Shown piece by piece: positions 1 to 64,000 of a DNA stretch of 64,000 bases. The position numbers were made by a program, and so were the translations under genes. The notes under the pieces were generated by a model. The model had not been told where the DNA came from, did not search any database, and worked only from the letters and a program-made list of their open reading frames with translations. How positions within the stretch are numbered: the stretch's first letter is position 1; each line of letters opens with the position of its first letter. The DNA lies in the IMG/VR virus record IMGVR_UViG_3300046542_000248, positions 124,001-188,000 of that record; one strand, 5' to 3'.

Positions 1-841
1 GGAAATTAAAATGCTCTTTATTGATGAAGGTTATTTCTTTCCTGATGAACTCGGCGAATTAGCTGAATCATTCGGATTGCCTATTTGTGTCTCTGGAGAT
101 CCAGGACAACTTGGGCCACCTTATGGAAGACCAAGATACCTATTAAAACCTGACTTCTTCATCAAAGAGCTTACTCGATTTGGTAAAGACTCTGGTATAG
201 TAGAACTTGCCACTCTAATCCGTAATGGCGAAGAATTACCTACTAAGAAAACTATATTCAAAAATGATGCGTTTATTATCCCTAAAGCAGAAATCAGTGA
301 TATCATTCTTATGAACTCTGATATAATTCTCTGTGGGAAGAATAGAACTCGCAATTACTTTAATAAACGTATACGTAATGATATACTAGGTATTAAATCA
401 AGACTGCCTGTTAAGGGTGACAAAATAATCTGTAGATTTAACTACTGGAATCGGATGCTTGAAAATACACCACTTACTAATGGTACAATTGGTACTGTGG
501 TGCATGATGTAACTAAAGGATCTATAGATTTAAAATCTAGAACTATTCGATTGGATTTCATGCCTGATTATACTAATAATAATTACTATGTAAATCTTCC
601 TGTAGATATAGATTATTTCCAAGAAGAATGTGGTATGCATGAAGAAGAGGATTTCTCGTTCAATAGAAGATTCGGAATTAAAATGGAATCAGGTCATGCT
701 ATTACTACTCATATTTCTCAAGGTTCTGACTTCGACAACGTCCTATATTGGGACGAACAATTCGGAAGTGCTGACATGGTACGGAGAATGAGGTATGTAG
801 GCGTGACTCGTGCAAAGCAAATAGCAGTACTTGCAATTTAA
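1..841 (+). CDS. SF1B (Dda/RecD-like) DNA helicase, 5'-truncated by the window edge
   Basis: Walker B FIDEG, motif III GDPGQLGP, ELTRF, C-terminal AITTHISQGSDF and YVGVTRAK. The frame is open upstream of ATG 11 and Walker A is missing. Confidence 0.85.
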   Translation, partial: EIKMLFIDEGYFFPDELGELAESFGLPICVSGDPGQLGPPYGRPRYLLKPDFFIKELTRFGKDSGIVELATLIRNGEELPTKKTIFKNDAFIIPKAEISDIILMNSDIILCGKNRTRNYFNKRIRNDILGIKSRLPVKGDKIICRFNYWNRMLENTPLTNGTIGTVVHDVTKGSIDLKSRTIRLDFMPDYTNNNYYVNLPVDIDYFQEECGMHEEEDFSFNRRFGIKMESGHAITTHISQGSDFDNVLYWDEQFGSADMVRRMRYVGVTRAKQIAVLAI

Positions 842-847
842 ATGGGT

Positions 848-886
848 CGTACCAGATAAAAATTCTGGTACGGCTTCAATATTTTT
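848..886 (+). terminator. Intrinsic terminator
   Basis: CGTACCAGA/TCTGGTACG stem followed by a T-rich tract. Confidence 0.6.
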
Positions 887-890
887 GTGG

Positions 891-902
891 ATATATATTA
901 TT
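891..902 (+). promoter_or_regulatory. Early-type phage promoter motif ATATATATTATT
   Basis: Intergenic motif recurring about 16 times in the window, upstream of the RBS and start at 940. Confidence 0.75.
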
Positions 903-939
903 ATAATGAGCGTTACAATAAAATAATAAGAAAGGGAGG

Positions 940-1710
940 TTGAATAATATAATCTCTATAAATAAATCTACTAGATATGGTAGCTTAGACTACTTTACAT
1001 TGAACTGCGTTGATGAGACTTTACAAATTTTAAAAGATGAGCTGATGGATCGGCTCGCGGTAACTATTTTACCAGTTAAAAAAGCTAGGTTTTTACAACA
1101 TTCTGGTGGAGCTTCCCATGATATAAATATCTTTGATAAAAATTATGATGGAACACGACCACCAAAGCTTAAAGAAGTTATTGCGGAGATAACTCTCTGT
1201 AATGATATTGAATCACTGATAGGAAAGAAGACTTGTACTAACAATTTTGAAAAACGATTCTTTGAGTTCATAGAATCACTAGGGGTTGAGATTAATGTAT
1301 ACTCAATATTCACAATATCCCTTCTTCATGAACTTGGACACTCCAACCTGATAAAACTATTCCTAGACCTCGGTATGGAAAAGGAATATGATAACCTATA
1401 TCATTTGGCTAAAGCCACTGTAATGGCAACTGGCTCTTATAAGCAAAATGAATTATGGGAAAAGACACATAAAATATCTCTAGGACAAACGGCAGACGTT
1501 CAAGAGAATTTTGCAGATGCATATGCTTTAAAGAACTTTCCAAGAGTTTGGAATGTTGTGAAGCATTATATACGCCCAGAATTAAAGAATAAAAGTACCA
1601 CGGCCATAGTTCGATACAACCAGAGATTTAATCTGGAAGATCGAAAGTATGTAAAGGTTGTGGGAGAAGATCGTGGTATGAGCAATCTATTCAAGGAGAT
1701 ATTCGGATGA
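940..1710 (+). CDS. HExxH zinc-metallopeptidase-like protein (ImmA/IrrE-like), paralog 1
   Basis: LLHELGH plus downstream ENFADAYA; GGGAGG RBS; TTG start. Confidence 0.6.
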   Translation: MNNIISINKSTRYGSLDYFTLNCVDETLQILKDELMDRLAVTILPVKKARFLQHSGGASHDINIFDKNYDGTRPPKLKEVIAEITLCNDIESLIGKKTCTNNFEKRFFEFIESLGVEINVYSIFTISLLHELGHSNLIKLFLDLGMEKEYDNLYHLAKATVMATGSYKQNELWEKTHKISLGQTADVQENFADAYALKNFPRVWNVVKHYIRPELKNKSTTAIVRYNQRFNLEDRKYVKVVGEDRGMSNLFKEIFG

Positions 1711-2339
1711 TAAGTATAACAACCGAAAATATCAAATCAAGATACCAATTCTTTAGAACTGTTTGTATTGAGGAAACCCTTAAGTATTTAAAGGATAAAC
1801 TTCCTCATGAAACTAATGTTAATATTATCGCAGTATCTGATTACAATCACTTTATGGTAGAATCCACAGGTGGTGCTTTGTGTGATGCAAGATATAACAA
1901 AGATGTGTTAATATGTGACATCTTCATCTCTGATAATATTTATGGCTTTAATCAAATTTTCTACCCTGGAGAAACAGATAGAAGGGAAACCTTCTTAACA
2001 TCTCTTGATGTACCTATTGATAAGTGCTCATTATTCTTAATAGTACTACTGCATGAACTTGGGCATGCAAACTTAATAAAATTATTTCACGACGCTGGAA
2101 TTATTGATGATTATAGTATATTCGATTCGCTATCTGAATCTGTATCAAAGTTATTTGAAAGACGAAGAGCAACTCTTCAAAAGTGGGAAGATCGTTACAA
2201 TAGTAATAATCTCTCCCAGATTGTAAACGGCATCGAATCTCAATGTGATATCTTTGCCAGAGATAATTTTCTTCCACTATGGAAGATTATTAGTAAGATT
2301 TTAAAGAACTATACTATTGACCCAAATAAACTCGACTAA
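1707..2339 (+). CDS. HExxH zinc-metallopeptidase-like protein, paralog 2
   Basis: LLHELGHANLIKLF, ESQCDIFA; aligns with 940..1710; ATGA overlap. Confidence 0.6.
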   Translation: MISITTENIKSRYQFFRTVCIEETLKYLKDKLPHETNVNIIAVSDYNHFMVESTGGALCDARYNKDVLICDIFISDNIYGFNQIFYPGETDRRETFLTSLDVPIDKCSLFLIVLLHELGHANLIKLFHDAGIIDDYSIFDSLSESVSKLFERRRATLQKWEDRYNSNNLSQIVNGIESQCDIFARDNFLPLWKIISKILKNYTIDPNKLD

Positions 2340-2357
2340 GAGAAAAGAGGATTATAT

Positions 2358-2852
2358 ATGATCAGAATTAATGCACAATTACGTAAACCGATTGAAACTT
2401 CGTTCCATAAAGATTGTCAGAACGAGGTTAGAAAACAATTTTATTATTACATGCCTAAAGATACTGCAAAGGGTTATGTTAACGATGTTCACAGCATCTC
2501 TGTAAGACTTATTGATATTAACGAAGAACTTCGAGGACTATTCTGTAAATTCCTTACACATATCCAAGAAGAAATTACTGATCAATCTTTATATGTATTA
2601 TCCATGCTTCAAAAGGTTGGAGAAGATAAAATCCGAGAATCTCTTGGGTATAATAATTCTCTATGCTCCAGCATGAAGAAAATGACTCTAGCTGATTTGG
2701 GTGGAAACAATACTGTCTATAGCAGCGGCGTTGCTGAAACAATGTTCAAAGAAAGTCTCGGACTATCTATTTATGTAGCTCAAGCTCTCATATTTGCATT
2801 CAATGCTTTCAAATCTATTTGGGGAAGTGTTAAACATACTCCAGCGACCTAA
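2358..2852 (+). CDS. Degenerate paralog of the two upstream metallopeptidase-like proteins
   Basis: SLYVLSMLQKVGE aligns to SLFLIVLLHELGH; ALIFAFNAFKSIW aligns to CDIFARDNFLPLW. Confidence 0.5.
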   Translation: MIRINAQLRKPIETSFHKDCQNEVRKQFYYYMPKDTAKGYVNDVHSISVRLIDINEELRGLFCKFLTHIQEEITDQSLYVLSMLQKVGEDKIRESLGYNNSLCSSMKKMTLADLGGNNTVYSSGVAETMFKESLGLSIYVAQALIFAFNAFKSIWGSVKHTPAT

Positions 2853-3087
2853 TCACATTTCTGTTGGAATTTACGCAAGTGGAAACTTCGTAATTAATAT
2901 TGTACACCCTGATGATCTGGCTTATCATATTGAATACAATAAATCAAGGCGCCCTGGTCGTGCCTTGATCGTTGATGGAGAAAGTCTTAATAATGGATAT
3001 CTAAAGGATGATGCGATAGAAGAATGGAAAACTAAAATCGCAGCCATGGATATAAATTCTGCTAGACCTACAATCCCATATCAGTAG
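2794..3087 (+). CDS. Hypothetical protein (true start probably downstream of 2794)
   Basis: ORF with phage-like composition filling the gap before an intergenic region. Confidence 0.6.
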   Translation: MHSMLSNLFGEVLNILQRPNHISVGIYASGNFVINIVHPDDLAYHIEYNKSRRPGRALIVDGESLNNGYLKDDAIEEWKTKIAAMDINSARPTIPYQ

Positions 3088-3187
3088 CTTATACAAAATT
3101 AAATACGTTGTATAACTCTAGTATGGAGAGAAAAGTTCATTCACCTTAAGGAAAAGGTAATCCCAGTGGGACCCGAGTACGAAAAGG

Positions 3188-3200
3188 AATATATATTATT
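3188..3200 (+). promoter_or_regulatory. Early-type promoter motif
   Basis: AATATATATTATT. Confidence 0.75.
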
Positions 3201-3260
3201 ATAGTGTGAATGACAATGTATTAATCAATCTAATTCAAATTCTGAAGGGAGTTTTCGAAG

Positions 3261-3734
3261 ATGTCGAATCTGAAAAAACAATTGAAAAAGCTGCAACAGC
3301 AACAAAAGAAATTAAACGAGGTTATCCGGTTGGAGCAAGCTACTTGCCCACATATCGGTAAAAACGGAAAAACTAAACTTGTACCGTTTGTAGAAGATGA
3401 AGTAAGAAAAGGCCGTTGCAAAAAGTGCGGAGAAGTTGTTATTCTTGATTCCGAGTACCTGACACAAGATATTCTGTCCTCTTCTGCGGATGTTATTAAA
3501 ACCGCGCTTGCTGAAGTTCGTGCTGCTGTTCACGTTGGTAAAATCAAACTGGACGATGAAACAATGCGCATGATCTCCACATTTGACGCGGAAGTTCTGC
3601 GTGAGCTTCCGTCCACTATCGCTGATATTACGAGAGCGGGAAGCAAGAAAGACAAGAAAAAGAAAGACAAAGGTAAAGGCAAGAAAGGTAAGAAGAGCAA
3701 GAAGAAAAACAACAAACGCGAGCGCTGGAACTAG
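3261..3734 (+). CDS. Putative Zn-ribbon protein with Lys-rich C-terminal tail
   Basis: CPH...CKKC ligands; KKDKKKKDKGKGKKGKKSKKK tail; own promoter and terminator. Confidence 0.65.
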   Translation: MSNLKKQLKKLQQQQKKLNEVIRLEQATCPHIGKNGKTKLVPFVEDEVRKGRCKKCGEVVILDSEYLTQDILSSSADVIKTALAEVRAAVHVGKIKLDDETMRMISTFDAEVLRELPSTIADITRAGSKKDKKKKDKGKGKKGKKSKKKNNKRERWN

Positions 3735-3762
3735 TCAGCCGCTGCAACCGATAAGGCGGATG

Positions 3763-3797
3763 GGGAGAAATCTCCATCTGCCTTTTATATTTTTTTG
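3763..3797 (+). terminator. Intrinsic terminator (GAAA loop)
   Basis: AAGGCGGATGGGGA-GAAA-TCTCCATCTGCCTT followed by a T tract. Confidence 0.85.
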
Positions 3798-3858
3798 CAA
3801 GATTTATTTTATGAGAAAGCTATCAACCATTTTATAATGACAAATATATATTCTTTAT

Positions 3859-6288
3859 TTGACTAAGTATGAGAGGACTGGTAGAAACGTGACAATACGT
3901 ATTCTATGGTATATGAGAAAAGACAAGAATGTCTTCGATTATACTGATGACAAGATTACTGTAAACTACGACGATAGATCCCGAGTTCGTCAATCACCTC
4001 AAGTGTATTTACCAAGTACTGATCTTGATGGTGCAATTCATTTATTCGAAGAAGCATTTGCAAATGACATTGATGAAGTACTAGCGCCGGATTCTTGTGG
4101 GTCTGAAATCATTATTACTTTTGATGAGAAGACTAGTGTGTTTACAATGCAAGACGATGGTCGTGGATTACCTCATGGTAAATTCTTCGATCTGTTAGAA
4201 GTTCTAAGTTCCTCAGGTAAAATGGGAACTACAAACCGTGCCTACAACCATTCAACTGGTGCATTCGGTATGGGTTTCAAATTGATTAACTTCTTCTCGG
4301 TATATATGAAAGTAAGATCCGAGAGAGATGGTAAGTTCATTGATGCATTATATGAAGATGGACTCCGTAAAGAAGTTAAAGAAGGTAAGACAAAATCAAG
4401 TGGTACTTATGTAGAGTGGAAAGTCGATAAACGATTCTTCACCAGCGTAGCTATCACTATTGATCATATCTTAGATAAGATCAAGAAGAAAAGTTTAGTT
4501 GCTGGTGGTTGTACTATCATCTTTAGTGGTAAATCCAAAAAAGGTGAAGAAGTCACTAAAACGTTTAAGAATGGCAAACTTAAAGATCATCTTGCCTCGT
4601 TCAAGGTAGTTCAACCTATCGCTGAATATAAGAGACAGGATGGTAACTCTAAGATTGAATTTGTATTTGGTTATGATCTTGAAACCGATGAGGGTCAAGA
4701 AGTAATTGGCTTTACTAACGGTTCTTACAATAAGATTGGTGGCTCTCATGTTAACGGCTTGATTGAAGGATTTTCTACCTTCATGAGAAAGTATATGATG
4801 GAGTCCTACCTATCTGATAAGGAAAAGAAAGACCTTACGGAAAAAGATAAGAAAGAAATGAGAATTCTTATTGATGACGTTAAAGCAGGTTTAGTAGGGA
4901 TTGTATCAATCTACGCCCTTAATCCTAGCTACAAAGGTCAATATAAAGAAGGACTTGATGATAACAATCTCAAGAACTTCACATTTAACTCTGTTAGAAA
5001 ATATCTGAGAGATCTTGATAAGAACACTATTAACAAGTTTGCTCAGATTATCAAAGCTAACATTAGAGCGCGTGTTGCTGCTGAAAACAGCAAGAAGCGT
5101 ATCAGAAAAGATATTACAAATGCATTTTCACCGGATAAAATCAATGAGTATTTACCAATCTCTAAATTTTCAACGAGTAAGTTTAGAGAGATGTGTATCG
5201 TAGAAGGACTTTCTGCTCGTGGTGGCTTTAAAGCTGTTCGTGATAAGAACCAAATGGCAGTACTTGCAATCAGAGGTAAAGTTGAGAATATCTTTGACCT
5301 TACGCCTGCTGAAGCTGCAAAGCCTGCTAATTCTAAGCTAGTGTCCAATCTCGTTCAGATTTATGAAATCGAAAATGAAAATATCAAGAATTTTGACATT
5401 GAAAAATTCCCATTCGATCGAGTTAATATCGTAACAGATGCTGACTCTGATGGTGGAGAAATCTCTTGTCAATTGGCAATGATCTATGCTAGATTCTTCC
5501 CAGCTATTGTAACATCGGGAAGATTGTTTAAGATTATACCACCTCTTTATGAAGTAAAGGTAAAAGGCGAATCGGTCTTTATCTCTACTGTGCGTGATTA
5601 TGCTAAGTATACTCAAACTAGCTTTATGAAAGCACATAAACTTTTCTTGAATAATAAGGAAATCAAATCCGAAGATCTATTGGACTTCTTGGTTGAGTTC
5701 CATACTTATCAAGATAACTTGCAATACCTATCCAATCAGTACTTGCTAACTCCAGAACTAACTGAGTTCCTGATTAGTAATCTACATGTAGGATTCGAAA
5801 ATCATAAAATTGAAATTTGGAATACCAATATCCTTCCGACTAAATATCGGTTCCTTAAAGCAAGACCAGGCGATAATGGTTATCTGGAAATTGAAGGTAT
5901 GGTTGGTTCCGAATATAATTTGTTCGAATTCACTGATGAATTCATTGAAGATACGGTAGAGCGTTATAAGATTAACCCTGAGGCGCATTTCTATGGATAT
6001 ACCATTGATGGTAAACAGATGAGTTTGTATGAAGTAATGCAAACTGTATCCAAGTATGCTCCTAAAATTGTTACACGTTTTAAAGGATTAGGTGAGATGA
6101 GATCTGCCGATCTTGAAAGAACTATCGTTGACAAATCAGCTCGTCACAGTATTCGATTGACTATGAAGGATATCGAAGATACTTATGAGCGTATGGCAGT
6201 AATGCATTCCAAGAAAAAAGATTATCCGAACAAACGCAAGATCTATATGCGTAACTTCAAGTTCGATATCATGGATGTCGATACTTAA
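3859..6288 (+). CDS. gyrB: Type IIA topoisomerase, GyrB/ParE-like subunit (start may be GTG 3889)
   Basis: GHKL motifs (EEAFANDIDE, DDGRGLP, GAFGMG); TOPRIM motifs EGLSA, IRGK, TDADSDG; RFKGLGEM. Confidence 0.93.
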   Translation: MTKYERTGRNVTIRILWYMRKDKNVFDYTDDKITVNYDDRSRVRQSPQVYLPSTDLDGAIHLFEEAFANDIDEVLAPDSCGSEIIITFDEKTSVFTMQDDGRGLPHGKFFDLLEVLSSSGKMGTTNRAYNHSTGAFGMGFKLINFFSVYMKVRSERDGKFIDALYEDGLRKEVKEGKTKSSGTYVEWKVDKRFFTSVAITIDHILDKIKKKSLVAGGCTIIFSGKSKKGEEVTKTFKNGKLKDHLASFKVVQPIAEYKRQDGNSKIEFVFGYDLETDEGQEVIGFTNGSYNKIGGSHVNGLIEGFSTFMRKYMMESYLSDKEKKDLTEKDKKEMRILIDDVKAGLVGIVSIYALNPSYKGQYKEGLDDNNLKNFTFNSVRKYLRDLDKNTINKFAQIIKANIRARVAAENSKKRIRKDITNAFSPDKINEYLPISKFSTSKFREMCIVEGLSARGGFKAVRDKNQMAVLAIRGKVENIFDLTPAEAAKPANSKLVSNLVQIYEIENENIKNFDIEKFPFDRVNIVTDADSDGGEISCQLAMIYARFFPAIVTSGRLFKIIPPLYEVKVKGESVFISTVRDYAKYTQTSFMKAHKLFLNNKEIKSEDLLDFLVEFHTYQDNLQYLSNQYLLTPELTEFLISNLHVGFENHKIEIWNTNILPTKYRFLKARPGDNGYLEIEGMVGSEYNLFEFTDEFIEDTVERYKINPEAHFYGYTIDGKQMSLYEVMQTVSKYAPKIVTRFKGLGEMRSADLERTIVDKSARHSIRLTMKDIEDTYERMAVMHSKKKDYPNKRKIYMRNFKFDIMDVDT

Positions 6289-6314
6289 AACCCAAATGAG
6301 AGGGCTGATGCCAT

Positions 6315-6590
6315 TTGAAGAATACAAAGCAGTTTAGAATCAAATATTATGATTACGAGGACTCTGAATTGTATACTATCATTCAAATGGCGTCAAGCAA
6401 ATCTCAAGCGATTATACTTGCTGATGCTAGGCTTAGAAAAACTACTAATAATTTTCTTATTTATGAAGAAATGATTACTGAGCTTGATGCACAGCATTAC
6501 ATTAATCAAATTCGCACTAATTTAACTACTTCTATTATGGAGAGGAATGACCCAAGTTGGCTAAGAAGAAGAAAAAGAGTGACGGGTTAA
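6315..6590 (+). CDS. Hypothetical protein
   Basis: GAGAGGG RBS and TTG start, between gyrB and gyrA. Confidence 0.55.
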   Translation: MKNTKQFRIKYYDYEDSELYTIIQMASSKSQAIILADARLRKTTNNFLIYEEMITELDAQHYINQIRTNLTTSIMERNDPSWLRRRKRVTG

Positions 6591-6946
6591 CTAATTTCGA
6601 AATTCAATACAGTAATGCGTCTGGGAGTCATACTGGCACTCAACGTGCAATTGATAAACATGACGCTATTCTGAAATTCAAGCAGCTTAATCCTGGCGTT
6701 AGAATAAAAGATGCCAAGGAAATTCCTAACCCGAATATTGGTCGTGGGATGTCTTCACCAACTTTAATCATTGATGATAGACCTATAGATGCGATCAGCG
6801 ACGGTAATAAACGACTTTATCCGTATGATCAACAAATTGATCCGCAATATAGATCCGATATACCACCAACAATACCCCCTGTAATGATTCTTACTGGGAA
6901 AAAGCCTTATAATGGGCAAATTGAAATTCAGAAGGATGAGATTTAA
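6557..6946 (+). CDS. Hypothetical protein
   Basis: GGAGAGG RBS and TTG start; stop overlaps the gyrA ATG (TAATG). Confidence 0.6.
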   Translation: MAKKKKKSDGLTNFEIQYSNASGSHTGTQRAIDKHDAILKFKQLNPGVRIKDAKEIPNPNIGRGMSSPTLIIDDRPIDAISDGNKRLYPYDQQIDPQYRSDIPPTIPPVMILTGKKPYNGQIEIQKDEI

Positions 6947-9372
6947 TGACTTACATAATCAGACCTAAGAAGGGTTTTTGGAATATCGAAAACATTGATG
7001 AGCAGAACATTGCCCAATTTGATGAAGACGGTATGGCCCTTCATGGTGTAAATAGAAACCTACAAAGAAATATTGCGTTATTCTTTGATAACCTCAAAGT
7101 AGTTCATAGACGTATTCTATATGCTATGGCTACTAAAGGATTGAAACCTACAAGTAATTATTCGAAATCTGCTGGTGTTATTGGTAGAACTATTGAACAG
7201 TTTCATCCTCATGGTGATGCTGCTGCTTATGAAGCTTTAATCTTTATGGGTCAACCATGGAGAAATATTATGACTCTGGTAGATGTCAGCGGAATCTATG
7301 GTAATGCTGAGAATCCAGATGAGTATGCTCAAATGCGTTATGTTGAGTGTAGATTGAACAAATTTGCATGGGACTGCTTCTTCTCCGAATGGGATTTGAA
7401 GTCAGACCTGGTTGATATGCGTCCAACCTTTAATGGTGAAGACTTAGAACCAATTTATCTTCCTGCAAAATATCCTTTATTCTTAATGAACTGGGGTAGT
7501 GGTATGGGCTTTGGATTATCCACATCCAGCCCAGGATTCTTACCTCAAGTTGCAATGCAAGCAGTCATCGACCTTGTTCTAGATCCTAATGCTAAACTTG
7601 TGATGTACCCAGAAGACCCAATGGGCTGTACCATTATAGGTAAGAAGGTATTCCATAAGTTCGTGGATCATGATATGAATAATGATGACGATGAAAGTCT
7701 GAAGTTCCGTGTTCGTTCCGACTATATCATTCAAGATGGTATGATCAGAATCTTAAACACTCCGTATGAAGTAAATCCTGCAACAGTCGCTGCTAAGATT
7801 AAAAAGCTGCGAGAAGAGAAAAAGATTGACGGTATTATAGAAATGGAGATTGACCTGATGGCAGGTAAAATTCCTCAGCATAAAGGCAAAGAGGATGCGA
7901 TGAATATCGTAATTGAATATGCCAAAGGTATTGATCCTCATATTCTAATGGATAAACTTTACAAGCTTACTCAATTGGAAACCACATTCTCACTTAACAC
8001 TGTGTATGTAGACATGAATAGAAATGTGAAGTACAATCTGCGTGAGAGTATTCTTAACTGGATTAAAACCAGAAAGAAAGTCTTAAAGCGGATGTATCGT
8101 AGTGATTTAACAATTAAAGCTAAACGTAATTACATTCTAGATGCTTTGATCGACCTATTCGAAAAGAAGCAACTGGATGACGTTATCGAGCTTTTCAAAA
8201 AGAAAAAACGTGCGGATATTCCTGAAATTCTTATCTCAAGATACGGTGTCAGTGATTTCCAAGCGAAGCAAATTTCAAGATTACAACTTGATCAAATCTC
8301 TCCTGAAGCTTATGCAGAGAATGTTCAAGAGCGTAAAGTTAATAAGGCTAAGATCCAAGAACTTCAAGATATTTTGAAGACTAAAGGATCTCTTAACAAG
8401 ATCATCATCGAACAGATGCAAGAGGGTATTTCTAAGTATTCTCGCCCGCGTCAATCGAAGATTATTGAAGCTAACTTTGGTGATAAAGAAGAAGCATTCT
8501 TTGACATCGAGGTTATTCATTCAGGTAGTATTCGTAAGACTAAAGTCGGTTCAACTATTGAGTTGAACAATGATGAGTCTCTACTCGTTGATAAGCATAT
8601 CAACGTTGGGGATGCTAATAAGCTATTCGTCTTCACAAACAACGGCTTGGTATTCAGCGATAACATTTCTAATATCAAGACCTCCAAAGATTCTAGCCTT
8701 GGAAGTATTATCTCTAAGCGCTATGATTCTACAAAGTATAACACAATCGGATCTCTTGTAGGTAAAGAGTCTAGCACTGCAAATATAATCTGTCTAACTA
8801 AACTTGGACTGATTAAAAACAGTAAGCTTTCTGACTACTTTATCTCATCGCAAGGAAGTTATGGGATCAAGCTTGCTAAGAATGATGAGCTTGTATCTGT
8901 ACTTGAATTCTCCGCTGCTGAAATTAAGAACTCCAAGATTCTCATCTATACCAAGAGTGGTAAATGTGGAATGTTCCCTGTAGATGATCTTACAGTAACT
9001 TCCCGATTCACTATGGGTAATATCGGCATTAAGCTGGAAGATGGAGATTATGTAATCGGAGCTGAGCTTGTTAAGTCTTCCGATGAACAAATGGTCACTG
9101 TCTCTGAGAGTGGTCATATTAAGAAATTCTCTATTGAGAATACGTTTAACAATATGAAGCGTGGCTCTTACGGAGTATCAGTAGTATCTTCAGGTGAAGA
9201 CCTGTATAAGATTGCTACAGTTGGTCCTAAGATCACTAAGCTTCTACTAGTATCTCTTCAAGGAACTGAAGAAGTGGTACTAGCTGATCTGCCGAATAAA
9301 ACAAGACTTTCGTCTGGCGAGAAGGTTCTTAAAGCCAAGCGGAAGAATGAGATTATTCTCAAGGAAAAATAA
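6946..9372 (+). CDS. gyrA: Type IIA topoisomerase, GyrA/ParC-like subunit with beta-pinwheel CTD
   Basis: DNLKVVHRRILYAM, KSA, FHPHGD, catalytic YAQMRY; C-terminal blade repeats (SQGSYGIKL, RFTMGNIGIKL, KRGSYGVSV). Confidence 0.93.
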   Translation: MTYIIRPKKGFWNIENIDEQNIAQFDEDGMALHGVNRNLQRNIALFFDNLKVVHRRILYAMATKGLKPTSNYSKSAGVIGRTIEQFHPHGDAAAYEALIFMGQPWRNIMTLVDVSGIYGNAENPDEYAQMRYVECRLNKFAWDCFFSEWDLKSDLVDMRPTFNGEDLEPIYLPAKYPLFLMNWGSGMGFGLSTSSPGFLPQVAMQAVIDLVLDPNAKLVMYPEDPMGCTIIGKKVFHKFVDHDMNNDDDESLKFRVRSDYIIQDGMIRILNTPYEVNPATVAAKIKKLREEKKIDGIIEMEIDLMAGKIPQHKGKEDAMNIVIEYAKGIDPHILMDKLYKLTQLETTFSLNTVYVDMNRNVKYNLRESILNWIKTRKKVLKRMYRSDLTIKAKRNYILDALIDLFEKKQLDDVIELFKKKKRADIPEILISRYGVSDFQAKQISRLQLDQISPEAYAENVQERKVNKAKIQELQDILKTKGSLNKIIIEQMQEGISKYSRPRQSKIIEANFGDKEEAFFDIEVIHSGSIRKTKVGSTIELNNDESLLVDKHINVGDANKLFVFTNNGLVFSDNISNIKTSKDSSLGSIISKRYDSTKYNTIGSLVGKESSTANIICLTKLGLIKNSKLSDYFISSQGSYGIKLAKNDELVSVLEFSAAEIKNSKILIYTKSGKCGMFPVDDLTVTSRFTMGNIGIKLEDGDYVIGAELVKSSDEQMVTVSESGHIKKFSIENTFNNMKRGSYGVSVVSSGEDLYKIATVGPKITKLLLVSLQGTEEVVLADLPNKTRLSSGEKVLKAKRKNEIILKEK

Positions 9373-9378
9373 CAAATG

Positions 9379-9417
9379 GAGAAGAGGAGAAATCCTCTTC
9401 TCTTCTTATTTTTTTTC
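9379..9417 (+). terminator. Intrinsic terminator (GAAA loop)
   Basis: GAGAAGAGGA-GAAA-TCCTCTTCTC followed by a T tract. Confidence 0.85.
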
Positions 9418-9423
9418 TGCTGA

Positions 9424-9435
9424 AACACACAGATA
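9424..9435 (+). promoter_or_regulatory. Late-type promoter AACA-N6-TA
   Basis: AACA CACAGA TA; matches the AR9 late consensus as recalled and recurs before structural genes. Confidence 0.65.
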
Positions 9436-9445
9436 ATAGACCACT

Positions 9446-10633
9446 GTGAAGGGAATGGTACAATTGTCTGATACTATTATTCTAGATAGTTTGTATAGCA
9501 AAGCAGCTACTGCTTTAAGTAATCCTGCTAATGTAATGAAATTGAAAACCTATTTGTCGAAGTACTTTGATAAGAACTCTCATATTCTTTTTTCTTTAAA
9601 TTTCACTGAACGGCTTATCGTATTTGAAGCTGATAAAGCGATTCTGTTTGAAAGTCTAGGAATCTCTGATAAGGAGATTCAAGCGGTACTAGATAAATCA
9701 CCATTTGGCAAAATCAATTGGGTATTGAATCCTACTACCGTTGCATTACTATTATGTATTCTTTATTTTGATAATAAGAAGTTAGAGAAGGATGTCGAAA
9801 TCTGTGAGATCTTCCTTACTTGCTACTTCTATTCTGTGCTACATCCTAAAATCTTTAACTATCCTCCAAACGCTGCCATCATGGAGTATACGTTAACAAA
9901 GAATCCTAATGTAACAGGAAACTTTATCTTTAAGAAGGAAGGTTCACTGTTCAATTCCTTCAAACATATGTCTAAAATCTCTCATGAGAATTATATCGTT
10001 GATCTTAAGACGTTAAAGACCGATAAGATGGTAAATGATTATGTCGGTTCTATTCGTACTCGTCTTAACTCATTGCTGAAGAATATCATGAACTATTTCC
10101 TTGAAGATCATAAAGCTGGTCATTATTTCAATAGAGAAGCTGATGTGCATGAGGATGATAAATATCGTCTTGCAGATAGCACAACTCTATTCGTTTCTAA
10201 ATTAGCTAGTAAAACCACTACTAATATCATTAGCTATCGCTTTAATAGATCTATTATTAAGCAGACAGCCAATGCTGATATCAATCTACATCCAATCACT
10301 CTTGAAAATATTCTCAATACTATTATTGAGCATTATAGACAAGATGTTGATGCGTTTGTAAGTTCCATTATTGAACTGTATGTAATTGAGGGTAACAATA
10401 ATGCTACCACTATCAATACGTCCAAGTTCATCAATGAATGTTTATACCTGTATAAATCCAATTCCAGTAAGCCACGAGTAGTTTATCTTAAAAATACTTT
10501 GGATAAGTGGATTGCTGAAGGTTCAAAATTAAATGGTCAACGCTTTATTAGAGAAGCTACTATTTACGCATATCGTAAAGCGATCTTCACCATGTTCGTA
10601 TATTCAATCAATAAAGAAAGTCAACCGTCATAA
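9446..10633 (+). CDS. Hypothetical late protein (possibly virion-associated; true start may be TTG ~9464)
   Basis: 395-aa ORF under a late promoter, co-transcribed with an RNAP beta fragment. Confidence 0.65.
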   Translation: MKGMVQLSDTIILDSLYSKAATALSNPANVMKLKTYLSKYFDKNSHILFSLNFTERLIVFEADKAILFESLGISDKEIQAVLDKSPFGKINWVLNPTTVALLLCILYFDNKKLEKDVEICEIFLTCYFYSVLHPKIFNYPPNAAIMEYTLTKNPNVTGNFIFKKEGSLFNSFKHMSKISHENYIVDLKTLKTDKMVNDYVGSIRTRLNSLLKNIMNYFLEDHKAGHYFNREADVHEDDKYRLADSTTLFVSKLASKTTTNIISYRFNRSIIKQTANADINLHPITLENILNTIIEHYRQDVDAFVSSIIELYVIEGNNNATTINTSKFINECLYLYKSNSSKPRVVYLKNTLDKWIAEGSKLNGQRFIREATIYAYRKAIFTMFVYSINKESQPS

Positions 10634-10650
10634 GAAGGGAATGATATCAT

Positions 10651-11382
10651 TTGGCTAAGAAGCACCAAAAGATTCTTAACTATATCTATAAAGCTATTGA
10701 TGCTATAGATCCAACTGGTAAGAATACTGAAAGATATAAACAGCATCTGGATGGAATGTCTGATGATGATTTCAAAAAATGGGCAAAAGATTTCCTTAGA
10801 GATGACAATGATAACTTCACTGCTGAAATGGATCAATTTGATCAGAACGTAACTATTGAACAGCTTGTTCATGCTGGGCAAACTGCAAATGTACTTCTTG
10901 AAGATTACATTGTAATGCCTAGTATTAGTGATGATCCTGATGATCCTTATGTAACTATTGAGAAGGTATTATTACTCTACCTGAATCAACGTCGAGTTCA
11001 ACAGACTCTATCTGTAAAGAACCACGTTTCTACTTCCATTAATAAACGTAACCCTAAAACGGGTCAAGTTATTGATGATGATAAAAACTCAAGAACTTCT
11101 GATATGGAAATGTACCAGTTAATCTTCCAAGGAGCTTTTAATAAGCTTGCAGAAGATTATGGCCCAAAATCAGATAACCTTGTAGCTAAGAATGAAATGC
11201 TCTATCAGATTCAGCGTAAGGGTTCAGTATCATTAGCTGAGCTTCCTAATCTTACAAAAGATAAGGTATCTCTTAACTATATGAACTTCCTACTATTAGC
11301 TGCTGGTTACCAATCCGACTTAATTAACGATAAAGAATTACTACCTATCGTTATTGAGCGTGGTGGTCAATTGTATCAATAA
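10651..11382 (+). CDS. RNA polymerase beta C-terminal fragment, probable virion RNAP subunit
   Basis: YLNQRRVQQ..KN..S...RNPKTGQV....NSRTSDMEMYQL...A...AE..GPKSDN resembles beta region I (YxxKLxH..K..R...TxQP..G..GGxRxGEME..L...A...L.E....KSDD). Confidence 0.75.
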   Translation: MAKKHQKILNYIYKAIDAIDPTGKNTERYKQHLDGMSDDDFKKWAKDFLRDDNDNFTAEMDQFDQNVTIEQLVHAGQTANVLLEDYIVMPSISDDPDDPYVTIEKVLLLYLNQRRVQQTLSVKNHVSTSINKRNPKTGQVIDDDKNSRTSDMEMYQLIFQGAFNKLAEDYGPKSDNLVAKNEMLYQIQRKGSVSLAELPNLTKDKVSLNYMNFLLLAAGYQSDLINDKELLPIVIERGGQLYQ

Positions 11383-11399
11383 TTGTATATTATCAGGGC

Positions 11400-11437
11400 A
11401 ACAATCTATTACAGTAAGTACTGAAGTATATATTATT
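11400..11437 (+). promoter_or_regulatory. Tandem late (AACA ATCTAT TA, 11400-11411) and early-type (TATATATTATT, 11427-11437) promoter motifs
   Basis: Both consensus motifs lie upstream of a small ORF. Confidence 0.6.
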
Positions 11438-11455
11438 ATTGTGAGGTGATATTCT

Positions 11456-11581
11456 ATGAATAGCAAGAAACCTCAATCTCCTCAACAACCACCAATTCAA
11501 GGTGGTCTAATGATGGAAGTCGCTGTCGGTGCACAGATCGCTTCCCAGATTATGAACGAATCTCAAGTCAAGAAAGGCTAA
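11456..11581 (+). CDS. 41-aa small protein MNSKKPQSPQQPPIQGGLMMEVAVGAQIASQIMNESQVKKG (not in the ORF track)
   Basis: GAGGTGA RBS, two promoter motifs, and a terminator GCTAAAGC/GCTTTAGC-TTTT at the stop. Confidence 0.7.
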   Translation: MNSKKPQSPQQPPIQGGLMMEVAVGAQIASQIMNESQVKKG

Positions 11582-11741
11582 AGCCATCGCGCTTTAGCTT
11601 TTCTTTATTAAACTATGAAAGGACGTGGGGCTTATAAGAAAATGGTGACAATGATTGTTTCATTATGTTACCCCTGATAAAATTTATGTAATGTGCTCAA
11701 AGCAATATCAAACCCTGATTAAACGTAGGAGGATTTTTATT

Positions 11742-12617
11742 ATGACATCGTACACTTTTAACCATAAGAGGTATAGAGTCACCAATAACTCTAAATTCAT
11801 TGTGTCAACCACTCTATTAGTTATGTTTGTTTTAACTATTGGCTATATGTTAGCATTTGCTGGGTATAAGCATTATACTCAGGTGAAAGAAGATAAAGCT
11901 TATCAAGCTCAACAGGTAGAATTGTCAAACCTCAAAGAAAAATATTCTTTTACTATTAATGACATTTACGTAGAAGCTACTAGTGCTGAAGAAGCCTTGC
12001 AAAAAACTAAAGCTCTCTTGGTAACACAGGCTGAGGAAACTACTAAACAAATTAACATAAACAAAGAGCAGCAAGAAACAATTGTTGCATTGCAAGAAAA
12101 GTATGATGCAAAGATTGAACAAGCTAAGGCAACCACAAAGCAAGACGTAAAGCTCTATAATGAGTATGCTTATGCTATAGAATACCCAGGGTCCGATATG
12201 ACTCTGAGTGATATCAAAATGATTGTGAACATCTCTAAAGAGGAGAAAGTAAATCCTCATTTGTGGCTTAGTCTTGTAGAATTAGAAAGTAAGTTCAAAT
12301 CAAATGCTCGTTCAAACAGATCAACAGCATCTGGTTGGGGACAGGTATTGAAAGGAACTGGCGAATCGCTCTATGAAGACCAGCTTAAACTCGGAAATTA
12401 TAACCATGCCTCGATGGGTATAAATAAAGAAATAAATGCCAAAATGTCTATTCATTATCTAGGTGAACTTATCAATACATCGGGCAGCATTGAAAGAGCT
12501 TTAATCAATTACAATGGTGGAGAATTAGGTGAAAAGTACGCTAATATCGTAAAACAAAACCTGAAAGAGAATACTGGCTTAACTCTATCAAAGGTCACTA
12601 AACCTGACCCTATTTAA
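11742..12617 (+). CDS. Membrane-anchored soluble-lytic-transglycosylase (SLT) domain protein
   Basis: N-terminal TM helix, coiled coil, SLT motifs VELESKF, ASGWGQV, ALINYNGG; AGGAGG RBS before ATG 11742. Confidence 0.85.
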   Translation: MTSYTFNHKRYRVTNNSKFIVSTTLLVMFVLTIGYMLAFAGYKHYTQVKEDKAYQAQQVELSNLKEKYSFTINDIYVEATSAEEALQKTKALLVTQAEETTKQININKEQQETIVALQEKYDAKIEQAKATTKQDVKLYNEYAYAIEYPGSDMTLSDIKMIVNISKEEKVNPHLWLSLVELESKFKSNARSNRSTASGWGQVLKGTGESLYEDQLKLGNYNHASMGINKEINAKMSIHYLGELINTSGSIERALINYNGGELGEKYANIVKQNLKENTGLTLSKVTKPDPI

Positions 12618-12647
12618 GACTTATCATTCCTAATGAGTAATCATTTC

Positions 12648-12695
12648 AAATATATATTATTAATGTGATGACCAAATCATAATGGTCATCACATT
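12648..12695 (+). promoter_or_regulatory. Early-type promoter followed by a perfect 13-bp hairpin
   Basis: AAATATATATTATT, then AATGTGATGACCA-N8-TGGTCATCACATT. Confidence 0.75.
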
Positions 12696-12720
12696 TCTAT
12701 ATTAACCTACTAAAAGGAGA

Positions 12721-13392
12721 TTGACTCGAATGGAAAATATTAAAAGTAATGAAACAACTCTGCTAGAAATTGGACTTACCAATGTTCAAACGCGTGTTAT
12801 TGACCGCATTATTGAAATTCAAAGGTATATGACACAACCATGTGAAAGTAAGATTGAGAAGCAAGTTCTTAAAAAGCTTCCATTAGAAGTACGTAAAACT
12901 CTTATTCTTAACACACCATCACCTAGATGGTTTGGTACTGATTTTCAATATTTTAATCCAACCGTAAAACAACGATTCGAAAAATTACTTAGTAAAGAAG
13001 AAGCAACTATCACACATTTACTTCCTCAGGTTGATAATGAACCGAATTGGCGTGATGAATTAAAAATGTGTTTGATACAAAAGAAAGATCCTATGTTCCC
13101 AGGTGAAAAGATTACCTATCTTGTATTTGAGAATAAAGAAGAAAGTGATAATGCGATTAAAGAAATTCGGGAAGCGCAAACATTCTGTTCAATTGTGACA
13201 GATGCATTACTCCCATTCGCTGAACAATATCATCTTCAAACTAAGAAATTAAAATCTGAGGCTAAACTATTCAAAAAGAAATTTGGAGTTAAGCCTATTT
13301 TCGATATTAAGAATAAACCTAAGTGGTTATACATGTTTGAAGACTGCATGAAATTGCAACGTGATTTCCACTGCCTTGATGTGATCATCTAG
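12721..13392 (+). CDS. Hypothetical protein (start likely ATG 12730)
   Basis: AAAGGAG RBS; 220-aa ORF. Confidence 0.7.
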   Translation: MTRMENIKSNETTLLEIGLTNVQTRVIDRIIEIQRYMTQPCESKIEKQVLKKLPLEVRKTLILNTPSPRWFGTDFQYFNPTVKQRFEKLLSKEEATITHLLPQVDNEPNWRDELKMCLIQKKDPMFPGEKITYLVFENKEESDNAIKEIREAQTFCSIVTDALLPFAEQYHLQTKKLKSEAKLFKKKFGVKPIFDIKNKPKWLYMFEDCMKLQRDFHCLDVII

Positions 13393-13405
13393 GACATACG
13401 TTGGT

Positions 13406-13418
13406 AATATATATTATT
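13406..13418 (+). promoter_or_regulatory. Early-type promoter motif
   Basis: AATATATATTATT followed by an imperfect hairpin. Confidence 0.75.
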
Positions 13419-13489
13419 ATTATGCGATGACTATATATTAGTAACTATCGCGTATATCATACACTATCTATTAAAAGGAGACTGAAACT

Positions 13490-14674
13490 ATGTCTAACGA
13501 ATCCGCAAAACTACTCGGGCAAGAACTGAAAGAAAATATGAGCAAAATCCAAGGTAAAAATGAAGCATTACAAATGAAAATGAAAGCAAGTATTTTTGGC
13601 GTTGGTGCTGGCGGCGGTAATATCGCACATCTTATGAGCTATTTCGATGGCTATGATACAGCAGCTTTAAATACAACACAATCCGACATGGTTGGTTTGA
13701 TGGTTGATCATAGAGTGGTAATTAAAGGTGTTAATGGATCTGGTAAAGATCGTGCATTTGCATCTGATCAATTCAAACTTTCCTATAAATCATTCTTTGA
13801 ACATGACGGAATTAAGAAGCTTATCGAGAACGATTTAATTTTCGTTGTCGGTACAGGTGGTGGTGGAACTGGTACAATCATTTCCATTATGACCGCCGCT
13901 TATCTTAAGAAAGAATATCCAAATAAACAAATCTTCTTTATTGGCATGCTAGGTTCAATTAAAGAAGATAAAACATCGCAGGAAAATATGCGTGAGTTTA
14001 TGTCTGATCTTGAAAATAAACTCAGCGTTCCGTATCTTCTATTCGATAACAATCGTACGAAGAATATGGTTGGCGATCAAGTTTACGATAAAGTTAATAA
14101 CGATATCGTTGACGCAATTCGTGTTCTATCTAAAGATTTCTTCGTTGAGACATCACGGAGTAATATTGACGGTCGAGACTATGCTCGCTTAGCAAGCTAT
14201 GCTGGTTTAACATCCGTAATCAATATTCCCAATCTGAACATCAGCGTGTCGGAAGAAACAATCGACCTTACTGGTCGTATTCAGCAAGCTATTGAAGGTA
14301 GTACAAATATCATCACGGAATCTCCTGAAGCATATGGCTTCTTCATGAATGTTGATGAGGAAGTATATTCGGCTGTGGATACTACATTCCATGATGTTCA
14401 AGAAAAGATTGCTGGAAAACCTTCAAGTGGTCTAGCATTCAAACATCTTCAAAATGCAACAGGACAAGGGCCAGAATTTGCAATGATTGCAACTGGTCTA
14501 TCAGCTCCAATGCAACGCTTTAAAATGATTGATCGTCGTATTTCCGAGCTTGAACAAGTTAAAGAAAAAGAAAAGCTGCCTACAGTTGAAAGAAATTCAT
14601 CCAAACTGCAACTTGCAGGGGATGGAAACTCTAATGGGACTGGGCAAGGTTCTAATGCCTTTGACGGATTCTAA
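13490..14674 (+). CDS. FtsZ/tubulin-family GTPase (PhuZ/TubZ-like)
   Basis: GVGAGGGNIA, ALNT, GSGKD, signature GGGGTGT, FDNN, T7 loop NIDGRD. Confidence 0.9.
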   Translation: MSNESAKLLGQELKENMSKIQGKNEALQMKMKASIFGVGAGGGNIAHLMSYFDGYDTAALNTTQSDMVGLMVDHRVVIKGVNGSGKDRAFASDQFKLSYKSFFEHDGIKKLIENDLIFVVGTGGGGTGTIISIMTAAYLKKEYPNKQIFFIGMLGSIKEDKTSQENMREFMSDLENKLSVPYLLFDNNRTKNMVGDQVYDKVNNDIVDAIRVLSKDFFVETSRSNIDGRDYARLASYAGLTSVINIPNLNISVSEETIDLTGRIQQAIEGSTNIITESPEAYGFFMNVDEEVYSAVDTTFHDVQEKIAGKPSSGLAFKHLQNATGQGPEFAMIATGLSAPMQRFKMIDRRISELEQVKEKEKLPTVERNSSKLQLAGDGNSNGTGQGSNAFDGF

Positions 14675-14691
14675 TCCAAACAGAAAGGTAG

Positions 14692-15819
14692 TTGCCATTG
14701 ATGAAAATCAAGTATAATAACTATACTAACCGAGAACGAAAGCAACAACAGCAGCAGCAGGGTGGGAGACATAACAACTCCCAGCCTCGCATCAAAGAAT
14801 TACGTAAGATCTATGAAAATCCAAAAACATTCCTACGGGAATCACTGGAGGTGATAGAAATTTCAGTTCAAGAACATCTCGAAACCATGTTTAATGATTA
14901 CAAGGAATGGAGAATGGGTAAGAAGAAGCGTCCAGAATATATCTTCAACATGACGCAAGACTTCGCCTTCGTTTCAATCCTTCCTAAGATCGTAAAGAAA
15001 AATTACGATTTCATTATTGAAAATGGTGAAGAGTTTAGCGAGATCATTTCGAATGCAGTAGGCGAACTCAATAGAACTCGTCGTAACCGCTACAAAGAAA
15101 TGGTTGCTATTTATTCAAGTCTCTATGAAGATTTAAACGAGAGAAGGATTAAGAAACTTACTTCTCTAAATATTAAAGGTGTAGATTGGGATGAAGCATT
15201 GAAGCTATGTTTAGTTTCACATGGTTCTCCTGGTCATACAATGATCAACACTCTTAGAATGATGTACAGCACGCTGAAGATCAGCAAGTATCAAGATATC
15301 TATAAAATTCTCCGTAAATTATACGGTAAGAAGGATATGGGTAAAGTTGCTGTATACATCTTACTAGAAAAACGTCCTGATTTCACAAAATCCAATTGGA
15401 TTGATTCAGAACTATATGGTACTCTTACCAGCATCGCTTTGGATGAGATTAATGCTCAGAAAAAAGATGGTGTTAAGACACTGCTAAAGCTATACTGTAA
15501 TGAAAGAAGAAGATCCGAGTTTGAGCAATATCAAAGACGTCGGGTTAACTTCTCTACGATCAATAAAGAAGATTATGCAAAGATCCACAAGGTTGCTAAA
15601 AAGCTTGCCAAGAAAAACGATATGTATCGAGTATACTTGGATAAGTCAGATAGCAAATACAAGCAAGAGCCGGAGAAGGTTCAGTTTAAACAACCTGAAC
15701 AGCCGCAGCAAAATCAATATCAAAATCGTGGTAACAACGATCGAAGATATGATAATCGGGATAACCGTAATAACAATAATCGCCACAATAACCAAAACAA
15801 TGGTCAACGGCGGTACTAA
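14692..15819 (+). CDS. Basic helical protein with Q/N/R-rich low-complexity termini
   Basis: QQQQQQGGRHNN N-terminus; NRGNNDRRYDNRDNRNNNNRHNNQNN C-terminus; directly after the tubulin gene. Confidence 0.75.
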   Translation: MPLMKIKYNNYTNRERKQQQQQQGGRHNNSQPRIKELRKIYENPKTFLRESLEVIEISVQEHLETMFNDYKEWRMGKKKRPEYIFNMTQDFAFVSILPKIVKKNYDFIIENGEEFSEIISNAVGELNRTRRNRYKEMVAIYSSLYEDLNERRIKKLTSLNIKGVDWDEALKLCLVSHGSPGHTMINTLRMMYSTLKISKYQDIYKILRKLYGKKDMGKVAVYILLEKRPDFTKSNWIDSELYGTLTSIALDEINAQKKDGVKTLLKLYCNERRRSEFEQYQRRRVNFSTINKEDYAKIHKVAKKLAKKNDMYRVYLDKSDSKYKQEPEKVQFKQPEQPQQNQYQNRGNNDRRYDNRDNRNNNNRHNNQNNGQRRY

Positions 15820-15893
15820 CCAACCAGTTAAACGAGGGATGAAAATCTCTCGTTTAATTTTTTCTTTGTTTTCATATAAAGGAGGATTACATA

Positions 15894-16163
15894 ATGTCAA
15901 AAAGAATTAAGATACTCAGTGATTATACATCTGCTGATGATCCAAATATTCTCACAGTGTTCACGGATGATCAGGGTGATATTCATATTTCTTTATTTCA
16001 AGGTAATGATGATGAATCTGGTGTTAGAATCGCAGCAAGTGGCACTAGACATACTCCAAGAGTAAGAGAAGCTTTAAGAAATCTAGTTAAAGCATATGAA
16101 GAAGAGTTGAAAGATCCTCATTGTAATCCAATTCTTAAAGCCCTGAATCCCAATATTAAGTAA
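15894..16163 (+). CDS. Hypothetical protein
   Basis: AAGGAGG RBS. Confidence 0.7.
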   Translation: MSKRIKILSDYTSADDPNILTVFTDDQGDIHISLFQGNDDESGVRIAASGTRHTPRVREALRNLVKAYEEELKDPHCNPILKALNPNIK

Positions 16164-16224
16164 TTATCTTTTTATTTATTAACTAACTTAGAAATAGAGA
16201 TAATAATCGAGTATAGAAAGGTAT

Positions 16225-16914
16225 GTGAACCCAATGTTCAGAGTGTATAATCGTGTATCCCAAGAAAGTACAATTAGAGGCTGGCAAGTTGCTAGTGAGC
16301 CTGTTCAAAATCGCACTGATCGTAAACATCATAACATTTGTCTATCTGGAATTGAAAAGGGCATTCGTTTGGCTCTTGATCGTAACAAATATGAAGATCT
16401 AACAGTAGTTGATGCTGGGATGGTCTATCCTAATAGTAATGTATTTACAAAAATGTATTCTATTTATCTTGGTGGTGATCGGTATCTGCCAATCGTAACT
16501 CTAGCTGAAACTCCTGAAGAAAATCGCAATATCTTGCTATTCAATTATGAAACAAACCCTGGTGAGATTATCGCCGATATCGAGTTCAATAACCTTATCC
16601 CAATCTCTCATTACATCAGCAATAAGGATTTCAAATCTCGTATTACTATTGCTGCTATTGATATTGATAATAAGAAAGATATGGGTATCAAACTGAAATA
16701 TGGATTTAACAATGGTCGTGTTTTAGAAGTAGAAGAGATTAATTTCACTAACTACTTCACTATCATGAATGCTGCCAATAGCAAAGCTGCTAATGCTAAA
16801 CCGGTTGAGCATTTCAATATTCACAATTCACATGAAACAGTACCACGAATTGAATCCGTTCGTCTAGAAATTCCTAGAATGGATCTATCTGATATCTGTA
16901 TCAATCCACAGTAA
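16225..16914 (+). CDS. Hypothetical protein
   Basis: 229-aa ORF, AGAAAGG RBS, terminator at ~16925-16960. Confidence 0.7.
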   Translation: MNPMFRVYNRVSQESTIRGWQVASEPVQNRTDRKHHNICLSGIEKGIRLALDRNKYEDLTVVDAGMVYPNSNVFTKMYSIYLGGDRYLPIVTLAETPEENRNILLFNYETNPGEIIADIEFNNLIPISHYISNKDFKSRITIAAIDIDNKKDMGIKLKYGFNNGRVLEVEEINFTNYFTIMNAANSKAANAKPVEHFNIHNSHETVPRIESVRLEIPRMDLSDICINPQ

Positions 16915-16972
16915 TTTACTTAGAGAGATAGGGAGAGAAATCTTCCTATCTCTTATTTAATATTTGGACTGG

Positions 16973-16984
16973 AACACGGAATTA
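16973..16984 (+). promoter_or_regulatory. Late-type promoter AACA-N6-TA
   Basis: AACA CGGAAT TA. Confidence 0.6.
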
Positions 16985-17003
16985 GATACTTACATAGAGA
17001 GGA

Positions 17004-18386
17004 ATGATTATTTTGGGTTTGTTTGATCTGATTGACAAACAGCGTAAGGCTGATAAGAAAGTTGACGATACAGTCGTCACTGAAATGAGTTATCCTACGG
17101 GATTTCTACCGCTTGACTATGCAAACGGTGTTCGTGTTACTTCATATGATAAAAATGACAGACCATTTGCAAAGCAAGATTTGATTGGGATTGTTGGTGG
17201 TACTTTCGTTAGTACTATTGGAATCTCAGGTACAGGTAAATCTGCATTGGCTATCGAGATGTCACTTGCTGGTGTTCATAAATTTGGTGATGTATCTGGG
17301 GTGACTCATTTTGACCTTGAATTAGCAACCACTATTCAACGCCCAATGACGATCTCCAAAATTAAGCCATCATTACTTAAAGATACTTATAAAATTTATC
17401 GTGATAGAGGGGCAGAAGATGTAGTTGACATCTTCAAAACTCATTGCGATGTAAAAGTTCAAAATAGAAAACTCTTCACATACAATACAGGCATTCGTGA
17501 TGTATTTGGTGATGAAATTCATGAACTCTATCCATCATTTGGTCTGATTGATTCCTTTGCCATGTTTAAATCAGGTGAAGTGAACTTAGATAACAAAGGT
17601 GTAGACGGAGTCACAAATAATATGCAAGCGGCTCAAGCTGCTAAATTTAACAAAGCGATTCTATCTCAAATGCTTGCTATCGGTAAGAAAGCAAACGTTG
17701 GTATTATTGCGGTTAACCATATTAACCAAGACGTAAACACTGGCTTTATGCCAAAAGCTAGTCAGCATATGTACTTGAACCAAGGTGAAACAATGCCTGG
17801 TGGTGCTGCTACATTATACTTGGCTAATAACATTATTAAATTGAAACTTCTTAAGAAATACCAGATCTCTGGTAAAACTGATGGCATGGATTATGGTATT
17901 CCTGGCTTCTTGGTTGAAGCTAAGTTTATTAAATCACGTACCAACGCTGCTAACGTTCCAGTAGAACTTGTGTTTGACCAACGTAAAGGTGGTTTCTCCA
18001 AAGTTCTTACTTTATTCCATTTTGCTGTGAAGAATGAACTTCTTCTTGGATCTAACCGTGCTCACTTCCTTCCAGGACTTGAGAGTGTTAAGTTCACTAA
18101 GAAAAACTTCAAAGATGTAGTAATGCAATCTCCTGAAATTTTGGAAGCATTATACATGGTTTGTCTGCCGTATCTTGAAGCTATGCTTTCAACTGATACA
18201 GGTCGCATGAATGCTGTAGAAACTGAATCTGAAAAAGTGGATTCCATGTTCGCGGCTCTTGAAGATCACCAACGTGATATTGAGTTCTACAAGAACCAAG
18301 GTTGGACTGAGTTCTTAAAGGCTGATAGAAAATATCACTATCAACGTAACAAATATGAACAAACTGCAAGTGGTATTTGGCACTAA
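17004..18386 (+). CDS. uvsX: RecA/UvsX-like recombinase
   Basis: YPTGFLPLD, Walker A GISGTGKS, FDLE, LIDS, VNHI, PGG, KSR. Confidence 0.85.
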   Translation: MIILGLFDLIDKQRKADKKVDDTVVTEMSYPTGFLPLDYANGVRVTSYDKNDRPFAKQDLIGIVGGTFVSTIGISGTGKSALAIEMSLAGVHKFGDVSGVTHFDLELATTIQRPMTISKIKPSLLKDTYKIYRDRGAEDVVDIFKTHCDVKVQNRKLFTYNTGIRDVFGDEIHELYPSFGLIDSFAMFKSGEVNLDNKGVDGVTNNMQAAQAAKFNKAILSQMLAIGKKANVGIIAVNHINQDVNTGFMPKASQHMYLNQGETMPGGAATLYLANNIIKLKLLKKYQISGKTDGMDYGIPGFLVEAKFIKSRTNAANVPVELVFDQRKGGFSKVLTLFHFAVKNELLLGSNRAHFLPGLESVKFTKKNFKDVVMQSPEILEALYMVCLPYLEAMLSTDTGRMNAVETESEKVDSMFAALEDHQRDIEFYKNQGWTEFLKADRKYHYQRNKYEQTASGIWH

Positions 18387-18412
18387 TTCTTATTTTATTA
18401 AACTTCTTCGAA

Positions 18413-18459
18413 AAATATATATTATTTATGTGGATAGGAAGCCTTATTCCTATCCACAT
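18413..18459 (+). promoter_or_regulatory. Early-type promoter followed by a perfect 13-bp hairpin
   Basis: AAATATATATTATT, then ATGTGGATAGGAA-N6-TTCCTATCCACAT. Confidence 0.75.
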
Positions 18460-18482
18460 CTTATTATGTAAAGGAGATTTAT

Positions 18483-18857
18483 ATGAGTGATACTCCGATT
18501 GATTTGAATTTATTTATTAATGATGTGGTTACTTTACACACACACGTTCAAGGTTCCATAAGCTTAAAAACAGTTATGATGGTTGTAAAAGACATTCATG
18601 AAAAAGGTTATAAAGTAATAGTTGAAAAAGACACGCCATTCCGTATTACCGATGAAGAATTTTCTCAAATATCTTCTAATGTGGTACGAGCTTGTTTTAT
18701 AGATCCTGATACTACTGCAAGTATTGAAGTTAGTAGTGAACATTTTGACAGCGGCAGAGAATGTATAGTATTTATATACGTAGCATCAAAGCTTGGAAAA
18801 TATGCACGAGCATTTATCATTACAAAAGTTACACTACCTATAAAGGGGACTGAGTAG
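18483..18857 (+). CDS. Hypothetical protein
   Basis: AAAGGAG RBS. Confidence 0.7.
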   Translation: MSDTPIDLNLFINDVVTLHTHVQGSISLKTVMMVVKDIHEKGYKVIVEKDTPFRITDEEFSQISSNVVRACFIDPDTTASIEVSSEHFDSGRECIVFIYVASKLGKYARAFIITKVTLPIKGTE

Positions 18858-20936
18858 ATGCTTCAACCAGATCAAATTGAAGAACTTGACCGTATTGCTA
18901 GTGACATTAAAAATATTGACCATGCTTTAGGGAGTGGATTACTTATTCCACTTGGAAATAAAGTAAACTCTTCACGGGCTGCATTAGTATTTCAACAAAC
19001 AGGTCAGTCTAAAAATCTTGTTGAACCTGAGATTGCAAGAGTATCTACTGGATATGAGAAAGTATTCGGAGATAGATCAACTTCTTTCCATAAGACTGAG
19101 AAAGAATTTGAAGTCGTTAACAAGATTCAAAAGTTTGGTAATGACTTTGTATATGCCTTAGTCCTTAGAGAAAAAGGTACAAATTATTATGATCTTGTAC
19201 TTAGAAACGAAGTAGAATCCTTTGCTGAATCTTCCGGCGTAAAGATCAATAACACGGTTATTGACTCTATGAATATCGGAGATAAGATTAGAGAAGGTGA
19301 GATTCTACACAAATCTAATTCCTATGATGAGAATATGAATTATCGTCTAGGAATTAATGCTAAGACAATTTATATGACTGATCCTGCAATTGTAGAAGAT
19401 GGGTTTAGAACGTCTGTCCCTCTTGCATATCGTCTACGTTCCACTGATGTTATACCGTATAAAGTTCCTAAGAATACAAATGATATCTTCTTGAATCTAT
19501 ATGGGAATAGTGAAGTATACAAAACGTTCCCAGATATTGGTGAGAAGGTAAAGAATAAGGTTCTATGTGGAAAGCGCAGAATTGATTATAATAATGCACA
19601 GTATATGCTTAAGAGTAAGAATCTCCGTAAAGAGATGTTTGGTGATACTCTTACGTATACTGATGGTACTGTAGTTGATATTGATATCTACTCTAATGTA
19701 CCTATTGATGATGTTCCTACCGATCGGGTAAACGAACAGACTCTTAAGTACATGAAAATGATTAGCAAATATTGGCATGAACTAAGAAAAGTTCTTGGTC
19801 GTATTGTCGATAATCCTGAGAATGAATATTCAGACCAAGTTGGTATTACTTATGCTCGGGCTAAAGATGTCTTGAGTATTGGTAAGACTACTAAGTGGGA
19901 TGATGATGGTTCTATCTTTGATAATATGATCATGTATTTTACAGTGGTCAATACTAAGAAAGCTGTTATCGGTACGAAACTTGTAGGACGCCATGGTAAT
20001 AAAGGCGTAATCTCCGAAATTGTTGAAGAGAAGTATATGCCACGAAGTGAAGATGGTGAATATGCTGAAATCATCTTTAGTGCTCTTTCAGTTATTGGTC
20101 GTCTGAATCCTTCACAGCTATATGAGCTTGAGCTTAACTGGATTGTGGATGAGATTCTTAATGGTAATGTCTCGCAGAAGAAGAAGTTCGATACACTGCT
20201 TGACTTCCTATCCATCTGTAACCCAAATCAAGAAAAAGTAGTGCGTGAACTATATGATTCTCTTGATAAAGCTGAAAAAGAAGTATTTATGAGTCAACTT
20301 ACAACTGAGTTCGTTACATTCCAACCGCCTAGTATGTCGATTAGCTTTGACAACTATGCTAAACTGGTTGAGAAGGTTGAACCTAAGAAGAAACGCTTTA
20401 CAGTTATGGATGAAAAAGGACAAGTCTTTAACATCCAAAACAAACTGATTATGTCTGATTCATATATCTACAAACTGAAACATGAACCGATTACAAAGTT
20501 CTCTGTACGTTCTAAAGGTACTATTAATCCACGTACATTCCTTCCGATTAAATCGCATGCATATAGCAGAGGAACAGCTCTGTTTAATAACCAAGCGATT
20601 CGGATTGGTAATATGGAAATGGATATCCTCAATCTGTGTAACGATCCTGCGGCTATTAACTACTTTACACGATTGTATTGTACATCCGTAATTGGTCGTC
20701 GTGAATTTGCACAGCTACTTGATACAAACATCTTCCAAGATGAAATGGAAATCGAGATGAACAACTCAACTTCTCGTGTAGTAGATCTATTCAACTCTAC
20801 TTTCATGGTATGTGGTATGGGACTACGTTTCGAATATCCAGATAAGAAAGTAAATGACATCTTCCTTGAAGAGATTAAGAACATGGAAAGCAAACATGTA
20901 AAAGTTGTCTTTGCCGGATGGGATAAGTTTAAATAA
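18858..20936 (+). CDS. RNA polymerase beta C-terminal half, probable non-virion RNAP subunit
   Basis: NSSRA, EDG, GTKLVGRHGNKGVIS, MP, GRLNPSQLYE, YIYKLKH, RIGNME. Confidence 0.93.
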   Translation: MLQPDQIEELDRIASDIKNIDHALGSGLLIPLGNKVNSSRAALVFQQTGQSKNLVEPEIARVSTGYEKVFGDRSTSFHKTEKEFEVVNKIQKFGNDFVYALVLREKGTNYYDLVLRNEVESFAESSGVKINNTVIDSMNIGDKIREGEILHKSNSYDENMNYRLGINAKTIYMTDPAIVEDGFRTSVPLAYRLRSTDVIPYKVPKNTNDIFLNLYGNSEVYKTFPDIGEKVKNKVLCGKRRIDYNNAQYMLKSKNLRKEMFGDTLTYTDGTVVDIDIYSNVPIDDVPTDRVNEQTLKYMKMISKYWHELRKVLGRIVDNPENEYSDQVGITYARAKDVLSIGKTTKWDDDGSIFDNMIMYFTVVNTKKAVIGTKLVGRHGNKGVISEIVEEKYMPRSEDGEYAEIIFSALSVIGRLNPSQLYELELNWIVDEILNGNVSQKKKFDTLLDFLSICNPNQEKVVRELYDSLDKAEKEVFMSQLTTEFVTFQPPSMSISFDNYAKLVEKVEPKKKRFTVMDEKGQVFNIQNKLIMSDSYIYKLKHEPITKFSVRSKGTINPRTFLPIKSHAYSRGTALFNNQAIRIGNMEMDILNLCNDPAAINYFTRLYCTSVIGRREFAQLLDTNIFQDEMEIEMNNSTSRVVDLFNSTFMVCGMGLRFEYPDKKVNDIFLEEIKNMESKHVKVVFAGWDKFK

Positions 20937-20941
20937 AGCTG

Positions 20942-20977
20942 AAAGAAACCGATGATTTCTCGTCGGTTTCTTTTTTT
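20942..20977 (+). terminator. Intrinsic terminator
   Basis: AAAGAAACCGATGA...TCGTCGGTTTCTTT followed by a T tract. Confidence 0.8.
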
Positions 20978-20998
20978 GCTGTAAATTCTAGATATACT

Positions 20999-21012
20999 AA
21001 ATATATATTATT
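20999..21012 (+). promoter_or_regulatory. Early-type promoter motif
   Basis: AAATATATATTATT. Confidence 0.75.
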
Positions 21013-21035
21013 TACTTGAATATACTATTAACTAT

Positions 21036-21644
21036 ATGGAGGAATTAACTATGGAAATGAAAAAACGGATGTCCAGTTTTAACAAACAGCTTAGAAAGCT
21101 TAACAAGGTTAAGAAAAAATATAATGAGCAATTAGGAAATCTGCCGTTTGAATTAAATTATTCTAAGGAGTCTCTTGAAAGTATGTTAAGTATTATTTAT
21201 AGTGTACTTACGTTATATACTCCCGAAGGAGATCAAGAGCATATATCTCTTATACAAGAATATAAATTTTATATCGGGAAAGATAATCTTGAGGAAGTCA
21301 CGACTCTGCTGATAAACAAAGTTAGATTGGCAGACTCTTTAGATAACGATAAGACTCAACTCAAAGATTATTATCAGCATAAGCTATTGAAGAAAATGCT
21401 CAAACATACAAAGGAAGTATTCAAGAAAATGCATAATCATTTAAAAGGTGTGTATAAAGAAAAGATATGTGTTCATTTCAATATAACTAACGAAATGTTT
21501 TCAGATCTATTGATCACACCAGAAAGATGTGCTGAATTTGATGATATTGTAAAGGATCACCGGTGGTATGTTTTATATATGCATACCAAGAAATTTACTG
21601 AAATTCATAAGTTACAAAAAATTGTAAGTGAAATCAAAGAATAA
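21036..21644 (+). CDS. Hypothetical helical protein (start likely ATG 21051)
   Basis: GGAGG RBS at 21038. Confidence 0.7.
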   Translation: MEELTMEMKKRMSSFNKQLRKLNKVKKKYNEQLGNLPFELNYSKESLESMLSIIYSVLTLYTPEGDQEHISLIQEYKFYIGKDNLEEVTTLLINKVRLADSLDNDKTQLKDYYQHKLLKKMLKHTKEVFKKMHNHLKGVYKEKICVHFNITNEMFSDLLITPERCAEFDDIVKDHRWYVLYMHTKKFTEIHKLQKIVSEIKE

Positions 21645-21692
21645 GTAATTAGTATACGCCTTTGTAAATATACGGGGCGTATATTTTTTTGT

Positions 21693-21706
21693 AAATATAT
21701 ATTATT
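21693..21706 (+). promoter_or_regulatory. Early-type promoter motif
   Basis: AAATATATATTATT. Confidence 0.75.
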
Positions 21707-21745
21707 AACCTGAAGTAAAATGCTATATTTGAAAGGAGTAAGGTA

Positions 21746-23950
21746 ATGACGAAGTTTCATAATTTAGCAAAAGGATTAGTTGAGGATTTAAGTAGAGGTA
21801 AGTATCTGTCGGCTGTCGTAGCTTTACAGCATCCCGAGATTATGGTACCCCTTTATGAGATTATCAAGAAGAAACCGAAGGATATTAATGATCGGGAATT
21901 TCAAGGATTAAGAGATGTGATCATTGCAAGTAAAGCTTTATACGAAGCCAATCAGTATATGAGTGGTATTACGTATAAGCTTATGCCCAATGATACTTAT
22001 GATACTTTGATTGAGATTTATAAGGGACTGAAGAATGAAGATGAGCCATTCCAATCCTTTATTCCGAATGGAATGAGAAGTGTTTCTCAAGATTATCCTG
22101 AATTATCAGGTACTCTTGATAAGGCTTATACAATCTATGATCTCAAGGAGAAACCATCTGTAGAAAAATGGATAAGAAAGATCTTTAAAGAGCTTGGAGT
22201 TAAGAAGTTAAAGTTAATGGTGGCTCTAAAGTTCGATGGAACTTCCGTAACTGTTACTTATGAACCAAACCAATTGAAGAAGTTCGATGAGTCTACCTTA
22301 ATTCCTACTAAGGCAATAACTCGTGGAGATTTCGATAATAATCTTGGTGTCGACCTATTCAATATTCTTGTAGGAAGAGATCAATTGGTTATCAATGACG
22401 GTATAAGTGATTGTCTTAACGGTGAAAGAATTGGTGTTCAGTATGAAGCAATGGTTACCGAATATGGTAGAGAGAATCTATCTAAGATTGTTGGTATCAA
22501 CTATTCTACTCGTCGAGCAGCCATTGCAGCAGCCTTAAAACGGATATCTAATCCTAAGACACCACCACTTGAACTTGGTGAGATCAATAAGTGTGTTACA
22601 TTAGTACCTTTAATGATTGATGACAATTCTATTGGTAGATTTAAGAAATCTATGTACTTTGAAACTTTGATGGAAACTATTTCGATGGATTTCTATCGTC
22701 CTGATAGTAAAACCTCATTGGAGTATCGAATTGATTCTATTGATGGAGATATAGACAGTCTTCTCAATAAGTTTCAAGTACTCGTGGATGAATATGTCAA
22801 GAATCGTGCCGATCTAAACTTCAGCATTGATGGTCTAGTATTATCAGTCGCTGATTATAAGCACGTTGATACTCTTGGTCGGTCTAGCAATAAGAACAAG
22901 TGGCAAATTGCTTACAAGTTCGATGCAATGATTCAAAGAACCAAGATCACAGGGATTATTTCATCCATGGGTAAGCAAGGGTTTATCGGACACAATATAA
23001 CCTTTGATCCTATTGAGTTTAATGGGGTAGGATATGTGAAAGCTCCTGTTAATAATGTGACAAGATTCAATACACTTAACCCACATATCGGTGATGAAGT
23101 TCTTGTCTCATATAACGCAGATGTTATGGGTTATATCTACAAGGATGAAACCTGTAAACCTGCACCTGATGGTTTGGCTATTCCAATGCCAACCACATGC
23201 CTTAACTGTGGGTGTGAATTGGCTATTACTAAAGATATGCTTAAGTGTATTAATGATACATGTCCAGGTCATAAGGTAGGAACAATCCTTGAAGCAATTC
23301 GAATCTTTAGTATAGATTACTTTGGGGATGAAACTGCTAATGGTCTAGTGATGGATGCCAATATTTCAGATGTAATATCATTCATTAATATGACAAAGGA
23401 CGATCTTGCAAAAGTTCTTAAAGGACTTAATCTGGAAAAAGCATGGGAAGAATTCAAGAATAAGATTAAAGCACCTATTGAATATTCTAAGGTGATTGAT
23501 CTTCTAAGGATTCCAAATCTCAGAACTAAAACGGCTGAAAAGATTCTTGAAGATATCTCTATCAAAGACCTGAAGCAAATGATGCTGATGAAGGATGAGA
23601 AAGTTCTCTTAAAGGCTCTACAGGCAATTAAAGGTATTGATAAGAAGGCTCATGACTTTGCAATCAATCTGATTGATGCTTATCCTGAATTCTCGAATAT
23701 ATCTAAACTTCTAAATTGTATCGAGCCAGTTAAGCATGAGTATGATAAGAAAGTTCTTATCTCTGGATTCCGAAGCAATGAAAAGTTTGAAGAGATATGT
23801 GAAAGATTAAACTTCGAGATTCTTGAATCAGGTACTAAGGTTGATTTGTTGGTTGTAACGCCTGAGAACTTCAATAAAACAAAGGCAGAGAAAGCAAGGA
23901 AACGTGGTATTCCAATTATGCTTTTGTCTGAATTTATTGAAACGTACTGA
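21746..23950 (+). CDS. ligA: NAD-dependent DNA ligase
   Basis: KFDG adenylation motif, TRGD, IDGLV, WQIAYKF, C4 zinc finger (CLNC...CINDTC), HhH, BRCT-like end. Confidence 0.92.
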   Translation: MTKFHNLAKGLVEDLSRGKYLSAVVALQHPEIMVPLYEIIKKKPKDINDREFQGLRDVIIASKALYEANQYMSGITYKLMPNDTYDTLIEIYKGLKNEDEPFQSFIPNGMRSVSQDYPELSGTLDKAYTIYDLKEKPSVEKWIRKIFKELGVKKLKLMVALKFDGTSVTVTYEPNQLKKFDESTLIPTKAITRGDFDNNLGVDLFNILVGRDQLVINDGISDCLNGERIGVQYEAMVTEYGRENLSKIVGINYSTRRAAIAAALKRISNPKTPPLELGEINKCVTLVPLMIDDNSIGRFKKSMYFETLMETISMDFYRPDSKTSLEYRIDSIDGDIDSLLNKFQVLVDEYVKNRADLNFSIDGLVLSVADYKHVDTLGRSSNKNKWQIAYKFDAMIQRTKITGIISSMGKQGFIGHNITFDPIEFNGVGYVKAPVNNVTRFNTLNPHIGDEVLVSYNADVMGYIYKDETCKPAPDGLAIPMPTTCLNCGCELAITKDMLKCINDTCPGHKVGTILEAIRIFSIDYFGDETANGLVMDANISDVISFINMTKDDLAKVLKGLNLEKAWEEFKNKIKAPIEYSKVIDLLRIPNLRTKTAEKILEDISIKDLKQMMLMKDEKVLLKALQAIKGIDKKAHDFAINLIDAYPEFSNISKLLNCIEPVKHEYDKKVLISGFRSNEKFEEICERLNFEILESGTKVDLLVVTPENFNKTKAEKARKRGIPIMLLSEFIETY

Positions 23951-23981
23951 GCATCTTTAAATTAAAAAAGTAAATATTCTA

Positions 23982-23993
23982 AACATTAAATTG
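23982..23993 (+). promoter_or_regulatory. Late-type promoter AACA-N6-TG
   Basis: AACA TTAAAT TG at the start of an intergenic region with no + strand ORF. Confidence 0.6.
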
Positions 23994-24342
23994 GGAGAAT
24001 TTTAGAGTACACAAGTAATCACCACTCAACCATTTATGTTGATCGTCGTGTCCAAACCGTTCTCTCTTTGAAAACCTAATACTTCAAATCATTTCGCCCA
24101 TATACAGGAATGATCATAGCGACCTTTACTCGGAATTTTCTGCTGGATTCACCTATCAAGTTTGGTTGAATTAAATCGCAGAAGGTGAAGAGATCCTTGC
24201 TGAAGTTATTAGAAAGAGAGAATACATAGGTAGACGTTATATCATTTATCAAAGTGGACGTATTCACTTAGTTACCAATATTCTCATAACCATACAACGA
24301 ACCAGGGGTCAATGCGATCTCTGGTTCGTTCCTTATTTTTTT
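23993..24342 (+). ncRNA. Putative structured non-coding RNA (~300 nt plus terminator), family unknown
   Basis: Nested helices 23995-24000/24280-24285, 24005-24010/24260-24265, 24050-24054/24255-24259, 24060-24069/24213-24222, 24076-24086/24201-24212, 24138-24143/24178-24183; promoter upstream and terminator at 24296-24342. Confidence 0.6.
24296..24342 (+). terminator. Intrinsic terminator
   Basis: AACGAACCAGGG...CTCTGGTTCGTT followed by a T tract. Confidence 0.75.
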
Positions 24343-24367
24343 GTCAAAATGAATCGAATATGAAACC

Positions 24368-24381
24368 AAATATATATTATT
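24368..24381 (+). promoter_or_regulatory. Early-type promoter motif
   Basis: AAATATATATTATT. Confidence 0.75.
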
Positions 24382-24424
24382 ATAGTGTATATAGAACAAT
24401 ACTATCGAGGAGAGTGTATCTAAT

Positions 24425-25042
24425 TTGTCAAAACCATTTGGAGATTTAACACGAGAAGGCGTAAACACACTGTTTAACTGTACGTCAGCAAAACATGGCG
24501 GCAATATTGACATCAATTCAGAAGTTCAAGGATTTATTGATACTGGTGTCTCAAAAGGTATTACACATACCTTAAACCCTTTACTGGGGCAAGGTCCAGA
24601 TAAGCGTTTGGTACTCGGTCCATTCACATATGGGCACGGTGTATTCATGCTTACTGATGAGCAAGGATTCTTTGATAATATCGAAGAATATAAAAAAGAG
24701 CCTAGACTAAATCTAGCTCTGGTTGAGTTGATCGCTGAAAGTATTAGAAGCGATAGCAATGAAATATTTTATGAAGCAGCACATAATTACGCTAAGCTAA
24801 GTGAATATGATGCTGAGACACGCATCTGGACTGAGCAGCCGAATGAAGAAGATCGTGGTGTAGAGTTGGATTCATCCTCTCTATATCTGCTTGCAGCTGT
24901 ACATGTATTGGCAATTGCGCATATGTTACTGCGTTCCGCTAATAAAGAAGAAGCTTCACTAGTTGAAATACCAGGTGAGGGAATCTATACCATTGAGTGG
25001 GTTGACGACCAGTGGGCAATCGGGTTTACTCTCACCCAGTAA
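24425..25042 (+). CDS. Acidic protein, paralog of 25133..25837 (possible HU/IHF-like fold)
   Basis: Shared motifs IDTG, GPFTYG, DRGVE, VEIPGEG.YTIE; GAGGAG RBS; TTG start. Confidence 0.7.
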   Translation: MSKPFGDLTREGVNTLFNCTSAKHGGNIDINSEVQGFIDTGVSKGITHTLNPLLGQGPDKRLVLGPFTYGHGVFMLTDEQGFFDNIEEYKKEPRLNLALVELIAESIRSDSNEIFYEAAHNYAKLSEYDAETRIWTEQPNEEDRGVELDSSSLYLLAAVHVLAIAHMLLRSANKEEASLVEIPGEGIYTIEWVDDQWAIGFTLTQ

Positions 25043-25132
25043 ATATATATAATTATAGTGTATATGACACAATATTAGAAGTATCTAGTGTGTCAAAAAA
25101 TCAAACTACAAATTATTAGGAGGATTTTAACA

Positions 25133-25837
25133 ATGGCTAAAAAACTTATCGAGGTAACAAACGAAGTATCCAGCAAAGCATTTAACTGTGAACGCAACAT
25201 TGACGGTGACAATAAAAAGGCCGAAATTGATATCGCAATTCAAGCAATGATCGACACTGGTATCTCCAATGCAATTCCACGTGCTCTGTTCCTTATCATG
25301 GACGCTGAGCCGAAAGAAGAAGTACAATTGGTTGTAGGGCCGTTCACATACGGTGTAACTGCTCGTAAATCCGGCGAATCCTTATCATTGAATCCAACGT
25401 TCACGTTGACGAACGAAAAGAAATTCTTGGCTGAGCTTGACAATTTCGAAGAGAAGCTGCACAAGAACGTTTCCCTTATCGAAAGCATTGCAACAACTAT
25501 CGACGACGAAGTGTTCCTTGATACTGTTATGCACTGCTGCAAATTGGATGAATACGATGTGGCTGAAAGCGAATGGATTGAAAAGAAAACTGACGCTGAC
25601 CGTGGCGTTGAATTTGATCAAACTTCTTCGCAGCTATTCGTTGCATTACACATCTCCGCAATCATCCATGTCTTGGTTAACTCCAAGTCTCCGGATGAAG
25701 TAGTTAAATATGAAGTACCGGGCGAAGGTACGTATACGATCGAGCGTAAAAAGGACAAATGGGAATTCGGATTCATTCCATCCAAAGAGTTCAAACAAAC
25801 GATCAAAAACGACCGTCTTATCGAAGCCCTCGTCTAA
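25133..25837 (+). CDS. Acidic, probably highly expressed protein with two HU/IHF-like segments
   Basis: AGGAGG RBS; EVPGEGTYTIER...FGFIPSKEFKQTIK resembles HU VQLxGFGTFEV...PAFKPGKxLKxxV; own promoter variant at 25041-25054. Confidence 0.7.
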   Translation: MAKKLIEVTNEVSSKAFNCERNIDGDNKKAEIDIAIQAMIDTGISNAIPRALFLIMDAEPKEEVQLVVGPFTYGVTARKSGESLSLNPTFTLTNEKKFLAELDNFEEKLHKNVSLIESIATTIDDEVFLDTVMHCCKLDEYDVAESEWIEKKTDADRGVEFDQTSSQLFVALHISAIIHVLVNSKSPDEVVKYEVPGEGTYTIERKKDKWEFGFIPSKEFKQTIKNDRLIEALV

Positions 25838-25926
25838 TTATCCTTTATCAAATAGGCCGAACCGGAAACTTATCCGGTTCGGTTCTTACTATTTGTCAAA
25901 ATTTTTTGTAAGGTGGGAGAATATAT

Positions 25927-26101
25927 CATGGAAGAAACTCAGCGTTCCGTTAGCTGTAAAAGCTGCAATTCAACTTCTTGGATTTCAGCAACACCTCTTG
26001 GTAGAAGAAATTATCAAAAGTTTAAATGTAAATGCAGGAAAACTGTTCGTATTCTCACTTTAAAATGGGGGAAGACATTACAGTTTAGTTCAAAGTTATA
26101 A
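25927..26101 (+). CDS. Small Cys-rich (Zn-ribbon) hypothetical protein
   Basis: CKSC...CKC; GGGAG RBS; start is ATG ~25928 or GTG 25913. Confidence 0.45.
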
Positions 26102-26132
26102 GTAGATAGATAAGAAGGGAAGATGTCAATAG

Positions 26133-28004
26133 ATGAATTATCTAAGCCAGATGGTCGCTAAAATGTCTGACACCATGGTTGATGGTATTAATGAAGATCT
26201 GTTTGACCGCCGGAAAGGGAAACAAATCTGGGAATTTATCGCTGAAGATTTAAGATCAGTAGAAATGTTACCTGATATATTCCTGAAGAATGTTCAATAT
26301 ATAAAGGACCCGTCTAAACTTGATGTTCGTTTGAACCTGAAGAATATTAAGAATAAGAAGATTCTCAAGAATAAAATTGAGAAGCTTATTCCAGTACAGC
26401 CTGATGTATTCGATGCTATTCGATTTACTGTGGATATTGCCGGTGGTCAGAAAGTAGAGAATACTATTCTGCTTCCGAAATATATAGATAGATACAACTT
26501 CATGATCTCTGGGAATAAAACTTTAGCTATGTTCCAGGTTGTAGATAACGCAACTTACAACCGCAAAGGTGAAGTAATCCTTAAATCCAGAATCCAGAAA
26601 CGTCTTAGCAGAGAAGAGAAGAAAAAGAAATATGAGCTTCTCTGTGTTGAGACAGGCAACCTTTACAAGATCAGTAATTTAAATATCAATCTATTCAAGA
26701 AGACTTTCAATCCGTTATACTACTTTGCGGCTAGAAGATCTATTCTTGGAACGATTGATTTCTTTGGATATACAAAGTTTCTTAATCTAGTTACAGAAGT
26801 TAAGCAGCCTGAATTGTTCTATTACTTCCGTATCAATTCTAACATTCTTTTCGAGTGTGAAAAGACGTTGTTTGATGATGACGGATTCTTTAGAACTTTC
26901 ACAGGATTACTTGCTCAGCTATTCAATACTCGTAACAAGATTGAAGATATTTATGAAGAAGAACTTTGGGTCAAGAAACTTGGCACGCTATTCACATCAG
27001 CGGCTAAGAATCAATTGAACAAAGGTTACGATGTTATGAAGTCATTCCGAAACGTTCTGGACACCACAACTCAGAATGCTTTACGGATTGATTACAAAGA
27101 CAAAGCTGATATCTACTGTGTATTACGGTGGATGATGCGAGAGTTCAATGAGTTGAGAAATATGGATAACAACTCCTTGGCTAATAAACGTATTCGTACT
27201 AATGAATATATTGCTGCATACTTTGCACGGTATTGGAAAGATAAAGTTAACTACGCTTTGAATCTGAAGCCGTATGATAAAGACAAGCTTGCACGGATCT
27301 TCAAGGTTGATGAGCACATTCTTATCAAAGCCTTGTTCCGTGGTAAGAAGCCATCTCCACTATTCCGTTACAATATTGATATCAATGATCTTCAAGCATT
27401 GAACGGATTGAAATTCTCACTCACAGGTATTCAAGGTCTGCCATCCGATAAAGTTAAGGATGAACAACGGGATATCTATCCGAGTCATCTTGGACGGTTC
27501 GAGCTTAATGCTATCTCGTCCAGTTCACCAGGTATCTCCGGTATGCTTACTCCATTCTGTAAGATTTATGATGGAGGATACTTCGGAGATTCTCAAGCAA
27601 TCGAGAAGCCTTATATCAAGAAGCTTCGTAAGAGAATCAAAGAGATTAAAACTAATGAGGGTGTATATAATGTGATTAGAGCGCATTATAAAACTCTTGA
27701 GGAAGATCATGAGAAGAGAAGATTCAATCTCAAGTATCGTGAACTTCGAAATGAACGTGGCTTTATCCAGATCGTAAGACCTAGATATATTCGTAATGAG
27801 CGAGGATATATTCGAGTTGATAAGGTGATTAATCCTGCGAGTTACAAACGTACTCCTAAAGGATATATCAAAGTCAACAGAAACTTTGTTCTATTGCGAC
27901 TTACTGCTAGTGTTAAACCTGAATTTAAACAAGGTTCGTATGTTAGAACTCCTGATGGCTATATTGGAATTACAATTAATCCAAACGGTCTATTTAAGAA
28001 ATAA
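26133..28004 (+). CDS. RNA polymerase beta N-terminal half, probable non-virion RNAP subunit, with C-terminal repeats
   Basis: LPK...FMISGN, LANKRIR, fork/Rif region RDIYPSHLGRF....SSSSPGISGMLTPF. Confidence 0.85.
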   Translation: MNYLSQMVAKMSDTMVDGINEDLFDRRKGKQIWEFIAEDLRSVEMLPDIFLKNVQYIKDPSKLDVRLNLKNIKNKKILKNKIEKLIPVQPDVFDAIRFTVDIAGGQKVENTILLPKYIDRYNFMISGNKTLAMFQVVDNATYNRKGEVILKSRIQKRLSREEKKKKYELLCVETGNLYKISNLNINLFKKTFNPLYYFAARRSILGTIDFFGYTKFLNLVTEVKQPELFYYFRINSNILFECEKTLFDDDGFFRTFTGLLAQLFNTRNKIEDIYEEELWVKKLGTLFTSAAKNQLNKGYDVMKSFRNVLDTTTQNALRIDYKDKADIYCVLRWMMREFNELRNMDNNSLANKRIRTNEYIAAYFARYWKDKVNYALNLKPYDKDKLARIFKVDEHILIKALFRGKKPSPLFRYNIDINDLQALNGLKFSLTGIQGLPSDKVKDEQRDIYPSHLGRFELNAISSSSPGISGMLTPFCKIYDGGYFGDSQAIEKPYIKKLRKRIKEIKTNEGVYNVIRAHYKTLEEDHEKRRFNLKYRELRNERGFIQIVRPRYIRNERGYIRVDKVINPASYKRTPKGYIKVNRNFVLLRLTASVKPEFKQGSYVRTPDGYIGITINPNGLFKK

Positions 28005-28018
28005 ACTGGAGGTAGTAT

Positions 28019-28660
28019 ATGCTACGTATAACAAAAGTTACACTTATAAGGCCAGAGGATCAACCTCTGGCTTTAAAGTCGCTTAGTAAAAAGCATAAGA
28101 AAATCCTTAAAGATTTAACTCACAGAATGAAACGTGATGCTTTGGCTAAAGATTGTACAGGCTTCACTAATCCTAATGAGAAGAACATTGTTCTTATGGG
28201 AGATCCTGATGAATACACCACTGTAAAAGGTCATGTTACTGATGATCATTTAGCGGATTTTGATTATCACCATGGTGAAGGTGCAAAATTCATTCTAGTT
28301 AATATAGGTCGTGGAATGTATAAGAAGCTTTCATTGAAAGCCTATGAAAAATTGTCCAAGATTCTATATATGACTGTACGAGTTAAAGCAACTGTATTAA
28401 CAGATGGTGACGGTGAGAATGATAATGATTATGAAACCGTCATGGATGACACATACAATGTCGCATCATTAAATTATCTATTCGGTATAATACCTCGTAT
28501 AGAAGGTGTCATTGATGGGCGTTCTGCTTTCCAGAGAAGTCAAGAAGGCTGGAATACAATCAATGAAACTGATATTACTGTGAAGATTCTTAATAAGAGT
28601 GGAAGTGTAGAAGTTCATACACTCCATAAGTTTCTAGACAAGTATAAACTATTCTACTAA
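28019..28660 (+). CDS. Hypothetical protein
   Basis: GGAGG RBS. Confidence 0.7.
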   Translation: MLRITKVTLIRPEDQPLALKSLSKKHKKILKDLTHRMKRDALAKDCTGFTNPNEKNIVLMGDPDEYTTVKGHVTDDHLADFDYHHGEGAKFILVNIGRGMYKKLSLKAYEKLSKILYMTVRVKATVLTDGDGENDNDYETVMDDTYNVASLNYLFGIIPRIEGVIDGRSAFQRSQEGWNTINETDITVKILNKSGSVEVHTLHKFLDKYKLFY

Positions 28661-28673
28661 TGGAGGTATTCAA

Positions 28674-29324
28674 ATGAAAAGATCTGATATTGATAGTATT
28701 TGTGTCGGTGATAAATTTAAAGATGATCAAGGGGTACTATTTAAGATTAGAACGTTTCATGGTAGTAGACATGTTTGGTGTGAATGCTGCGAACATCCTG
28801 ATCCTGAACGTCCTTATCCTTTAGACCATTATGATTGCTATTTCTTACGTGATAAAACATTACTAGATCGAATCAATGATTATCATGATGAAATTACAAT
28901 GGCTGTCGGTGCGTCTACTGCTATACCATATGAAGCTAATCTTATTCTTAAACTTATCATACCACATAGTGAGAATCCTAATCCTATGAGGATTGAAATG
29001 CTTAAGAAAGCAAATAAAAATCTAGATATTCTTAAAGGTATCTTTACTCCTATGCCGGATGAAAGTGAAGGAATGAAGAAAATAATAAGAAAAGGTCTTT
29101 TAACCATCAAGATGGATGGCGATCCTGATCCGGATAATTATATCTTCCAAGGTGAAACGGAAATTATATTGAATAATGACTTCCAACTTGAAAAAACCTG
29201 GAATGGTGACGATACAGAATCCATAATTCCTCCTGATGTGGCTTTAAAAGCTTGTCAACAGGTTGATCAAGAGATTTTTGATTTTATGAAAAAGAATGAA
29301 ACAGAAAAAGCCCAAGAGGAGTAA
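28674..29324 (+). CDS. Hypothetical protein
   Basis: GGAGG RBS; N-terminal Cys/His cluster. Confidence 0.7.
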   Translation: MKRSDIDSICVGDKFKDDQGVLFKIRTFHGSRHVWCECCEHPDPERPYPLDHYDCYFLRDKTLLDRINDYHDEITMAVGASTAIPYEANLILKLIIPHSENPNPMRIEMLKKANKNLDILKGIFTPMPDESEGMKKIIRKGLLTIKMDGDPDPDNYIFQGETEIILNNDFQLEKTWNGDDTESIIPPDVALKACQQVDQEIFDFMKKNETEKAQEE

Positions 29325-29350
29325 TTTCCTCTTGGGTTTCTTTTTTTTTG
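29305..29350. terminator. Terminator hairpin between convergent genes
   Basis: AAAGCCCAAGAGGA...TCCTCTTGGGTTT followed by poly-T. Confidence 0.75.
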
Positions 29351-29353
29351 TTT

Positions 29354-30070
29354 TTATTCGTAACGACGAGTAAATTTACCAGCTTTATTCGGATAGCCTT
29401 TGCTATTGAATCTATCAATAACTTCTTTGCGATCCGACTCTCCACTCTCGAATAGACTAAGTTTAAGATCCACATTACCGATAGGCATACTCAACTGATC
29501 ATAGTGCTTCAGCTTATTGAATATGAAGATCTTAATATCAGCTTCTGCAAGATCTAAGAACTGTTCCACTACAGAATCAGCGATTGAAGAGAATGAAGGA
29601 TAGGTCATCTTGAAAGTAACGTACAAATCAGTTGTACCAAATCCTTTTAACTTCAATCTATTAGGAGGAATGAATTTAAACTTCTTGTAACTATATCCAG
29701 CAGCAGAAGCAATGTTCGTAGCCGCTGAATTTATTAGTACATCTTCAATACTCATATTAAACGGTATATAGCTATCCATCATAGACATACTATCTATACC
29801 AGATTTAATCTGAACATCTGCTACCGAAATGATATGAAGTTTATTCACAGTAATTTCAGGGATATTTAAGTAGAACTCATTTTCAACCGAGGTTTTATTC
29901 TCCTGTGGGTCGAAATCATATCTTCTGTAACACGGAAAATATTGTGAGAAGATAGGAAGAGTATTGGTCATAAGATTCTTATGAATCTCAGGATAAAGAT
30001 AGTTTAACTTATACTCAGGTAATCCTAATCTTTGATTGAGAAGGATATCGAGAATTGTATTGATATTCAA
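29354..30070 (-). CDS. Putative virion (head/neck) protein
   Basis: Downstream of the prohead protease in a late unit; GAGGTG RBS; function inferred from context only. Confidence 0.55.
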   Translation of the reverse strand: MNINTILDILLNQRLGLPEYKLNYLYPEIHKNLMTNTLPIFSQYFPCYRRYDFDPQENKTSVENEFYLNIPEITVNKLHIISVADVQIKSGIDSMSMMDSYIPFNMSIEDVLINSAATNIASAAGYSYKKFKFIPPNRLKLKGFGTTDLYVTFKMTYPSFSSIADSVVEQFLDLAEADIKIFIFNKLKHYDQLSMPIGNVDLKLSLFESGESDRKEVIDRFNSKGYPNKAGKFTRRYE

Positions 30071-30103
30071 TTATATCACCTCAATTCTTTTTTGCTTTTT
30101 ATA

Positions 30104-30991
30104 TTAGCGAAGACCACGAAGGATATTTTTGTAGTTATCTTTAACGTAAGATTCTACAGGAACAAATACTTTAATGGAAGATCCAAGATGAGATCCTTCA
30201 AGAATGATTTGACCTTTATCATTGAAAGTTCCAGCAGACTCTTCAAGTCCGAATAGTTCCTTAGCAATCTTGATATTATCAGACGCTTCAAGAACGAAGT
30301 TAGTGATTTGTTGAGTGATAGTGCTTGATTCCATCAAGTATGTGAGGGAACACTCTTGCAAGAAGGAATCAGTATACACATTGGTACCAGTTACATCACT
30401 AGGAGTAGCATAGGACTCTACATGAGAAGGTCTGTTTACTTGATCATAAGTGATGATAGTCAAAGGCCATACAGCAACGCTATTGGAATCAGTTGCTCCG
30501 AATGCACGAAGCGAGAAGCCCCAAGGACGACCTGCCATAAGTTTGTTATACATATCAAATCCATAACCAAATGGGGCAGTTGTTACACTGGCTTTAAGGA
30601 GATTACCCTCTTGCCAAGTTTTGTCGATATAGTGAGATACAAATGGATCAAGAACTTGGGATTGACGAGTAACATCCTTACTATCTGGATGACACCATTC
30701 TCCAGCCCATTGTTTTACCTTCATATCATTTTGAATCTTAGGGTTTTCAGCAATACCCCTCATTACTACTTTACCTGGATAATTACGACCGTTCCAGTTG
30801 ATACGATCAAAACTTTGTAGTACAGATTCGGCAGTTACAGTTTTAACTTTACCATCTGTACCATTAACTGTGTTCTCTCTTAGGATATTAGTTTTAATAT
30901 CCCCAGGATTTACAGCAGCTTCTACGATATAATAGATTGGAAATTCTTTCTTTGTAACTTGTGCGAACATAGTTATCAATCCCTTCCTCAA
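30104..30991 (-). CDS. Prohead (head maturation) serine protease, T4 gp21/phiKZ gp175-like
   Basis: NWNGRNY, GEWCHP (catalytic His), GFSLRAFG (catalytic Ser), TYDQVNRPSH. Confidence 0.88.
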   Translation of the reverse strand: MRKGLITMFAQVTKKEFPIYYIVEAAVNPGDIKTNILRENTVNGTDGKVKTVTAESVLQSFDRINWNGRNYPGKVVMRGIAENPKIQNDMKVKQWAGEWCHPDSKDVTRQSQVLDPFVSHYIDKTWQEGNLLKASVTTAPFGYGFDMYNKLMAGRPWGFSLRAFGATDSNSVAVWPLTIITYDQVNRPSHVESYATPSDVTGTNVYTDSFLQECSLTYLMESSTITQQITNFVLEASDNIKIAKELFGLEESAGTFNDKGQIILEGSHLGSSIKVFVPVESYVKDNYKNILRGLR

Positions 30992-31003
30992 TATAGGTAC
31001 TAT

Positions 31004-31062
31004 TAATGTAGTGTTCGACTGTAAAAAAGCTGTACAAATGTATAACTCGAAACATTTGAATA
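31004..31062. promoter_or_regulatory. Divergent pair of late promoters
   Basis: Minus strand AACA CTACAT TA (31015-31004); plus strand AACA TTTGAA TA (31051-31062). Confidence 0.7.
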
Positions 31063-31097
31063 ATGTAATCTATTCAATGAAAGGATGTGTACCATAA

Positions 31098-31790
31098 ATG
31101 ATTAATGGATTCTATAATAGCAAATTACTGTCGGGTAAAAAATCACAAATGCTTCAAATGGCAGTACCTTTTAGCCATGAAGATGAATCAGAAATTGTTG
31201 CCCCTATTGATGGTGATCTTGCTCTTGAGGCAATGATCCTATCACTAACTGAGACTCTCAATGAGTATATTGAAGCAAATACTGAAATGGTTCAATTACA
31301 AGAGGGTGTTACTCAAGTAGTAAGAAAAGTTAAAGACTCTGTAGCAAAAACAGTTGTAAGATTTACACTAGCTGATAAAGAAATGTCTGAAAAAATCAAT
31401 GATAAGTTTAATAGGTACATTAAACTCTTTAGAGAAAATAAGAGAAATGCTGCTTATGATACTATCGTTAAAAGTTCTATTAATCTTTCCAGAATGCTGA
31501 AAAATCTTTTAGGGTCATTTATCCTTGGACTCTTAATTCCTGGTGGTATTCCTGTAAAGATTGTTACTGCTGTAACTGCAATCATTGTTAAAACTGCTAT
31601 GGATAAGAGAGCAGACTCTAAGTATAAGAATCTTATCTTTAATGATTTGAAATTTGAAATTCAAGTTGTTAAGGAGAAGCTTAGAGATGCTGAGACTAGA
31701 GGAGATATCAAAGCCAAGTATAAACTCTTGAGAATTGAAAATCAACTTGGTCGAGCAATGAACAGAATTCAATACAACTTGAAAGAATAA
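31098..31790 (+). CDS. Putative internal head/ejection protein
   Basis: Late promoter; N-terminal LxE motifs (ALEA, IEAN, LQEG); hydrophobic hairpin; upstream of the capsid gene. Confidence 0.55.
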   Translation: MINGFYNSKLLSGKKSQMLQMAVPFSHEDESEIVAPIDGDLALEAMILSLTETLNEYIEANTEMVQLQEGVTQVVRKVKDSVAKTVVRFTLADKEMSEKINDKFNRYIKLFRENKRNAAYDTIVKSSINLSRMLKNLLGSFILGLLIPGGIPVKIVTAVTAIIVKTAMDKRADSKYKNLIFNDLKFEIQVVKEKLRDAETRGDIKAKYKLLRIENQLGRAMNRIQYNLKE

Positions 31791-31804
31791 TAGGAGGTGC
31801 CAGA

Positions 31805-32542
31805 ATGAGTGATGTTGCTAATAAGCTTCGGCTTATAATGGAAGGTGGTCTACTATTAGAAGCACCTGAAGATAAGTATGATCTTCCAAGTGGAGGTAGT
31901 GATAAAGCACCACCTATTCCTAAGGATGATACTGCTACTGATGATACTAATAAAGGAGGTGATACTACAAATACCGATGGAAACGAAAATACCGATGATA
32001 ACAAAAGTACTGACCCGACTGATCCTTCTACCAGTGATGATAATGCTGGCACTGATGACGATGCTGGCGGGAATTATGATCTTGATGACGACAGTTCTGA
32101 TGACGATAGTGGTACTGATGACGCCCCTATCACTTCTGATACTGGAGATGCTGACACTACTGGGACTGAGGATACGGCGGCTACTCCACCGGCACCGAAA
32201 GTTGGAGAACTCTTAAACATTGATCCTAAAGCTAGAGCTATCCTCATTTATAATAACTTTGAGAGATATCGAGATCTTAGGGATGATACTAGTAGATTAA
32301 TTAGTGAACTTTCAGAATTTGTTCCTACTAATGATGATATCAGATTGGTAGTAAATACTACTATTGAAAAGGGAACTGATCTTGTAAATAAACTCACTGA
32401 TTATATTTTATATAAGTACTCTGATAATTCTTATGAAATTAACTATTATAATTTTATGCAATTTATTCTGGAGAAGCGTCTACTAGGCGAACTTTATGCT
32501 AATATCATTAAGTCCTCATCTCAGGTCAAAAAGAATAAATAA
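31805..32542 (+). CDS. Acidic Asp/Thr-rich head (scaffold/core-like) protein
   Basis: IMEG/LLEA motifs, long D/T/G low-complexity tract, immediately upstream of the MCP gene. Confidence 0.6.
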   Translation: MSDVANKLRLIMEGGLLLEAPEDKYDLPSGGSDKAPPIPKDDTATDDTNKGGDTTNTDGNENTDDNKSTDPTDPSTSDDNAGTDDDAGGNYDLDDDSSDDDSGTDDAPITSDTGDADTTGTEDTAATPPAPKVGELLNIDPKARAILIYNNFERYRDLRDDTSRLISELSEFVPTNDDIRLVVNTTIEKGTDLVNKLTDYILYKYSDNSYEINYYNFMQFILEKRLLGELYANIIKSSSQVKKNK

Positions 32543-32637
32543 AAAAATAACTTCGAGAGAAGCAACATAAAATCGAGGTTTTAGAAAAACCAACAAAGAA
32601 TAAATATTTTAACTTACTCTTAAGGAGGAATTTCAAA

Positions 32638-34281
32638 ATGGCTAATCGCGACTTTCTTGAATTGTCCATGGGTATGACTACTGCTTCCGATCCTGCGGTT
32701 TCGAACTTCTATGCGAAACTGTTTGAATCTCATGGTGGTAATGTTTCTGGTGACTTGGCTAGTATTTTCAAAAGCAAAGAATCCGCACAATCTTTCTTGG
32801 AATCCGTAAACGAGGTTTTGGCTGAAAGCACTTACGAAGGTCAAGGTCTTGCGAATTCCATCTTGCGTGAAGATGCTGCAGCTCGTGCAGTGTCCATGCA
32901 AAACGTAGTAAACGAGATGCTTACTGAAGCAACTCAACAAGGCCTATCGGCTCTTAAACCGATCTCCTTGACATCTTTCGGGTTCCAAATCCGTTCGTAT
33001 GTTAAAGCAGTTATGCATCGTGCAGTTAAAACGATTCAAGCTGAGCGTCCAAGTTTCAAAATCACTGAGCGTAAGCAATACGTGATCGACATTGCTGGTA
33101 ACAAACATTATTTCACTGATGCATTCAACCGTAACTCGGATTTGGTGAACAACCTTCATCAAAAATTCGATTTCACAGTTACTGCACCAACAACGGCTTA
33201 TGATATCTTCACATCCGGTTCGATCGACAAGCGTAACAAGCTTGGAATCGACGTAGTTCTAAAATCTTTCACTGGTGTTAAAACCGATGGTACGACTGCT
33301 GAAGTTGCTGGCGATTTGAAAATCGTTGGACGCAACCGTCAGATCGACATCGAAACTGGTCGTTTCAGCGTTGATGTAACAATCGGACCTGAATTGACTA
33401 AAGCTACAATCATGGGCGAGATCGACTTCGAAGCTGCTGTTCTTACAAGCATCTCCGCAACTTCTTCCCGTGTTAAAACAGTAACTTTCGGTGCTCGTTT
33501 GTCTTCCGAAACTCATTTGAAAGCACTTCAAACTGGTTTCGAACACAAACACACAAACGTTGCTATTCCAGACGGCGCACACATCGAAGTGAACCCATCC
33601 GTTGAGTTCCTTGATGATGTAACTCGTATGACTGGTATCAACGTACTTGAAGAGTACACAAATCAAATGGGTCAATTGGTTGAGCAGTTGGAAGACCGCA
33701 CAATCTATGAGGCTCTTAAGGATCTTGAATCCCAAGCAATCCTTGCAAAAACTTTCAATGTAACTCCGGATGCGAGCTTCTCCCTTGGTCGTGAAGAATG
33801 GCTTCGTCGTGAGTTCCACCCGTTCATTGAGCGTATTTGTATCCGTCTTAAAGCTGAACTTCAGCTTGATGATTGCCACTTCCGTGTAGTTGGTAACCCG
33901 ATTGATATTCGTGTACCAAATGCATCCGGCGAGCAATACATCTTCCGTCGTAACCAGGATATGACTGGTGCTTCGCAAATCAACTATGATTTCGCGGTAA
34001 TGAGCACTGGTAACACTGTGTTCTACCTGTCTACAGATCGTGTAGCACCAGGTAAAATCTATGTTAACCTTATCCCTAACAGCATTCAAAACAACATCAT
34101 CACAGTTAACCACTACCGTTATGCTAACTATGTTAGCAACAAATACCGTAGCTCGGTTAACCCAGCCCTTCCGGCTATCATGGTGTCCAGCCGCTACCAA
34201 ACTAAGGAATACAATCCTGTTATGGCGGTTATCACTATGGACAATAACTACAGCGACTTCTACACTGGCAGATACGCATAA
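32638..34281 (+). CDS. Major capsid protein precursor
   Basis: 547 aa, strong codon bias, perfect AAGGAGG RBS, LxE-rich propeptide, UUCG terminator, position near the protease; possible late promoter variant AACA TAAAAT CG at 32564. Confidence 0.8.
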   Translation: MANRDFLELSMGMTTASDPAVSNFYAKLFESHGGNVSGDLASIFKSKESAQSFLESVNEVLAESTYEGQGLANSILREDAAARAVSMQNVVNEMLTEATQQGLSALKPISLTSFGFQIRSYVKAVMHRAVKTIQAERPSFKITERKQYVIDIAGNKHYFTDAFNRNSDLVNNLHQKFDFTVTAPTTAYDIFTSGSIDKRNKLGIDVVLKSFTGVKTDGTTAEVAGDLKIVGRNRQIDIETGRFSVDVTIGPELTKATIMGEIDFEAAVLTSISATSSRVKTVTFGARLSSETHLKALQTGFEHKHTNVAIPDGAHIEVNPSVEFLDDVTRMTGINVLEEYTNQMGQLVEQLEDRTIYEALKDLESQAILAKTFNVTPDASFSLGREEWLRREFHPFIERICIRLKAELQLDDCHFRVVGNPIDIRVPNASGEQYIFRRNQDMTGASQINYDFAVMSTGNTVFYLSTDRVAPGKIYVNLIPNSIQNNIITVNHYRYANYVSNKYRSSVNPALPAIMVSSRYQTKEYNPVMAVITMDNNYSDFYTGRYA

Positions 34282-34302
34282 GAAGATAGTTAGCTAGAAG
34301 AT

Positions 34303-34332
34303 TCCCAGCGGTTTCGGCCGCTGGGAGTTTTT
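34303..34332 (+). terminator. Intrinsic terminator (UUCG loop)
   Basis: CCCAGCGGT-TTCG-GCCGCTGGG followed by a T tract. Confidence 0.85.
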
Positions 34333-34389
34333 ATTTGATTTTAAGAATAGAACTTAATATAAATATGACTAATTTAAGGAGGAACGTCC

Positions 34390-35580
34390 GTGAACAAATT
34401 CGTATTTCAATTTCTAGCAAGTATGTTAGATGAGTTGAGACACAATCAACGTAATCCAAAAGATACAATTGATCGTATCAAAAATACTCTTAATAACGAG
34501 ATCTCTATTCCTTGTATTAATGTAGTGGTTAATAAATCTGCTACTGCTCAAAACTTCTATGGGATGATTGTATTCCCTAAGACTATTCTATCTGATCAGA
34601 AAGGTATTGAGATCAAGAGTTATGTAGTTGAGATTCAACAACAGCTCTTGGATGTACTAACTGGTCAACAACTTGCTGCTATGCTTATCCATGATCTATC
34701 TCATAACGTAATGACTTATACTGCGATTGAAAGATTCAAAGCAGCTATCTACCATGCATGTAAAATGTCGAATATGAAAGTAATTGACATCATGTATAAT
34801 ATTGATAGCAAAGCTCGTGATCTTGCATTGCTTGATATCGCAAACCGTTCTTATAAAGATCCAGTAGTTCCTGATACTGAGATGTATGAAGCAGACCGTA
34901 TCCTAGTTGATATGGGAATCTGCGATTACTTCAACTCAGCTATTCAAACTATTGCGAGAGAAGTAGAAGAATTCGATCTATCTAATCCTGATGATCAATA
35001 CGTAGCTGATACCTATATTGCTACCATGCTGATTAAAATTGTCATGGAAAAAGCAAAAGGTATGACTCGTCAGTATCAATGGCATAAACAATTCGTAGAG
35101 AAAACCTACGATACTAATATCTTCAAAATGTTCCCTTCGATTGATATCGAATTGAAAGAGGAACAGTTCGGACAACGTATCTCCGAGATTGAGGATCTTA
35201 AACCGTATGAACTTTCAATGCTGCAAGAAACTACTCTTGCTTATATTGAGAGTAAACAAAAGTTGAATGAAGCTTCTCTTATTATCGAGAGCGTATTTAA
35301 GCAAAAACGTCCTAATACTACAGCTCTGCAAAAAGAAATTGATATCATCACTTTCAAAATGCAGAATATGGCATCTAACTATGAGAGACTGTATCTTCTT
35401 GATCGGGTATATGATAGTATCTACCTTATCGAGAAGTATCTTGATCAGAATCCTGAAGATGAGGTTATCAATGGATACTTTAAGAAGTTCCTCGATCTTC
35501 CTCAAGTAATGAAAGATATGAAACCTTCCAAAAAACAATACGGCGTATTCATTGAATATCCCGCTGGTTATGAAGGCTAA
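34390..35580 (+). CDS. Putative virion head protein
   Basis: AAGGAGG RBS; clustered LxE motifs (LQET, LNEA, IIES); LIHDLSH; ends YPAGYEG. Confidence 0.6.
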   Translation: MNKFVFQFLASMLDELRHNQRNPKDTIDRIKNTLNNEISIPCINVVVNKSATAQNFYGMIVFPKTILSDQKGIEIKSYVVEIQQQLLDVLTGQQLAAMLIHDLSHNVMTYTAIERFKAAIYHACKMSNMKVIDIMYNIDSKARDLALLDIANRSYKDPVVPDTEMYEADRILVDMGICDYFNSAIQTIAREVEEFDLSNPDDQYVADTYIATMLIKIVMEKAKGMTRQYQWHKQFVEKTYDTNIFKMFPSIDIELKEEQFGQRISEIEDLKPYELSMLQETTLAYIESKQKLNEASLIIESVFKQKRPNTTALQKEIDIITFKMQNMASNYERLYLLDRVYDSIYLIEKYLDQNPEDEVINGYFKKFLDLPQVMKDMKPSKKQYGVFIEYPAGYEG

Positions 35581-35599
35581 TATATAATAACAAGAGGCG

Positions 35600-35878
35600 G
35601 TGCAATATATGTCAGTTGAACAGAATTTAAAGATGATTTTAGAAGGTACTTATATTTCGGAAGCTACATTATACGGTAGTCCGAAAGATAAACAAGCTGA
35701 GATTGAACATATGCAAAGTGTCATAGCAGGTTACGATCGTGCTATTCAACAAGTTAAAGATAATCATTCTAGGCATAATGATCCCGATGGTGATATCAAA
35801 GGACTTGAAGAGAAAAAAGAAAAAATGCAGGCACTTATTGAAAAGGTAAAAACGGGAGTTATCCACGCTCATCGTTAA
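35600..35878 (+). CDS. Small putative head protein
   Basis: ILEG and ISEA motifs; coiled coil. Confidence 0.55.
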   Translation: MQYMSVEQNLKMILEGTYISEATLYGSPKDKQAEIEHMQSVIAGYDRAIQQVKDNHSRHNDPDGDIKGLEEKKEKMQALIEKVKTGVIHAHR

Positions 35879-35894
35879 TTTCTCTATGTTCCAA

Positions 35895-35936
35895 AAAAAA
35901 AGAAGAGTATGCGAGATAATCGCATACTCCTTTTTA
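35895..35936. terminator. Bidirectional terminator
   Basis: A-tract, GAGTATGCGA-GATAA-TCGCATACTC, T-tract, between convergent genes. Confidence 0.8.
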
Positions 35937-35939
35937 CGT

Positions 35940-36599
35940 TTAAGATTTAAAGAATTTGTGAATAGGTACGGTAATGTTATTAACACCAACTTCTCTTGGC
36001 ATGTGATATTGACTCGGATCTGATGCAGATGTAAATTTAATAGATCCAATATCAATTTTAGCTAGAGATACAACTTTGTCAAATAGATCTTTTAATTCTA
36101 CAAATTCTAATATATCAAATTGTAATCTAACATAATCCATATCTTCTTCACATTCAAATTCTCCATCAAAATCTATGAAACTTTGTCCTTGGTAGTTGAG
36201 ATAAACTTGAAGTGAATGTAATTGAATTATATCTACAGGAGGATTAGAGTCGTCACAACTATTCAAATATTCTGGAGTTTTAAACCAAGCACTTAATTTC
36301 TCTTCTATTTCAGAATAGAATTTAGGACGGAAATCATTATCCTCGAATGACATCAATTCAGGGAATAATTTAACATAAGCTAAAGGTTCACACTTCTCTG
36401 CAAAATCATCAATACCCGCATAATCAGCAGCTTTATAAATAGAACCAACTCTTCTTATTTTAATATTACCACGATGACTTTCTGTCATATCATGGATAAG
36501 ATAACTATCATCATGTAGATCGACGATAGTTATATCACCACCAGTTGGATAGCAAGGATAAATCAAAGTTGTTTTCAAATCTTCTACATTTTTATTCAT
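35940..36599 (-). CDS. Hypothetical acidic protein
   Basis: GGAGGAATTTAAA-ATG leader. Confidence 0.7.
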   Translation of the reverse strand: MNKNVEDLKTTLIYPCYPTGGDITIVDLHDDSYLIHDMTESHRGNIKIRRVGSIYKAADYAGIDDFAEKCEPLAYVKLFPELMSFEDNDFRPKFYSEIEEKLSAWFKTPEYLNSCDDSNPPVDIIQLHSLQVYLNYQGQSFIDFDGEFECEEDMDYVRLQFDILEFVELKDLFDKVVSLAKIDIGSIKFTSASDPSQYHMPREVGVNNITVPIHKFFKS

Positions 36600-36611
36600 T
36601 TTAAATTCCTC

Positions 36612-37130
36612 CTATAATTTATCAAATAGACGTTCCATAGTTTCTGAAATTGTACCTTCTGATTCAACTCGTGCTATCTTTGATATCCCTTCTACGCAAT
36701 AAACACGAGGCCATAATGATGAATATAATACTTTAGTTACCTTTTTAAGATTTAAAGCTTTCTTTGCTCGACGAAGAATACGACGTTCACGGCGAGTATT
36801 AGTTTTCTTAGGAGTAAGTATTTTACATCCATGAAATATGTAATACGTTGACATCCTACCAATACTACCAACTCGATAATATCCTGGCTTGCTATCAAGT
36901 AATACTTGTACCGTACCCAATTCAAGTTTAAGTCGATTGATAACTCCTAGCGGATTAAATAGTATTTCGTTAGCTGGCAGCTCAGGTTTAATTACATCCC
37001 TAACTCCATAATGCCCAGTCAATAGAATGCTTGGAATTCTTTTTCTAGTATCAGTAGATATACTTGCTGCTAAAGCATCATCAATGTTTACTGGCTCGGA
37101 ATCACGGATAGTTATTTTTTTGTCAGTCAT
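36612..37130 (-). CDS. Hypothetical basic protein
   Basis: GGAGGAATTTAAA-ATG (37130); early promoter upstream. Confidence 0.7.
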   Translation of the reverse strand: MTDKKITIRDSEPVNIDDALAASISTDTRKRIPSILLTGHYGVRDVIKPELPANEILFNPLGVINRLKLELGTVQVLLDSKPGYYRVGSIGRMSTYYIFHGCKILTPKKTNTRRERRILRRAKKALNLKKVTKVLYSSLWPRVYCVEGISKIARVESEGTISETMERLFDKL

Positions 37131-37168
37131 TTTAAATTCCTCCAAAATAGTATAGTATATTACGAGTA

Positions 37169-37182
37169 AATAATATATATTT
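37169..37182 (-). promoter_or_regulatory. Early-type promoter motif (minus strand)
   Basis: Reverse complement reads AAATATATATTATT. Confidence 0.75.
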
Positions 37183-37209
37183 GTGGCTTTTTAAACAAAC
37201 AGTAGTCTT

Positions 37210-37250
37210 TTTATAGTTAAAACACCTGTATAATAACTTTTAACTATAAA
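37210..37250 (+). promoter_or_regulatory. Late promoter AACA CCTGTA TA within a 13-bp inverted repeat
   Basis: TTTATAGTTAAAA-N15-TTTTAACTATAAA; promoter at 37221-37232. Confidence 0.65.
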
Positions 37251-37268
37251 GGACGGTGAAATAAGCAT

Positions 37269-39431
37269 ATGTCACTCAAAAGACCCTATCGAAAGTCTGA
37301 AGAAGAATACCATATACATTGGGAAACGACTAATACGTCATTCCTTAAAGTAGCATTACTATTAAAGAATGCTGGTGTTGAGAACTATCACTTTATGCTT
37401 AGACTTTATGATGATGATCTAATGCATATTGACCCATATGATCCAGATATTAGTCCTGAGGATATGGGTAAAGTTTTACAGGAAGTTGCAATTAATTTTT
37501 TCTATTTTATACGTGAAGTTGCAAGGATTCCTGAAGAAGGAAGTAGTACTGAGGTTGGTGGTGGTACACCGTTTATGCTTCATCGGGGCAATCTGGCTCA
37601 GATGTGGGCTTTCGAACATAACATATCTCACTTCTTGGAGCTACCGAGACAGTTCGGGAAGACAACAGGGGCTGTACAGAGATATTTATGGCAATTCTCT
37701 TATGGCACCACATCTTCTACTACTATCTTTATGAATATGGATAAAGCGGCATCTGTTGCCAACTTAACTCGTTTGAAAGATAGTCGATCATTATTACCTG
37801 AGTATATGCAAATGGTATTTACTTTAGATGACAAAGGTCAACTGAAGAAAGATACTGATAACGTAAATGAAATCAAGAATAAGAAATTAAAGAATAATAT
37901 CATCACTAAAGCTGGTGCTCGTAACGTTCAGTCTGCCGAGAGGGTTGGTCGGGGTCTTTCTGTTCCTGCACTATGGTTCGATGAGTTTAACTTTATCCTT
38001 CTTAATGAAACAATCCATGCCGCTGCTATCCCAGCATTTTCTAAGGCTTCTGAAAATGCTCAGAAAAATGATAAACCATTTGCCATCTGTATCACTAGTA
38101 CACCTGGTGATCTTGGTACAGCACATGGTGCATATGGATATGATCTTAAAGAAAAAGCAGGTCGTTTCAATGAAAATCTGTATGATCTAGATCCGGACGA
38201 AGTAGAAACATGGTTACGTAAGAACTCAAGTAACGGAATGCTGTACATCTCCTTCTCATTCTATCAATTAGGTAAGACAATGGAATGGTTTGAAGAACAA
38301 TGTAGACGTATGAATCATAACTGGATGAAAATCCGTCGGGAACTTCTTCTACAATGGAATAAAGCTTCTCAAAACTCTCCTTTCCTTCCTGAAGATATTG
38401 ATGAACTTGATACAATGGCAGTTCCATATTTCAAAACTATTAGAATCAATAAATACTATGATGTACTACTCTACAAAGAACTTGATCCTTACAGACGCTA
38501 TATTATAGGTGTGGACGTTTCGAAGGGTGTGGGTCGAGATTCGACAGCAGTTGCTATCGTAGATTCCCAAACCTTAGAAGTATGTGGTCTATTTATTAAT
38601 AATACTATTAGGTCAAAAGAACTCAAACGATTCTTAATGAGTTTAGTTCTCGATCATCTTCCTAACTCAGTACTAGTCATAGAGAGTAATAATATTGGTG
38701 ATGCAATTATTGAGGATTTAAAAGCTTCTCCTCTTAAACATCACTTATACTACGACTTCGTTACTCGTCTTGCTGAAGATAGACGTAAAGATGGTCAAGT
38801 ACAAAAACAACCTAAAACTCGTATGATCTATGGTCATGAAGTAACTTCTGCTACTCGTCCTAAGATGATGGATCTATTACTTCAATTCGTTTCCAAACAC
38901 AAGAAGAAAATTGCTGTTAGGGAATTAGTTGATCAAATCCGTCACTTGGAGTATAAGAATGAAGAAAGAATTGACCATGCTGCTGGACATCATGATGATG
39001 CCGTCTTTGCGTACTTAGCGTGCATATACATCATGTTCTATGGTAAGAATCTTCCGAGATTCGGTCTATATAATGCTTTCAACTTTGAAGGTGGTGAGAT
39101 CGAAGATAGAGATCCACCTGAAGATAAAGTTGCTAAAGTATTTAAGAAAGCCAAGCTTCAACGACTCATTAAATCCAATCCTTATCTTGCTGGACTCTTC
39201 GAAGATCTTATATTCATCGACGATGTTAATAAAGCAATTGATAGAGAGATGTATGATCTTGAAGCTAGTGATGATGATAAAGGAAGTTTATTTACTTCCG
39301 ATGGAATGGCAGGTTCGAAAATCAAGAAGAATGCATTCAGAGAACTAAATGCTAGATCATCCAATCGTATAAACGGTAGTGCTGGTTCTGTATTTGGTCT
39401 AGGTGATAGATACTCTGGAAGCTCTTGGTAA
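37269..39431 (+). CDS. terL: Terminase large subunit
   Basis: Walker A PRQFGKT, GRG, Walker B WFDE, TSTPG, nuclease motifs IGVDVSKGVGRDST, VIESN, HDD. Confidence 0.92.
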   Translation: MSLKRPYRKSEEEYHIHWETTNTSFLKVALLLKNAGVENYHFMLRLYDDDLMHIDPYDPDISPEDMGKVLQEVAINFFYFIREVARIPEEGSSTEVGGGTPFMLHRGNLAQMWAFEHNISHFLELPRQFGKTTGAVQRYLWQFSYGTTSSTTIFMNMDKAASVANLTRLKDSRSLLPEYMQMVFTLDDKGQLKKDTDNVNEIKNKKLKNNIITKAGARNVQSAERVGRGLSVPALWFDEFNFILLNETIHAAAIPAFSKASENAQKNDKPFAICITSTPGDLGTAHGAYGYDLKEKAGRFNENLYDLDPDEVETWLRKNSSNGMLYISFSFYQLGKTMEWFEEQCRRMNHNWMKIRRELLLQWNKASQNSPFLPEDIDELDTMAVPYFKTIRINKYYDVLLYKELDPYRRYIIGVDVSKGVGRDSTAVAIVDSQTLEVCGLFINNTIRSKELKRFLMSLVLDHLPNSVLVIESNNIGDAIIEDLKASPLKHHLYYDFVTRLAEDRRKDGQVQKQPKTRMIYGHEVTSATRPKMMDLLLQFVSKHKKKIAVRELVDQIRHLEYKNEERIDHAAGHHDDAVFAYLACIYIMFYGKNLPRFGLYNAFNFEGGEIEDRDPPEDKVAKVFKKAKLQRLIKSNPYLAGLFEDLIFIDDVNKAIDREMYDLEASDDDKGSLFTSDGMAGSKIKKNAFRELNARSSNRINGSAGSVFGLGDRYSGSSW

Positions 39432-39556
39432 TAAGATTTAAAAAAGCTCAGGGAAATCCATCCCTGGGCTTTCTTGTTTTTATATAAAAATATTATACCT
39501 AAACCATACTATTAGAAGATATTGACAAAATTTGTAAGTAGAAGGAGCGTTTTTAG

Positions 39557-40330
39557 ATGAGTTATCTAGAATACGATGATGGGCCGCAAAACGATACAAA
39601 TGTGCGGACGATTATAGAGTTCATTGATAATGAATTCTATACAGAGGCAATTAAGGAGCAAATCTTTGAAAGCCTTGATTGTAACACTGTGGATTATATT
39701 GATCAAATCCGAATGAAAATTGAAGAAGTTCAAGAGAAGTATGATGAAGCTGATTATCAGTCCATTATCATATTCGAAGAGCAGCTCTACCGAGATACTA
39801 TCGGTTGGATTGAAGATCGTTATAGCGTTGAAATTGATTATGATGACGACTGCTTGAAATCAGTAGCTTATCAAATGTACAAATTCTTCGTTATCGAACT
39901 TAAAACTATTACTACGTCTTTCCTGCTAAATTATATTATTGAAAATTATGATGAATTACTTCCTGGAATTCCTGAAGATAATCTTAATACTCAAGTAACA
40001 GAAAAACTTGATGGTGAAGAAGATAAGAACAAATACATTGCTGTGAGTAATGTAGATGAACTTATCAAACAGGTAAGTTACTTGGATTTTGACTTTGAAA
40101 CTTTCATCCGATATGCTGCAAGAGCAGGAGACATCGAATCCTTCGAAGAGAGAGATGAAGAAGGTACTCCTGAAATTTCTTGGAAGTTTATCGAAGAAGC
40201 ATCACTCGTACAAACCATTCTTTATCAGATTGTAAATGGTGAGTATGATCGCTCGATCATTCTTGCTATTACAGATAACCTTATCAATGTATTCAATATC
40301 AAAATCAAATTGGACGAGGAGAATGATTAA
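39557..40330 (+). CDS. Hypothetical acidic protein
   Basis: AAGGAG RBS. Confidence 0.7.
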   Translation: MSYLEYDDGPQNDTNVRTIIEFIDNEFYTEAIKEQIFESLDCNTVDYIDQIRMKIEEVQEKYDEADYQSIIIFEEQLYRDTIGWIEDRYSVEIDYDDDCLKSVAYQMYKFFVIELKTITTSFLLNYIIENYDELLPGIPEDNLNTQVTEKLDGEEDKNKYIAVSNVDELIKQVSYLDFDFETFIRYAARAGDIESFEERDEEGTPEISWKFIEEASLVQTILYQIVNGEYDRSIILAITDNLINVFNIKIKLDEEND

Positions 40331-40331
40331 A

Positions 40332-41816
40332 ATGGAAAGAGAAAAACTTGAGCTTGTAGGTAAAGAAATTATGGGAGAAATTGGAGTTCCAGTAACTTCA
40401 AAGCCCATCTCCGATACAGAAACAGCACCTTTCAATGTACTGGCAAATAATTTACCGGCAAACCAAGAAGCAACTCCTGTTAAAGGATTTGATGGTGAAG
40501 GTGAACTCTTCGAAGGTAAAACTCGTGAAGATATTCTTGAAGAACTTGGTAAAACTGGTGTTGGTATCGAAACCGCTACTGGTGTAGTAATGACTGATGC
40601 TATCACTGGTGAAAAACTTGTTGGTAATGCAGGCGATCTAGTTGATATTAACTCACTGCAAGATATTCAACCTGAAAACATCAAGCGTCATCTTGCTGGT
40701 ATCATTAAGCAGAACTTGACTACTTTGATTCCTGAAGATCTTACTGAAGAAGATTCAACTGCAATCATTGCAGATATCGAAGCAAAGATCATTAACCTTG
40801 ATCGTAGACAGATTAAGGAAATGAGTCCGATTGAAATCAAAAACATCTACGGTAATGATGTATATGATCAAATCAAAAAGTTCAATCCGAATAACCATGC
40901 TCAACTGGCAAAGAAACTTCTTGTTGACTTCCGTGACGGTATCGTAGAATACGAAGGCGTTGTGGATTCAATGGAAGAAATCAACCGCCACATGAAATTC
41001 TTCCAAGATATTGATGTGGATGGAGTTCAAGCGGGTATCAAGGAGCAGTTGGAAACTGATACTGCAACTTACCCTACTGAATTCCACAAGTATCGCAAAT
41101 ACTTGGAATTATACCTTGAATATCTTGATGGTCGCACTGATTACACAGATAACCGTTTCATGGAAGAAGAGAAACGTGTTACTAATGATAAAATCTCTGC
41201 GATGACTGATGCTCTTACCTTTAAACAAATCTTCGAGAAATGTGAAAACGGTAAGCAAAAGCTGCTGAAAGATTTCCGTGATTCGGTTCTACTGAATAAA
41301 ACAATCTTTGACTTCGTTGGGAAATTAAACAATGATAGCACTATCAATGTTTCCTTCCCTATGCCAAAGAACTTCAGTCAGAAAACAAATGTACCGCAAA
41401 TCCTTACATCGGTATGGGTTAGCTTCCTTGAAATGTCTATGATCCGTGGACAATTCCCAGTAGTTAAAGCCCTTACTTCTAATGAATATACTGAAATGAC
41501 GCAAATTCTTAGAGGTGAACTGAAAGTTCAATCCACTAAAGAAGATGAAATTGTTATGGTTGATAAAATCGACATTAAACAATTCATTGCTGATAACGGT
41601 ATTAAAGTTGATCACATTGTAGAAGCTCGTAAAGCTGCTATTGCAGTGTGCTACATTATTGCCCGTACTTTCAAATCAACTACTCTAAACAATAGTCAGT
41701 ACAATAAGTACGTACTATCTTATACAATGAATGTGCTTACACAAAGCATGTATAACGATGGTTGCAACGCATTATTGATTGAGCTAGTTGAAGGTGTTAA
41801 AACTCGTATTATGTAA
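40332..41816 (+). CDS. Hypothetical protein
   Basis: GAGGAG RBS before ATG 40332; GAAA-loop terminator at 41832-41870. Confidence 0.75.
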   Translation: MEREKLELVGKEIMGEIGVPVTSKPISDTETAPFNVLANNLPANQEATPVKGFDGEGELFEGKTREDILEELGKTGVGIETATGVVMTDAITGEKLVGNAGDLVDINSLQDIQPENIKRHLAGIIKQNLTTLIPEDLTEEDSTAIIADIEAKIINLDRRQIKEMSPIEIKNIYGNDVYDQIKKFNPNNHAQLAKKLLVDFRDGIVEYEGVVDSMEEINRHMKFFQDIDVDGVQAGIKEQLETDTATYPTEFHKYRKYLELYLEYLDGRTDYTDNRFMEEEKRVTNDKISAMTDALTFKQIFEKCENGKQKLLKDFRDSVLLNKTIFDFVGKLNNDSTINVSFPMPKNFSQKTNVPQILTSVWVSFLEMSMIRGQFPVVKALTSNEYTEMTQILRGELKVQSTKEDEIVMVDKIDIKQFIADNGIKVDHIVEARKAAIAVCYIIARTFKSTTLNNSQYNKYVLSYTMNVLTQSMYNDGCNALLIELVEGVKTRIM

Positions 41817-41877
41817 TAAACAAACAAAAAGTCGCAACCGGAGAAATCTGGTTGCGATTTCTTTATTTTATTTTTTA

Positions 41878-41889
41878 AACATTTCATTA
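41878..41889 (+). promoter_or_regulatory. Late-type promoter
   Basis: AACA TTTCAT TA. Confidence 0.65.
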
Positions 41890-41914
41890 GTAGCTGGAGA
41901 AAGGAGGGACTATT

Positions 41915-42670
41915 TTGTCTATTTTAGATAGAACGTATTTTAAAAAGGTTGATACTACTATATTCTTGGAAACTTACAAGTGTGAAATTTATGTACCTGA
42001 TAGCTATTTCGAGAGTCGGCTTGCTGTTCAAGATGGAGAAATGTATAATCTATTCTTTATTTTGAAGTATAAATTATATCATAGTGAGAAGGATAGTGAG
42101 TCTAAGAATTTTGGTGAATTCTTATTCCCATCTATGGCAACCACTAAACCTGATGATGTTCGTACCGCAGAGCTTGATATCTACGGAGAACTTGAGAAGT
42201 TTCGGATATTTACCTACTATAAAGGATCACCTATTCTGAATAATAGTATGATTGTACAAACTTCAGTAATGGTGGAACGATTTGTTAGTCTAAGAAATGA
42301 TGGCAAAATTAGAGCACCTTATTGGAAAGTACCTGATATTGAGAATAAGATTCAAAAGGTGCACAGTACAAAAGTAAATGTACCACAGTATATTGAGCAA
42401 TTATCAATCTCTGAGGTATATCGGGATAAGAATGATTATTCCAAACCTGCTAGGTTAATTATGACTACTAAGGATAGGGATAATGCCAAAGTAAAAGCTC
42501 TTAACATGAGGGAGAACTCTGCGTTTACATCAACTTTAGCAGGTGTCAGTTTCGAGGATGTTAAGTCCATGTTAACTGTAGCTGATAATAGAGATGATAA
42601 ACAATCGACAACACTTAGCCCAATTGAAAGAGTAATCAAAGGTGTGAAGGAAACTTCAACACTTAGATAG
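41915..42670 (+). CDS. RNA polymerase beta' extreme C-terminal fragment, probable virion RNAP subunit
   Basis: VNVPQYIEQLSISEVYR and STLAGVSFEDVKSML...LSPIERVIKG resemble beta' INDKHIEVIVRQM and region H SAASFQET..VL...L.G..ENVI.G. Confidence 0.6.
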   Translation: MSILDRTYFKKVDTTIFLETYKCEIYVPDSYFESRLAVQDGEMYNLFFILKYKLYHSEKDSESKNFGEFLFPSMATTKPDDVRTAELDIYGELEKFRIFTYYKGSPILNNSMIVQTSVMVERFVSLRNDGKIRAPYWKVPDIENKIQKVHSTKVNVPQYIEQLSISEVYRDKNDYSKPARLIMTTKDRDNAKVKALNMRENSAFTSTLAGVSFEDVKSMLTVADNRDDKQSTTLSPIERVIKGVKETSTLR

Positions 42671-42674
42671 TGCC

Positions 42675-42686
42675 AACAATCAATTA
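42675..42686 (+). promoter_or_regulatory. Late-type promoter
   Basis: AACA ATCAAT TA. Confidence 0.7.
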
Positions 42687-42720
42687 AATATTAATTACTT
42701 TCTAAGGAGGTTTTTTGGAG

Positions 42721-44505
42721 ATGTTTGATAAAATCGTAATTGTGGATCAATCCACTGTAACCACAACGACTCCAGCAGCACTATCACCTGATAGACCTCG
42801 GGCATACATTCCTATCTTTTCACCAAAAGGATATGGAAAAGACACTGAGGTAAAATTGTTCCAAGCTAACAGTCAAGGTTCGCTTATTGACTATTATGGA
42901 ACGCCGAACATGCTTACAACTCTTGCGCCTCTTTATTATGCGCATGAATTCCTTCGTGGTGGTGGCGATGTTTACATTCGTCGTATTACTTCCACAACTG
43001 CTGCTTTTGCCCATGCGGTATTGGTAGCTAAATTCCGTGCACCTATTGAGGGTGTAAACCTTGGTAAAGTTGAGATCGTATTCGAAGTTCGCACACTTCA
43101 AGATGCAACAGACCTTGAAGATATGGTGAGTGACGCTGAAGCTTTGCTTACAACTACAGCTGATGCTGATGGATATAAAGTTTATCCTATTGCTATCACT
43201 GGGTTGAACTGGGCAGGTAGCGAAGGTAACAAGTATACTTTCCGCTTACTTCCTAACACTTCTCTTGACAAACAAATCGACCAAAAAGCATACAACTTGG
43301 AATCCCGTGCTTCGTCTTCAGGTTCTGCTAAGACGATTGGATTCACTGCTGATGCTGATGCGGTTATCGACGGTCAAAGTATTTATGCTAATGATATCTT
43401 TGAAGAGCAGTCTCAAAATGTATTCTTCAAAGTTCTTAGCACATACAATACTTTCTTGACTGCTTTAGCAACTTTCCTTCCTGCTGGTGAAAGCACTAAA
43501 CCGGATATTTTCTTCGGTAAAGATAAAACCGGCATTCCGTATTCTAAGTATATCATCTTGGATACTTCTGTAGATTTTACTGCTTCTGGCGGTATTACTC
43601 TAGCTGGTGGTAGCGATGGTAACTTTGCTGCAAATGTTTCTACTCGTGAAGATAACATGATGGATCAATACGTTGCATCCTTCGGTGAAATTACGAGCCA
43701 AATGCTGGAGAACGAATACAAGTATTTTATCGACTATGTATATGACTTCGGTGCTCCACAAACTGTTAAAGACGCTATCGTAGCATTTGCTCTACGTCGT
43801 AAGACTACAAAAGCAATTGTTGATACTGGTCGTGCTAACAAAACTGCAACATCGGTTCTTGCGGCACGGACTACTGGCGGTATCACTTACAGCAATGAGA
43901 AAGTTGTTGTATCTGGTGGTATCGGTACTTACCGTGATCCATTTACCAATAAGAAAGTAGTTATGCCTTTGTCATTCTTCGAGGCTTATGCTACTCCAAA
44001 CCATATCACTACATTTGAAGGTGGAGCACGTCCATTCGCTGGTGCGTCTTACACTTACAGTAACATCATTGCTGGCACGTATCTACCTGTCATCTATGAT
44101 GAAAATAGTGATGCTGCAAAATCTTTACTTGATCACCAAATCAACTTCGCTATGGAAGATTCGACTGGTTATCAAGCATTCCATCAAGGTACATCCTTGA
44201 AATCCAAATCACTTGGTCTTGGTGAGCGTAACAACGTACACCTTCTCCACTTGATGATGCGTTCTTGCTTGCTCGAAGCGAAAGCTGAGCGTTGGAACTT
44301 CGCTGAAGATTCCGATATCGAACGTTATGGTGCCCGTATTCAACAACGTTTGGAAATTCAAATGGCTGGTAAAGTCGGAGAATTGAAAATCCAAACAGCT
44401 CGTGCCGGAGCTTTCGGTGAAGATCGTAACCGTGTTAACGTATTCTTGACTGTTCGCTTCAAGAACATCAACAAAGGAACTACGTTCACATTCACAGTTA
44501 TTTAG
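42721..44505 (+). CDS. Contractile tail sheath protein
   Basis: ~595 aa, AAGGAGG RBS, YYGTP, LAGGSDG, sheath-like C-terminal domain, precedes the tube gene. Confidence 0.8.
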   Translation: MFDKIVIVDQSTVTTTTPAALSPDRPRAYIPIFSPKGYGKDTEVKLFQANSQGSLIDYYGTPNMLTTLAPLYYAHEFLRGGGDVYIRRITSTTAAFAHAVLVAKFRAPIEGVNLGKVEIVFEVRTLQDATDLEDMVSDAEALLTTTADADGYKVYPIAITGLNWAGSEGNKYTFRLLPNTSLDKQIDQKAYNLESRASSSGSAKTIGFTADADAVIDGQSIYANDIFEEQSQNVFFKVLSTYNTFLTALATFLPAGESTKPDIFFGKDKTGIPYSKYIILDTSVDFTASGGITLAGGSDGNFAANVSTREDNMMDQYVASFGEITSQMLENEYKYFIDYVYDFGAPQTVKDAIVAFALRRKTTKAIVDTGRANKTATSVLAARTTGGITYSNEKVVVSGGIGTYRDPFTNKKVVMPLSFFEAYATPNHITTFEGGARPFAGASYTYSNIIAGTYLPVIYDENSDAAKSLLDHQINFAMEDSTGYQAFHQGTSLKSKSLGLGERNNVHLLHLMMRSCLLEAKAERWNFAEDSDIERYGARIQQRLEIQMAGKVGELKIQTARAGAFGEDRNRVNVFLTVRFKNINKGTTFTFTVI

Positions 44506-44535
44506 TAGTAAAATAAATGAAGGAGGTAAGTACTC

Positions 44536-45345
44536 ATGGCAGATAATATCCAAAATTCATCGCTATGGTTGGGCGTTCCCAACCTTAGCAAGGACCAATT
44601 GAAGAACTTTGACCCAGCTTATACTGGCTACGTTCATATTTTCGTAGTTCGTGTACCTGAGGTTTTGGTGAAGCATGATACAGTATTTGGTACTAACCAC
44701 GGAAAGAACTTCAAAGCTATCTTTGAACGTACTTCCACAAGCTTCAGCGGTATTCCTGAATTGACAGTTAACTACGTTGACCAAGTTCACGGATTTGCCG
44801 ATCGTAAAGTTCCACATGCAACGACAATCGAAAGTAATTTCGATACATTCACAGTACGTTGCTTGGAATTCAAAAAGCTCCCAGTATATAACATGCTGCA
44901 AGAGTGGATGTACTTGGTTGGTGGCGATGAGTCGTCTAAAATCAAGGATTACAAAGGTATGGCGGCTGATATCGCAGGTGGTTATTCCCTTGAGAATCAT
45001 ACGGCTGCTTTCTTGGTATGTAACTCGAACCCTGAGTTGACTGAAATCCAAGGTCGCGCGCACTATATCACGGCAGCAATGCCTACTACTCTTCCACGCG
45101 AAATCTTCCATCAAAATGCTGGTGAAATCGGCATCGTTGAAGGACATGATATCGCAATGAAGGGCGTTCTTAAATGGGGTTCGGAGATCAATACTAAAGC
45201 TCTTGAATACCTGACTGAACGTAAGACTGTTATCAACTATTATGCGGCTTCGGCTGTTCGTGGTGGTAAACCTACTACGAATCCATTCCACCCAGGTGGA
45301 ACGTTGAATGGTGAAACAATTGCAGCTCAAACGTCCATGATGTAA
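44536..45345 (+). CDS. Tail tube protein
   Basis: Follows the sheath gene; strong RBS and codon bias; beta-rich, FDPAYTGY. Confidence 0.7.
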   Translation: MADNIQNSSLWLGVPNLSKDQLKNFDPAYTGYVHIFVVRVPEVLVKHDTVFGTNHGKNFKAIFERTSTSFSGIPELTVNYVDQVHGFADRKVPHATTIESNFDTFTVRCLEFKKLPVYNMLQEWMYLVGGDESSKIKDYKGMAADIAGGYSLENHTAAFLVCNSNPELTEIQGRAHYITAAMPTTLPREIFHQNAGEIGIVEGHDIAMKGVLKWGSEINTKALEYLTERKTVINYYAASAVRGGKPTTNPFHPGGTLNGETIAAQTSMM

Positions 45346-45351
45346 CAAAAA

Positions 45352-45392
45352 TATTCCCATACTCCATTAAGTTGGAGTATGGGAAGTTTTGT
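45352..45392. terminator. Bidirectional terminator
   Basis: TTCCCATACTCCA...TGGAGTATGGGAA between the convergent tube and portal genes. Confidence 0.8.
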
Positions 45393-45397
45393 TTGTT

Positions 45398-47740
45398 TTA
45401 AACGATTGAATCATCGGTACTAGTGGTAGTAGTATCACCAGTTGCTGCTGTAGATGCAGTTGTAATAGCAGTTTGCAGACCTTCTTTAATCTTAAACTCT
45501 CTACTTCTCTTGAGCATCTCATCAATACCAGCCCAATCGTAAGTAAGATTATCACGGATGAATTCTCTTTTAAAGATTTTCTTCAAGAGTTCATCATCTT
45601 CCATGATCTGAGTATCAGCAAATGTTTCAGCAAGATCCTTAATAGTATTCATAAGTTCATTAGTAATTTGCATTGCCATACTTCTTGATGGGATAAGAGA
45701 TGCATGAATAGATTCAATCTCATCCTTAGTAAGATCAAGTTCATATGTCATGATATGACGCATAAGTTTAGTAAGAGGAGTATTAAGCTCTGCTTGAGCA
45801 TGAGCACTAGAAGATGCTACATCGAGATTTGCCATAGATAGAGTCTTAGCAAATTCAACTTCTTCTGATACGTCAACTACTACCGATGGTACGTTAAATG
45901 ACATGATAATAGATTTCATAATCCATTGTAGCATTGGTTCATCCATATCTACTTGCTGACCAGAGATAACCTCTGGTTTGATAGGAACTTCACCATCTTG
46001 AGATTGAGGTAAGAATAGATCAACTGTGGAACCAATTGAACCAATGATACCTGTAATAGTGCCAACGTCTGACCATCTGATTTGAGACTGCTGAACAGCT
46101 TCGATAGCTTCCATTACAGAATCCTCAATATCATTAGATAGACCATTACTAATAGTCCATACAGTTCTATCAGAACCTTTACGAACTTTAGTAAGAATAT
46201 TACTCAGAATAAGAAGCATGTAAAGTTTCAAGAAGAAGAGAGCATTCTTCATAATAGATCCTTGTTGACGACGGAACTCAATCACATCGTCAGGATGAAG
46301 AATGATAATATCTCGTGCTTCTCTGTGAATTTGACGATCACGGAGGAATTCATATAGAACATCCATTCCGTCAAAGTTTGCTTCTAAGAATTTTGGAGAA
46401 ATGTTTGAGAGTACAGAGTTACCAATACTTCTGATAATTTGATTCTCAACCATTTTAAGATTTTGATCACTATAATCAGTGGAGGAATTCTTGTAGAATG
46501 AGAAATTCGATTGGAAATTGCTACGAAGATTCATTCTAAGAGCTTCGTCACGACGTTCCTCGATATAGATATAAGCAACAATCGTATCTTTGATTCTTAG
46601 AGGATATACTCTCGCAGGATCAAGACGTTCAATCTTACACCCAAGGATTTGTAACTTATCATACTCATCCTTCTTAGATGTATTAAGCAATCCTTCAGCA
46701 GCGGCATCATCATTAGGAGTTTTAATCTTAGTGATTTTTTCAAACTGCTCATCGTATGATGATTCAATTAAGAATTCATCCTTAGTATTGATAACTGCTT
46801 CAACTAAAGCAGAATCATAACCAATACGTTTATTAGATTTGTATACTTTGATACTGCTCAAGTATTTATTGACTGATTCATTCAAACCAGTCATGGAAGC
46901 TTTCTGTTTCTCAGTATCCATGGCTTTGAATTTTTCCTGCAATTTGTCTTCGAAAGCATCCATAACAGAAGACTCAGTTAGAATCTTAGGATGTTTACTC
47001 TTATCATTATCAAGAGTGATCAACGATGATTCACGAACCAGAGAAGCTCTACCGTTAGTACTTAGCTTATCTTGTTTGATCGCTTCAACGATTGCTCTAT
47101 ATGGTACTACAGTAATATATTCATTACCAATAACCAAATAGTTCTCCACAATCGTTTTAACTTTCAAGTTAAGCTCATATTTCTCCTTAACTTTTTTAGC
47201 AAGAGATTTCTTTGCCTCATCTTCAATATTGTATTCAAGAGAGAAGATTTCAGCAGTGATTGCTTCTGGAGTTACGATACTATTTAGAAGCAAATCAATA
47301 ACACGAGAAACTTGAGGAATAGCTCTACGGAAGATTTCATAATCTTGTAGAGTTTCATACAGTTTGTCATTCATAAGGATTTGATTCTTTAACTCTACGA
47401 ACAATCCTTTATTATTAGAGATGGCATCAAAGATACTATCGGGTTGATTACCGTTAGCACCTTTTTTACCTTGTGCATTTTGAATCTTATTCTTTCCAGT
47501 TAAACCAAAACCATTAATTCTGGAATTATTGTAGATACTTCCTTGAACTGTAGAGTTAAGAGAGGTTTCATCCTTCTTAGACAACTCATCCAGTTTATTA
47601 AGCATTCGCTCAGTATCAAACGAATCCTTGCTCACACCATAAGTTGAAAAGTTGGTGGATCTTGCTAACTTATTAAGGTTATCAAGAACTCCACCTAGAC
47701 TCTTCGATAGACTAGTATCGGGTTTCTTCTTGTCAGCCAA
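45398..47740 (-). CDS. Portal protein
   Basis: 780 aa; YLVIGNEY, ERLDPARVYP, DLFLPQ..DG..PI..EVISGQ, FNVPS (T4 gp20/phiKZ-like portal pattern). Confidence 0.75.
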   Translation of the reverse strand: MADKKKPDTSLSKSLGGVLDNLNKLARSTNFSTYGVSKDSFDTERMLNKLDELSKKDETSLNSTVQGSIYNNSRINGFGLTGKNKIQNAQGKKGANGNQPDSIFDAISNNKGLFVELKNQILMNDKLYETLQDYEIFRRAIPQVSRVIDLLLNSIVTPEAITAEIFSLEYNIEDEAKKSLAKKVKEKYELNLKVKTIVENYLVIGNEYITVVPYRAIVEAIKQDKLSTNGRASLVRESSLITLDNDKSKHPKILTESSVMDAFEDKLQEKFKAMDTEKQKASMTGLNESVNKYLSSIKVYKSNKRIGYDSALVEAVINTKDEFLIESSYDEQFEKITKIKTPNDDAAAEGLLNTSKKDEYDKLQILGCKIERLDPARVYPLRIKDTIVAYIYIEERRDEALRMNLRSNFQSNFSFYKNSSTDYSDQNLKMVENQIIRSIGNSVLSNISPKFLEANFDGMDVLYEFLRDRQIHREARDIIILHPDDVIEFRRQQGSIMKNALFFLKLYMLLILSNILTKVRKGSDRTVWTISNGLSNDIEDSVMEAIEAVQQSQIRWSDVGTITGIIGSIGSTVDLFLPQSQDGEVPIKPEVISGQQVDMDEPMLQWIMKSIIMSFNVPSVVVDVSEEVEFAKTLSMANLDVASSSAHAQAELNTPLTKLMRHIMTYELDLTKDEIESIHASLIPSRSMAMQITNELMNTIKDLAETFADTQIMEDDELLKKIFKREFIRDNLTYDWAGIDEMLKRSREFKIKEGLQTAITTASTAATGDTTTTSTDDSIV

Positions 47741-47742
47741 TG

Positions 47743-48477
47743 TTATTCATCCCTTTCCGGTAAGTAGAGTACATTGAATACGTTTATTATCTGGTATTCA
47801 GATTTATTGACTGTCGTTGTTGTTAAAAATACCGAAGATTTTTCATCACTGTAAGGGATACATTTAACTAATGCAGTATCACCTTTAGTGACATTTTGGA
47901 ATACTGATTTAGAAAGTCTTGTGAAGAATCTTTCATCATCAATAACAAGAGGTACTTCAGAAGCAGCAATATCTTCATAGATCTTAAGTTTAAACTCTTT
48001 ACTTTCTTTATGATTCATATCAGTAATAGAGTTGAAGATAGATACTGTCTTCTTATATAAATCGGATTTCTTTAGTTTTATCTTAGTTGCAAAATATGTA
48101 TCTTTCTTATAAATATTATCTTTGATCTTTACGAATGCTTTATCTGCATACATTACTTCAGGAGCAGCGCAATCATATAAGAATTCAATCTCTTTATCGT
48201 CGATAACAATATCAACGATTGTGAAATGCTTGTCCATGAATTTGAAAGTTGCAGGATGAATATCAAATACAAAAGGGAAAAACTCAGTAACGTTTTTCTC
48301 TAACTTTTCAGTGAATGTCAAGATTGTCATGATTCCTTCATGATATGTACTATACACACCTTTAGAGAAGTTAAATTCAGAAGCTTTAAATTTATTTAAG
48401 GTATCTACGATTTTCATAAATCCTTTATATACAGCAATTCCATCAATTTTAGTAAAGAGTCCAGTAAGTTCAGCCAT
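47743..48477 (-). CDS. Hypothetical protein
   Basis: GAGAGGG RBS; co-oriented upstream of the portal gene. Confidence 0.7.
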   Translation of the reverse strand: MAELTGLFTKIDGIAVYKGFMKIVDTLNKFKASEFNFSKGVYSTYHEGIMTILTFTEKLEKNVTEFFPFVFDIHPATFKFMDKHFTIVDIVIDDKEIEFLYDCAAPEVMYADKAFVKIKDNIYKKDTYFATKIKLKKSDLYKKTVSIFNSITDMNHKESKEFKLKIYEDIAASEVPLVIDDERFFTRLSKSVFQNVTKGDTALVKCIPYSDEKSSVFLTTTTVNKSEYQIINVFNVLYLPERDE

Positions 48478-48545
48478 TCATATCAGCCCTCTCATTTTAC
48501 TTGTCTATTAATGGTTCAAGGCTTTATAGATTTAAATTATGGTTG

Positions 48546-48557
48546 AACAGAGTATTA
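48546..48557 (+). promoter_or_regulatory. Late-type promoter
   Basis: AACA GAGTAT TA. Confidence 0.65.
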
Positions 48558-48591
48558 AAGAAACTACTTTATTTATAAGGAGGACTTTAAG

Positions 48592-49098
48592 ATGGGAATT
48601 TTACAAGATCGTCTTAAATCATTACTTGAAAATTCGTACATTCAAGAATCTAGCAAAGAACCGGCCCCTATTGGTGAAGCTGAAGTCACTGATGAAATGA
48701 TGGCTGAAGCTACACTAGCTATGATTTTGGAAGCTACTCAAGCGTATGCTCTTGAGGAAGCTCAATTATTTATTTCCGAAAATGCACACCTTTTGGTGCG
48801 CGACGGTTTGCTCACTGAAGATGCTGCCGGTCAATCCTTCATGGTACTTTCCCGTGATGCTCAGCGTAACAAAGCAGAATCAATGCTTCGTATGCAAATG
48901 GCTCGCAAAGCCAAAGATCCACGTCAATTTAAAATTGCAGCAATGCGCCGTACTATCAAACGTCTTAGCGCTGAAATTCATAACGATTCCCGTTATAATG
49001 AAGCAAAGACTATTGTGATGAAACGTCAATTCCGGTATGCTCCAGATGCTGCTGGAATGTCGGCTAAACGTACACAAAGCCAATTCAAATTGAAATAA
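48592..49098 (+). CDS. Putative internal head protein (acidic LxE-rich N-terminus, basic C-terminus)
   Basis: LLEN, IQES, MAEA, ILEA, LEEA, LTED motifs; AAGGAGG RBS; own terminator. Confidence 0.6.
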   Translation: MGILQDRLKSLLENSYIQESSKEPAPIGEAEVTDEMMAEATLAMILEATQAYALEEAQLFISENAHLLVRDGLLTEDAAGQSFMVLSRDAQRNKAESMLRMQMARKAKDPRQFKIAAMRRTIKRLSAEIHNDSRYNEAKTIVMKRQFRYAPDAAGMSAKRTQSQFKLK

Positions 49099-49151
49099 TT
49101 GAGAATTAACTCGATGATGACCATATTTGAGTCATCATCAGTTTTTCTTTC

Positions 49152-49165
49152 AAATATATATTATT
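49152..49165 (+). promoter_or_regulatory. Early-type promoter motif
   Basis: AAATATATATTATT. Confidence 0.75.
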
Positions 49166-49219
49166 TACTTGTGCAATATATCAATTACTTATACTAGAGA
49201 TGAAGGGAAGAGTTAAAAC

Positions 49220-51337
49220 ATGGGAAACAAAAAAGAGAAAAAAGCTAGACTTAAATTGAAAAAGAAAATGAAAGAGGTAGCTAAGACCCGCTACGCTATG
49301 GGTAATTGGAAACATAGTTTGAATGAAATTGTGGCACAGCTACAAGAAGAAGGGGAATTCACATCTACTGGGGATAGAAATCGAATCTATCCTACAATTA
49401 ATGAATTCGGTACTATTGATTCATATGATTCATATATTGAAGCACTAATCACTGGCACTAAACGCCTATTGTCTGATGGTAAGGATGAACTAGCCAAACT
49501 GACAATGGCATTCAAGTTTAATTCGGATGACGAATTTGAAGAGATGAACTATGTACGTTTCCTCTTCAATATTATCATGTGGCGTCCGTTTATCGTATCT
49601 AACATTGCTGTGACTAAGAAAGATATCTTCAATGCTGAAGTATTCCACAATAAGAAATATGAGGAGTATTTCAATAACTTTGCAGATAGATTTAGAGATA
49701 GATTTACAATGCAAGAATACTCTGAGATTCTATTCGATATTCAAGTGTATATGAATAAGATCGCAGTTGAACTTGGTCCGTTATTCGGTAACTCCATCTC
49801 TATCTATGACATGGTAAAGATGGCAAAACGTAATAACGAAATCAATGCTTTAATGAATACGGAAGTAGATCTTGAAAACTTCCAAGTCAGTCAAGTAGAG
49901 GAATTCCTCATCAAACAGACTGATCGCTTCTTCCAAATCTTGATGAATGAATCGGATAAGAATAATCCTCTTAAACCATTCATTCGTGCAGGTGTAGGTG
50001 TAAACAAACGTCAAGTTCAAGAGATCTTCTTGCACTTGGGCTTTAAACCGGATTTATCAGGTTCCACTATGCCATTAACTAGTAACAGTAACTTTACTAC
50101 TTATGGCTTGAAAGATCCAAGAGCATTGTATGTGGATGCTCAAGGTGCTCGTAAAGCCGCTATCATGCAGCTCGCAGTTAGTGAGTCAGGCTATTACGGT
50201 CGCCATCAAAGTTTCGTAACTTCGAATGTCGTACTACATGAAGATCCATCGTATTCTTGCAATACGAAGAATCTGTTGAATATCAAGATCGAATCTGCAT
50301 TGGATCTTGAACTATTTGATGGACGGTTCTACAAAACTGGTGAGAAGCGTTACAAGATTCTTACACAGAAAGACACAAATCTAATTGGTGAAACTCTGGA
50401 GTTCAGAACACCACAAACTTGTGCGAATAAAGATAGTCATATCTGTAAAGTCTGCTACGGTACAATGTATAACGTAAACTACGGAATGCATGCAGGACTG
50501 TTTGCAGCAATTGATTCAAATGAAAATAAAACTCAGCGACAGCTATCTGCACGACATGCATTAGCTACAATGAGTGCCACCATTAACTTGATCGACGAGA
50601 AGATGTTCCTAATCAATCAAAATGGCTGGCTGTTTAGTCTTAATAATGATATTGATAGAAGTAAGTATTCTATCGTATTCAATGCTTCGGATGTATTCAT
50701 GGATAACCCTGAAAACTACGAGCAATATGATAATTACTACGTTAATAAACTGACGTTCAAGAATAACAAAACCGAAGAACATTTCGAAGTGTATGAGGAG
50801 CAAAATACTCATATGTATTTGAGTAAGCAACTGTACAGCACTCTTAGAGATAAGAGATTCTTCGGGTTAGATAACGATGAATCTATCTCAATCCAATTAA
50901 AGAACTTCAGCATTGATGAGCCATTCACATTCTTACGGATCTCAAATGCTGAACTTGCTAAACCGCTAAAAGAGTTGGCTGGATTCATTCAAAAAGGTAA
51001 GAAACAACTTGAAGATGTTTTCGATTACCATGAATTCACTGATAAACTGAATAAACTTTATAGATATGGGGGTATGGCAATCCCATCCGTCCATATTGAA
51101 ATGCTTCTGAGAAATCTTATTAGAAGAACTGATGATGAGTTAAAGATTCCTGATTGGGAAGTAGAACAAACTCCTGATATGTATAAGATGGTTTCACTCA
51201 ATGATTCCATCATCCTATCAAACTCTGTAACTCTTGGATTGATGTTCGAGAAAGTTCGTCGTCAACTTAAAATGCCAAGAACTTATAGAAAACGTGGAAG
51301 TTCGATCTATAGCGTACTGTTCATTAACGAGCAATAA
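49220..51337 (+). CDS. RNA polymerase beta' C-terminal half, probable non-virion RNAP subunit
   Basis: Bridge helix GARKAA.....SESGYYGR, Zn site RTPQTC...ICKVCYG, trigger loop TQRQLSARH, HIEMLLRN. Confidence 0.9.
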   Translation: MGNKKEKKARLKLKKKMKEVAKTRYAMGNWKHSLNEIVAQLQEEGEFTSTGDRNRIYPTINEFGTIDSYDSYIEALITGTKRLLSDGKDELAKLTMAFKFNSDDEFEEMNYVRFLFNIIMWRPFIVSNIAVTKKDIFNAEVFHNKKYEEYFNNFADRFRDRFTMQEYSEILFDIQVYMNKIAVELGPLFGNSISIYDMVKMAKRNNEINALMNTEVDLENFQVSQVEEFLIKQTDRFFQILMNESDKNNPLKPFIRAGVGVNKRQVQEIFLHLGFKPDLSGSTMPLTSNSNFTTYGLKDPRALYVDAQGARKAAIMQLAVSESGYYGRHQSFVTSNVVLHEDPSYSCNTKNLLNIKIESALDLELFDGRFYKTGEKRYKILTQKDTNLIGETLEFRTPQTCANKDSHICKVCYGTMYNVNYGMHAGLFAAIDSNENKTQRQLSARHALATMSATINLIDEKMFLINQNGWLFSLNNDIDRSKYSIVFNASDVFMDNPENYEQYDNYYVNKLTFKNNKTEEHFEVYEEQNTHMYLSKQLYSTLRDKRFFGLDNDESISIQLKNFSIDEPFTFLRISNAELAKPLKELAGFIQKGKKQLEDVFDYHEFTDKLNKLYRYGGMAIPSVHIEMLLRNLIRRTDDELKIPDWEVEQTPDMYKMVSLNDSIILSNSVTLGLMFEKVRRQLKMPRTYRKRGSSIYSVLFINEQ

Positions 51338-51399
51338 TGATTCAAGGGAAGGATTCTCTATGATCCTTCCCTCTATTAATTTTGAGGAGAAAATTCTAT

Positions 51400-51876
51400 A
51401 TGATTAAACTAAATATAGTATCATTAAATTATCATTATGAAGATAAGAAACTAAAGAAAATAGAACGCGAAAATCGAATTGCTAGTGCAGTATATAGCAG
51501 CATTGCAACTATAACTGATTATCGTATAATAGATAAGGTTGCACAAGTTATTGAAGAAACAACTGAAGCTATTAATACAGTACTAACTAAGCATGATATT
51601 AAAATTGATAATTTTGAAAACGAAGAAGATGAAGAACTGGAGCTTAGTGATGAGCATCTAGAACGTAATGATGACATTGACAATGCGGTATTTGATTGTA
51701 TTAGCGTTCTCGCTGAAGATATTAATATGGAATGGAATATGCAGATCATCGGCGAAACCACAGATGCTATTAAATCTGTATTGTCTGATCATAATATTAA
51801 AGTAAGACATCCGCATATAGCTATACATGCAGATGGGTCACAAACTATTGAAGAATACGAAGAGGAGATTGTTTAG
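51400..51876 (+). CDS. Hypothetical protein with internal duplication
   Basis: GAGGAG RBS; two copies of AV..I.....QI/VI.ETT.AI..VL..H.IK. Confidence 0.65.
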   Translation: MIKLNIVSLNYHYEDKKLKKIERENRIASAVYSSIATITDYRIIDKVAQVIEETTEAINTVLTKHDIKIDNFENEEDEELELSDEHLERNDDIDNAVFDCISVLAEDINMEWNMQIIGETTDAIKSVLSDHNIKVRHPHIAIHADGSQTIEEYEEEIV

Positions 51877-51877
51877 A

Positions 51878-52357
51878 ATGGATACTAGTAAACTTGGAGT
51901 AAGAATCACCGATCGGTTCGGTCGGTGGGTAGCAAGAGGTAAAGATGTGGTAACTGGTGAATGGGTAGTTGGTACTTACATGTCGCTATTCGAAGAACTT
52001 CACTTTAAGAATGGATTTGGTGTAACTGACTTCAGAAAAATTGATACTGCTACTGTGGGTCAACGCCTGATGATCAGTTCACATGGTCAAGAAGATAAAT
52101 ATGTCTTCGAAGGTGATGTTGATGATAATGGATTCATTGTTACCTTCGTAGGAAGAAAAGAAAATGATGATGGTTCTGCCACTGGTATGGATATTGGCTG
52201 GTACTTACAAAGAGATAATTTCTCATCGTATAGCCAAATTGTAATCGGTGAAGATATCACTATCGTTGGTAATATCATTGATGACCCTGAACTCCCTGAG
52301 AAAATGAAAGATGAAAGATATCAAAGGCAGATAGATTCTGCAAAGGAGACAATCTAA
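51878..52357 (+). CDS. YopX-family protein
   Basis: RGKD..TGEWV.G, TVGQ, VFEGD, IVGNI.D.PEL. Confidence 0.75.
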   Translation: MDTSKLGVRITDRFGRWVARGKDVVTGEWVVGTYMSLFEELHFKNGFGVTDFRKIDTATVGQRLMISSHGQEDKYVFEGDVDDNGFIVTFVGRKENDDGSATGMDIGWYLQRDNFSSYSQIVIGEDITIVGNIIDDPELPEKMKDERYQRQIDSAKETI

Positions 52358-52570
52358 ATGGAATTAACTGCTAACGATTTAGTAACGGGTAAACCATATG
52401 TACTAAAACATGATTTCATGCAAACACCTCAGCTTCGTCATAATTTTGGCACTGAGGTTTCATTCCTTGGTCATATCTCAAATGATCAGCAAAAAGCAAT
52501 GGTTAAAGTTGTCAGATCAACTTCCGGTGGATTCATGATTCCTATTACATCATTAAAAGAGAAGGAGTAA
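52358..52570 (+). CDS. Hypothetical protein
   Basis: AAGGAG RBS. Confidence 0.65.
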   Translation: MELTANDLVTGKPYVLKHDFMQTPQLRHNFGTEVSFLGHISNDQQKAMVKVVRSTSGGFMIPITSLKEKE

Positions 52571-52576
52571 TTATAC

Positions 52577-53077
52577 ATGTCACTTAAATATATAGTAGCA
52601 GAGCAATTATCAGTATTTAGCGAGCCAGAGGGAGATTTTGTAGCAATACCTCCAGGAACTGAACTTGAAGTTGCTGAATATTCTCAAGGCATTTATCAAA
52701 TCACTGGTTCCCTTTATAAGCCTAAAGAAATTAGAGGAGCTATATTTGCAAAACCAGGTCCTAATCTTCCTATGTTTTATATTGAATTAATGTATGAAAC
52801 GGGACATGCTGACTCATTCTATACAAATCTTACAGAATATCTCAGACTAGCGTACTGTCATGATACTAATATGAAATATATTAACTATGGTGTACTGGAC
52901 GGGACAAAAATTTGCAGCTTACACATTAGTTTAGGTAAGGTTGCAAAGTTCACAGCGTATCAGCTTACCGATGATCTTGAACTTAAGTATATTGCTGAGC
53001 AAATTAAGCAGTCGGTTAAGAAATACGGTATAATTCAAAGACGTTATAAAGAAGAAGATTTGGATAAAGACAAATAA
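52577..53077 (+). CDS. Hypothetical protein
   Basis: AAGGAG RBS. Confidence 0.65.
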   Translation: MSLKYIVAEQLSVFSEPEGDFVAIPPGTELEVAEYSQGIYQITGSLYKPKEIRGAIFAKPGPNLPMFYIELMYETGHADSFYTNLTEYLRLAYCHDTNMKYINYGVLDGTKICSLHISLGKVAKFTAYQLTDDLELKYIAEQIKQSVKKYGIIQRRYKEEDLDKDK

Positions 53078-53143
53078 AAATAGTTTAGAAGACGGTGGAG
53101 AGTTCTGCCGTCTTCTAGATTTATTAAGAGAGGGATATTTTTT

Positions 53144-53812
53144 ATGATTAAAAAAATTAAAGCACTGTTAGGTATGGGTGATAAACTTACTGATATTACT
53201 ATAACGTTAACTCAGCTTTCTGACCAACTGAGCAACTTATCTAATCAAAGAAGACCTACTAGATATCAGGAAGTTCGTATTGATAGAGAAGTTTCTGATT
53301 ATGAGCAAGTAAAAGGAATGTTTGAGGATAAGTATCGTAAAGATGCTGCTGGTAAGTACAACGGCATTAAAGAAAATCTTCAAGAATGTATCGTACAGTA
53401 TGATAAAGTCTTGTATTTCAATAGAGACTCTATCAACTATATCGAACTAACTGCCAAACTTTATGAGCTATACGTACTACGTTCTTTTATCTTAGAAATA
53501 TTATTCAAAACTACTGATATTGAAAGCTTCTACTTCTATGCTATAAATAACAATGCTCTTTATAATACTATTTCCGACATCAATCATATTGATCTAGATA
53601 AAATCTTCTTACTTGATCAGGAGAAAGATTTAGATTACAGTTACTATACTATCCTAAATATGAGATCTGATAGAATCGTTCTTGTTACTCCTACTGAGGA
53701 TTATGAGCTTGAAAATCGTTATAAGAAAACCGTAGTGAGGGTTTTATACTCTATATACTTTGAGAAGTATTTCTTATACCACATATCAAATGATGGAGGC
53801 GATAAAGAGTAA
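53144..53812 (+). CDS. Hypothetical protein
   Basis: GAGGG RBS. Confidence 0.65.
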   Translation: MIKKIKALLGMGDKLTDITITLTQLSDQLSNLSNQRRPTRYQEVRIDREVSDYEQVKGMFEDKYRKDAAGKYNGIKENLQECIVQYDKVLYFNRDSINYIELTAKLYELYVLRSFILEILFKTTDIESFYFYAINNNALYNTISDINHIDLDKIFLLDQEKDLDYSYYTILNMRSDRIVLVTPTEDYELENRYKKTVVRVLYSIYFEKYFLYHISNDGGDKE

Positions 53813-53867
53813 TAATAATGTAAAAATATTTAATCGAGGACTTTAAATAGAAAATAATTGAGAGGTC

Positions 53868-55073
53868 GTGAGTTATTTGCAAACTATCGTACTTGGCTCA
53901 ACACAAACTGGTCACAATATGCCTATTAATGAGGCACTGAAATTATCGTCATATGCAGCGGGAGTCTGCTATATGAAAGAGGACATTGAAGCTATTCTTA
54001 ATGAGGATATTGAAAGAACTCAAAGAAGAATAGATCAAACTCTTGGTAGCGGTCATCATTCTGTATATCAACACGTTCATTATACATTGGTATTCAAAGA
54101 TATCCCTAAAATTATTGCAATGCTTATTAACAATGAAAAACCTTATACTACTTCCGAGAAGTCTGCACGTTATACCAAAATGACGAATCTTCCGGTTGAA
54201 GAAAAAGAGCGTTATGATAACTGGTTAGGTCGATTCAAAGAAATGATCAGAGCCGAATATCCGCTGCTACTAGATACACATATCACTAAACTTGCGATGG
54301 AAAATTCTCGTTATATGATTAGCGTATTCACACCAACTACAATGGTGTATACGACTAACCTATCGCAATTGAATTACCTAATTGAAATGATGCTTAAATT
54401 TGTCCGTGAAAGTCAGGAGAAGTATGCTGATAACGGATTTGTAACAAAACTGAACAAACAGATTCTGCTGTTTGTAGAATGTCTGAAGCCATTCGAAGTT
54501 GAAGGTATGAATCGCAAGAATAAAGGTATCAGTCTTTCAATGTTCCAATTGGAAGAACCTGTTGCGATGGAGTACTACTTCGGAAATACGTATGAAACTA
54601 ATTACTGGGCAACATGGGCGCAATTTGCACAGGCTCAGCGTCATAGAACTCTCCATTACAATGTCTTTATTCCTCAATACGATGGAATGGGTCCTGGAGA
54701 TTTCCTCTATGTTCCGCCAATCATTACAAGCGATGAAATGAAACAGGATTGGATTGGGGATATGGTATCTCTTCCAAAAGATACATTCCCACAAGCCGGT
54801 AAGATTCTTGTTCAAGAACGTGGCTTATATGAGCACTTCATTCTTAAATGTCACGAAAGACTTTGCTGTCAGGCTCAAAACGAGATCATGCAGCAAACTA
54901 AAGATACGTTTGCTATGTATCTCGAAATGGCATCATCAACTCATCAAATTCATACGGACTTCCCTAATATTGATTATACTTCGTTTAAATCTAAAACGCA
55001 GTTGAAAAATATCTGGTGTGCAGGTTCTTGTAACAATTTCGGTCGCAGATATGCGTTAAATCGTAAAGCTTAA
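53868..55073 (+). CDS. thyX: FAD-dependent thymidylate synthase, two-domain ThyX/Thy1 type
   Basis: GHHSVYQH, SEKSARY, ENSRY, QAQRHRT, RLC..AQ.EI. Confidence 0.82.
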   Translation: MSYLQTIVLGSTQTGHNMPINEALKLSSYAAGVCYMKEDIEAILNEDIERTQRRIDQTLGSGHHSVYQHVHYTLVFKDIPKIIAMLINNEKPYTTSEKSARYTKMTNLPVEEKERYDNWLGRFKEMIRAEYPLLLDTHITKLAMENSRYMISVFTPTTMVYTTNLSQLNYLIEMMLKFVRESQEKYADNGFVTKLNKQILLFVECLKPFEVEGMNRKNKGISLSMFQLEEPVAMEYYFGNTYETNYWATWAQFAQAQRHRTLHYNVFIPQYDGMGPGDFLYVPPIITSDEMKQDWIGDMVSLPKDTFPQAGKILVQERGLYEHFILKCHERLCCQAQNEIMQQTKDTFAMYLEMASSTHQIHTDFPNIDYTSFKSKTQLKNIWCAGSCNNFGRRYALNRKA

Positions 55074-55139
55074 ATTTGATGAAAGGTCTATGACTACGAA
55101 TCTGTGGTCATAGACAATATTTTTTAGGAGGTATGAAAA

Positions 55140-55376
55140 ATGAAAGAGAATATTAAATTTTGGGGATTGTTTCTTATCTGGGCTGCTATACTTTGGTATG
55201 TGGCAAAACTCATATTATGGATGCAGTTTGAATTGCATAATTACACACATCTTAAAGAAGTAATTGTTACGTGGGTTCTGCATATTATATTTGCAACAGT
55301 TTTACCATTCTGGATGACACTATTCACAGTTGTATCAAGACTTAATAAACCTAAAAAGGTTAAGAAGGATGCATAA
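55140..55376 (+). CDS. Small two-TM membrane protein
   Basis: Two hydrophobic segments; AGGAGG RBS. Confidence 0.65.
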   Translation: MKENIKFWGLFLIWAAILWYVAKLILWMQFELHNYTHLKEVIVTWVLHIIFATVLPFWMTLFTVVSRLNKPKKVKKDA

Positions 55377-55378
55377 GT

Positions 55379-56974
55379 ATGAATAACGACATCATTGCCA
55401 ACTTCTCGCATTATGTAATTCCTAATTACAAAGAAGAAGGCACAGAAGATCAACTGACCTACTTAGAGAAGGCTTTGAGTACGTTTGATAAAAGAATCTA
55501 TCGTTATATCCCTATTGGGTATCATTACAATATGGAAACTAATGAGCTACGGATTCCAAGAGGATATCCATATCAAGATATTCTCAACTCTTTCAGATTC
55601 AAAAGAAAGATGACTGTTAATCAAAAACCGCAAGAATATGATAAGATTAAGTTAAGACTCTTTCAGAATCCTAGAGAACAGTTGCAAGTAGAAATGATGT
55701 CTTTCCTATGTGGATTAGGCAAACATGCTTACACTGCAAAATTCTCTCAGGTATTTTGTGATCTGAATACAGGTAAGGGTAAAACCTACTGTACGGTTGC
55801 ATCACTATCTTATTTCCAAGATAAAATCGTCATATTCATTCCATCTAAGCTAAGTAAGCTTATAGATCAATGGTATGACGCATTTACGGACTATACTGAT
55901 AAAAAACCTAGAGACATTCTGATTGTCCGTGGTTCTGATATGTGTGAAGATATTCATAAAGGTAAGTACGCTGATAAAGAAGTGTTTATCATTACAAAGG
56001 GAACTGCACTATCATATGCTAACACATATGGTTGGACTAAGTTCCAAGAGATGATTGCACAGACTAAAGCTGGAGTTAAGATTATTGATGAAGCTCATAT
56101 GGATATGAGATCCAATGTCTTAATTGACTGCTATTCCAATGTTAAGAAGAATATTTACCTCACAGCGTCTGCTCTTAGAGGTAATAGATTCGAGAATGAA
56201 ATCTTCAAAAAGATCTTCAGCGGTGTGCCTATATTCGGTAAAGAATTAGTCAAAGCTGAAGAGAATTATATCATTATGCTTATGTATTTCTTTAAGCATA
56301 TGCCTAATGTTAAACAAAGAGCTTCCTGTAAGATAAGAACCAATGATGGCTATGGTCTATCGGCAGTGAAGTATTCTAATTATCTTGTATCTAAAGAAGG
56401 TGCAAGACAAGAATTCTTTACAGCTATGAATAAAGCTATTAGAGATATCTTTGTGAAATACAGAAATAACTCTGGCTTTGTTAGCTTACCTAATATTGGA
56501 CCTGGTAAATATATCAGAAACTCCAATGGCAATATTCAAATCAATAGAACTGAAAAGTTCCAAGGGAAACTTCTTATCCTTGGAGCAACGATTGAATTCC
56601 TCAAAACTATACGAAAGTTCTTAGAAGTAAACTTTCCTGAATATAGCATAGGGTTATACTCTGGCGAAATTAAGGATATGAAGATAAGAGAACTTGAGTT
56701 GGAGAAAGATATTATCCTTGCCACTGAAAAAGGTATTGGGACTGGAGCAAACATTGAAGATCTTCAGTTTATGATCAATACCATTCCTTATAGCAATCCA
56801 GTGTATGCGAATCAACTACCTGGTCGTTTAAGAGAACTTAAAGGAAGAAAAGTTTACTATATGGAATTAATCAATACAGAATTTAGTGAAGCTGCTAAAC
56901 AATATGAAAGACGATCCAAATTCCTAATGGAAAAAGCTAAAAGTAATAAACTAATAACCGTGTCTGTCACCTAA
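55379..56974 (+). CDS. SF2 DExH helicase (UvsW-like)
   Basis: TGKGKT, IDEAH, LTAS, GTGANI, QLPGRLR. Confidence 0.88.
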   Translation: MNNDIIANFSHYVIPNYKEEGTEDQLTYLEKALSTFDKRIYRYIPIGYHYNMETNELRIPRGYPYQDILNSFRFKRKMTVNQKPQEYDKIKLRLFQNPREQLQVEMMSFLCGLGKHAYTAKFSQVFCDLNTGKGKTYCTVASLSYFQDKIVIFIPSKLSKLIDQWYDAFTDYTDKKPRDILIVRGSDMCEDIHKGKYADKEVFIITKGTALSYANTYGWTKFQEMIAQTKAGVKIIDEAHMDMRSNVLIDCYSNVKKNIYLTASALRGNRFENEIFKKIFSGVPIFGKELVKAEENYIIMLMYFFKHMPNVKQRASCKIRTNDGYGLSAVKYSNYLVSKEGARQEFFTAMNKAIRDIFVKYRNNSGFVSLPNIGPGKYIRNSNGNIQINRTEKFQGKLLILGATIEFLKTIRKFLEVNFPEYSIGLYSGEIKDMKIRELELEKDIILATEKGIGTGANIEDLQFMINTIPYSNPVYANQLPGRLRELKGRKVYYMELINTEFSEAAKQYERRSKFLMEKAKSNKLITVSVT

Positions 56975-56986
56975 CGTAATATGTAG

Positions 56987-57000
56987 AAATATATATTATT
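56987..57000 (+). promoter_or_regulatory. Early-type promoter motif
   Basis: AAATATATATTATT. Confidence 0.75.
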
Positions 57001-57039
57001 ATCTTGATGAACTGACACGGAAAGGGAGAGAAACTTACT

Positions 57040-57291
57040 ATGAAGAAAGTTAAGGAATGTAGCAAAAAGAAGTTGTCTATTAAACTTCCGAATATGACTG
57101 TTACTGCTAAAGTAGATGAGAAACTTAAACTGAAAAAAGGAGATCACATTCAGATAAATATTGGCAAGCTTACGGTATACGGTATTGTAGCCACAGATCA
57201 ATCTGAAGATGGTAACAACATCGACAAGATTGAAGTCGATGAAGTTGAAACGATTGAAAAGTCAAAAATAAAGGTGGTGTTCTTTATTTGA
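57040..57291 (+). CDS. Hypothetical protein
   Basis: GGGAG RBS. Confidence 0.6.
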   Translation: MKKVKECSKKKLSIKLPNMTVTAKVDEKLKLKKGDHIQINIGKLTVYGIVATDQSEDGNNIDKIEVDEVETIEKSKIKVVFFI

Positions 57292-57294
57292 TCT

Positions 57295-58056
57295 ATGATT
57301 AAAATAACTAAGAAGCAGCTAGTAGATGTCATAAGTATTCCTATTATGAAACTATCTAGCAACCTAATCCTCTATCATAAGGTAAAGTTATCTCAGCCCA
57401 ATAAAATGGGTGATCGAGATTATTTCCATAAGGAATTTACCTATCAGTCAAAATATAAAGATCCTAATAAGGTTACCACTGTAAGATTAACACACTCTTC
57501 TATATTGAGTATTCAGTTTAAAGATGAATTATACTCTGATGCTTTGATTCTCAATATAACTAATAGAGACTTCTTCTGTAAGTACTTGAAGAAGATTAGA
57601 AAGGATTTAAAGAAAGACGATCTAATTCTAAAGATAGGTGATAATTATAAGATAAATAAAGACTATGGAACTAATGACATTATCGAGTTCTACAAGGATA
57701 AGTTAATAACTGCTAATCCTATGCTGATACTCAATGAGCAGTATAAAGAGCCTGAAGTTATGGTTCAACTCTGCATCGACTATAAGAACAAAACCTTTAT
57801 TGAGATTAAAGAAGATCGGTTTAAGACAATGCTCAGGTTCATCAAGAATTTTGACTTTCATCTTGCCGGACTTCTAGCAGTAACTTATTTACAATGTGCG
57901 GAAATTGGAAACCATGAATATGAATTTACTAGATCGTTATTGGAGGACTTCGATGAATTAAAGGAGCCTGACATGACTTTACAAAAAGAAAGCAATACGG
58001 GGATGGAAAAATTAAAATTACAAGGTCCTGCAATAACACAAAAAAAGGGCTGGTAA
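57295..58056 (+). CDS. Hypothetical protein
   Basis: 253-aa ORF in an early operon. Confidence 0.7.
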   Translation: MIKITKKQLVDVISIPIMKLSSNLILYHKVKLSQPNKMGDRDYFHKEFTYQSKYKDPNKVTTVRLTHSSILSIQFKDELYSDALILNITNRDFFCKYLKKIRKDLKKDDLILKIGDNYKINKDYGTNDIIEFYKDKLITANPMLILNEQYKEPEVMVQLCIDYKNKTFIEIKEDRFKTMLRFIKNFDFHLAGLLAVTYLQCAEIGNHEYEFTRSLLEDFDELKEPDMTLQKESNTGMEKLKLQGPAITQKKGW

Positions 58057-58075
58057 TGGGAGGATTGATTGACCA

Positions 58076-58891
58076 ATGTCGAAACTCAATAAGCTTAGAT
58101 ATGAACTTAAAGAGCTAACCGATTTTACGGACAGCTTCTATACATGGAGTTCGAATTTAGCAGCAATGTCGGAAAGACTATCCGATAAAATCATCAAGAT
58201 TGGTGAGTTCATGTATCGTATATATGACTTCCATGAAGTTGATGAGCTTGAACTTGGTAATGCTTATATCTTTGGCGGAGTCAAAGGGTCGTTTAGAATT
58301 AGCTATCCTTATGTATTTCCGTATCTCGGCAAGATGAAAAAGAACTCTGCCGAAGCTGGTATTTACCTTGATAAAGATGATAAAATCGTCGTCATTTATC
58401 CGCGTAATGATAAAGAACGCAAGCTGCATCACACATCGAGAATATTCGAAATTACTCCTGAGACTATTAAAGAGAAGCTCAATGAGTATCTCAATGAAGT
58501 CACAACCGAAGAACTCAAAAGTAAAGGTAGCGCTTTTGAACCTGAGATCAAAGATTCCGACGATACTGGTATTAAAGCAGTTCGCTTGGCGTTGATTGCT
58601 AAGCAGATTGAACTTGCGATATACCTTAATAAAATGGATAAAAACTGGGATAGAGCCAATACCAAGAAGGCTTTGGAAAAAGGTGATTCCCTAACATTCT
58701 TCAAACTGGATGAGTATGCTGACTTGTTCGATTTCAACTTTGGTTTGTTGATTTTCGATAAGCATACTGCTAAAGATCCAATCTCTAAAGATGGTAAAGC
58801 CATCATGATATTTAATGATGAGCATTACCCTATTAACGATGAGAATATTGAGGTAATCACGACTGTTAGTGACCTCAAGAATCTGACTTAA
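58076..58891 (+). CDS. Hypothetical protein
   Basis: GGGAGG RBS. Confidence 0.7.
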   Translation: MSKLNKLRYELKELTDFTDSFYTWSSNLAAMSERLSDKIIKIGEFMYRIYDFHEVDELELGNAYIFGGVKGSFRISYPYVFPYLGKMKKNSAEAGIYLDKDDKIVVIYPRNDKERKLHHTSRIFEITPETIKEKLNEYLNEVTTEELKSKGSAFEPEIKDSDDTGIKAVRLALIAKQIELAIYLNKMDKNWDRANTKKALEKGDSLTFFKLDEYADLFDFNFGLLIFDKHTAKDPISKDGKAIMIFNDEHYPINDENIEVITTVSDLKNLT

Positions 58892-58892
58892 T

Positions 58893-59096
58893 ATGTATAA
58901 AGTGTGGCTTAAAGAAAATTGGAAAGCCCTCTTTAATGAGGAACCTGTTGATATTAGGACTGAAATAGCCGAGACTCTAGTGAGATTCGGCTATAATACT
59001 TACACAGATTCTATCGGAGATAAGATCATAGCTATTATGAATATTAGCGGTGAGTCTGTAGAGCAAACTGTAAAATCTATATTAGGGGTGAGCTAA
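58893..59096 (+). CDS. VWLKxxWK-family paralog 1
   Basis: MYKVWLKENWK. Confidence 0.65.
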   Translation: MYKVWLKENWKALFNEEPVDIRTEIAETLVRFGYNTYTDSIGDKIIAIMNISGESVEQTVKSILGVS

Positions 59097-59393
59097 ATGA
59101 TTAGAGTATGGCTTAAACCTGATTGGAAGCAAATTCTTGGAGAAAAAGTTGCAATAGTCCAAATAGCGGGTGGGAATGTAGTTTCATACGAAAGCCCACC
59201 CAATATAAGATTAACTATCATTGACCATGATAGTCTTCAAGAAGAAATTCCTGAAGTTCTTGATGATTTAGGTTATAAGTACAATGATGATGAAGACTTC
59301 TTATCTGATTTACACGATGATGTAGTTCATGTCATTGCTAAGACTGGAAATGAGGATATCAAAAGTATTATTAAAGATATCCTAAAATTATAA
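59097..59393 (+). CDS. VWLKxxWK-family paralog 2
   Basis: MIRVWLKPDWK. Confidence 0.7.
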   Translation: MIRVWLKPDWKQILGEKVAIVQIAGGNVVSYESPPNIRLTIIDHDSLQEEIPEVLDDLGYKYNDDEDFLSDLHDDVVHVIAKTGNEDIKSIIKDILKL

Positions 59394-59408
59394 TCTGGAG
59401 GATGATCT

Positions 59409-59756
59409 ATGTTTAGAGTGTGGTTAAAAGATAACTGGAAAGAGATCTTTGCAAGTAAAACGGTAATAATTGAAATTGCAGATGGAGAAATTGCAGATTT
59501 CGAAATTCCCGAACACATGGATCTTATCGTTATCAATCACGATAATTTATATGATGATCTACCAATTGCATTAGAAAATTTAGGATATGAAGATTCTGTT
59601 ACTATGGCTCAAGAGATACATGATTTAGTTGCTGACGTTATGCGAGAAACTCAGAATGAAAATCTCGAAGCGGCAATAAAAGCTGTTCTTGCTGAGCATT
59701 ATATTGAAATAGATGATGAGGATGAAGAGGTTCTCATCACAATTGTTGAAGATTAA
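59409..59756 (+). CDS. VWLKxxWK-family paralog 3
   Basis: MFRVWLKDNWK. Confidence 0.7.
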   Translation: MFRVWLKDNWKEIFASKTVIIEIADGEIADFEIPEHMDLIVINHDNLYDDLPIALENLGYEDSVTMAQEIHDLVADVMRETQNENLEAAIKAVLAEHYIEIDDEDEEVLITIVED

Positions 59757-59854
59757 TGTATTAAGGCTATGGGAGTGTACTCATAGCCTTGTTTATATTA
59801 TTATTTATTTCCCCTTGGAATATAGATAAATACTAACTGAAAAGAGGTAATTGA

Positions 59855-61306
59855 ATGTCATATGGCATGGATTCTCACATGGAAGAAGCATTATTAAAAC
59901 TGGTAAACGAAAAACTGGATAAGAAAGATCAGCTCAAGATCAAGAAGTATCAAATGAGCGTACTATATGTATACGACCCAACCATTATCAAACAAATCTT
60001 GAAAGCCTGTAAATTCAAGGATGTTGGTAATATTTATGACTATCCGAAAGTATTCCCTAAGATGCGGATGGTTAACGGCTTCGATCTTACTGCCAATTTT
60101 GAATCATTCTTACGGATTGGCGTATCCAAGAAATTAAACACGGCGGTTATCTATAACTTCCAAGAGTATTCGTACTATTGTGTCTTCATGATTGACACTA
60201 AGATGCTCAAGAAGTTCGCCAAAGTCACTAAGCCGATCATTCAACAAGATTTATCTCAAATCAATATTTTCCAAGACGTTAGCTTCAAATGCAAACCTGG
60301 ACAATATCTTGAGGTATCTAAAGCGATCGGTAATCAAACAAAACCAGTTAATGCCGTTAAGAAAACTGTCTCTGATGAGAAGCTTGTCTTCGAAGAGAAG
60401 TCAGTTGTAAGTGAAGTTTTGGATGATATCACAAATTTCTTTACCGACGAAACCAAAGACTTCTATAAGAAAATGGATATTCCATTTAAACGTGGTTCTA
60501 TTCTTCATGGGCCGCCAGGAACAGGAAAATCTGCCGCTGTTCGTGAATTGATTCGTCGAATCGGTTCCGACGTTAGTAAAATCATTATCAGTCCAAACGT
60601 GGGATATGAGATTACGCATATCTTAGCATCAATGCTTCGTGCCTTGGACGGCAAGCCTGCAATTATCATTATTGAGGATATGGATTCTCTCATCAATGAA
60701 GAGAATCGCTCCGAGTTCCTCAATATCCTTGATGGTGTAGATGTTAAATCTGGTTCCTACATTATCGGTACTACAAACTACCCTGAACGTATTGACCCTG
60801 CATTCGTTAATCGGTCTGGTCGATTTGATCGTGCATTTAAGATCGACAATCCGACACATGCAACTAGAAAACTCTTCTTTGAGAGTAAGAATCTTAAAGA
60901 GGTTTTCAATACTGAAGAGGACATTGCTGAGATCTTCGCTAAGTTTACTGAAGGTCTTCCAATGGCTACATTGAAAGAAGTTATCACAACTGCAAAGTAC
61001 ACTCTTGCAGGTAATCCAAAACTGACTGTGACAGAAGCTGTCGAAGGTGCTACCAATAAGTTGAAATCCGACAAAGTGAAGCATATCGACGCTCACAAGC
61101 AGTTTAAGAATAAGAAGAAGAAAAATAAATTTGGATTCCAATCCAATGATGATGATGATGTGGAAGAGTTCGATACAGACAGCCTCGATGTTGTAACTGC
61201 GGCTACTGTTGAAGCGGTCAAAGTTGCTGGTAATGAAAAAGCAACTGGCTATATCAAGATCGTGAAGAAGGAAAACGCAGAAGTTGTCTTCGCTATGATT
61301 CCTTAG
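59855..61306 (+). CDS. AAA+ ATPase (classical clade, YjoB/BCS1-like)
   Basis: KRGSILHGPPGTGKS, IIIEDMD, TTNYPERIDPAF..RSGRFD. Confidence 0.88.
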   Translation: MSYGMDSHMEEALLKLVNEKLDKKDQLKIKKYQMSVLYVYDPTIIKQILKACKFKDVGNIYDYPKVFPKMRMVNGFDLTANFESFLRIGVSKKLNTAVIYNFQEYSYYCVFMIDTKMLKKFAKVTKPIIQQDLSQINIFQDVSFKCKPGQYLEVSKAIGNQTKPVNAVKKTVSDEKLVFEEKSVVSEVLDDITNFFTDETKDFYKKMDIPFKRGSILHGPPGTGKSAAVRELIRRIGSDVSKIIISPNVGYEITHILASMLRALDGKPAIIIIEDMDSLINEENRSEFLNILDGVDVKSGSYIIGTTNYPERIDPAFVNRSGRFDRAFKIDNPTHATRKLFFESKNLKEVFNTEEDIAEIFAKFTEGLPMATLKEVITTAKYTLAGNPKLTVTEAVEGATNKLKSDKVKHIDAHKQFKNKKKKNKFGFQSNDDDDVEEFDTDSLDVVTAATVEAVKVAGNEKATGYIKIVKKENAEVVFAMIP

Positions 61307-61368
61307 TCAACCATCATAAACAACGACTACCTATATGTAAAAGTATAGGTAGTCTTATTTTTTTTTTG

Positions 61369-61433
61369 CCGCAAGTAGTAGCGTATATAGGTATATATTA
61401 TTGATGAGTATAAGATAGAAATATAATCTATCT
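61369..61433 (+). repeat. Repeated early-promoter cassette, copy 1
   Basis: CCGCAAGTAGT-N12-TATATATTATT-N5-GTATAAGATAGAAATATAATCTATCT. Confidence 0.85.
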
Positions 61434-61473
61434 CATAACTCTGCTAAACATATGAAGGAGAGCTGCTAATCTT

Positions 61474-61920
61474 ATGATTACAACGACAGTAACAGCAATT
61501 GCTACACAAAAAATGGTGGATATGGAATTCGTATTCCCTACAACGGATTATGCAAAACCGATTGAATTCAAGTATGAACATGCTGAAGAATTGAAAAAAG
61601 TTTTAGCGTTCCTAGCTGAGAGAGAAGAAATTATCGTGCATGATGATCATAATAGCGGCACTGATACTCGTAAGCTTTCGGCTATTGTGGTTCTTGCAAC
61701 TGGTCATATCTGTGAATCATTTACAACTTCACGTCACTGTTTAAATCCTGTATATATTGATGACGCGAATAATAATTTGCATCTTTCAACTCTATCTTGT
61801 GCAGGTAATATTTATACAACTGACGATCCTAAGTATTATCGTAATGCAATCGCTGAATACAATAAAGGCATGCTTGGTTGGATGCCTAGTAAAAGAATTA
61901 TCGCTTACAAAATATTCTAA
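61474..61920 (+). CDS. Hypothetical protein
   Basis: AAGGAG RBS. Confidence 0.7.
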   Translation: MITTTVTAIATQKMVDMEFVFPTTDYAKPIEFKYEHAEELKKVLAFLAEREEIIVHDDHNSGTDTRKLSAIVVLATGHICESFTTSRHCLNPVYIDDANNNLHLSTLSCAGNIYTTDDPKYYRNAIAEYNKGMLGWMPSKRIIAYKIF

Positions 61921-61942
61921 TTAGAGAAAAGGATGATAACCC

Positions 61943-62254
61943 ATGAAAAACTTTATCAAAGAAGCAATTAAACTTATATATATTAAATTCGGATATTTCT
62001 TAATGATCCTTCTTGGTCTTAGTATTATCTTTAACAGAACTTCTGAAATCAATGGCTGGATTGGAATGCCAATCGTAGTTATCATTATGCTAACTGCATT
62101 ATTCACTATGGTGATGGTTGAGTTTAATGATGATAAAGATTCATTCACAGTTAGATTCCTTAGAAGATTCACAAAGATAGATGTACTGCTTGCTTGTGTA
62201 TTAATAATCTTCTACATAGGCGCTTGTAATGGCTGGGTAGATATGGTACAATAG
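61943..62254 (+). CDS. Small multi-TM membrane protein
   Basis: Three hydrophobic segments. Confidence 0.65.
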   Translation: MKNFIKEAIKLIYIKFGYFLMILLGLSIIFNRTSEINGWIGMPIVVIIMLTALFTMVMVEFNDDKDSFTVRFLRRFTKIDVLLACVLIIFYIGACNGWVDMVQ

Positions 62255-62272
62255 ATTCATAGGAAAGAGTTA

Positions 62273-62337
62273 CCGCAAGTAGTGGGCTTCACAGCTATAT
62301 ATTATTATTGGGTATAAGATAGAAATATAATCTATCT
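62273..62337 (+). repeat. Repeated early-promoter cassette, copy 2
   Basis: Same three blocks and same spacing as 61369-61433. Confidence 0.85.
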
Positions 62338-62374
62338 TAACTATAAACTAACTAGCCTTAAGGAGGCAAACAAA

Positions 62375-62842
62375 ATGAAAATCACTATTAACAAAACAGA
62401 AATGGTAAAAATCAACGGACTGGTAAAAACAATCTTTGAAAAGGTAGTCGCTGATCTTGGATTAACGGCAGGAATTGAAGCTGGTGCTTTCGATGTAATC
62501 GTTGATATGTTCAACCAAGAAGGTCCGGTTGATACTGGAACTGCAATTGTCACTGTATCTGTAACTGGCGAAGAATTAACAGTTGAAATCAAGGAAGAGT
62601 TCCTTGATAACTACTTAGAATTAATGAACGACATTGCAACTGACGTGCTGGCATTTGCAGTTACACATAAAGAAATCCTAATGCTTGGTGCTAGAAAAGC
62701 TGTAAACTCAATCGTTGGAAAAATGAGAGCGGTAGTAATGTCCACAATGTACAAATACTTCTTGCCAATCATGGAACCAGGTAAAGCGCTTATGGTTACA
62801 GTTCAAGGAAGATTCGAGAAGTTCGTTGAGAAATGCCTATAA
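62375..62842 (+). CDS. Hypothetical protein
   Basis: AAGGAGG RBS; UUCG-loop terminator at 62861-62890. Confidence 0.7.
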   Translation: MKITINKTEMVKINGLVKTIFEKVVADLGLTAGIEAGAFDVIVDMFNQEGPVDTGTAIVTVSVTGEELTVEIKEEFLDNYLELMNDIATDVLAFAVTHKEILMLGARKAVNSIVGKMRAVVMSTMYKYFLPIMEPGKALMVTVQGRFEKFVEKCL

Positions 62843-62936
62843 TATCGCATTCATAAAATGGAGAATGGGACTTCGGTTCCATTCTCTTTATTTAATTTAA
62901 AATTTTTTCTACGTTCCACGAGTCGAAAGTCGTATA

Positions 62937-62950
62937 AAATATATATTATT
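62937..62950 (+). promoter_or_regulatory. Early-type promoter motif
   Basis: AAATATATATTATT. Confidence 0.75.
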
Positions 62951-63050
62951 ATAGAGTATCCCACATAGATGATTAATGCCATCTTAATTTATTTTATCAG
63001 ATGGACCAATAATCCAGAGATACTGGTGAGGTTTATGAAAGGAATCTATT

Positions 63051-63383
63051 GTGGGTGATTTAGCTATGAAGTACGAGTTTAAAGGTATTGATTTTGATAT
63101 TGATGAAGAGAAAGATGAGAATGGAGTTGTAGTATTTTCATGTATTAACGAAGCACATATACATCCAGTATTTCTCCGTACAAACAATGTAAACATGTTT
63201 CAGTACAAAATTGGAGATGGAGATGACGACGAAGTTGAATGGGGTTGCTGCACAAGCAAGACTCAACTTGTAGAAAATTTTATAGATGCCGCTAATATAT
63301 GTGATAGACTAGATGGTGATTTCACTATTCCTAGTTGGTATGATAGCACTGATGCTTTACTGCATTACATAGAGTGGGTATGA
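63051..63383 (+). CDS. Hypothetical acidic protein
   Basis: ORF after an early promoter; GAAAGG RBS. Confidence 0.6.
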   Translation: MGDLAMKYEFKGIDFDIDEEKDENGVVVFSCINEAHIHPVFLRTNNVNMFQYKIGDGDDDEVEWGCCTSKTQLVENFIDAANICDRLDGDFTIPSWYDSTDALLHYIEWV

Positions 63384-63493
63384 CTCACTTAGAGGAGAGA
63401 TATAATTCTCTCCTCTTTATTTTTTATAGACAAGGAAAAATTAATTTTGTCCAAAACTTTCTATTAGAAAGTAAACTTAAAGGAGTGAAATAT

Positions 63494-63808
63494 ATGTTAA
63501 TGAAGCCACGCCCATGTGCTTATTGTGATTCTCTTGCATATGCAATTGATCCTATTAGATTTTGGATGACCCACAGATATGATGGCTTCTTTAATTCTAC
63601 AAGACGAATAGCTTTACCATATGCTGGCTGTTCACGTTGCCATAGAAAAGTAACTGGTATGACTAAGGATGAAGCTATTAAAAATTGGAATAAAATAACA
63701 AATTTCATAGCACCATTACTTTATAATAATTCGCATAGTTATTTCAATAATCTACGTAAAGCAGGAGGTCTATATGGAAGCTATACTTCATTCATGCCCG
63801 TTCTGTGA
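63494..63808 (+). CDS. Lar (restriction alleviation)-like zinc-finger protein
   Basis: KPRPCAYC...CSRC...TKDEAIKNWN; AAGGAG RBS before ATG 63494. Confidence 0.65.
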   Translation: MLMKPRPCAYCDSLAYAIDPIRFWMTHRYDGFFNSTRRIALPYAGCSRCHRKVTGMTKDEAIKNWNKITNFIAPLLYNNSHSYFNNLRKAGGLYGSYTSFMPVL

Positions 63809-64000
63809 TTTTAGTGCAGAGATTAAAAAGACCATAGATCTATATGCAGATAATCCGCATTTATTTGTGCAAGATAGATCTAGAAAATTTGTTATTCATT
63901 GTACTAATTGTAAAGTGGAAATGTTTGGATCATCCAAGGAAGCATTAATTGAAACATGGAATAATCAACGAGATAGAATATCAATGCTACAATATGCAAA
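63774..64000 (+). CDS. Second Lar-like zinc-finger protein, 3'-truncated (not in the ORF track)
   Basis: GGAGG RBS; MEAILHSCPFC...IHCTNC...SKEALIETWN. Confidence 0.65.
   Translation, partial: MEAILHSCPFCDFSAEIKKTIDLYADNPHLFVQDRSRKFVIHCTNCKVEMFGSSKEALIETWNNQRDRISMLQYA

What the first reader, a model, noticed from the sequence alone, without database searches (positions are those of the whole stretch)
13406..15865. Tubulin/FtsZ GTPase co-transcribed with a basic protein bearing Q/N/R-rich disordered tails
Seen in sequence: a discrete two-gene unit (early promoter, tubulin with intact T7 loop, 375-aa K/R-rich protein, terminator). The partner has poly-Q and N/R/D low-complexity ends. Established: PhuZ positions phage DNA or nuclei in phiKZ-like phages, and TubZ works with TubR/TubY adaptors. 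Inference: a DNA-positioning system in a probable Firmicutes jumbo phage, with a novel adaptor that may form condensates. No chimallin is recognisable in this window.
Basis: partly seen in the sequence, partly recalled or inferred. Interest (0 to 1): 0.6.

Follow-up and report, generated by a model that had tools for sequence, protein, structure and literature searches.

The report
Phage TubZ-like tubulin with conserved partner
An uncultured soil jumbo phage that lacks a phage-nucleus shell carries an early-expressed tubulin gene always followed by a basic helical-repeat protein from a large unannotated family, which points to a two-part phage cytoskeleton with a new kind of partner.

Summary
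An AR9-type early promoter (13405-13424), a 394-aa tubulin (13490-14674), a basic partner (true start ATG 14701, 372 aa) and a terminator (15826-15859) form one discrete unit.

The tubulin has intact T1, T4 and T7 motifs. It is closest to Clostridium phage c-st TubZ (Z 31.9), not PhuZ (Z 25.5). The complete 247-kb genome comes from a rhizosphere metagenome, and its nearest cultured relatives are AR9/PBS1. It has no chimallin, TubR, TubY, ParB or integrase.

The partner has no Pfam, PHROG or PDB relative. It nevertheless belongs to a large metagenomic family (235 representatives at 50% identity) of basic HEAT-like alpha-solenoids.

In 17 distinct loci, down to 25% tubulin identity and with changed flanking genes, the partner lies directly downstream of the tubulin. 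There is one exception. This argues for a functional pair.

The poly-Q and N/R/D tails are real but lineage-specific: only 5 of 150 members have a long C-tail. The condensate idea therefore has no family-level support. Binding between the two proteins is inferred, not shown; the complex prediction gave no verdict.

Verdict: a new variant of phage tubulin systems with a new partner family.

The parts
13405..13424 (+). AR9-type early (virion RNAP) promoter, TAATATATATTAT-(6N)-G, with the predicted +1 G at 13424
   Evidence: It matches 12 of 13 positions of the AR9 early consensus (PMC5312081). It is one of 29 such sites in the genome. The motif is conserved upstream of the tubulin in L003, L004, L010 and L011, with a one-base variant in L012.
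13421..13454 (+). Stem-loop or palindrome starting at the predicted transcription start: a possible 5' UTR structure or operator
   Evidence: MFE is -11.6 kcal/mol. Relatives carry a palindrome of different sequence at the same place (alignment A4). Its function is not tested.
13474..13480 (+). Ribosome-binding site AAAGGAG of the tubulin gene
   Evidence: Read directly from the sequence.
13490..14674 (+). TubZ-like tubulin/FtsZ-superfamily GTPase, 394 aa. Globular core is about residues 29-358. A disordered linker (366-388) precedes a conserved C-terminal peptide ending in F.
   Evidence: Sequence families: Pfam Tubulin matches all 13 diverse members (best 1.2e-17; the window protein scores 9.3e-5, below the gathering cut-off). 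phrog_17961, the c-st TubZ family, matches 13 of 13. PDB: the profile's best hit is c-st TubZ at 1.3e-19. Model: AF2 pLDDT 81.6. Structure search: Foldseek and VIA rank c-st TubZ first, with TM 0.84 and Z 31.9.
14162..14179 (+). T7 catalytic loop, N225-x-D227-x-x-D230
   Evidence: Invariant in 20 homologues. D227 and D230 are invariant even at 25% identity.
14683..14688 (+). Ribosome-binding site GAAAGG of the partner gene
   Evidence: Read from the sequence. It lies 12 nt upstream of the ATG at 14701.
14701..15819 (+). Partner protein, 372 aa: a basic alpha-helical repeat protein of an unannotated family
   Evidence: The start is set by homologues. There is no Pfam, PHROG or PDB sequence match. 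The AF2 model has pLDDT 79.9, with the core above 90. The family has 235 representatives at E<=1e-3.
14800..15642 (+). Conserved two-lobed all-alpha core of the partner (residues 34-314 of the 372-aa protein)
   Evidence: Alignments A1, A3 and A5. Y192, R272, R283 and Y295 (P0002 numbering) are nearly invariant across 64 members. The nearest shapes are generic HEAT/ARM/MA3 solenoids: Z at most 6.7 and TM below 0.5.
14701..14799 (+). Variable basic N-terminal tail containing the Q6 run (Q15-Q20, nt 14743-14760)
   Evidence: pLDDT is below 50. The sequence is not conserved even among close homologues.
15643..15816 (+). Lineage-specific Q/N/R/D-rich C-terminal tail, 58 aa
   Evidence: pLDDT is below 50. 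Among close relatives only P0004 has a similar tail. A C-tail of 25 aa or more occurs in 5 of 150 family members.
15826..15869 (+). Intrinsic-terminator-like hairpin with a T-run closing the two-gene unit
   Evidence: 15-bp stem, 4-nt loop, T-rich tail.

Best explanation
This is an early-expressed, two-gene cytoskeletal module of an uncultured, AR9-related, chimallin-less jumbo phage from soil.

Gene 1 encodes a TubZ-like tubulin whose GTP-binding and T7 catalytic residues are intact. It should therefore polymerise into dynamic GTP-dependent filaments.

Gene 2 encodes a basic, two-lobed HEAT-like alpha-solenoid from a large, previously unannotated family that travels with this tubulin lineage. 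The most likely role is a filament-associated factor. It would dock on the tubulin, plausibly on the conserved C-terminal peptide that follows a disordered linker. It would then either couple the filaments to a cargo, most plausibly the incoming or replicating phage DNA or its replication factory, or control filament nucleation and turnover. In that role it would stand in for TubR/TubY, which this genome lacks.

Shown: the gene anatomy, the promoter class by analogy with AR9, the fold and motifs of the tubulin, the deep conservation of the gene pair, and the absence of chimallin, TubR and TubY.

Inferred: polymerisation, physical binding, the docking site and the cargo.

The Q/N/R-rich tails are a recent decoration of this sublineage, not part of the core mechanism.
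For: Anatomy:
- One early promoter, a 26-nt junction with an RBS, no internal terminator, and a terminator after gene 2.

Tubulin:
- Invariant T1, T4 and T7 motifs.
- Closest to c-st TubZ by profile (1.3e-19), by Foldseek (TM 0.84) and by VIA (Z 31.9, rmsd 2.5 A over 294 residues).
- A conserved terminal peptide follows a linker with pLDDT below 50.

Pairing:
- In 17 distinct loci the partner lies directly downstream on the same strand.
- These include L008, L019, L020, L021 and L025, where the tubulin is only 25-34% identical and the flanking genes differ.

Partner family:
- The family is basic throughout: median pI 9.15, and 87% of members are above 8.5.
- No transmembrane-like segment.

Genome:
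- No chimallin in this genome or in the complete relative G001, with the phiKZ control positive.
- No TubR or TubY family member.
- The partner is unrelated to TubY (hhalign probability 0.1%).
Against: - No direct evidence of interaction exists. The complex prediction gave no verdict.
- The close clade is collinear over many genes, so much of the synteny there is inherited rather than independently maintained. Only about five deep lineages give independent support.
- One partner-family member (L023/L024) has no tubulin within 5 kb.
- The partner has no recognisable DNA-binding motif, and no centromere-like repeats lie nearby.
- The fold resemblance to HEAT repeats is at noise level for helical proteins.
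- The promoter differs from the AR9 consensus at one position, and in AR9 a single mismatch at another position was inactive.
Confidence: 0.5

Rival explanations
1. The partner is purely a regulator of tubulin assembly (nucleator, bundler, capper or inhibitor, in the manner of TubY or the Zap/SepF/EzrA factors of FtsZ) and carries no cargo.
For: - It occupies the position downstream of the tubulin that TubY holds in c-st.
- It has an alpha-helical scaffold fold with no HTH.
- No centromere-like repeats lie nearby.
- The tight co-conservation fits a regulator as well as it fits an adaptor.
Against: - It has no homology to TubY or to any solved FtsZ regulator.
- The strongly basic surface conserved across the family is not needed for a pure regulator of an acidic tubulin, although it could serve that purpose.
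Confidence: 0.25
2. The module is a c-st-style partition system that segregates the phage genome as a plasmid prophage or pseudolysogen. The partner would act as a non-homologous replacement for the TubR centromere-binding adaptor.
For: - The closest solved relative is the partition tubulin of plasmid prophage c-st.
- The partner is basic.
- AR9/PBS1-type phages are known for carrier or pseudolysogenic states (own knowledge; PMC7824862 discusses tubulins in pseudolysogeny).
Against: - The operon is driven by a virion-RNAP-type early promoter, which points to expression immediately after injection in lytic growth.
- There are no iteron or centromere-like repeats.
- The whole genome has no TubR, ParB or tyrosine integrase.
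Confidence: 0.12
3. The adjacency is inherited gene order without functional coupling. The partner would be an unrelated early protein, for example a nucleic-acid-binding or host-takeover factor.
For: - The close clade is collinear across the whole block from RNAP subunit to UvsX.
- One family member lacks an adjacent tubulin.
- No interaction is demonstrated.
Against: - The pair survives where the neighbours have been replaced (L008, L021, L025).
- The gap stays short and the strand the same at 25-34% identity.
- Other flanking genes, including the 223-aa, 89-aa and 229-aa ORFs, come and go.
Confidence: 0.13

Closest known systems
TubZ of Clostridium phage c-st, in the TubZ-TubR-tubS/tubC system with TubY (PDB 3v3t, 4xcq)
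   Same: - It is the best sequence and structure match: profile E 1.3e-19, TM 0.84, Z 31.9, about 20% identity.
- All 13 diverse tubulins of this lineage hit the same PHROG (phrog_17961).
- It is phage-encoded.
- The tubulin gene is followed by a second gene of the system.
   Different: - This locus has no TubR wHTH gene, no TubY (MerR) gene and no centromere repeats.
- The partner here is an unrelated 280-residue alpha-solenoid.
- Expression comes from a virion-RNAP early promoter in a phage with no integrase or ParB, not from a plasmid prophage.
PhuZ of phiKZ-like nucleus-forming phages (Chimalliviridae)
   Same: - It is a jumbo-phage tubulin in a genome with split multisubunit RNA polymerases.
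- There is a weak PHROG hit to phrog_4733 (8e-10).
- The presumed role is positioning phage DNA during lytic infection.
   Different: - There is no chimallin in the genome.
- The PhuZ C-terminal domain model PF22334 does not match.
- PhuZ-201 ranks only about 50th structurally (Z 25.5), behind TubZ, CetZ and FtsZ.
- No dedicated partner gene is described for PhuZ; in phiKZ the downstream gene is a phosphatase-family protein.
TubZ of Bacillus plasmids (pBtoxis TubZ, B. cereus TubZ/RepX) with TubR and tubC
   Same: High structural similarity (Z about 30), including the N-terminal helix and the long C-terminal helix. In these systems a flexible C-terminal tail serves as the adaptor-docking site (the tail's role is from own knowledge).
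   Different: - Sequence similarity is low: RepX scores only 1e-5 against the profile.
- These are plasmid-borne systems with a wHTH TubR and iterons, none of which is present here.
HEAT-repeat tubulin-binding domains of eukaryotes (e.g. TOG domains of XMAP215)
   Same: The partner's lobes resemble generic HEAT/MA3-type helical repeats. A TOG domain appears among the weak hits (2qk2, Z 5.6).
   Different: The similarity is at noise level for helical proteins, so there is no evidence of homology. This is an analogy only.

Membership tests
Tubulin/FtsZ superfamily | GTPase domain with the T1 loop and the T4 signature GGGTG(S/T)G | tested here: met
   GxGxxGxN at residues 37-44 and GGGTGT at 124-129 are invariant in the family. 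Pfam PF00091 matches all 13 diverse members, best 1.2e-17; the window protein alone is below the gathering score.
Tubulin/FtsZ superfamily | T7 synergy loop with catalytic acidic residues | tested here: met
   N225-x-D227-x-x-D230 is invariant.
Tubulin/FtsZ superfamily | Two-domain tubulin fold | tested here: met
   AF2 pLDDT is 81.6. All 727 aligned PDB tubulin-superfamily chains give Z>=8, and the best is 31.9.
TubZ (TubZRC type III partition systems) | A tubulin closer to TubZ than to FtsZ, CetZ or PhuZ, with an N-terminal helix and a long C-terminal helix | tested here: met
   c-st TubZ gives Z 31.9, Bt and Bc TubZ about 30, CetZ 29-30, FtsZ about 27 and PhuZ 25.5. The alignments cover model residues 16-375. 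The margins are modest and no phylogeny was built.
TubZ (TubZRC type III partition systems) | An adjacent TubR winged-helix centromere-binding adaptor | tested here: not met
   phrog_17403 (c-st TubR) has no match in the genome. The upstream 223-aa ORF has no HTH hit and is absent in relatives. Divergent TubR proteins could be missed.
TubZ (TubZRC type III partition systems) | A centromere (tubC/tubS) of iterated repeats next to the operon | tested here: not met
   There are no tandem or iterated repeats in 11300-17100 other than promoter motifs.
TubZ (TubZRC type III partition systems) | Carried by a plasmid or plasmid prophage | tested here: inconclusive
   There is no integrase or ParB, and the promoter is of the early virion-RNAP type. 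The lifestyle of this uncultured phage is unknown.
PhuZ / nucleus-forming phages (Chimalliviridae) | Chimallin (ChmA) shell protein encoded in the genome | tested here: not met
   PF25677 and phrog_4795 have no match in the complete 246,901-bp genome or in the complete relative G001. The phiKZ control was found. A very divergent shell protein cannot be excluded.
PhuZ / nucleus-forming phages (Chimalliviridae) | PhuZ-type C-terminal domain (Pfam TubZ_C_2, PF22334) | tested here: not met
   phiKZ PhuZ matches at 1.7e-37. There is no match in this genome at E<=10.
PhuZ / nucleus-forming phages (Chimalliviridae) | An acidic C-terminal tail that inserts into the neighbouring subunit to build three-stranded filaments | not testable with these tools
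   The tail here has net charge 0 and ends in a conserved F. Filament architecture needs an experiment.
TubY (modulator downstream of c-st tubZ) | MerR-type HTH plus coiled coil, homologous to CST188 | tested here: not met
   hhalign probability is 0.1%. phrog_20864 is absent from the genome.
HEAT/ARM alpha-solenoid repeat proteins (for the partner) | Significant structural or sequence match to HEAT/ARM repeat families | tested here: inconclusive
   The best Z is 6.7 and TM is below 0.5, both below the stated noise level for helical proteins. No Pfam HEAT hit was found in 64 members.

The most novel reading that the evidence does not exclude
This is a third kind of phage tubulin system, distinct from TubZRC and from the PhuZ-chimallin nucleus. 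It would be a TubZ-like filament with an obligate HEAT-like, basic adaptor from an undescribed family of more than 200 sequence clusters. The system would organise phage DNA or replication factories during lytic infection of Gram-positive hosts by jumbo phages that build no protein nucleus.
Probability: 0.35. Interest if true: 0.78.

Novelty: new variant of a known kind. Interest (0 to 1): 0.62.

Why it matters
Phage tubulins are known in two settings. TubZ works with TubR and a centromere to partition plasmid prophages. PhuZ centres the chimallin nucleus.

Here a tubulin lineage sits in AR9-related jumbo phages that have multisubunit RNA polymerases but no chimallin. It is tied to a partner family with no annotation in Pfam or PHROGs and no solved structure.

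If the two proteins work together, this gives three things. It names a large orphan family. It provides a tractable two-protein system for asking how bacterial tubulin filaments are coupled to cargo without a winged-helix adaptor. It also indicates that intracellular positioning by tubulin is not restricted to nucleus-forming phages.

Tried and rejected
Complex prediction: complex prediction (full-length tubulin with partner residues 31-322, own alignments) returned 'no answer', score 0.00, and its controls were not run. Two earlier attempts did not complete. This is evidence neither for nor against binding.

Partner in deposited phages: tblastn of the partner, of the distant member P0060 and of the L021 tubulin found nothing. 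megablast of the locus also found nothing.

Partner and tubulin in cultured relatives: profiles searched in AR9, PALS_2, LPJP1, phiR1-37 and phiKZ found nothing. The tubulin profile did not even find phiKZ PhuZ, so that search is insensitive and proves little.

Wider locus sampling:
- Scans with A6 in IMG/VR and A2 in metagenome contigs returned only the close clade.
- P0107 and P0060 have no IMG/VR relatives.
- The L023/L024 contigs could not be searched whole, so that exception is unresolved.

Fold searches for the partner: Foldseek PDB, VIA wide, Atlas by shape and Atlas by features gave only generic helical-repeat similarity. BFVD gave three uncharacterised 'Myoviridae sp.' proteins, which are probably distant family members.

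Rejected ideas:
- That all early transcripts start with a stem-loop: mean MFE is -5.3 against -6.0 for random 50-mers.
- That the 229-aa downstream gene is part of the invariant module: it is missing from that position in L019, L021 and L025.

Sequencing runs: only one DNA run, from a rhizosphere metagenome and probably the source sample, holds the locus. Read laying was therefore not used, and there is no RNA evidence.

Not done: no phylogeny was built, because reference sequences for CetZ, FtsZ, Bt-TubZ and PhuZ were not at hand as loci. At 15-20% identity a tree would also be weak. Profile E-values and structural Z-scores were used instead.

Full report
1. WHAT IS THERE

The window is bases 124001-188000 of a 246,901-bp IMG/VR virus record that is rated 100% complete.

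In 13405-15869 the + strand carries, in order:
- A promoter-like site, TAATATATATTAT-(6N)-G, at 13405-13424.
- A stem-loop at 13421-13454.
- An RBS.
- A 394-aa ORF at 13490-14674.
- A 26-nt junction containing an RBS.
- A second ORF ending at 15819.
- A terminator-like hairpin with a T-run at 15826-15859.

The ORF list starts the second gene at TTG 14692 (375 aa). All 18 homologues begin at the MKIK that corresponds to ATG 14701, so the protein is 372 aa. There is no terminator between the two genes.

The promoter call can be checked against experiment. The early promoters of Bacillus phage AR9 are used by the virion-packaged RNA polymerase. Their consensus is AAATATATATTAT-(6N)-G(+1) (PMC5312081). 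The site here matches 12 of 13 positions with the G correctly spaced. The relative L003 matches perfectly. The genome holds 29 such sites, and the 8-mer core is enriched two-fold in the window, mostly in intergenic DNA on the coding strand. One caveat: in AR9 a single mismatch at a different position abolished activity.

2. WHAT PHAGE THIS IS

- The RNAP beta-like subunit at 18858-20936 is 34% identical to AR9/PBS1, about 30% to the Staphylococcus S6-like phages and Listeria LPJP1, and 31% to Yersinia phiR1-37.
- A second RNAP fragment, an SLT lysin and a UvsX-like recombinase flank the locus.
- The only public run holding the DNA is a rhizosphere metagenome.
- GC content is about 35%, and the RBSs are strong GGAG-type.
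- Taken together, 'Firmicutes-type jumbo phage' is reasonable, but the host is not shown.
- Chimallin models PF25677 and phrog_4795 find nothing in the whole genome. They also find nothing in the complete 207-kb relative or in AR9, PALS_2 or LPJP1, whereas phiKZ is found.
- No tyrosine integrase or ParB is present.

3. THE TUBULIN

The family alignment of 20 sequences has invariant T1, T4 and T7 motifs, the last as N225, D227 and D230. D227 and D230 stay invariant in a set reaching 25% identity.

| Reference | Profile E-value vs PDB | VIA Z |
|---|---|---|
| c-st TubZ | 1.3e-19 | 31.9 (rmsd 2.5 A, 294 residues) |
| Bacillus TubZ / RepX | 1e-5 (RepX) | about 30 |
| CetZ | 3e-15 | 29-30 |
| FtsZ | about 1e-10 | about 27 |
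| PhuZ-201 | 1.6e-5 | 25.5 (rank 50) |

- The AF2 model (pLDDT 81.6) gives the same ordering by Foldseek, with c-st TubZ at TM 0.84.
- phrog_17961, which all 13 diverse members hit, is the c-st TubZ family.
- The PhuZ C-terminal domain model does not match.
- The protein is therefore TubZ-like, not PhuZ. The structural margins are modest, and I built no tree.
- After the last helix (341-356) comes a linker with pLDDT below 50. It is followed by a conserved terminal peptide ending in a nearly invariant F. In FtsZ and TubZ this architecture presents a docking peptide to partners (own knowledge).

4. THE PARTNER

- It is strongly basic: pI 9.75 and net charge +27, with the core alone at +15. The tubulin has pI 5.3.
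- It has no Pfam, PHROG or PDB sequence match. The same holds for 64 diverse family members.
- The word search found 19 close relatives.
- Because the protein remained open, I ran the exhaustive profile search. It found 235 representatives at E<=1e-3 and 87 at E<=1e-10, most of them 280-430 aa.
- The AF2 model (pLDDT 79.9, core above 90) is all-alpha with two lobes at about residues 30-176 and 177-320. Both tails are disordered.
- Structure searches return only generic HEAT, ARM, MA3 and MIF4G solenoids at noise level. BFVD adds three uncharacterised metagenomic phage proteins.
- It has no hydrophobic segment.
- It is unrelated to TubY.
- Across 150 full-length members the basic character is general: median pI is 9.15. 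The tails are not general. Only 5 members have a C-tail of 25 residues or more, and the query's 58-residue tail is the longest. The common class of about 290 aa has neither tail.
- Among close relatives only P0004 shares a Q/N-rich tail.

5. ARE THE TWO LINKED?

- In every locus with a tubulin of this lineage and enough downstream sequence, the partner follows directly on the same strand. That gives 17 distinct pairs.
- The close clade is collinear over many genes, so those cases are not independent.
- The informative cases are the deep ones: L008, L019, L020, L021 and L025. There the tubulin is 25-34% identical, the partner is 22-26% identical, and the surrounding genes differ.
- Genes beside the pair come and go. 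The 223-aa and 89-aa ORFs are absent in L003. The 229-aa gene is lost from that position in L019, L021 and L025.
- One exception exists: a family member in L023/L024 with no tubulin within 5 kb.
- The parallel divergence of the two proteins (Spearman 0.87) is expected from shared descent. I count it only as consistent.
- The complex prediction gave no verdict.

6. MECHANISM

The best-supported reading is a filament-forming TubZ-like GTPase with a dedicated filament-associated protein, expressed immediately after infection.

Whether the partner is a cargo adaptor or an assembly regulator cannot be decided from sequence.
- For an adaptor: the basic surface, together with the absence of TubR.
- For a regulator: the position equivalent to TubY, the scaffold fold and the absence of a centromere.

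A c-st-like prophage-partition role is less likely. The promoter is of the virion-RNAP early type, there are no repeats nearby, and the genome has no integrase, ParB or TubR.

The condensate idea rests on tails that the family does not share. It remains possible for this one phage, but it is not part of the conserved mechanism.

7. NOVELTY

Phage tubulins and their two known systems are established (PMC7950403, PMC13282480). [quoted passage not shown]

I found no description of this partner family in Pfam, PHROGs, the PDB, deposited phage genomes or the papers searched. I therefore rate the finding as a new variant of a known kind, with a new partner family.

Noticed in passing
whole genome G000; in the window at 12648, 13405, 18413, 20999, 21693, 24368, 49152, 56987, 62937: The genome has 29 copies of a promoter motif essentially identical to the AR9 early (virion RNAP) consensus AAATATATATTAT-(6N)-G. 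The RNAP beta-like subunit is only 34% identical to AR9's, so promoter specificity appears far more conserved than the polymerase sequence.
   Followed up: partly
window 12662-12695, 13421-13454 and about 18428-18460; the equivalent position in L003, L004, L010 and L012: Three neighbouring early promoters are followed at the predicted +1 by strong stem-loops (-17.5, -11.6 and -19.7 kcal/mol). Downstream of the tubulin promoter, relatives keep a palindrome of different sequence. This may be a 5' UTR structure or an operator. It is not a general feature of the 29 early promoters.
   Followed up: partly
window 16225-16914 (+): A 229-aa protein with no Pfam or PHROG hit is conserved just downstream of the pair throughout the close clade. 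It is weakly detectable in the same position in L020 and L008, but not in L019, L021 or L025. It could be an accessory third component or merely a syntenic neighbour.
   Followed up: partly
window 12721-13392 (+) and 15894-16163 (+): A 223-aa ORF with its own early promoter at 12648 and an 89-aa ORF flank the module but are absent from relative L003. They look like lineage-specific insertions of unknown function.
   Followed up: partly
L023 and L024, 5001-5978: A partner-family gene (E 2e-13 to the profile) sits in a related RNAP-encoding phage contig with no tubulin within 5 kb. The tubulin may have been lost or relocated.
   Followed up: partly
L021 2977-3342: A gene with an Acb2/Tad1-hairpin Pfam hit (a family of anti-CBASS/Thoeris sponges) lies about 500 bp upstream of the tubulin in a distant relative.
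   Followed up: no
window 10651-11382, 18858-20936, 11655-12617, 17004-18386: The module lies among split RNAP beta/beta'-like subunit genes, an SLT-domain transglycosylase with an N-terminal hydrophobic segment, and a UvsX-like recombinase. The block is collinear across the clade.
   Followed up: partly

What the first reader, a model, noticed from the sequence alone, without database searches (positions are those of the whole stretch)
23982..24342. Unannotated ~300-nt rod/branched non-coding RNA with its own late promoter and terminator
Seen in sequence: this ~470-bp gap is the largest without a credible gene in an otherwise packed window. It starts at an AACA-N6-TG late promoter (predicted +1 G23993) and ends at an intrinsic terminator. 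Between them the sequence folds back in strictly nested order: GAGAAT 23995/ATTCTC 24280; GAGTAC 24005/GTATTC 24260; GTCCA 24050/TGGAC 24255; TTCTCTCTTT 24060/AAAGAGAGAA 24213; CTAATACTTCA 24076/TGAAGTTATTAG 24201 (one bulge). Side hairpins are TCAAC/GTTGA, ATCATT/AATGAT and TTCTGC-ATTCACC/GGTTGAAT-GCAGAA. I see no tRNA, tmRNA, SRP or intron hallmarks. Inference: a phage-encoded structured RNA made late in infection. It could be a 6S-like RNAP decoy (long duplex with bubbles, useful for a phage switching between host, virion and non-virion RNAPs), a virion or packaging RNA, or an anti-defence sponge.
Basis: partly seen in the sequence, partly recalled or inferred. Interest (0 to 1): 0.85.

Follow-up and report, generated by a model that had tools for sequence, protein, structure and literature searches.

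The report
New rod-shaped late phage RNA
The gap after the DNA ligase gene of this uncultivated AR9-like jumbo phage holds a real, conserved gene for a folded RNA of about 350 bases that makes no protein, has its own late promoter and terminator, matches no known RNA family, and has an unknown function.

Summary
Window 23951-24424 is the largest gene-free gap (474 bp). It starts with an exact AR9-type late promoter (AACA-N6-TG, +1 = G23993). It ends at a 15-bp intrinsic terminator (24296-24342), followed by an AR9-type early promoter for the next gene.

The same element lies after the ligase gene in six other distinct phage sequences from metagenomes. They share one fold: a long imperfect rod closed by 5'/3' pairing, one side hairpin, an apical arm and an invariant GAAAAM bulge. 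In the core, 93% of pair cells are paired, against 38-50% when partners are slid. 26 of 65 pairs show compensatory changes with 5 sequences, and 48 of 65 with 7.

G-U pairs outnumber A-C 59 to 5, so the plus-strand RNA is the selected molecule. There is no conserved ORF, no codon periodicity, and no Pfam, PHROG, Rfam, tRNA or tmRNA match.

The gene sits between the two halves of the non-virion RNA polymerase beta gene. Function is not shown. It is most likely a stable, trans-acting, protein-binding RNA. A 6S-type open-promoter mimic is not supported: there is no large bubble and no UGUU motif. I rate it a new RNA family of moderately high interest.

The parts
23982..23993 (+). Late (non-virion RNAP type) promoter AACA-N6-TG; predicted +1 = G23993
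   Evidence: It matches the AR9 late consensus AACA-(6N)-T[A/G]+1 (PMC5312081). The motif is kept at the same place in L002, L005, L006, L263 and L267, with C at -1 in L003. The motif is depleted in the window (53 hits against 103 +/- 10 expected). Intergenic hits lie 2-37 nt before gene starts.
23993..24342 (+). Predicted primary transcript of the non-coding RNA (about 350 nt with the terminator hairpin; rod domain 23993-24285)
23995..24026 (+). 5' strand of the closing rod; pairs with 24253-24285
   Evidence: Window MFE fold. Every homolog forms an equivalent 5'/3' closing helix on its own. One U-A to C-G compensatory change between L003 and L005 (columns 14/294).
24253..24285 (+). 3' strand of the closing rod
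24043..24069 (+). Core helices 1-2, 5' strand (TCGTC; CC...TTCTCTCTTT); pairs with 24213-24237
   Evidence: Covariation: helix 1 has 5/5 and helix 2 has 15/17 pairs with double changes in the 7-sequence alignment. Coordinates.
24070..24075 (+). Six-nucleotide bulge GAAAAC (family consensus U-GAAAA-M-C); the only unpaired block invariant in all 7 sequences
   Evidence: Alignments A4 and A5.
24076..24085 (+). Helix 3, 5' strand; pairs with 24202-24212
   Evidence: 8/10 pairs with double changes.
24088..24114 (+). Side hairpin at the three-way junction: stem 24088-24095/24107-24114, variable loop ending in A-Y-A-G
   Evidence: 7/8 pairs with double changes.
24118..24201 (+). Apical arm: helices 24118-22/24197-201, 24128-31/24190-93, 24136-43/24178-85 and 24146-53/24164-71. 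It has an internal loop GGAA (24132-35) / TGAA (24186-89) and a variable apical loop 24154-63.
24202..24237 (+). 3' strands of core helices 3, 2 and 1 (purine-rich; includes the conserved GGTAG at 24229-33)
24296..24342 (+). Intrinsic terminator: 15-bp stem, 5-nt loop, T-run
   Evidence: A hairpin of different sequence followed by a T-run sits at the same place in all close homologs.
24368..24387 (+). Boundary marker, not part of the RNA: AR9-type early promoter AAATATATATTAT-N6-G for gene 24425-25042
   Evidence: Consensus from PMC5312081. The motif is enriched in the window (27 hits against 7.8 expected).

Best explanation
This is an independent gene for a structured non-coding RNA. It belongs to a family not described before, in a clade of uncultivated jumbo phages. 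These phages use the AR9/PBS1 transcription scheme: a virion RNAP for early promoters and a non-virion RNAP for late promoters.

Inferred from promoter identity: late in infection the non-virion RNAP starts at G23993 and stops at the terminator around 24342.

Shown by comparison: the roughly 300-nt body folds into a long, imperfect, double-stranded rod closed by pairing of its 5' and 3' ends. It has a three-way junction carrying one side hairpin, an apical arm with small purine-rich internal loops, and an invariant six-nucleotide GAAAAM bulge.

Inferred mechanism (my probability about 0.4): the RNA acts in trans as a stable folded molecule that binds and titrates or scaffolds a protein. The bulge and flanking helices would be the recognition site. 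It would not act by base pairing, as a message, or as a cis leader. The partner is unknown. Candidates are one of the phage's two RNA polymerases, because the gene lies between the two halves of the non-virion RNAP beta gene, or a host protein that recognises double-stranded RNA.
For: Promoter and terminator: exact AR9 late consensus and a terminator, both conserved in position across homologs while the terminator sequence varies. In L003 a separate terminator follows the ligase gene upstream of the RNA promoter, so the RNA is its own transcription unit.

Conservation: a syntenic element lies after the ligase gene in L002, L003, L005 and L006. Covariance model R1 detects it in L263 (E 1e-9) and L267 (E 0.003).

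Structure: with MAFFT alone and 5 sequences, 93% of cells are paired against 38-50% when slid. 26 pairs have double changes against 3-13 when slid, and 0 of 500 shuffles reach this. With 7 sequences, 48 of 65 pairs have double changes. All homologs fold alone into the same rod.

The molecule is RNA of the plus strand: G-U/U-G 59 against A-C/C-A 5 in paired columns. The minus strand folds worse.

Not coding: no conserved ORF, no 3-periodicity (0.63/0.73/0.68 against 0.88/0.53/0.30 in the ligase control), many 1-2-nt indels, and ORF pieces have no Pfam or PHROG match.

Trans-acting protein binder rather than base pairer: hairpin loops vary, and the only invariant unpaired block is 6 nt. No recurrent complementary target was found in the flanks.

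Not a leader: the downstream gene has its own early promoter, and an AACA-N6-TC element lies between that promoter and the start codon in four close homologs.

Context: the flanking genes 18858-20936 and 26133-28004 match the AR9 non-virion RNAP chains 7S00_C (E 1e-94) and 7S00_c (E 1.5e-50).
Against: There is no expression, 5'/3'-end or binding evidence of any kind. All sequences are metagenomic and no host is cultured.

The window copy's own folding energy is only about 2 sd better than shuffles without the terminator.

There are only 7 distinct alignable sequences. The 7-sequence alignment was fitted to the model, which inflates pair counts.

The ligase gene has an early promoter and, in the window, no terminator before 24296. 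Early on, the same sequence is therefore probably also the 3' UTR of the ligase mRNA, and a cis role there is not excluded.

The protein-binding mechanism is argued by elimination and analogy, not tested.
Confidence: 0.7

Rival explanations
1. A 6S/Ms1-like regulator of a phage multisubunit RNA polymerase. The rod binds the virion or non-virion RNAP late in infection and sequesters or re-programmes it, for example by keeping newly made virion RNAP silent before packaging.
For: Rod shape with 5'/3' closure. The RNA is made from a late promoter. The gene lies between the two halves of the non-virion RNAP beta gene. From my own knowledge, RNAP-binding rods of 180-300 nt are known (6S RNA, mycobacterial Ms1).
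Against: There is no large central bubble; the biggest internal loops are about 7x7 nt. No Rfam 6S or Ms1 hit appears even at E<=10. No conserved UGUU or [C/U]A-N6-UGUU motif mimics the template-strand promoter that the AR9 non-virion RNAP reads (PMC9209446). The gene neighbourhood is also a general replication and transcription module.
Confidence: 0.12
2. An anti-defence or host-takeover decoy. An abundant dsRNA-like rod, working like adenovirus VA RNA, soaks up a host dsRNA-binding nuclease or an RNA-sensing immune protein.
For: Across the wider clade the rod shape is kept after the ligase gene even where the sequence can no longer be aligned (z from -1.5 to -6; models negative). This is what one expects if shape matters more than sequence. 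Helices are interrupted every 12 bp or less.
Against: There is no defence or anti-defence gene context, and the host is unknown. The invariant GAAAAM bulge and conserved internal loops point to a specific partner rather than a generic dsRNA binder. Homology of the distant rods is unproven.
Confidence: 0.15
3. A cis-acting element: a stabilising 3' UTR of the early ligase mRNA, or a leader/attenuator controlling late read-through into the downstream genes.
For: In the window, no terminator separates the ligase gene (early promoter at 21695) from the element, so early transcripts should end at the same terminator. The element is always next to the ligase gene.
Against: The element keeps its own conserved late promoter. 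L003 has a terminator between the ligase gene and the element. L271 has an inserted ORF between them. The downstream genes carry their own promoters. I saw no segment that could pair alternatively with the terminator, and no riboswitch or T-box hit.
Confidence: 0.07
4. A precursor cut by RNase III or another nuclease into small regulatory RNAs, or a base-pairing regulator.
For: Long duplex character.
Against: There is no conserved single-stranded seed of 7 nt or more. No recurrent complementary sites occur in the flanks. Perfect helices are short.
Confidence: 0.06
5. A packaging or virion RNA like phi29 pRNA.
For: Three-way junction with two loops; late timing.
Against: No Rfam pRNA hit. By inspection of A5 I saw no covarying complementarity between the two loops. 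The RNA is much longer than pRNA, and no RNA-dependent packaging is known in jumbo myoviruses (my own knowledge).
Confidence: 0.04
6. Not an RNA gene: a small or decayed protein gene on either strand, or a DNA-level palindrome (origin, cruciform).
For: The window has stop-interrupted reading frames: minus strand 24076-24267 plus 24268-24516, and plus frame 24043-24342 with one stop.
Against: The frames are not conserved in homologs. There is no periodicity and there are frame-breaking indels. The pieces have no family hits. The G-U against A-C asymmetry of 59 to 5 excludes a strand-symmetric DNA structure and a minus-strand product.
Confidence: 0.03

Closest known systems
6S RNA (Rfam RF00013) and mycobacterial Ms1 RNA
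   Same: A stable, highly base-paired rod closed by 5'/3' pairing. It is a trans-acting non-coding RNA, and it sits in a genomic and temporal context linked to RNA polymerase.
   Different: No sequence or covariance-model similarity. No large open-promoter-like bubble. It is longer than 6S and has a three-way junction. The polymerases in question are non-canonical phage enzymes. No template-strand promoter mimic is present.
Adenovirus VA RNA I / other viral dsRNA-like decoy RNAs
   Same: A virus-encoded, abundant-type, imperfect duplex with an apical stem, central junction and terminal stem. The shape appears more conserved than the sequence across the wider clade.
   Different: A bacterial virus, about twice the size, transcribed by a phage RNAP. 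No target dsRNA sensor is known. This is analogy only.
phi29 pRNA (Rfam RF00044)
   Same: A phage-encoded RNA with a 5'/3' helix and a three-way junction.
   Different: No model hit. No inter-loop complementarity seen on inspection. Late rather than early promoter. Unrelated phage type.
Large phage-associated RNAs of unknown function (GOLLD, ROOL; PMC12286853, abstract)
   Same: Conserved structured non-coding RNAs found by comparative analysis, with function unknown.
   Different: Those are 500-800 nt, multi-domain and form RNA-only cages. This is a simple rod of about 300 nt with no Rfam match.
AR9 late transcription units (PMC5312081)
   Same: Identical late and early promoter consensus and the same gene order: non-virion RNAP beta C-half, ligase, beta N-half.
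   Different: AR9 and BpSp have protein genes directly after the ligase gene and no gap or rod there. I did not scan the whole AR9 genome for an equivalent.

Membership tests
Any Rfam 15 family | Covariance-model score at or above the gathering threshold | tested here: not met
   0 hits in the window and in 12 homologous loci. In E-value mode only noise appears: best 17-20 bits against thresholds of 40-90.
tRNA / tmRNA | ARAGORN detection | tested here: not met
   0 genes in the window.
6S RNA | Long closing and terminal helices flanking a large central bubble that mimics an open promoter | tested here: not met
   The rod is present, but the largest internal loops are about 7x7 nt or smaller in all five folds.
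6S RNA | Binds RNAP holoenzyme and templates product RNAs | not testable with these tools
   Needs biochemistry.
Decoy of the AR9-type non-virion RNAP promoter | Unpaired 5'-[C/U]A-N6-UGUU-3', the RNA copy of the template-strand motif 3'-UUGU-N6-AU-5' (PMC9209446) | tested here: not met
   No conserved UGUU. The full motif is absent from all 7 alignable members.
phi29-type pRNA | Rfam model match; two loops with intermolecular complementarity | tested here: not met
   No hit. Inspection of the loops in A5 shows no covarying complementarity.
Riboswitch / T-box / attenuator leader | Known aptamer model; terminator competing with an antiterminator; control of the downstream gene | tested here: not met
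   No Rfam hit. The downstream gene has its own promoters. By inspection, I found no segment that could pair alternatively with the terminator.
Protein-coding gene (either strand) | Conserved ORF, 3-periodic substitution, in-frame indels, family match | tested here: not met
Independent late transcription unit of an AR9-like phage | AACA-N6-T[A/G] with the start at the last base; intrinsic terminator | tested here: met
   Conserved in homologs. The transcript itself has not been observed.
Structured RNA (general) | Compensatory base changes that preserve the helices across homologs, above the controls | tested here: met

The most novel reading that the evidence does not exclude
The RNA is the first riboregulator of a non-canonical, sigma-less phage multisubunit RNA polymerase. 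It would be a rod RNA, made by the non-virion RNAP, that binds the virion or non-virion enzyme through the GAAAAM bulge and junction. It would enforce the early-to-late switch, or silence virion RNAP until it is packaged. This would be a functional analogue of 6S RNA that evolved independently in uracil-DNA jumbo phages.
Probability: 0.12. Interest if true: 0.85.

Novelty: new variant of a known kind. Interest (0 to 1): 0.62.

Why it matters
Jumbo phages of the AR9/PBS1 type run their whole programme with two unusual multisubunit RNA polymerases. The papers I searched describe no conserved structured RNA in this group.

A conserved, late-made, rod-shaped RNA encoded inside the polymerase gene cluster is a concrete new player to test in three areas: the early/late switch, virion RNAP handling, and host takeover or immune evasion.

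It also adds a well-supported family to the short list of phage non-coding RNAs (65 core pairs, most with compensatory changes). It shows that the AR9 promoter grammar extends to a distant uncultivated clade. There the grammar can be used to annotate transcription units, and it may predict uracil-containing DNA.

Tried and rejected
- **Phage DNA searches:** near and distant BLAST of the region against 50,697 phage records gave nothing apart from short chance matches, including some to the early-promoter region.
- **First pattern scan:** the first DNA pattern scan of viral contigs was too loose and returned noise. A stricter two-gap pattern recovered only the 7 contigs already known.
- **Ligase-based scans of IMG/VR:** these added no new RNA-positive loci.
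- **Distant syntenic gaps:** models R1 and R2, with filters off, did not detect the gaps of L264, L265, L266, L268, L270 and L271. Homology of those rods is therefore unproven.
- **Structure-aware aligners:** MAFFT X-INS-i and Q-INS-i are not installed, so the outer arms could not be aligned across all five sequences.
- **Base-pairing targets:** a search for targets of the two loops in the flanks gave only chance-level matches of 7-10 nt.
- **UGUU promoter mimic:** negative.
- **Downstream ~240-aa protein:** I tested it as a possible partner. The model is confident (pLDDT 91) but has no informative PDB or BFVD match.
- **AR9:** there is no gap after its ligase gene. The one 315-bp 'gap' in the first 50 kb of AR9 is an unannotated ORF. 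I did not scan the rest of the genome.
- **Literature:** searches found no description of such an RNA.

Full report
**What is in the sequence**

The window is part of IMG/VR contig IMGVR_UViG_3300046542_000248, which is 246.9 kb. It has 36% G+C.

The region 23951-24424 follows a 734-aa NAD-dependent DNA ligase gene at 21746-23950. It precedes a 205-aa gene at 24425-25042.

It is the largest gene-free gap in the window at 474 bp. The next largest are 295 and 272 bp. An apparent 804-bp gap is filled by the ORF at 39557-40330.

So is the terminator: a 15-bp stem at 24296-24330 followed by a T-run to 24342.

**The phage and its promoter grammar**

The ligase's best matches among sequenced phages are AR9, PBS1 and BpSp, at only about 25% identity. 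The flanking genes 18858-20936 and 26133-28004 match the two beta-subunit halves of the AR9 non-virion RNA polymerase: PDB 7S00 chain C at E 1e-94 and chain c at E 1.5e-50.

For AR9, the promoters were defined experimentally. Early promoters are AAATATATATTAT-(6N)-G+1. Late promoters are AACA-(6N)-T[A/G], where the last base is the start site (PMC5312081).

Both motifs behave as functional signals in this window:
- The early motif is enriched (27 matches against 7.8 expected) and sits in front of genes, including 24370-24380 before the gene at 24425.
- The late motif is depleted overall (53 against 103 +/- 10 expected).
- 14 of the 53 late-motif copies are intergenic, although only about 8.5% of the window is intergenic. 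Ten of these lie 2-37 nt upstream of a gene start on the same strand.

The copy at 23982 is one of three intergenic copies with no gene behind it.

**Not a protein gene**

Both strands carry stop-interrupted frames in the window. These frames are not conserved in the homologs, where stops and frameshifts fall elsewhere.

The four ORF pieces, searched separately, have no Pfam or PHROG family.

Substitutions show no codon periodicity. The variable fraction by position is 0.63/0.73/0.68, against 0.88/0.53/0.30 for the last 298 nt of the ligase gene aligned in the same way. Indels are mostly 1-2 nt.

**Conservation and structure**

Six IMG/VR contigs, giving four distinct sequences (L002, L003=L004, L005=L007, L006), encode ligases 59-64% identical to the window's. 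All keep a gap after the ligase gene.

The gap DNA aligns along its whole length. It contains:
- the AACA-N6-T promoter;
- about 300 nt with invariant blocks;
- a hairpin of different sequence plus a T-run;
- the early promoter of the next gene.

RNAalifold on the plain MAFFT alignment predicts 66 pairs, 26 of them with compensatory double changes.

Counting pairs on the MAFFT-only core alignment (A4) gives:
- 93% of cells paired, against 38-50% when partners are slid by 1-3 columns;
- 26 pairs with double changes, against 3-13 when slid;
- 0 of 500 shuffles reaching any observed measure.

A covariance model of the core (R1) finds two further members behind ligases of 53% identity. These are L263 (E 1e-9) and L267 (E 0.003). 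With these seven sequences, 48 of 65 pairs show double changes and 91% of cells are paired. This alignment was fitted to the model, so it leans towards the structure.

Each homolog folded alone gives the same architecture. The z-scores against dinucleotide shuffles are -5.8 (L002), -7.4 (L005), -7.6 (L003), -2.65 (L006) and -1.96 (window).

The tool's own figures for the window are -3.99 with the terminator, -2.31 without it, and -1.83 for the minus strand. Folding energy alone would therefore not have been convincing for this copy. The comparative evidence is what makes the case.

**Which molecule is selected**

In paired columns, G-U/U-G cells number 59 and A-C/C-A cells number 5. This asymmetry means the plus-strand RNA is under selection. 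It rules out a minus-strand transcript or a DNA cruciform.

**Anatomy in window coordinates**

- Closing rod: 23995-24026 pairs with 24253-24285.
- Helix 1: 24043-47 pairs with 24233-37.
- Helix 2: 24052-69 pairs with 24213-30.
- Bulge: the invariant six-base GAAAAC at 24070-75.
- Helix 3: 24076-85 pairs with 24202-12.
- Three-way junction with a side hairpin: 24088-95 pairs with 24107-14.
- Apical arm: four short helices, 24118-24201, with an internal loop GGAA/TGAA and a variable end loop.

The 5' strand of the rod is pyrimidine-rich and the 3' strand is purine-rich: C-G 127 against G-C 43, and U-A 122 against A-U 59.

The rest are.

**Distribution**

Every relative whose ligase is at least 42% identical, and whose contig extends far enough, keeps a gene-free stretch of about 400-590 bp after the ligase gene. 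In one case (L271) it follows an inserted ORF. The stretch usually has an AACA-N6-T[A/G] motif, a terminator and a downstream early promoter.

These stretches also fold into 260-345-nt rods closed by their ends, usually with a 5'-side hairpin. Their z-scores run from -1.5 to -6.0. Neither model R1 nor R2 detects them, so I count them as probable relatives, not proven ones.

AR9, BpSp and a clade with ligases about 30% identical have protein genes immediately after the ligase gene and no such gap.

**Comparison with known RNAs**

There is no Rfam family at gathering thresholds in the window or in 12 homologous loci. Permissive scans give only noise. There is no tRNA or tmRNA.

The 6S idea fails on the features that can be tested:
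- there is no large central bubble;
- there is no model hit;
- there is no conserved RNA copy of the template-strand promoter (3'-UUGU-N6-AU-5', PMC9209446) that the AR9 non-virion RNAP reads.

A pRNA-like ring is not supported, because inspection of the two loops shows no covarying complementarity.

A leader or attenuator role is unlikely. The next gene has its own early promoter and an AACA-N6-TC element. L003 has a terminator between the ligase gene and the RNA promoter, plus about 570 bp of extra DNA after the RNA.

**What it most likely does**

Shown: it is a conserved, plus-strand, non-coding, rod-shaped RNA element bracketed by a late-type promoter and a terminator.

Inferred: it is made late by the non-virion RNAP as a discrete stable RNA. 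The paired ends and the terminator hairpin would protect both termini.

Inferred by elimination: it works in trans as a folded RNA that binds a protein. The reasons are:
- the helices are maintained by compensation;
- the hairpin loops drift;
- the only invariant single-stranded element is a six-base bulge, too short for a seed but typical of a protein or tertiary contact site;
- no base-pairing target recurs.

The partner is unknown. The position inside the non-virion RNAP gene cluster gives mild support to a polymerase-related role. Conservation of shape beyond alignable sequence gives mild support to a dsRNA-like decoy.

I put about 0.9 on 'real structured RNA gene'. I put about 0.4 on 'trans-acting protein binder', and no more than 0.15 on any single named partner.

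**Limits**

There are no expression data and no cultured host. There are only seven alignable sequences. The outer arms could not be aligned across all members for lack of a structure-aware aligner.

Noticed in passing
window 24425-25042 and 25088-25837 (also L002-L270 after the RNA): There are two paralogous genes of unknown function (205 and 234-249 aa). One or two copies follow the RNA in relatives where the downstream region is available (18 sequences aligned). They have no Pfam or PHROG family. A confident AlphaFold model (pLDDT 91, pTM 0.89) shows a two-fold helix-plus-sheet repeat. It has no PDB match below E 0.1 and matches only two uncharacterised myovirus proteins in BFVD.
   Followed up: partly
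window 18858-20936 and 26133-28004: These are homologs of the C-terminal and N-terminal halves of the AR9 non-virion RNAP beta subunit (PDB 7S00 chains C and c). They bracket the ligase, the RNA and the paralog block. AR9 has the same gene order (g089, g095, g105) with different genes in between.
   Followed up: yes
whole window: The AR9 late-promoter motif AACA-N6-TR is about two-fold depleted (53 against 103 expected), yet concentrated just upstream of gene starts. The AR9 early motif is 3.5-fold enriched. A phage whose ligase is only 25% identical to AR9's therefore appears to use the same promoter grammar. Because AR9's late promoters need deoxyuridine, this phage may have uracil-containing DNA.
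   Followed up: partly
window 24396-24407 (and homologs, A1 columns about 640-655): A conserved AACA-N6-TC element lies between the early promoter and the start codon of the gene after the RNA. It may be a second, late-type promoter with a non-consensus start, as in AR9's 'continuously expressed' genes.
   Followed up: no
L003/L004 8248-8430 and 8800-9367: This relative has an extra terminator directly after the ligase gene. It also has about 570 bp of additional DNA with small ORFs between the RNA and the next conserved gene.
   Followed up: no
L264, L265, L266, L268, L270, L271 (gap after the ligase gene): More distant relatives keep a gene-free stretch that folds into a rod of similar size and topology, but it cannot be aligned or detected with the models. 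L265/L271 and L264/L266/L268 form two alignable subgroups of their own.
   Followed up: partly
window 11383-11654: A 272-bp stretch has no ORF of 70 aa or more. It carries a late-type motif (AACA at 11400, predicted start 11411) immediately followed by a one-mismatch early-promoter motif at 11426.
   Followed up: no
window 25855-25884: A strong hairpin that reads as a terminator on both strands lies in the 295-bp gap after the second paralog.
   Followed up: no
window 24043-24237: The rod has strong strand asymmetry: the 5' strand is pyrimidine-rich and the 3' strand is purine-rich (C-G 127 against G-C 43; U-A 122 against A-U 59 in paired cells). I have no explanation for this.
   Followed up: no
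L272 (AR9) 49595-49908: This apparent 315-bp annotation gap in AR9 (missing g059) contains an ORF with a ribosome-binding site, not an RNA like the one studied here.
   Followed up: partly

What the first reader, a model, noticed from the sequence alone, without database searches (positions are those of the whole stretch)
24425..25837. Duplicated acidic proteins resembling armless, single-chain HU/IHF pseudo-dimers
Seen in sequence: two clear paralogs, each behind its own early promoter; the second has codon usage like the capsid gene. Each seems to hold two HU-like units: helix plus EEVQLVVGPFTYGV...LNPTF, and helix plus KYEVPGEGTYTIE...FGFIPSKEFKQTIK, versus HU KVQLxGFGTFEV...PAFKPGKxLK. The DNA-binding arm (GRNP) is absent and the proteins are acidic. 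Inference: a nucleoid-protein mimic or HU-sequestering factor, or an atypical phage chromatin protein.
Basis: inference. Interest (0 to 1): 0.6.

Follow-up and report, generated by a model that had tools for sequence, protein, structure and literature searches.

The report
Armless tandem-HU proteins of jumbo phage
Two neighbouring early genes of an uncultured 247-kb phage encode acidic proteins that each fuse two copies of the bacterial chromosome-packaging HU fold but have lost its DNA-gripping arms; this is an undescribed phage branch of that superfamily, and what it does is still unknown.

Summary
ORF1 (24425-25042, 205 aa) and ORF2 (25133-25837, 234 aa) are paralogs (35% identity, E 1e-43) and acidic (pI 4.55 and 4.77). 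Each follows an AR9-type early promoter, exact for ORF1 and one mismatch for ORF2. ORF2 ranks 3rd of 231 ORFs by GC3, above the major head gene.

The fold reading is supported. Two independent AlphaFold models (pLDDT 88 and 95) show two repeated helix / helix / three-strand units. Both return the same top solved chains: ciliary microtubule-inner-protein chains, one identified from papers as a CCDC81 tandem-HU domain and the others inferred to be; single-chain IHF; then HU, IHF, Hbb and pA104R for single halves. A profile comparison aligns the C half to HU (probability 64%, above 40 of 40 shuffled controls) with a 16-residue gap at the arm. The N half is marginal.

About 36 clusters in 1.8 billion representatives belong to the family. 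None matches Pfam or PHROGs, and no GenBank phage has it. The gene always sits before the non-virion RNA polymerase beta-N gene, where cultured kin carry a canonical HU. ORF2 evolves as slowly as RNA polymerase (dN/dS 0.05). ORF1-type copies evolve fast and vary from none to three extra.

Function is inferred only: most likely a protein-binding or decoy module rather than a DNA-wrapping HU.

The parts
24296..24330 (+). Terminator-like hairpin that closes the upstream unit; left border of the two-gene cassette
   Evidence: 15-pair stem, 7 GC pairs, T-rich tail
24368..24387 (+). Early (virion RNA polymerase type) promoter of ORF1: AAATATATATTAT, 6 nt, G(+1) at 24387; exact AR9 consensus
   Evidence: Sequence; genome-wide motif scan; AR9 consensus from PMC5312081 and the AR9 record's promoter features
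24425..25042 (+). ORF1: 205-aa fast-evolving short paralog (TTG start, pI 4.55). Tandem HU-like fold. The N-unit hairpin is cut to 4-residue strands and the C-terminal helix is missing
25041..25060 (+). Early-promoter-like motif of ORF2: AAATATATATAAT (one mismatch), 6 nt, G(+1) at 25060; overlaps the ORF1 stop codon
   Evidence: Orthologs in L006, L009 and others carry the exact core motif at the same place
25065..25095 (+). 5'UTR stem-loop starting 5 nt after the predicted +1 of ORF2 (-10.3 kcal/mol, z -3.7); probable mRNA stabiliser
   Evidence: equivalent hairpins with different sequences in L004, L006, L008 and L009
25133..25837 (+). ORF2: 234-aa conserved paralog (ATG start, RBS AGGAGG at 25118-23, pI 4.77). 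Two HU-like units (about 1-107 and 108-234), each with an extra hairpin between helix 1 and helix 2 and a truncated arm. The C-terminal K218/K221/K225 align with HU K83/K86/K90
25855..25884 (+). Intrinsic-terminator-like hairpin after ORF2; separates it from the RNA polymerase gene
   Evidence: 12 pairs, 7 GC pairs, T-rich tail
26133..28004 (+). Context: non-virion RNA polymerase beta subunit, N-terminal piece. It is the invariant downstream neighbour of the family
21746..23950 (+). Context: NAD-dependent DNA ligase, the usual upstream neighbour of the slot

Best explanation
ORF1 and ORF2 belong to an undescribed, phage-only branch of the HU/IHF superfamily. In this branch two HU domains are fused in one chain to form an intramolecular HU dimer. 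The DNA-embracing beta-hairpin arms are cut back, the basic clasp is lost, and the surface is acidic.

The conserved copy (ORF2) is a core gene of a clade of AR9/PBS1-related jumbo phages. It is transcribed from an early promoter of the type read by the virion RNA polymerase. Its mRNA has a 5' stem-loop, a strong RBS and its own terminator, and it is probably one of the most abundant phage proteins. It occupies the genomic slot where cultured relatives keep a canonical basic HU, and this genome has no canonical HU.

Inferred mechanism: the protein no longer wraps DNA as HU does. Instead it uses the rigid HU-dimer body as a binding module for proteins, or as a negatively charged decoy for DNA-binding proteins. 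This parallels what Burroughs et al. predicted for the eukaryotic tandem-HU domain of CCDC81, which has since been found as a protein-bound ciliary microtubule inner protein. The extra upstream copies (ORF1 type) are rapidly diversifying derivatives, probably aimed at variable partners, most likely host ones.

Shown: paralogy, acidity, promoter motif, codon bias, synteny, evolutionary rates, predicted fold and its matches.

Inferred: expression level, loss of DNA wrapping, and protein binding or decoy action.

For: Sequence. In hhalign against a profile of 86 HU sequences, the C half scores 28.9 (probability 64%, P 6.7e-5), against a maximum of 15.3 in 40 column-shuffled controls, with a 16-residue gap at the arm. 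The family HMM's best hits among the slot proteins of cultured kin are their HUs: BpSp gp181 at E 1.7e-4 and AR9 g103 at E 1e-3.

Loss of the clasp. The arm segments carry a net charge of +0.3 and +0.5 on average, and 30 of 33 members have pI below 5.6.

Early and abundant.. ORF2's dS of 1.37 against about 3 for neighbouring genes points to codon constraint.

Core gene. The same slot is kept in every locus examined that extends past the gene, down to 24% identity. ORF2 identity tracks the RNA polymerase pieces (90 vs 88%, 82 vs 76-78%, 56 vs 59-61%), and dN/dS is 0.05.

Fast paralogs. The ORF1 positional ortholog is 34% identical in a genome whose ORF2 is 90% identical, with dN 0.63 against 0.069. 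Copy number ranges from 1 to 4.

This genome has no PF00216 hit.

Against: The N half matches HU only marginally by sequence: 1 of 40 shuffled controls reaches its score. The two halves are not significantly alike.

The models rest on shallow alignments of 15 and 28 sequences.

For the function there is no direct evidence at all. Strong purifying selection on ORF2 fits a phage-internal role better than a host decoy. Three lysines homologous to HU K83/K86/K90 are kept in ORF2-type members, so some nucleic-acid contact is not excluded.
Confidence: 0.5

Rival explanations
1. It is still a nucleic-acid-associated architectural protein: the functional successor of the phage's lost canonical HU. It would bind phage DNA, possibly modified DNA or RNA, through the remaining beta-saddle and the C-terminal lysine triad. 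The acidic body would keep it soluble or recruit other factors.
For: Cultured kin have a canonical HU in the same slot (AR9 g103, BpSp gp181, LPJP1_176), and this genome has none. K218/K221/K225 align with HU K83/K86/K90 and are nearly invariant in the close family. Core-gene conservation and high expression fit a housekeeping chromatin-like role. Precedent from general knowledge: abundant phage DNA-binding proteins such as SPO1 TF1 and phi29 p6.
Against: Net charge is -15 and -18, and the family is acidic throughout. The arm regions are near neutral, against about 8 basic residues in the HU clasp. The arms are truncated in both units. ORF1 lacks the lysine tail altogether.
Confidence: 0.25
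2. It is an accessory factor of the phage's non-virion RNA polymerase or of early-to-late transcription switching, encoded next to the beta-N subunit gene.
For: It is the invariant immediate upstream neighbour of the beta-N gene in every locus examined that extends past the gene. Its evolutionary rate equals that of the RNA polymerase pieces. It is an early gene, like the AR9 non-virion polymerase genes.
Against: It has its own promoter and terminator. Its GC3 rank of 3 is far above the neighbouring polymerase gene (0.468 vs 0.363), which suggests large excess over polymerase. Gene neighbourhood alone is weak evidence. No HU-like subunit is known in the AR9 or phiKZ polymerases (my knowledge of the published structures).
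Confidence: 0.1
3. The HU resemblance is convergent or a modelling artefact. The family would then be an unrelated alpha+beta protein with an internal pseudo-repeat.
Against: Two independent models return the same HU-superfamily set, and each half separately returns HU monomers at rmsd 2.2-3.2 A. The C-half profile match is well above all controls and in structural register, with the gap exactly at the arm. The GxG-type turn is kept. The syntenic HU genes of relatives are the HMM's best hits.
Confidence: 0.12

Closest known systems
Classical HU/IHF proteins (Pfam Bac_DNA_binding PF00216), including the phage HUs AR9 g103 and BpSp gp181 and SPO1 TF1
   Same: Each half has the order helix 1, helix 2, strand 1, GxG-type turn, strands 2 and 3, and a C-terminal helix with a K-x-x-K-x-x-x-K motif. 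The two units pack like an HU dimer (match to single-chain IHF). The gene occupies the same genomic slot as the HU of cultured relatives.
   Different: It is one chain of 205-234 aa instead of two of about 90-99 aa. An extra beta-hairpin sits between helix 1 and helix 2 of each unit. The arms are truncated (16-residue gap at R-N-P) with no basic clasp. The pI is about 4.6-4.8 instead of about 9.4. There is no hit to PF00216.
HU-CCDC81 clade (Burroughs et al. 2017, PMC5499826); the CCDC81 domains of ciliary microtubule inner proteins (Tetrahymena CCDC81B, IJ34)
   Different: No sequence match to any Pfam model in hmmscan. The hosts are phages rather than eukaryotes or Bacteroidota. The protein is a stand-alone 23-26 kDa protein, strongly acidic, with extra hairpins. 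A direct relationship as against parallel evolution was not tested.
Engineered single-chain IHF (scIHF2, PDB 2iif)
   Different: scIHF is man-made, with one subunit inserted into the other, and keeps full arms and DNA bending. The phage protein is a natural head-to-tail fusion without arms.
Acidic early phage decoys and DNA mimics (PBS1/AR9 Ugi, T7 Ocr, SPO1 Gp46)
   Same: Small, very acidic, early and highly expressed. In AR9, Ugi is the early gene immediately before the beta-N polymerase gene, the position ORF2 holds here.
   Different: The fold is unrelated. There is no sequence similarity to Ugi. The phage probably does not use uracil DNA. No target is known. ORF2 is far more conserved than typical takeover genes.

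Membership tests
HU/IHF superfamily (IHF-like fold) | Unit topology of two helices, a three-stranded sheet and a C-terminal helix; two units intertwined as a dimer | tested here: met
   DSSP of the models. Single-chain IHF matches both halves. HU (3rhi_A: rmsd 2.8 A over 74 residues, and 2.2 A over 64) and IHF-alpha (rmsd 3.2 A over 77) match single halves. These are predicted models, not solved structures.
HU/IHF superfamily (IHF-like fold) | Significant sequence or profile match to Bac_DNA_binding (PF00216) | tested here: inconclusive
   hmmscan gives no hit at E <= 1 for ORF1 or ORF2, or at E <= 0.1 for the 33 members. In hhalign the C half has probability 64% and score 28.9 against at most 15.3 in 40 shuffles; the N half has probability 12%, matched by 1 of 40 shuffles. 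The family HMM hits phage HUs at E 1.7e-4 and 1e-3 in a 13-protein set.
HU/IHF superfamily (IHF-like fold) | GxG turn between strand 1 and the hairpin | tested here: met
   GPFTYG (G69 invariant; P70 and F71 nearly so) and PGEGTYT (E198, G199 and Y201 invariant in the 18-sequence alignment) align with HU GFGTF.
Classical HU/IHF (DNA-bending proteins) | Long beta-hairpin arms with the R-N-P tip that inserts into the minor groove | tested here: not met
   There is a 16-residue gap at HU 56-71 in the C half, and gaps of 8 and 4 residues in the N half. The hairpins are 22 and 18 residues in ORF2, and 10 and 18 in ORF1.
Classical HU/IHF (DNA-bending proteins) | Basic protein with a lysine- and arginine-rich clasp | tested here: not met
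   pI 4.55 and 4.77. Mean net charge of the arm segments is +0.3 and +0.5 across 33 members, against about 8 basic residues in classical clasps.
Classical HU/IHF (DNA-bending proteins) | Binds and bends DNA | not testable with these tools
   Needs EMSA, FRET or a co-structure.
HU-CCDC81 tandem clade | Two HU domains in one polypeptide with truncated hairpin tips and loss of basic contacts | tested here: met
   The family definition is from PMC5499826.
HU-CCDC81 tandem clade | Structural match to a solved CCDC81 domain | tested here: met
   [not shown]
HU-CCDC81 tandem clade | Sequence membership in Pfam's HU-CCDC81 models | tested here: not met
   No such model is among the hits at E <= 0.1 for any of the 33 members. 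A profile-profile test against CCDC81 was not run because no CCDC81 sequences were at hand.
DNA-mimic decoys (Ugi / Ocr / Gp46 type) | Small, strongly acidic, early-expressed protein | tested here: met
DNA-mimic decoys (Ugi / Ocr / Gp46 type) | Carboxylate pattern that mimics a DNA backbone, and binding to a DNA-binding protein | not tested

The most novel reading that the evidence does not exclude
A clade of uncultured AR9-related jumbo phages has turned its own HU into an abundant, early, acidic single-chain 'anti-HU'. The HU-dimer body would act as a decoy or adaptor that sequesters host DNA-binding or defence proteins, or organises a phage-specific replication and transcription compartment. 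An adjoining array of fast-evolving copies would track variable host targets. This would be the first viral case of the HU fold recruited for protein binding, parallel to eukaryotic CCDC81.
Probability: 0.25. Interest if true: 0.75.

Novelty: new variant of a known kind. Interest (0 to 1): 0.6.

Why it matters
HU/IHF is the textbook bacterial DNA-wrapping fold. The only described natural single-chain, arm-truncated versions are the CCDC81 clade of eukaryotes and Bacteroidota.

Here a virus has made the same design independently, or inherited it. It made that protein a core gene, probably among the most highly expressed early genes, and dropped the canonical HU that its cultured relatives keep in that slot.

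The family has about 36 clusters in 1.8 billion representatives. It has no Pfam or PHROG model and no cultured phage carries it, so it is currently annotated only as hypothetical.

It offers a clean system for asking what an HU body does once it stops binding DNA. It also gives a marker gene and a promoter-UTR cassette for this jumbo-phage clade, and a candidate for a new host-takeover or genome-organising mechanism in phages that encode multisubunit RNA polymerases.

Tried and rejected
- Pfam and PHROGs scans of ORF1, ORF2 and all 33 family members gave nothing meaningful. The weak CshA_repeat hit is below its cut-off and is caused by the PGEGTYT motif.
- blastn and tblastn against 50,697 GenBank phages with ORF2 and two distant members gave no match.
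- HMMER with the family profile against PDB sequences gave nothing relevant.
- Foldseek against the PDB gave no hit at E <= 0.001 for either model. BFVD gave only two uncharacterised Myoviridae proteins. The Atlas feature search gave no usable hit.
- hhalign of the N half against the C half was not significant (E 0.31), although the alignment is colinear.
- Complex prediction of ORF2 with two copies of Bacillus subtilis HBsu returned no verdict. It is neither support nor evidence against, and controls were not run.
- The idea that ORF2 is a Ugi analogue, because Ugi holds the same position in AR9, is weakened. There is no Ugi similarity. The genome has a ThyX-like and a dUTPase-family gene that AR9 lacks, so uracil DNA is unlikely.
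- The idea that the 474-nt gap before ORF1 is a decayed third paralog or a known RNA found no HMM signal and no Rfam hit.
- The three approximately 260-aa genes before the polymerase gene in Bacillus phage BpSp, and AR9 g100, are not detectably related to the family.
- RNAalifold on the 5'UTRs gave no consensus because the alignment was poor. The hairpins were seen only by folding each UTR alone.

Full report
**Where the window lies**

The window is bases 124001-188000 of a 246.9-kb IMG/VR virus record that CheckV rates complete. The gene after the finding (26133-28004) is the N-terminal piece of a non-virion multisubunit RNA polymerase beta subunit. Its nearest cultured relatives, at 25-32% identity, are Bacillus phages AR9, PBS1 and BpSp, Listeria phage LPJP1, Staphylococcus jumbo phages and Yersinia phiR1-37. 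The phage is therefore an uncultured, distant member of the AR9-like jumbo phages.

**Checking the observation**

- ORF1 is 24425-25042 (TTG start, RBS GAGGAGAG, 205 aa).
- ORF2's longest frame starts at 25088. The true start is ATG 25133, behind AGGAGG, giving 234 aa; every ortholog begins there.
- The two are paralogs (35% identity, E 1e-43) and the only copies in the genome.
- Both are acidic: pI 4.55 and 4.77, net charge -18 and -15.
- The 13-mer shared upstream of both genes is part of a longer signal. ORF1 is preceded by AAATATATATTAT-(6N)-G at 24368-24387. This is letter for letter the AR9 early promoter consensus, which is read by the injected virion RNA polymerase (PMC5312081; AR9 record features).
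- ORF2 has the same motif with one mismatch at 25041-25060. Its orthologs carry the exact core.
- The core TATATATTAT occurs 44 times in the genome. 43 copies are intergenic, and most lie 19-160 nt upstream of a gene start on the same strand.
- Terminator-like hairpins flank the cassette at 24296-24330 and 25855-25884.
- ORF2's GC3 is 0.468, third of 231 ORFs and above the major head gene (0.418; identified). ORF1 ranks 53rd.

All elements of the observation are confirmed.

**The fold**

AlphaFold2 with the ortholog alignment gives a confident ORF2 model (pLDDT 88.4, pTM 0.87). It contains two repeated units. Each unit has a helix, a short hairpin, a long helix, three strands and a short helix. 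A separate model of ORF1, built from a different alignment, is even more confident (pLDDT 94.7, pTM 0.91). It has the same plan, but its N-unit hairpin is reduced to four-residue strands and it lacks the last helix.

Foldseek finds nothing in the PDB. The exhaustive VIA search returns the same six top chains for both models:

|---|---|---|
| 8v3l_A | 8.2 | 7.0 |
| 9io5_R | 7.7 | 6.3 |
| 8snb_1K | 7.5 | 6.5 |
| 9e2g_2N | 7.2 | 5.5 |
| 2iif_A (engineered single-chain IHF, aligned across both halves) | 6.3 | 5.4 |
| 8g2z_0T | 5.7 | 4.6 |

After these the scores drop to about 4. HU, IHF-alpha, Hbb, Mycoplasma HU, ASFV pA104R and a Bacteroides HU-like protein then match one half or the other at rmsd 2.2-3.6 A.

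The microtubule-inner-protein chains make sense once identified. By its title, 8v3l is the entry of the DomainFit paper. Of its two new proteins, chain A (1218 aa, matched at 7-212) fits the multi-domain CCDC81B, whose CCDC81 domain is residues 38-218. The 8g2z model includes the CCDC81 homolog IJ34. Burroughs et al. 2017 showed that CCDC81 is a tandem pair of HU domains in one chain, with truncated hairpin tips and few basic residues. I could not verify the chain identities of 8snb_1K and 9e2g_2N. 9io5_R is probably the globular domain of GliD, whose fold nobody has called HU-like. The top ESM Atlas match by shape is an HU family cluster.

**Sequence-level test**

I built an HU profile of 86 distinct sequences and a 33-member family alignment from the exhaustive profile search.

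- The C half aligns to HU residues 15-90 over 60 columns, with probability 64% and P 6.7e-5. A 16-residue gap falls exactly at the arm. F214-K225 pairs with HU F79-K90, so K218, K221 and K225 correspond to HU K83, K86 and K90. The score of 28.9 exceeds all 40 column-shuffled controls (maximum 15.3) and the reversed profile (11.0).
- The N half aligns in the same register, but its score (20.5) is reached by one of the 40 controls, so it is marginal.
- The two halves are not significantly similar to each other.
- No Pfam model, HU or HU-CCDC81 included, is hit by any member.

My reading is as follows. Homology to the HU superfamily is well supported for the C unit. For the N unit it rests on structure only. 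I put the whole tandem-HU reading at about 85%.

**Family and context**

The word search finds 13 orthologs of ORF2 at 54-90% identity and none of ORF1. The exhaustive search of 1.84 billion representatives finds 42 clusters at E <= 0.001. About 36 of them are 190-280 aa; the rest are long repeat proteins that hit only the PGEGTYT-like motif. IMG/VR holds 8 further contigs with close orthologs. No GenBank phage has a match.

In every locus I examined that extends past the gene, it lies immediately upstream of the beta-N polymerase gene, usually after the NAD-dependent ligase. This holds even for members at 24% identity. Copy number varies:

- one copy in L006, L007 and L009;
- two in the window, L003, L004 and L134;
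- two adjacent genes in L127 (the relationship of the second, 233-aa gene was not checked);
- four in L128.

Rates differ sharply between the two kinds of copy. Against the phage of L134, ORF2 is 90% identical, the polymerase pieces 88%, the ligase 64% and a virion protein 77%. The positional ortholog of ORF1 (P0028) is only 34% identical, although it shares ORF1's short architecture. ORF2 has dN/dS 0.05. ORF1's dN is nine times higher. ORF2's dS (1.37) is less than half that of its neighbours, as expected for a codon-constrained, highly expressed gene.

**The AR9 comparison**

In AR9 the stretch between the ligase and the beta-N polymerase gene contains a canonical basic HU (g103, opposite strand). 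It also contains the acidic uracil-DNA glycosylase inhibitor Ugi (g104), which sits directly before the polymerase gene behind an early promoter.

BpSp and LPJP1 also keep a canonical HU of about 98 aa there. Among 13 proteins of these slots, the family HMM's best hits are those HUs (E 1.7e-4 and 1e-3). The window's genome has no PF00216 gene and no Ugi. So the tandem, armless, acidic protein stands where relatives have an ordinary HU.

The Ugi parallel is positional only. The genome carries a ThyX-like gene and a dUTPase-family gene that AR9 lacks, so uracil DNA is unlikely.

**How it probably works**

Across the family, 30 of 33 members have pI below 5.6. The negative charge concentrates in the helices and the inserted hairpin of the C unit. 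The truncated arms are nearly neutral. Classical DNA wrapping by basic arms is therefore lost, as argued for CCDC81.

The expression signals are an early consensus promoter, a 5' stem-loop kept in orthologs with different sequences, a strong RBS, an own terminator and top-3 codon bias. Together they point to an abundant early protein.

I commit, at about 50% for the whole statement, to an HU-dimer body reused as a protein-binding or decoy module. The fast, variable ORF1-type copies would be diversified derivatives aimed at variable partners, probably host ones.

Against a pure host-decoy role for ORF2 stands its polymerase-like conservation, which fits a phage-internal partner. Against a complete loss of nucleic-acid contact stands the retained lysine triad.

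The rivals are:

- a non-classical DNA or RNA architectural protein (0.25);
- a polymerase accessory factor (0.1);
- a convergent or artefactual resemblance (0.12).

The one complex job, ORF2 with a Bacillus HU dimer, gave no verdict and counts for nothing either way.

**Verdict**

Its structural interpretation is supported and its functional guesses remain open.

This is a new variant of a known kind: a phage clade of single-chain, arm-truncated, acidic HU-superfamily proteins, absent from Pfam, PHROGs and cultured phages. Interest 0.6.

Noticed in passing
window 23951-24424: A 474-nt stretch between the ligase stop and ORF1 has no + strand ORF of 46 aa or more and ends in a terminator-like hairpin (24296-24330). 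Relatives L006, L007 and L009 have 550-620 nt without a called gene at the same place. It could be a small RNA or a short peptide gene.
   Followed up: partly
whole genome G000; in the window for example at 892, 3190, 12651, 21002, 21696, 24371 and 49155: The AR9 early promoter consensus AAATATATATTAT-(6N)-G is used by this distant relative too. The core TATATATTAT has 44 exact copies, 43 of them intergenic and on the strand of the downstream gene. The virion RNA polymerase promoter is thus conserved across phages whose polymerase pieces share only about 30% identity.
   Followed up: partly
window 25065-25095; L004, L006, L008, L009 upstream of the ortholog: A stable stem-loop starts 1-6 nt after the predicted transcription start of ORF2 and of four orthologs. 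The sequences differ but the position is the same (z -3.3 to -4.4). It is probably a 5' mRNA stabiliser. RNAalifold could not align the UTRs.
   Followed up: partly
window 53868-55073 and G000:C1:36884-37426: There is a ThyX-like gene (Thy1 domain, E 7e-17) and a dUTPase-family frame that may be a dCTP deaminase. AR9 has neither. The phage probably does not carry uracil DNA like AR9/PBS1; a thymine derivative is possible.
   Followed up: partly
window 25913-26101: A small Cys-rich ORF (CxxC ... CxC, up to 62 aa) lies between ORF2's terminator and the polymerase beta-N gene. A 55-aa gene is called at the same spot in L003. It may be a zinc-ribbon protein.
   Followed up: no
L128 (same contig as L008) 6001-10926: This relative has four family members in a row between the ligase and the polymerase gene (248, 250, 255 and 234 aa), interleaved with unrelated genes of 68, 215 and 185 aa. 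It is a local gene-family expansion.
   Followed up: partly
L136 2934-3242; L137 2861-3247: A gene with an Acb2/Tad1-hairpin domain (anti-CBASS/Thoeris sponge family) lies just after the polymerase beta-N gene in a distant relative. The equivalent window genes (28019-28660 and 28674-29324) have no family match.
   Followed up: no
L138 649-3022 (Bacillus phage BpSp gp182-gp184): Three mutually related genes of about 260 aa fill the slot before the polymerase gene in BpSp, next to its HU. They are not detectably related to the tandem-HU family and their function is unknown.
   Followed up: partly
[not shown]
   Followed up: no
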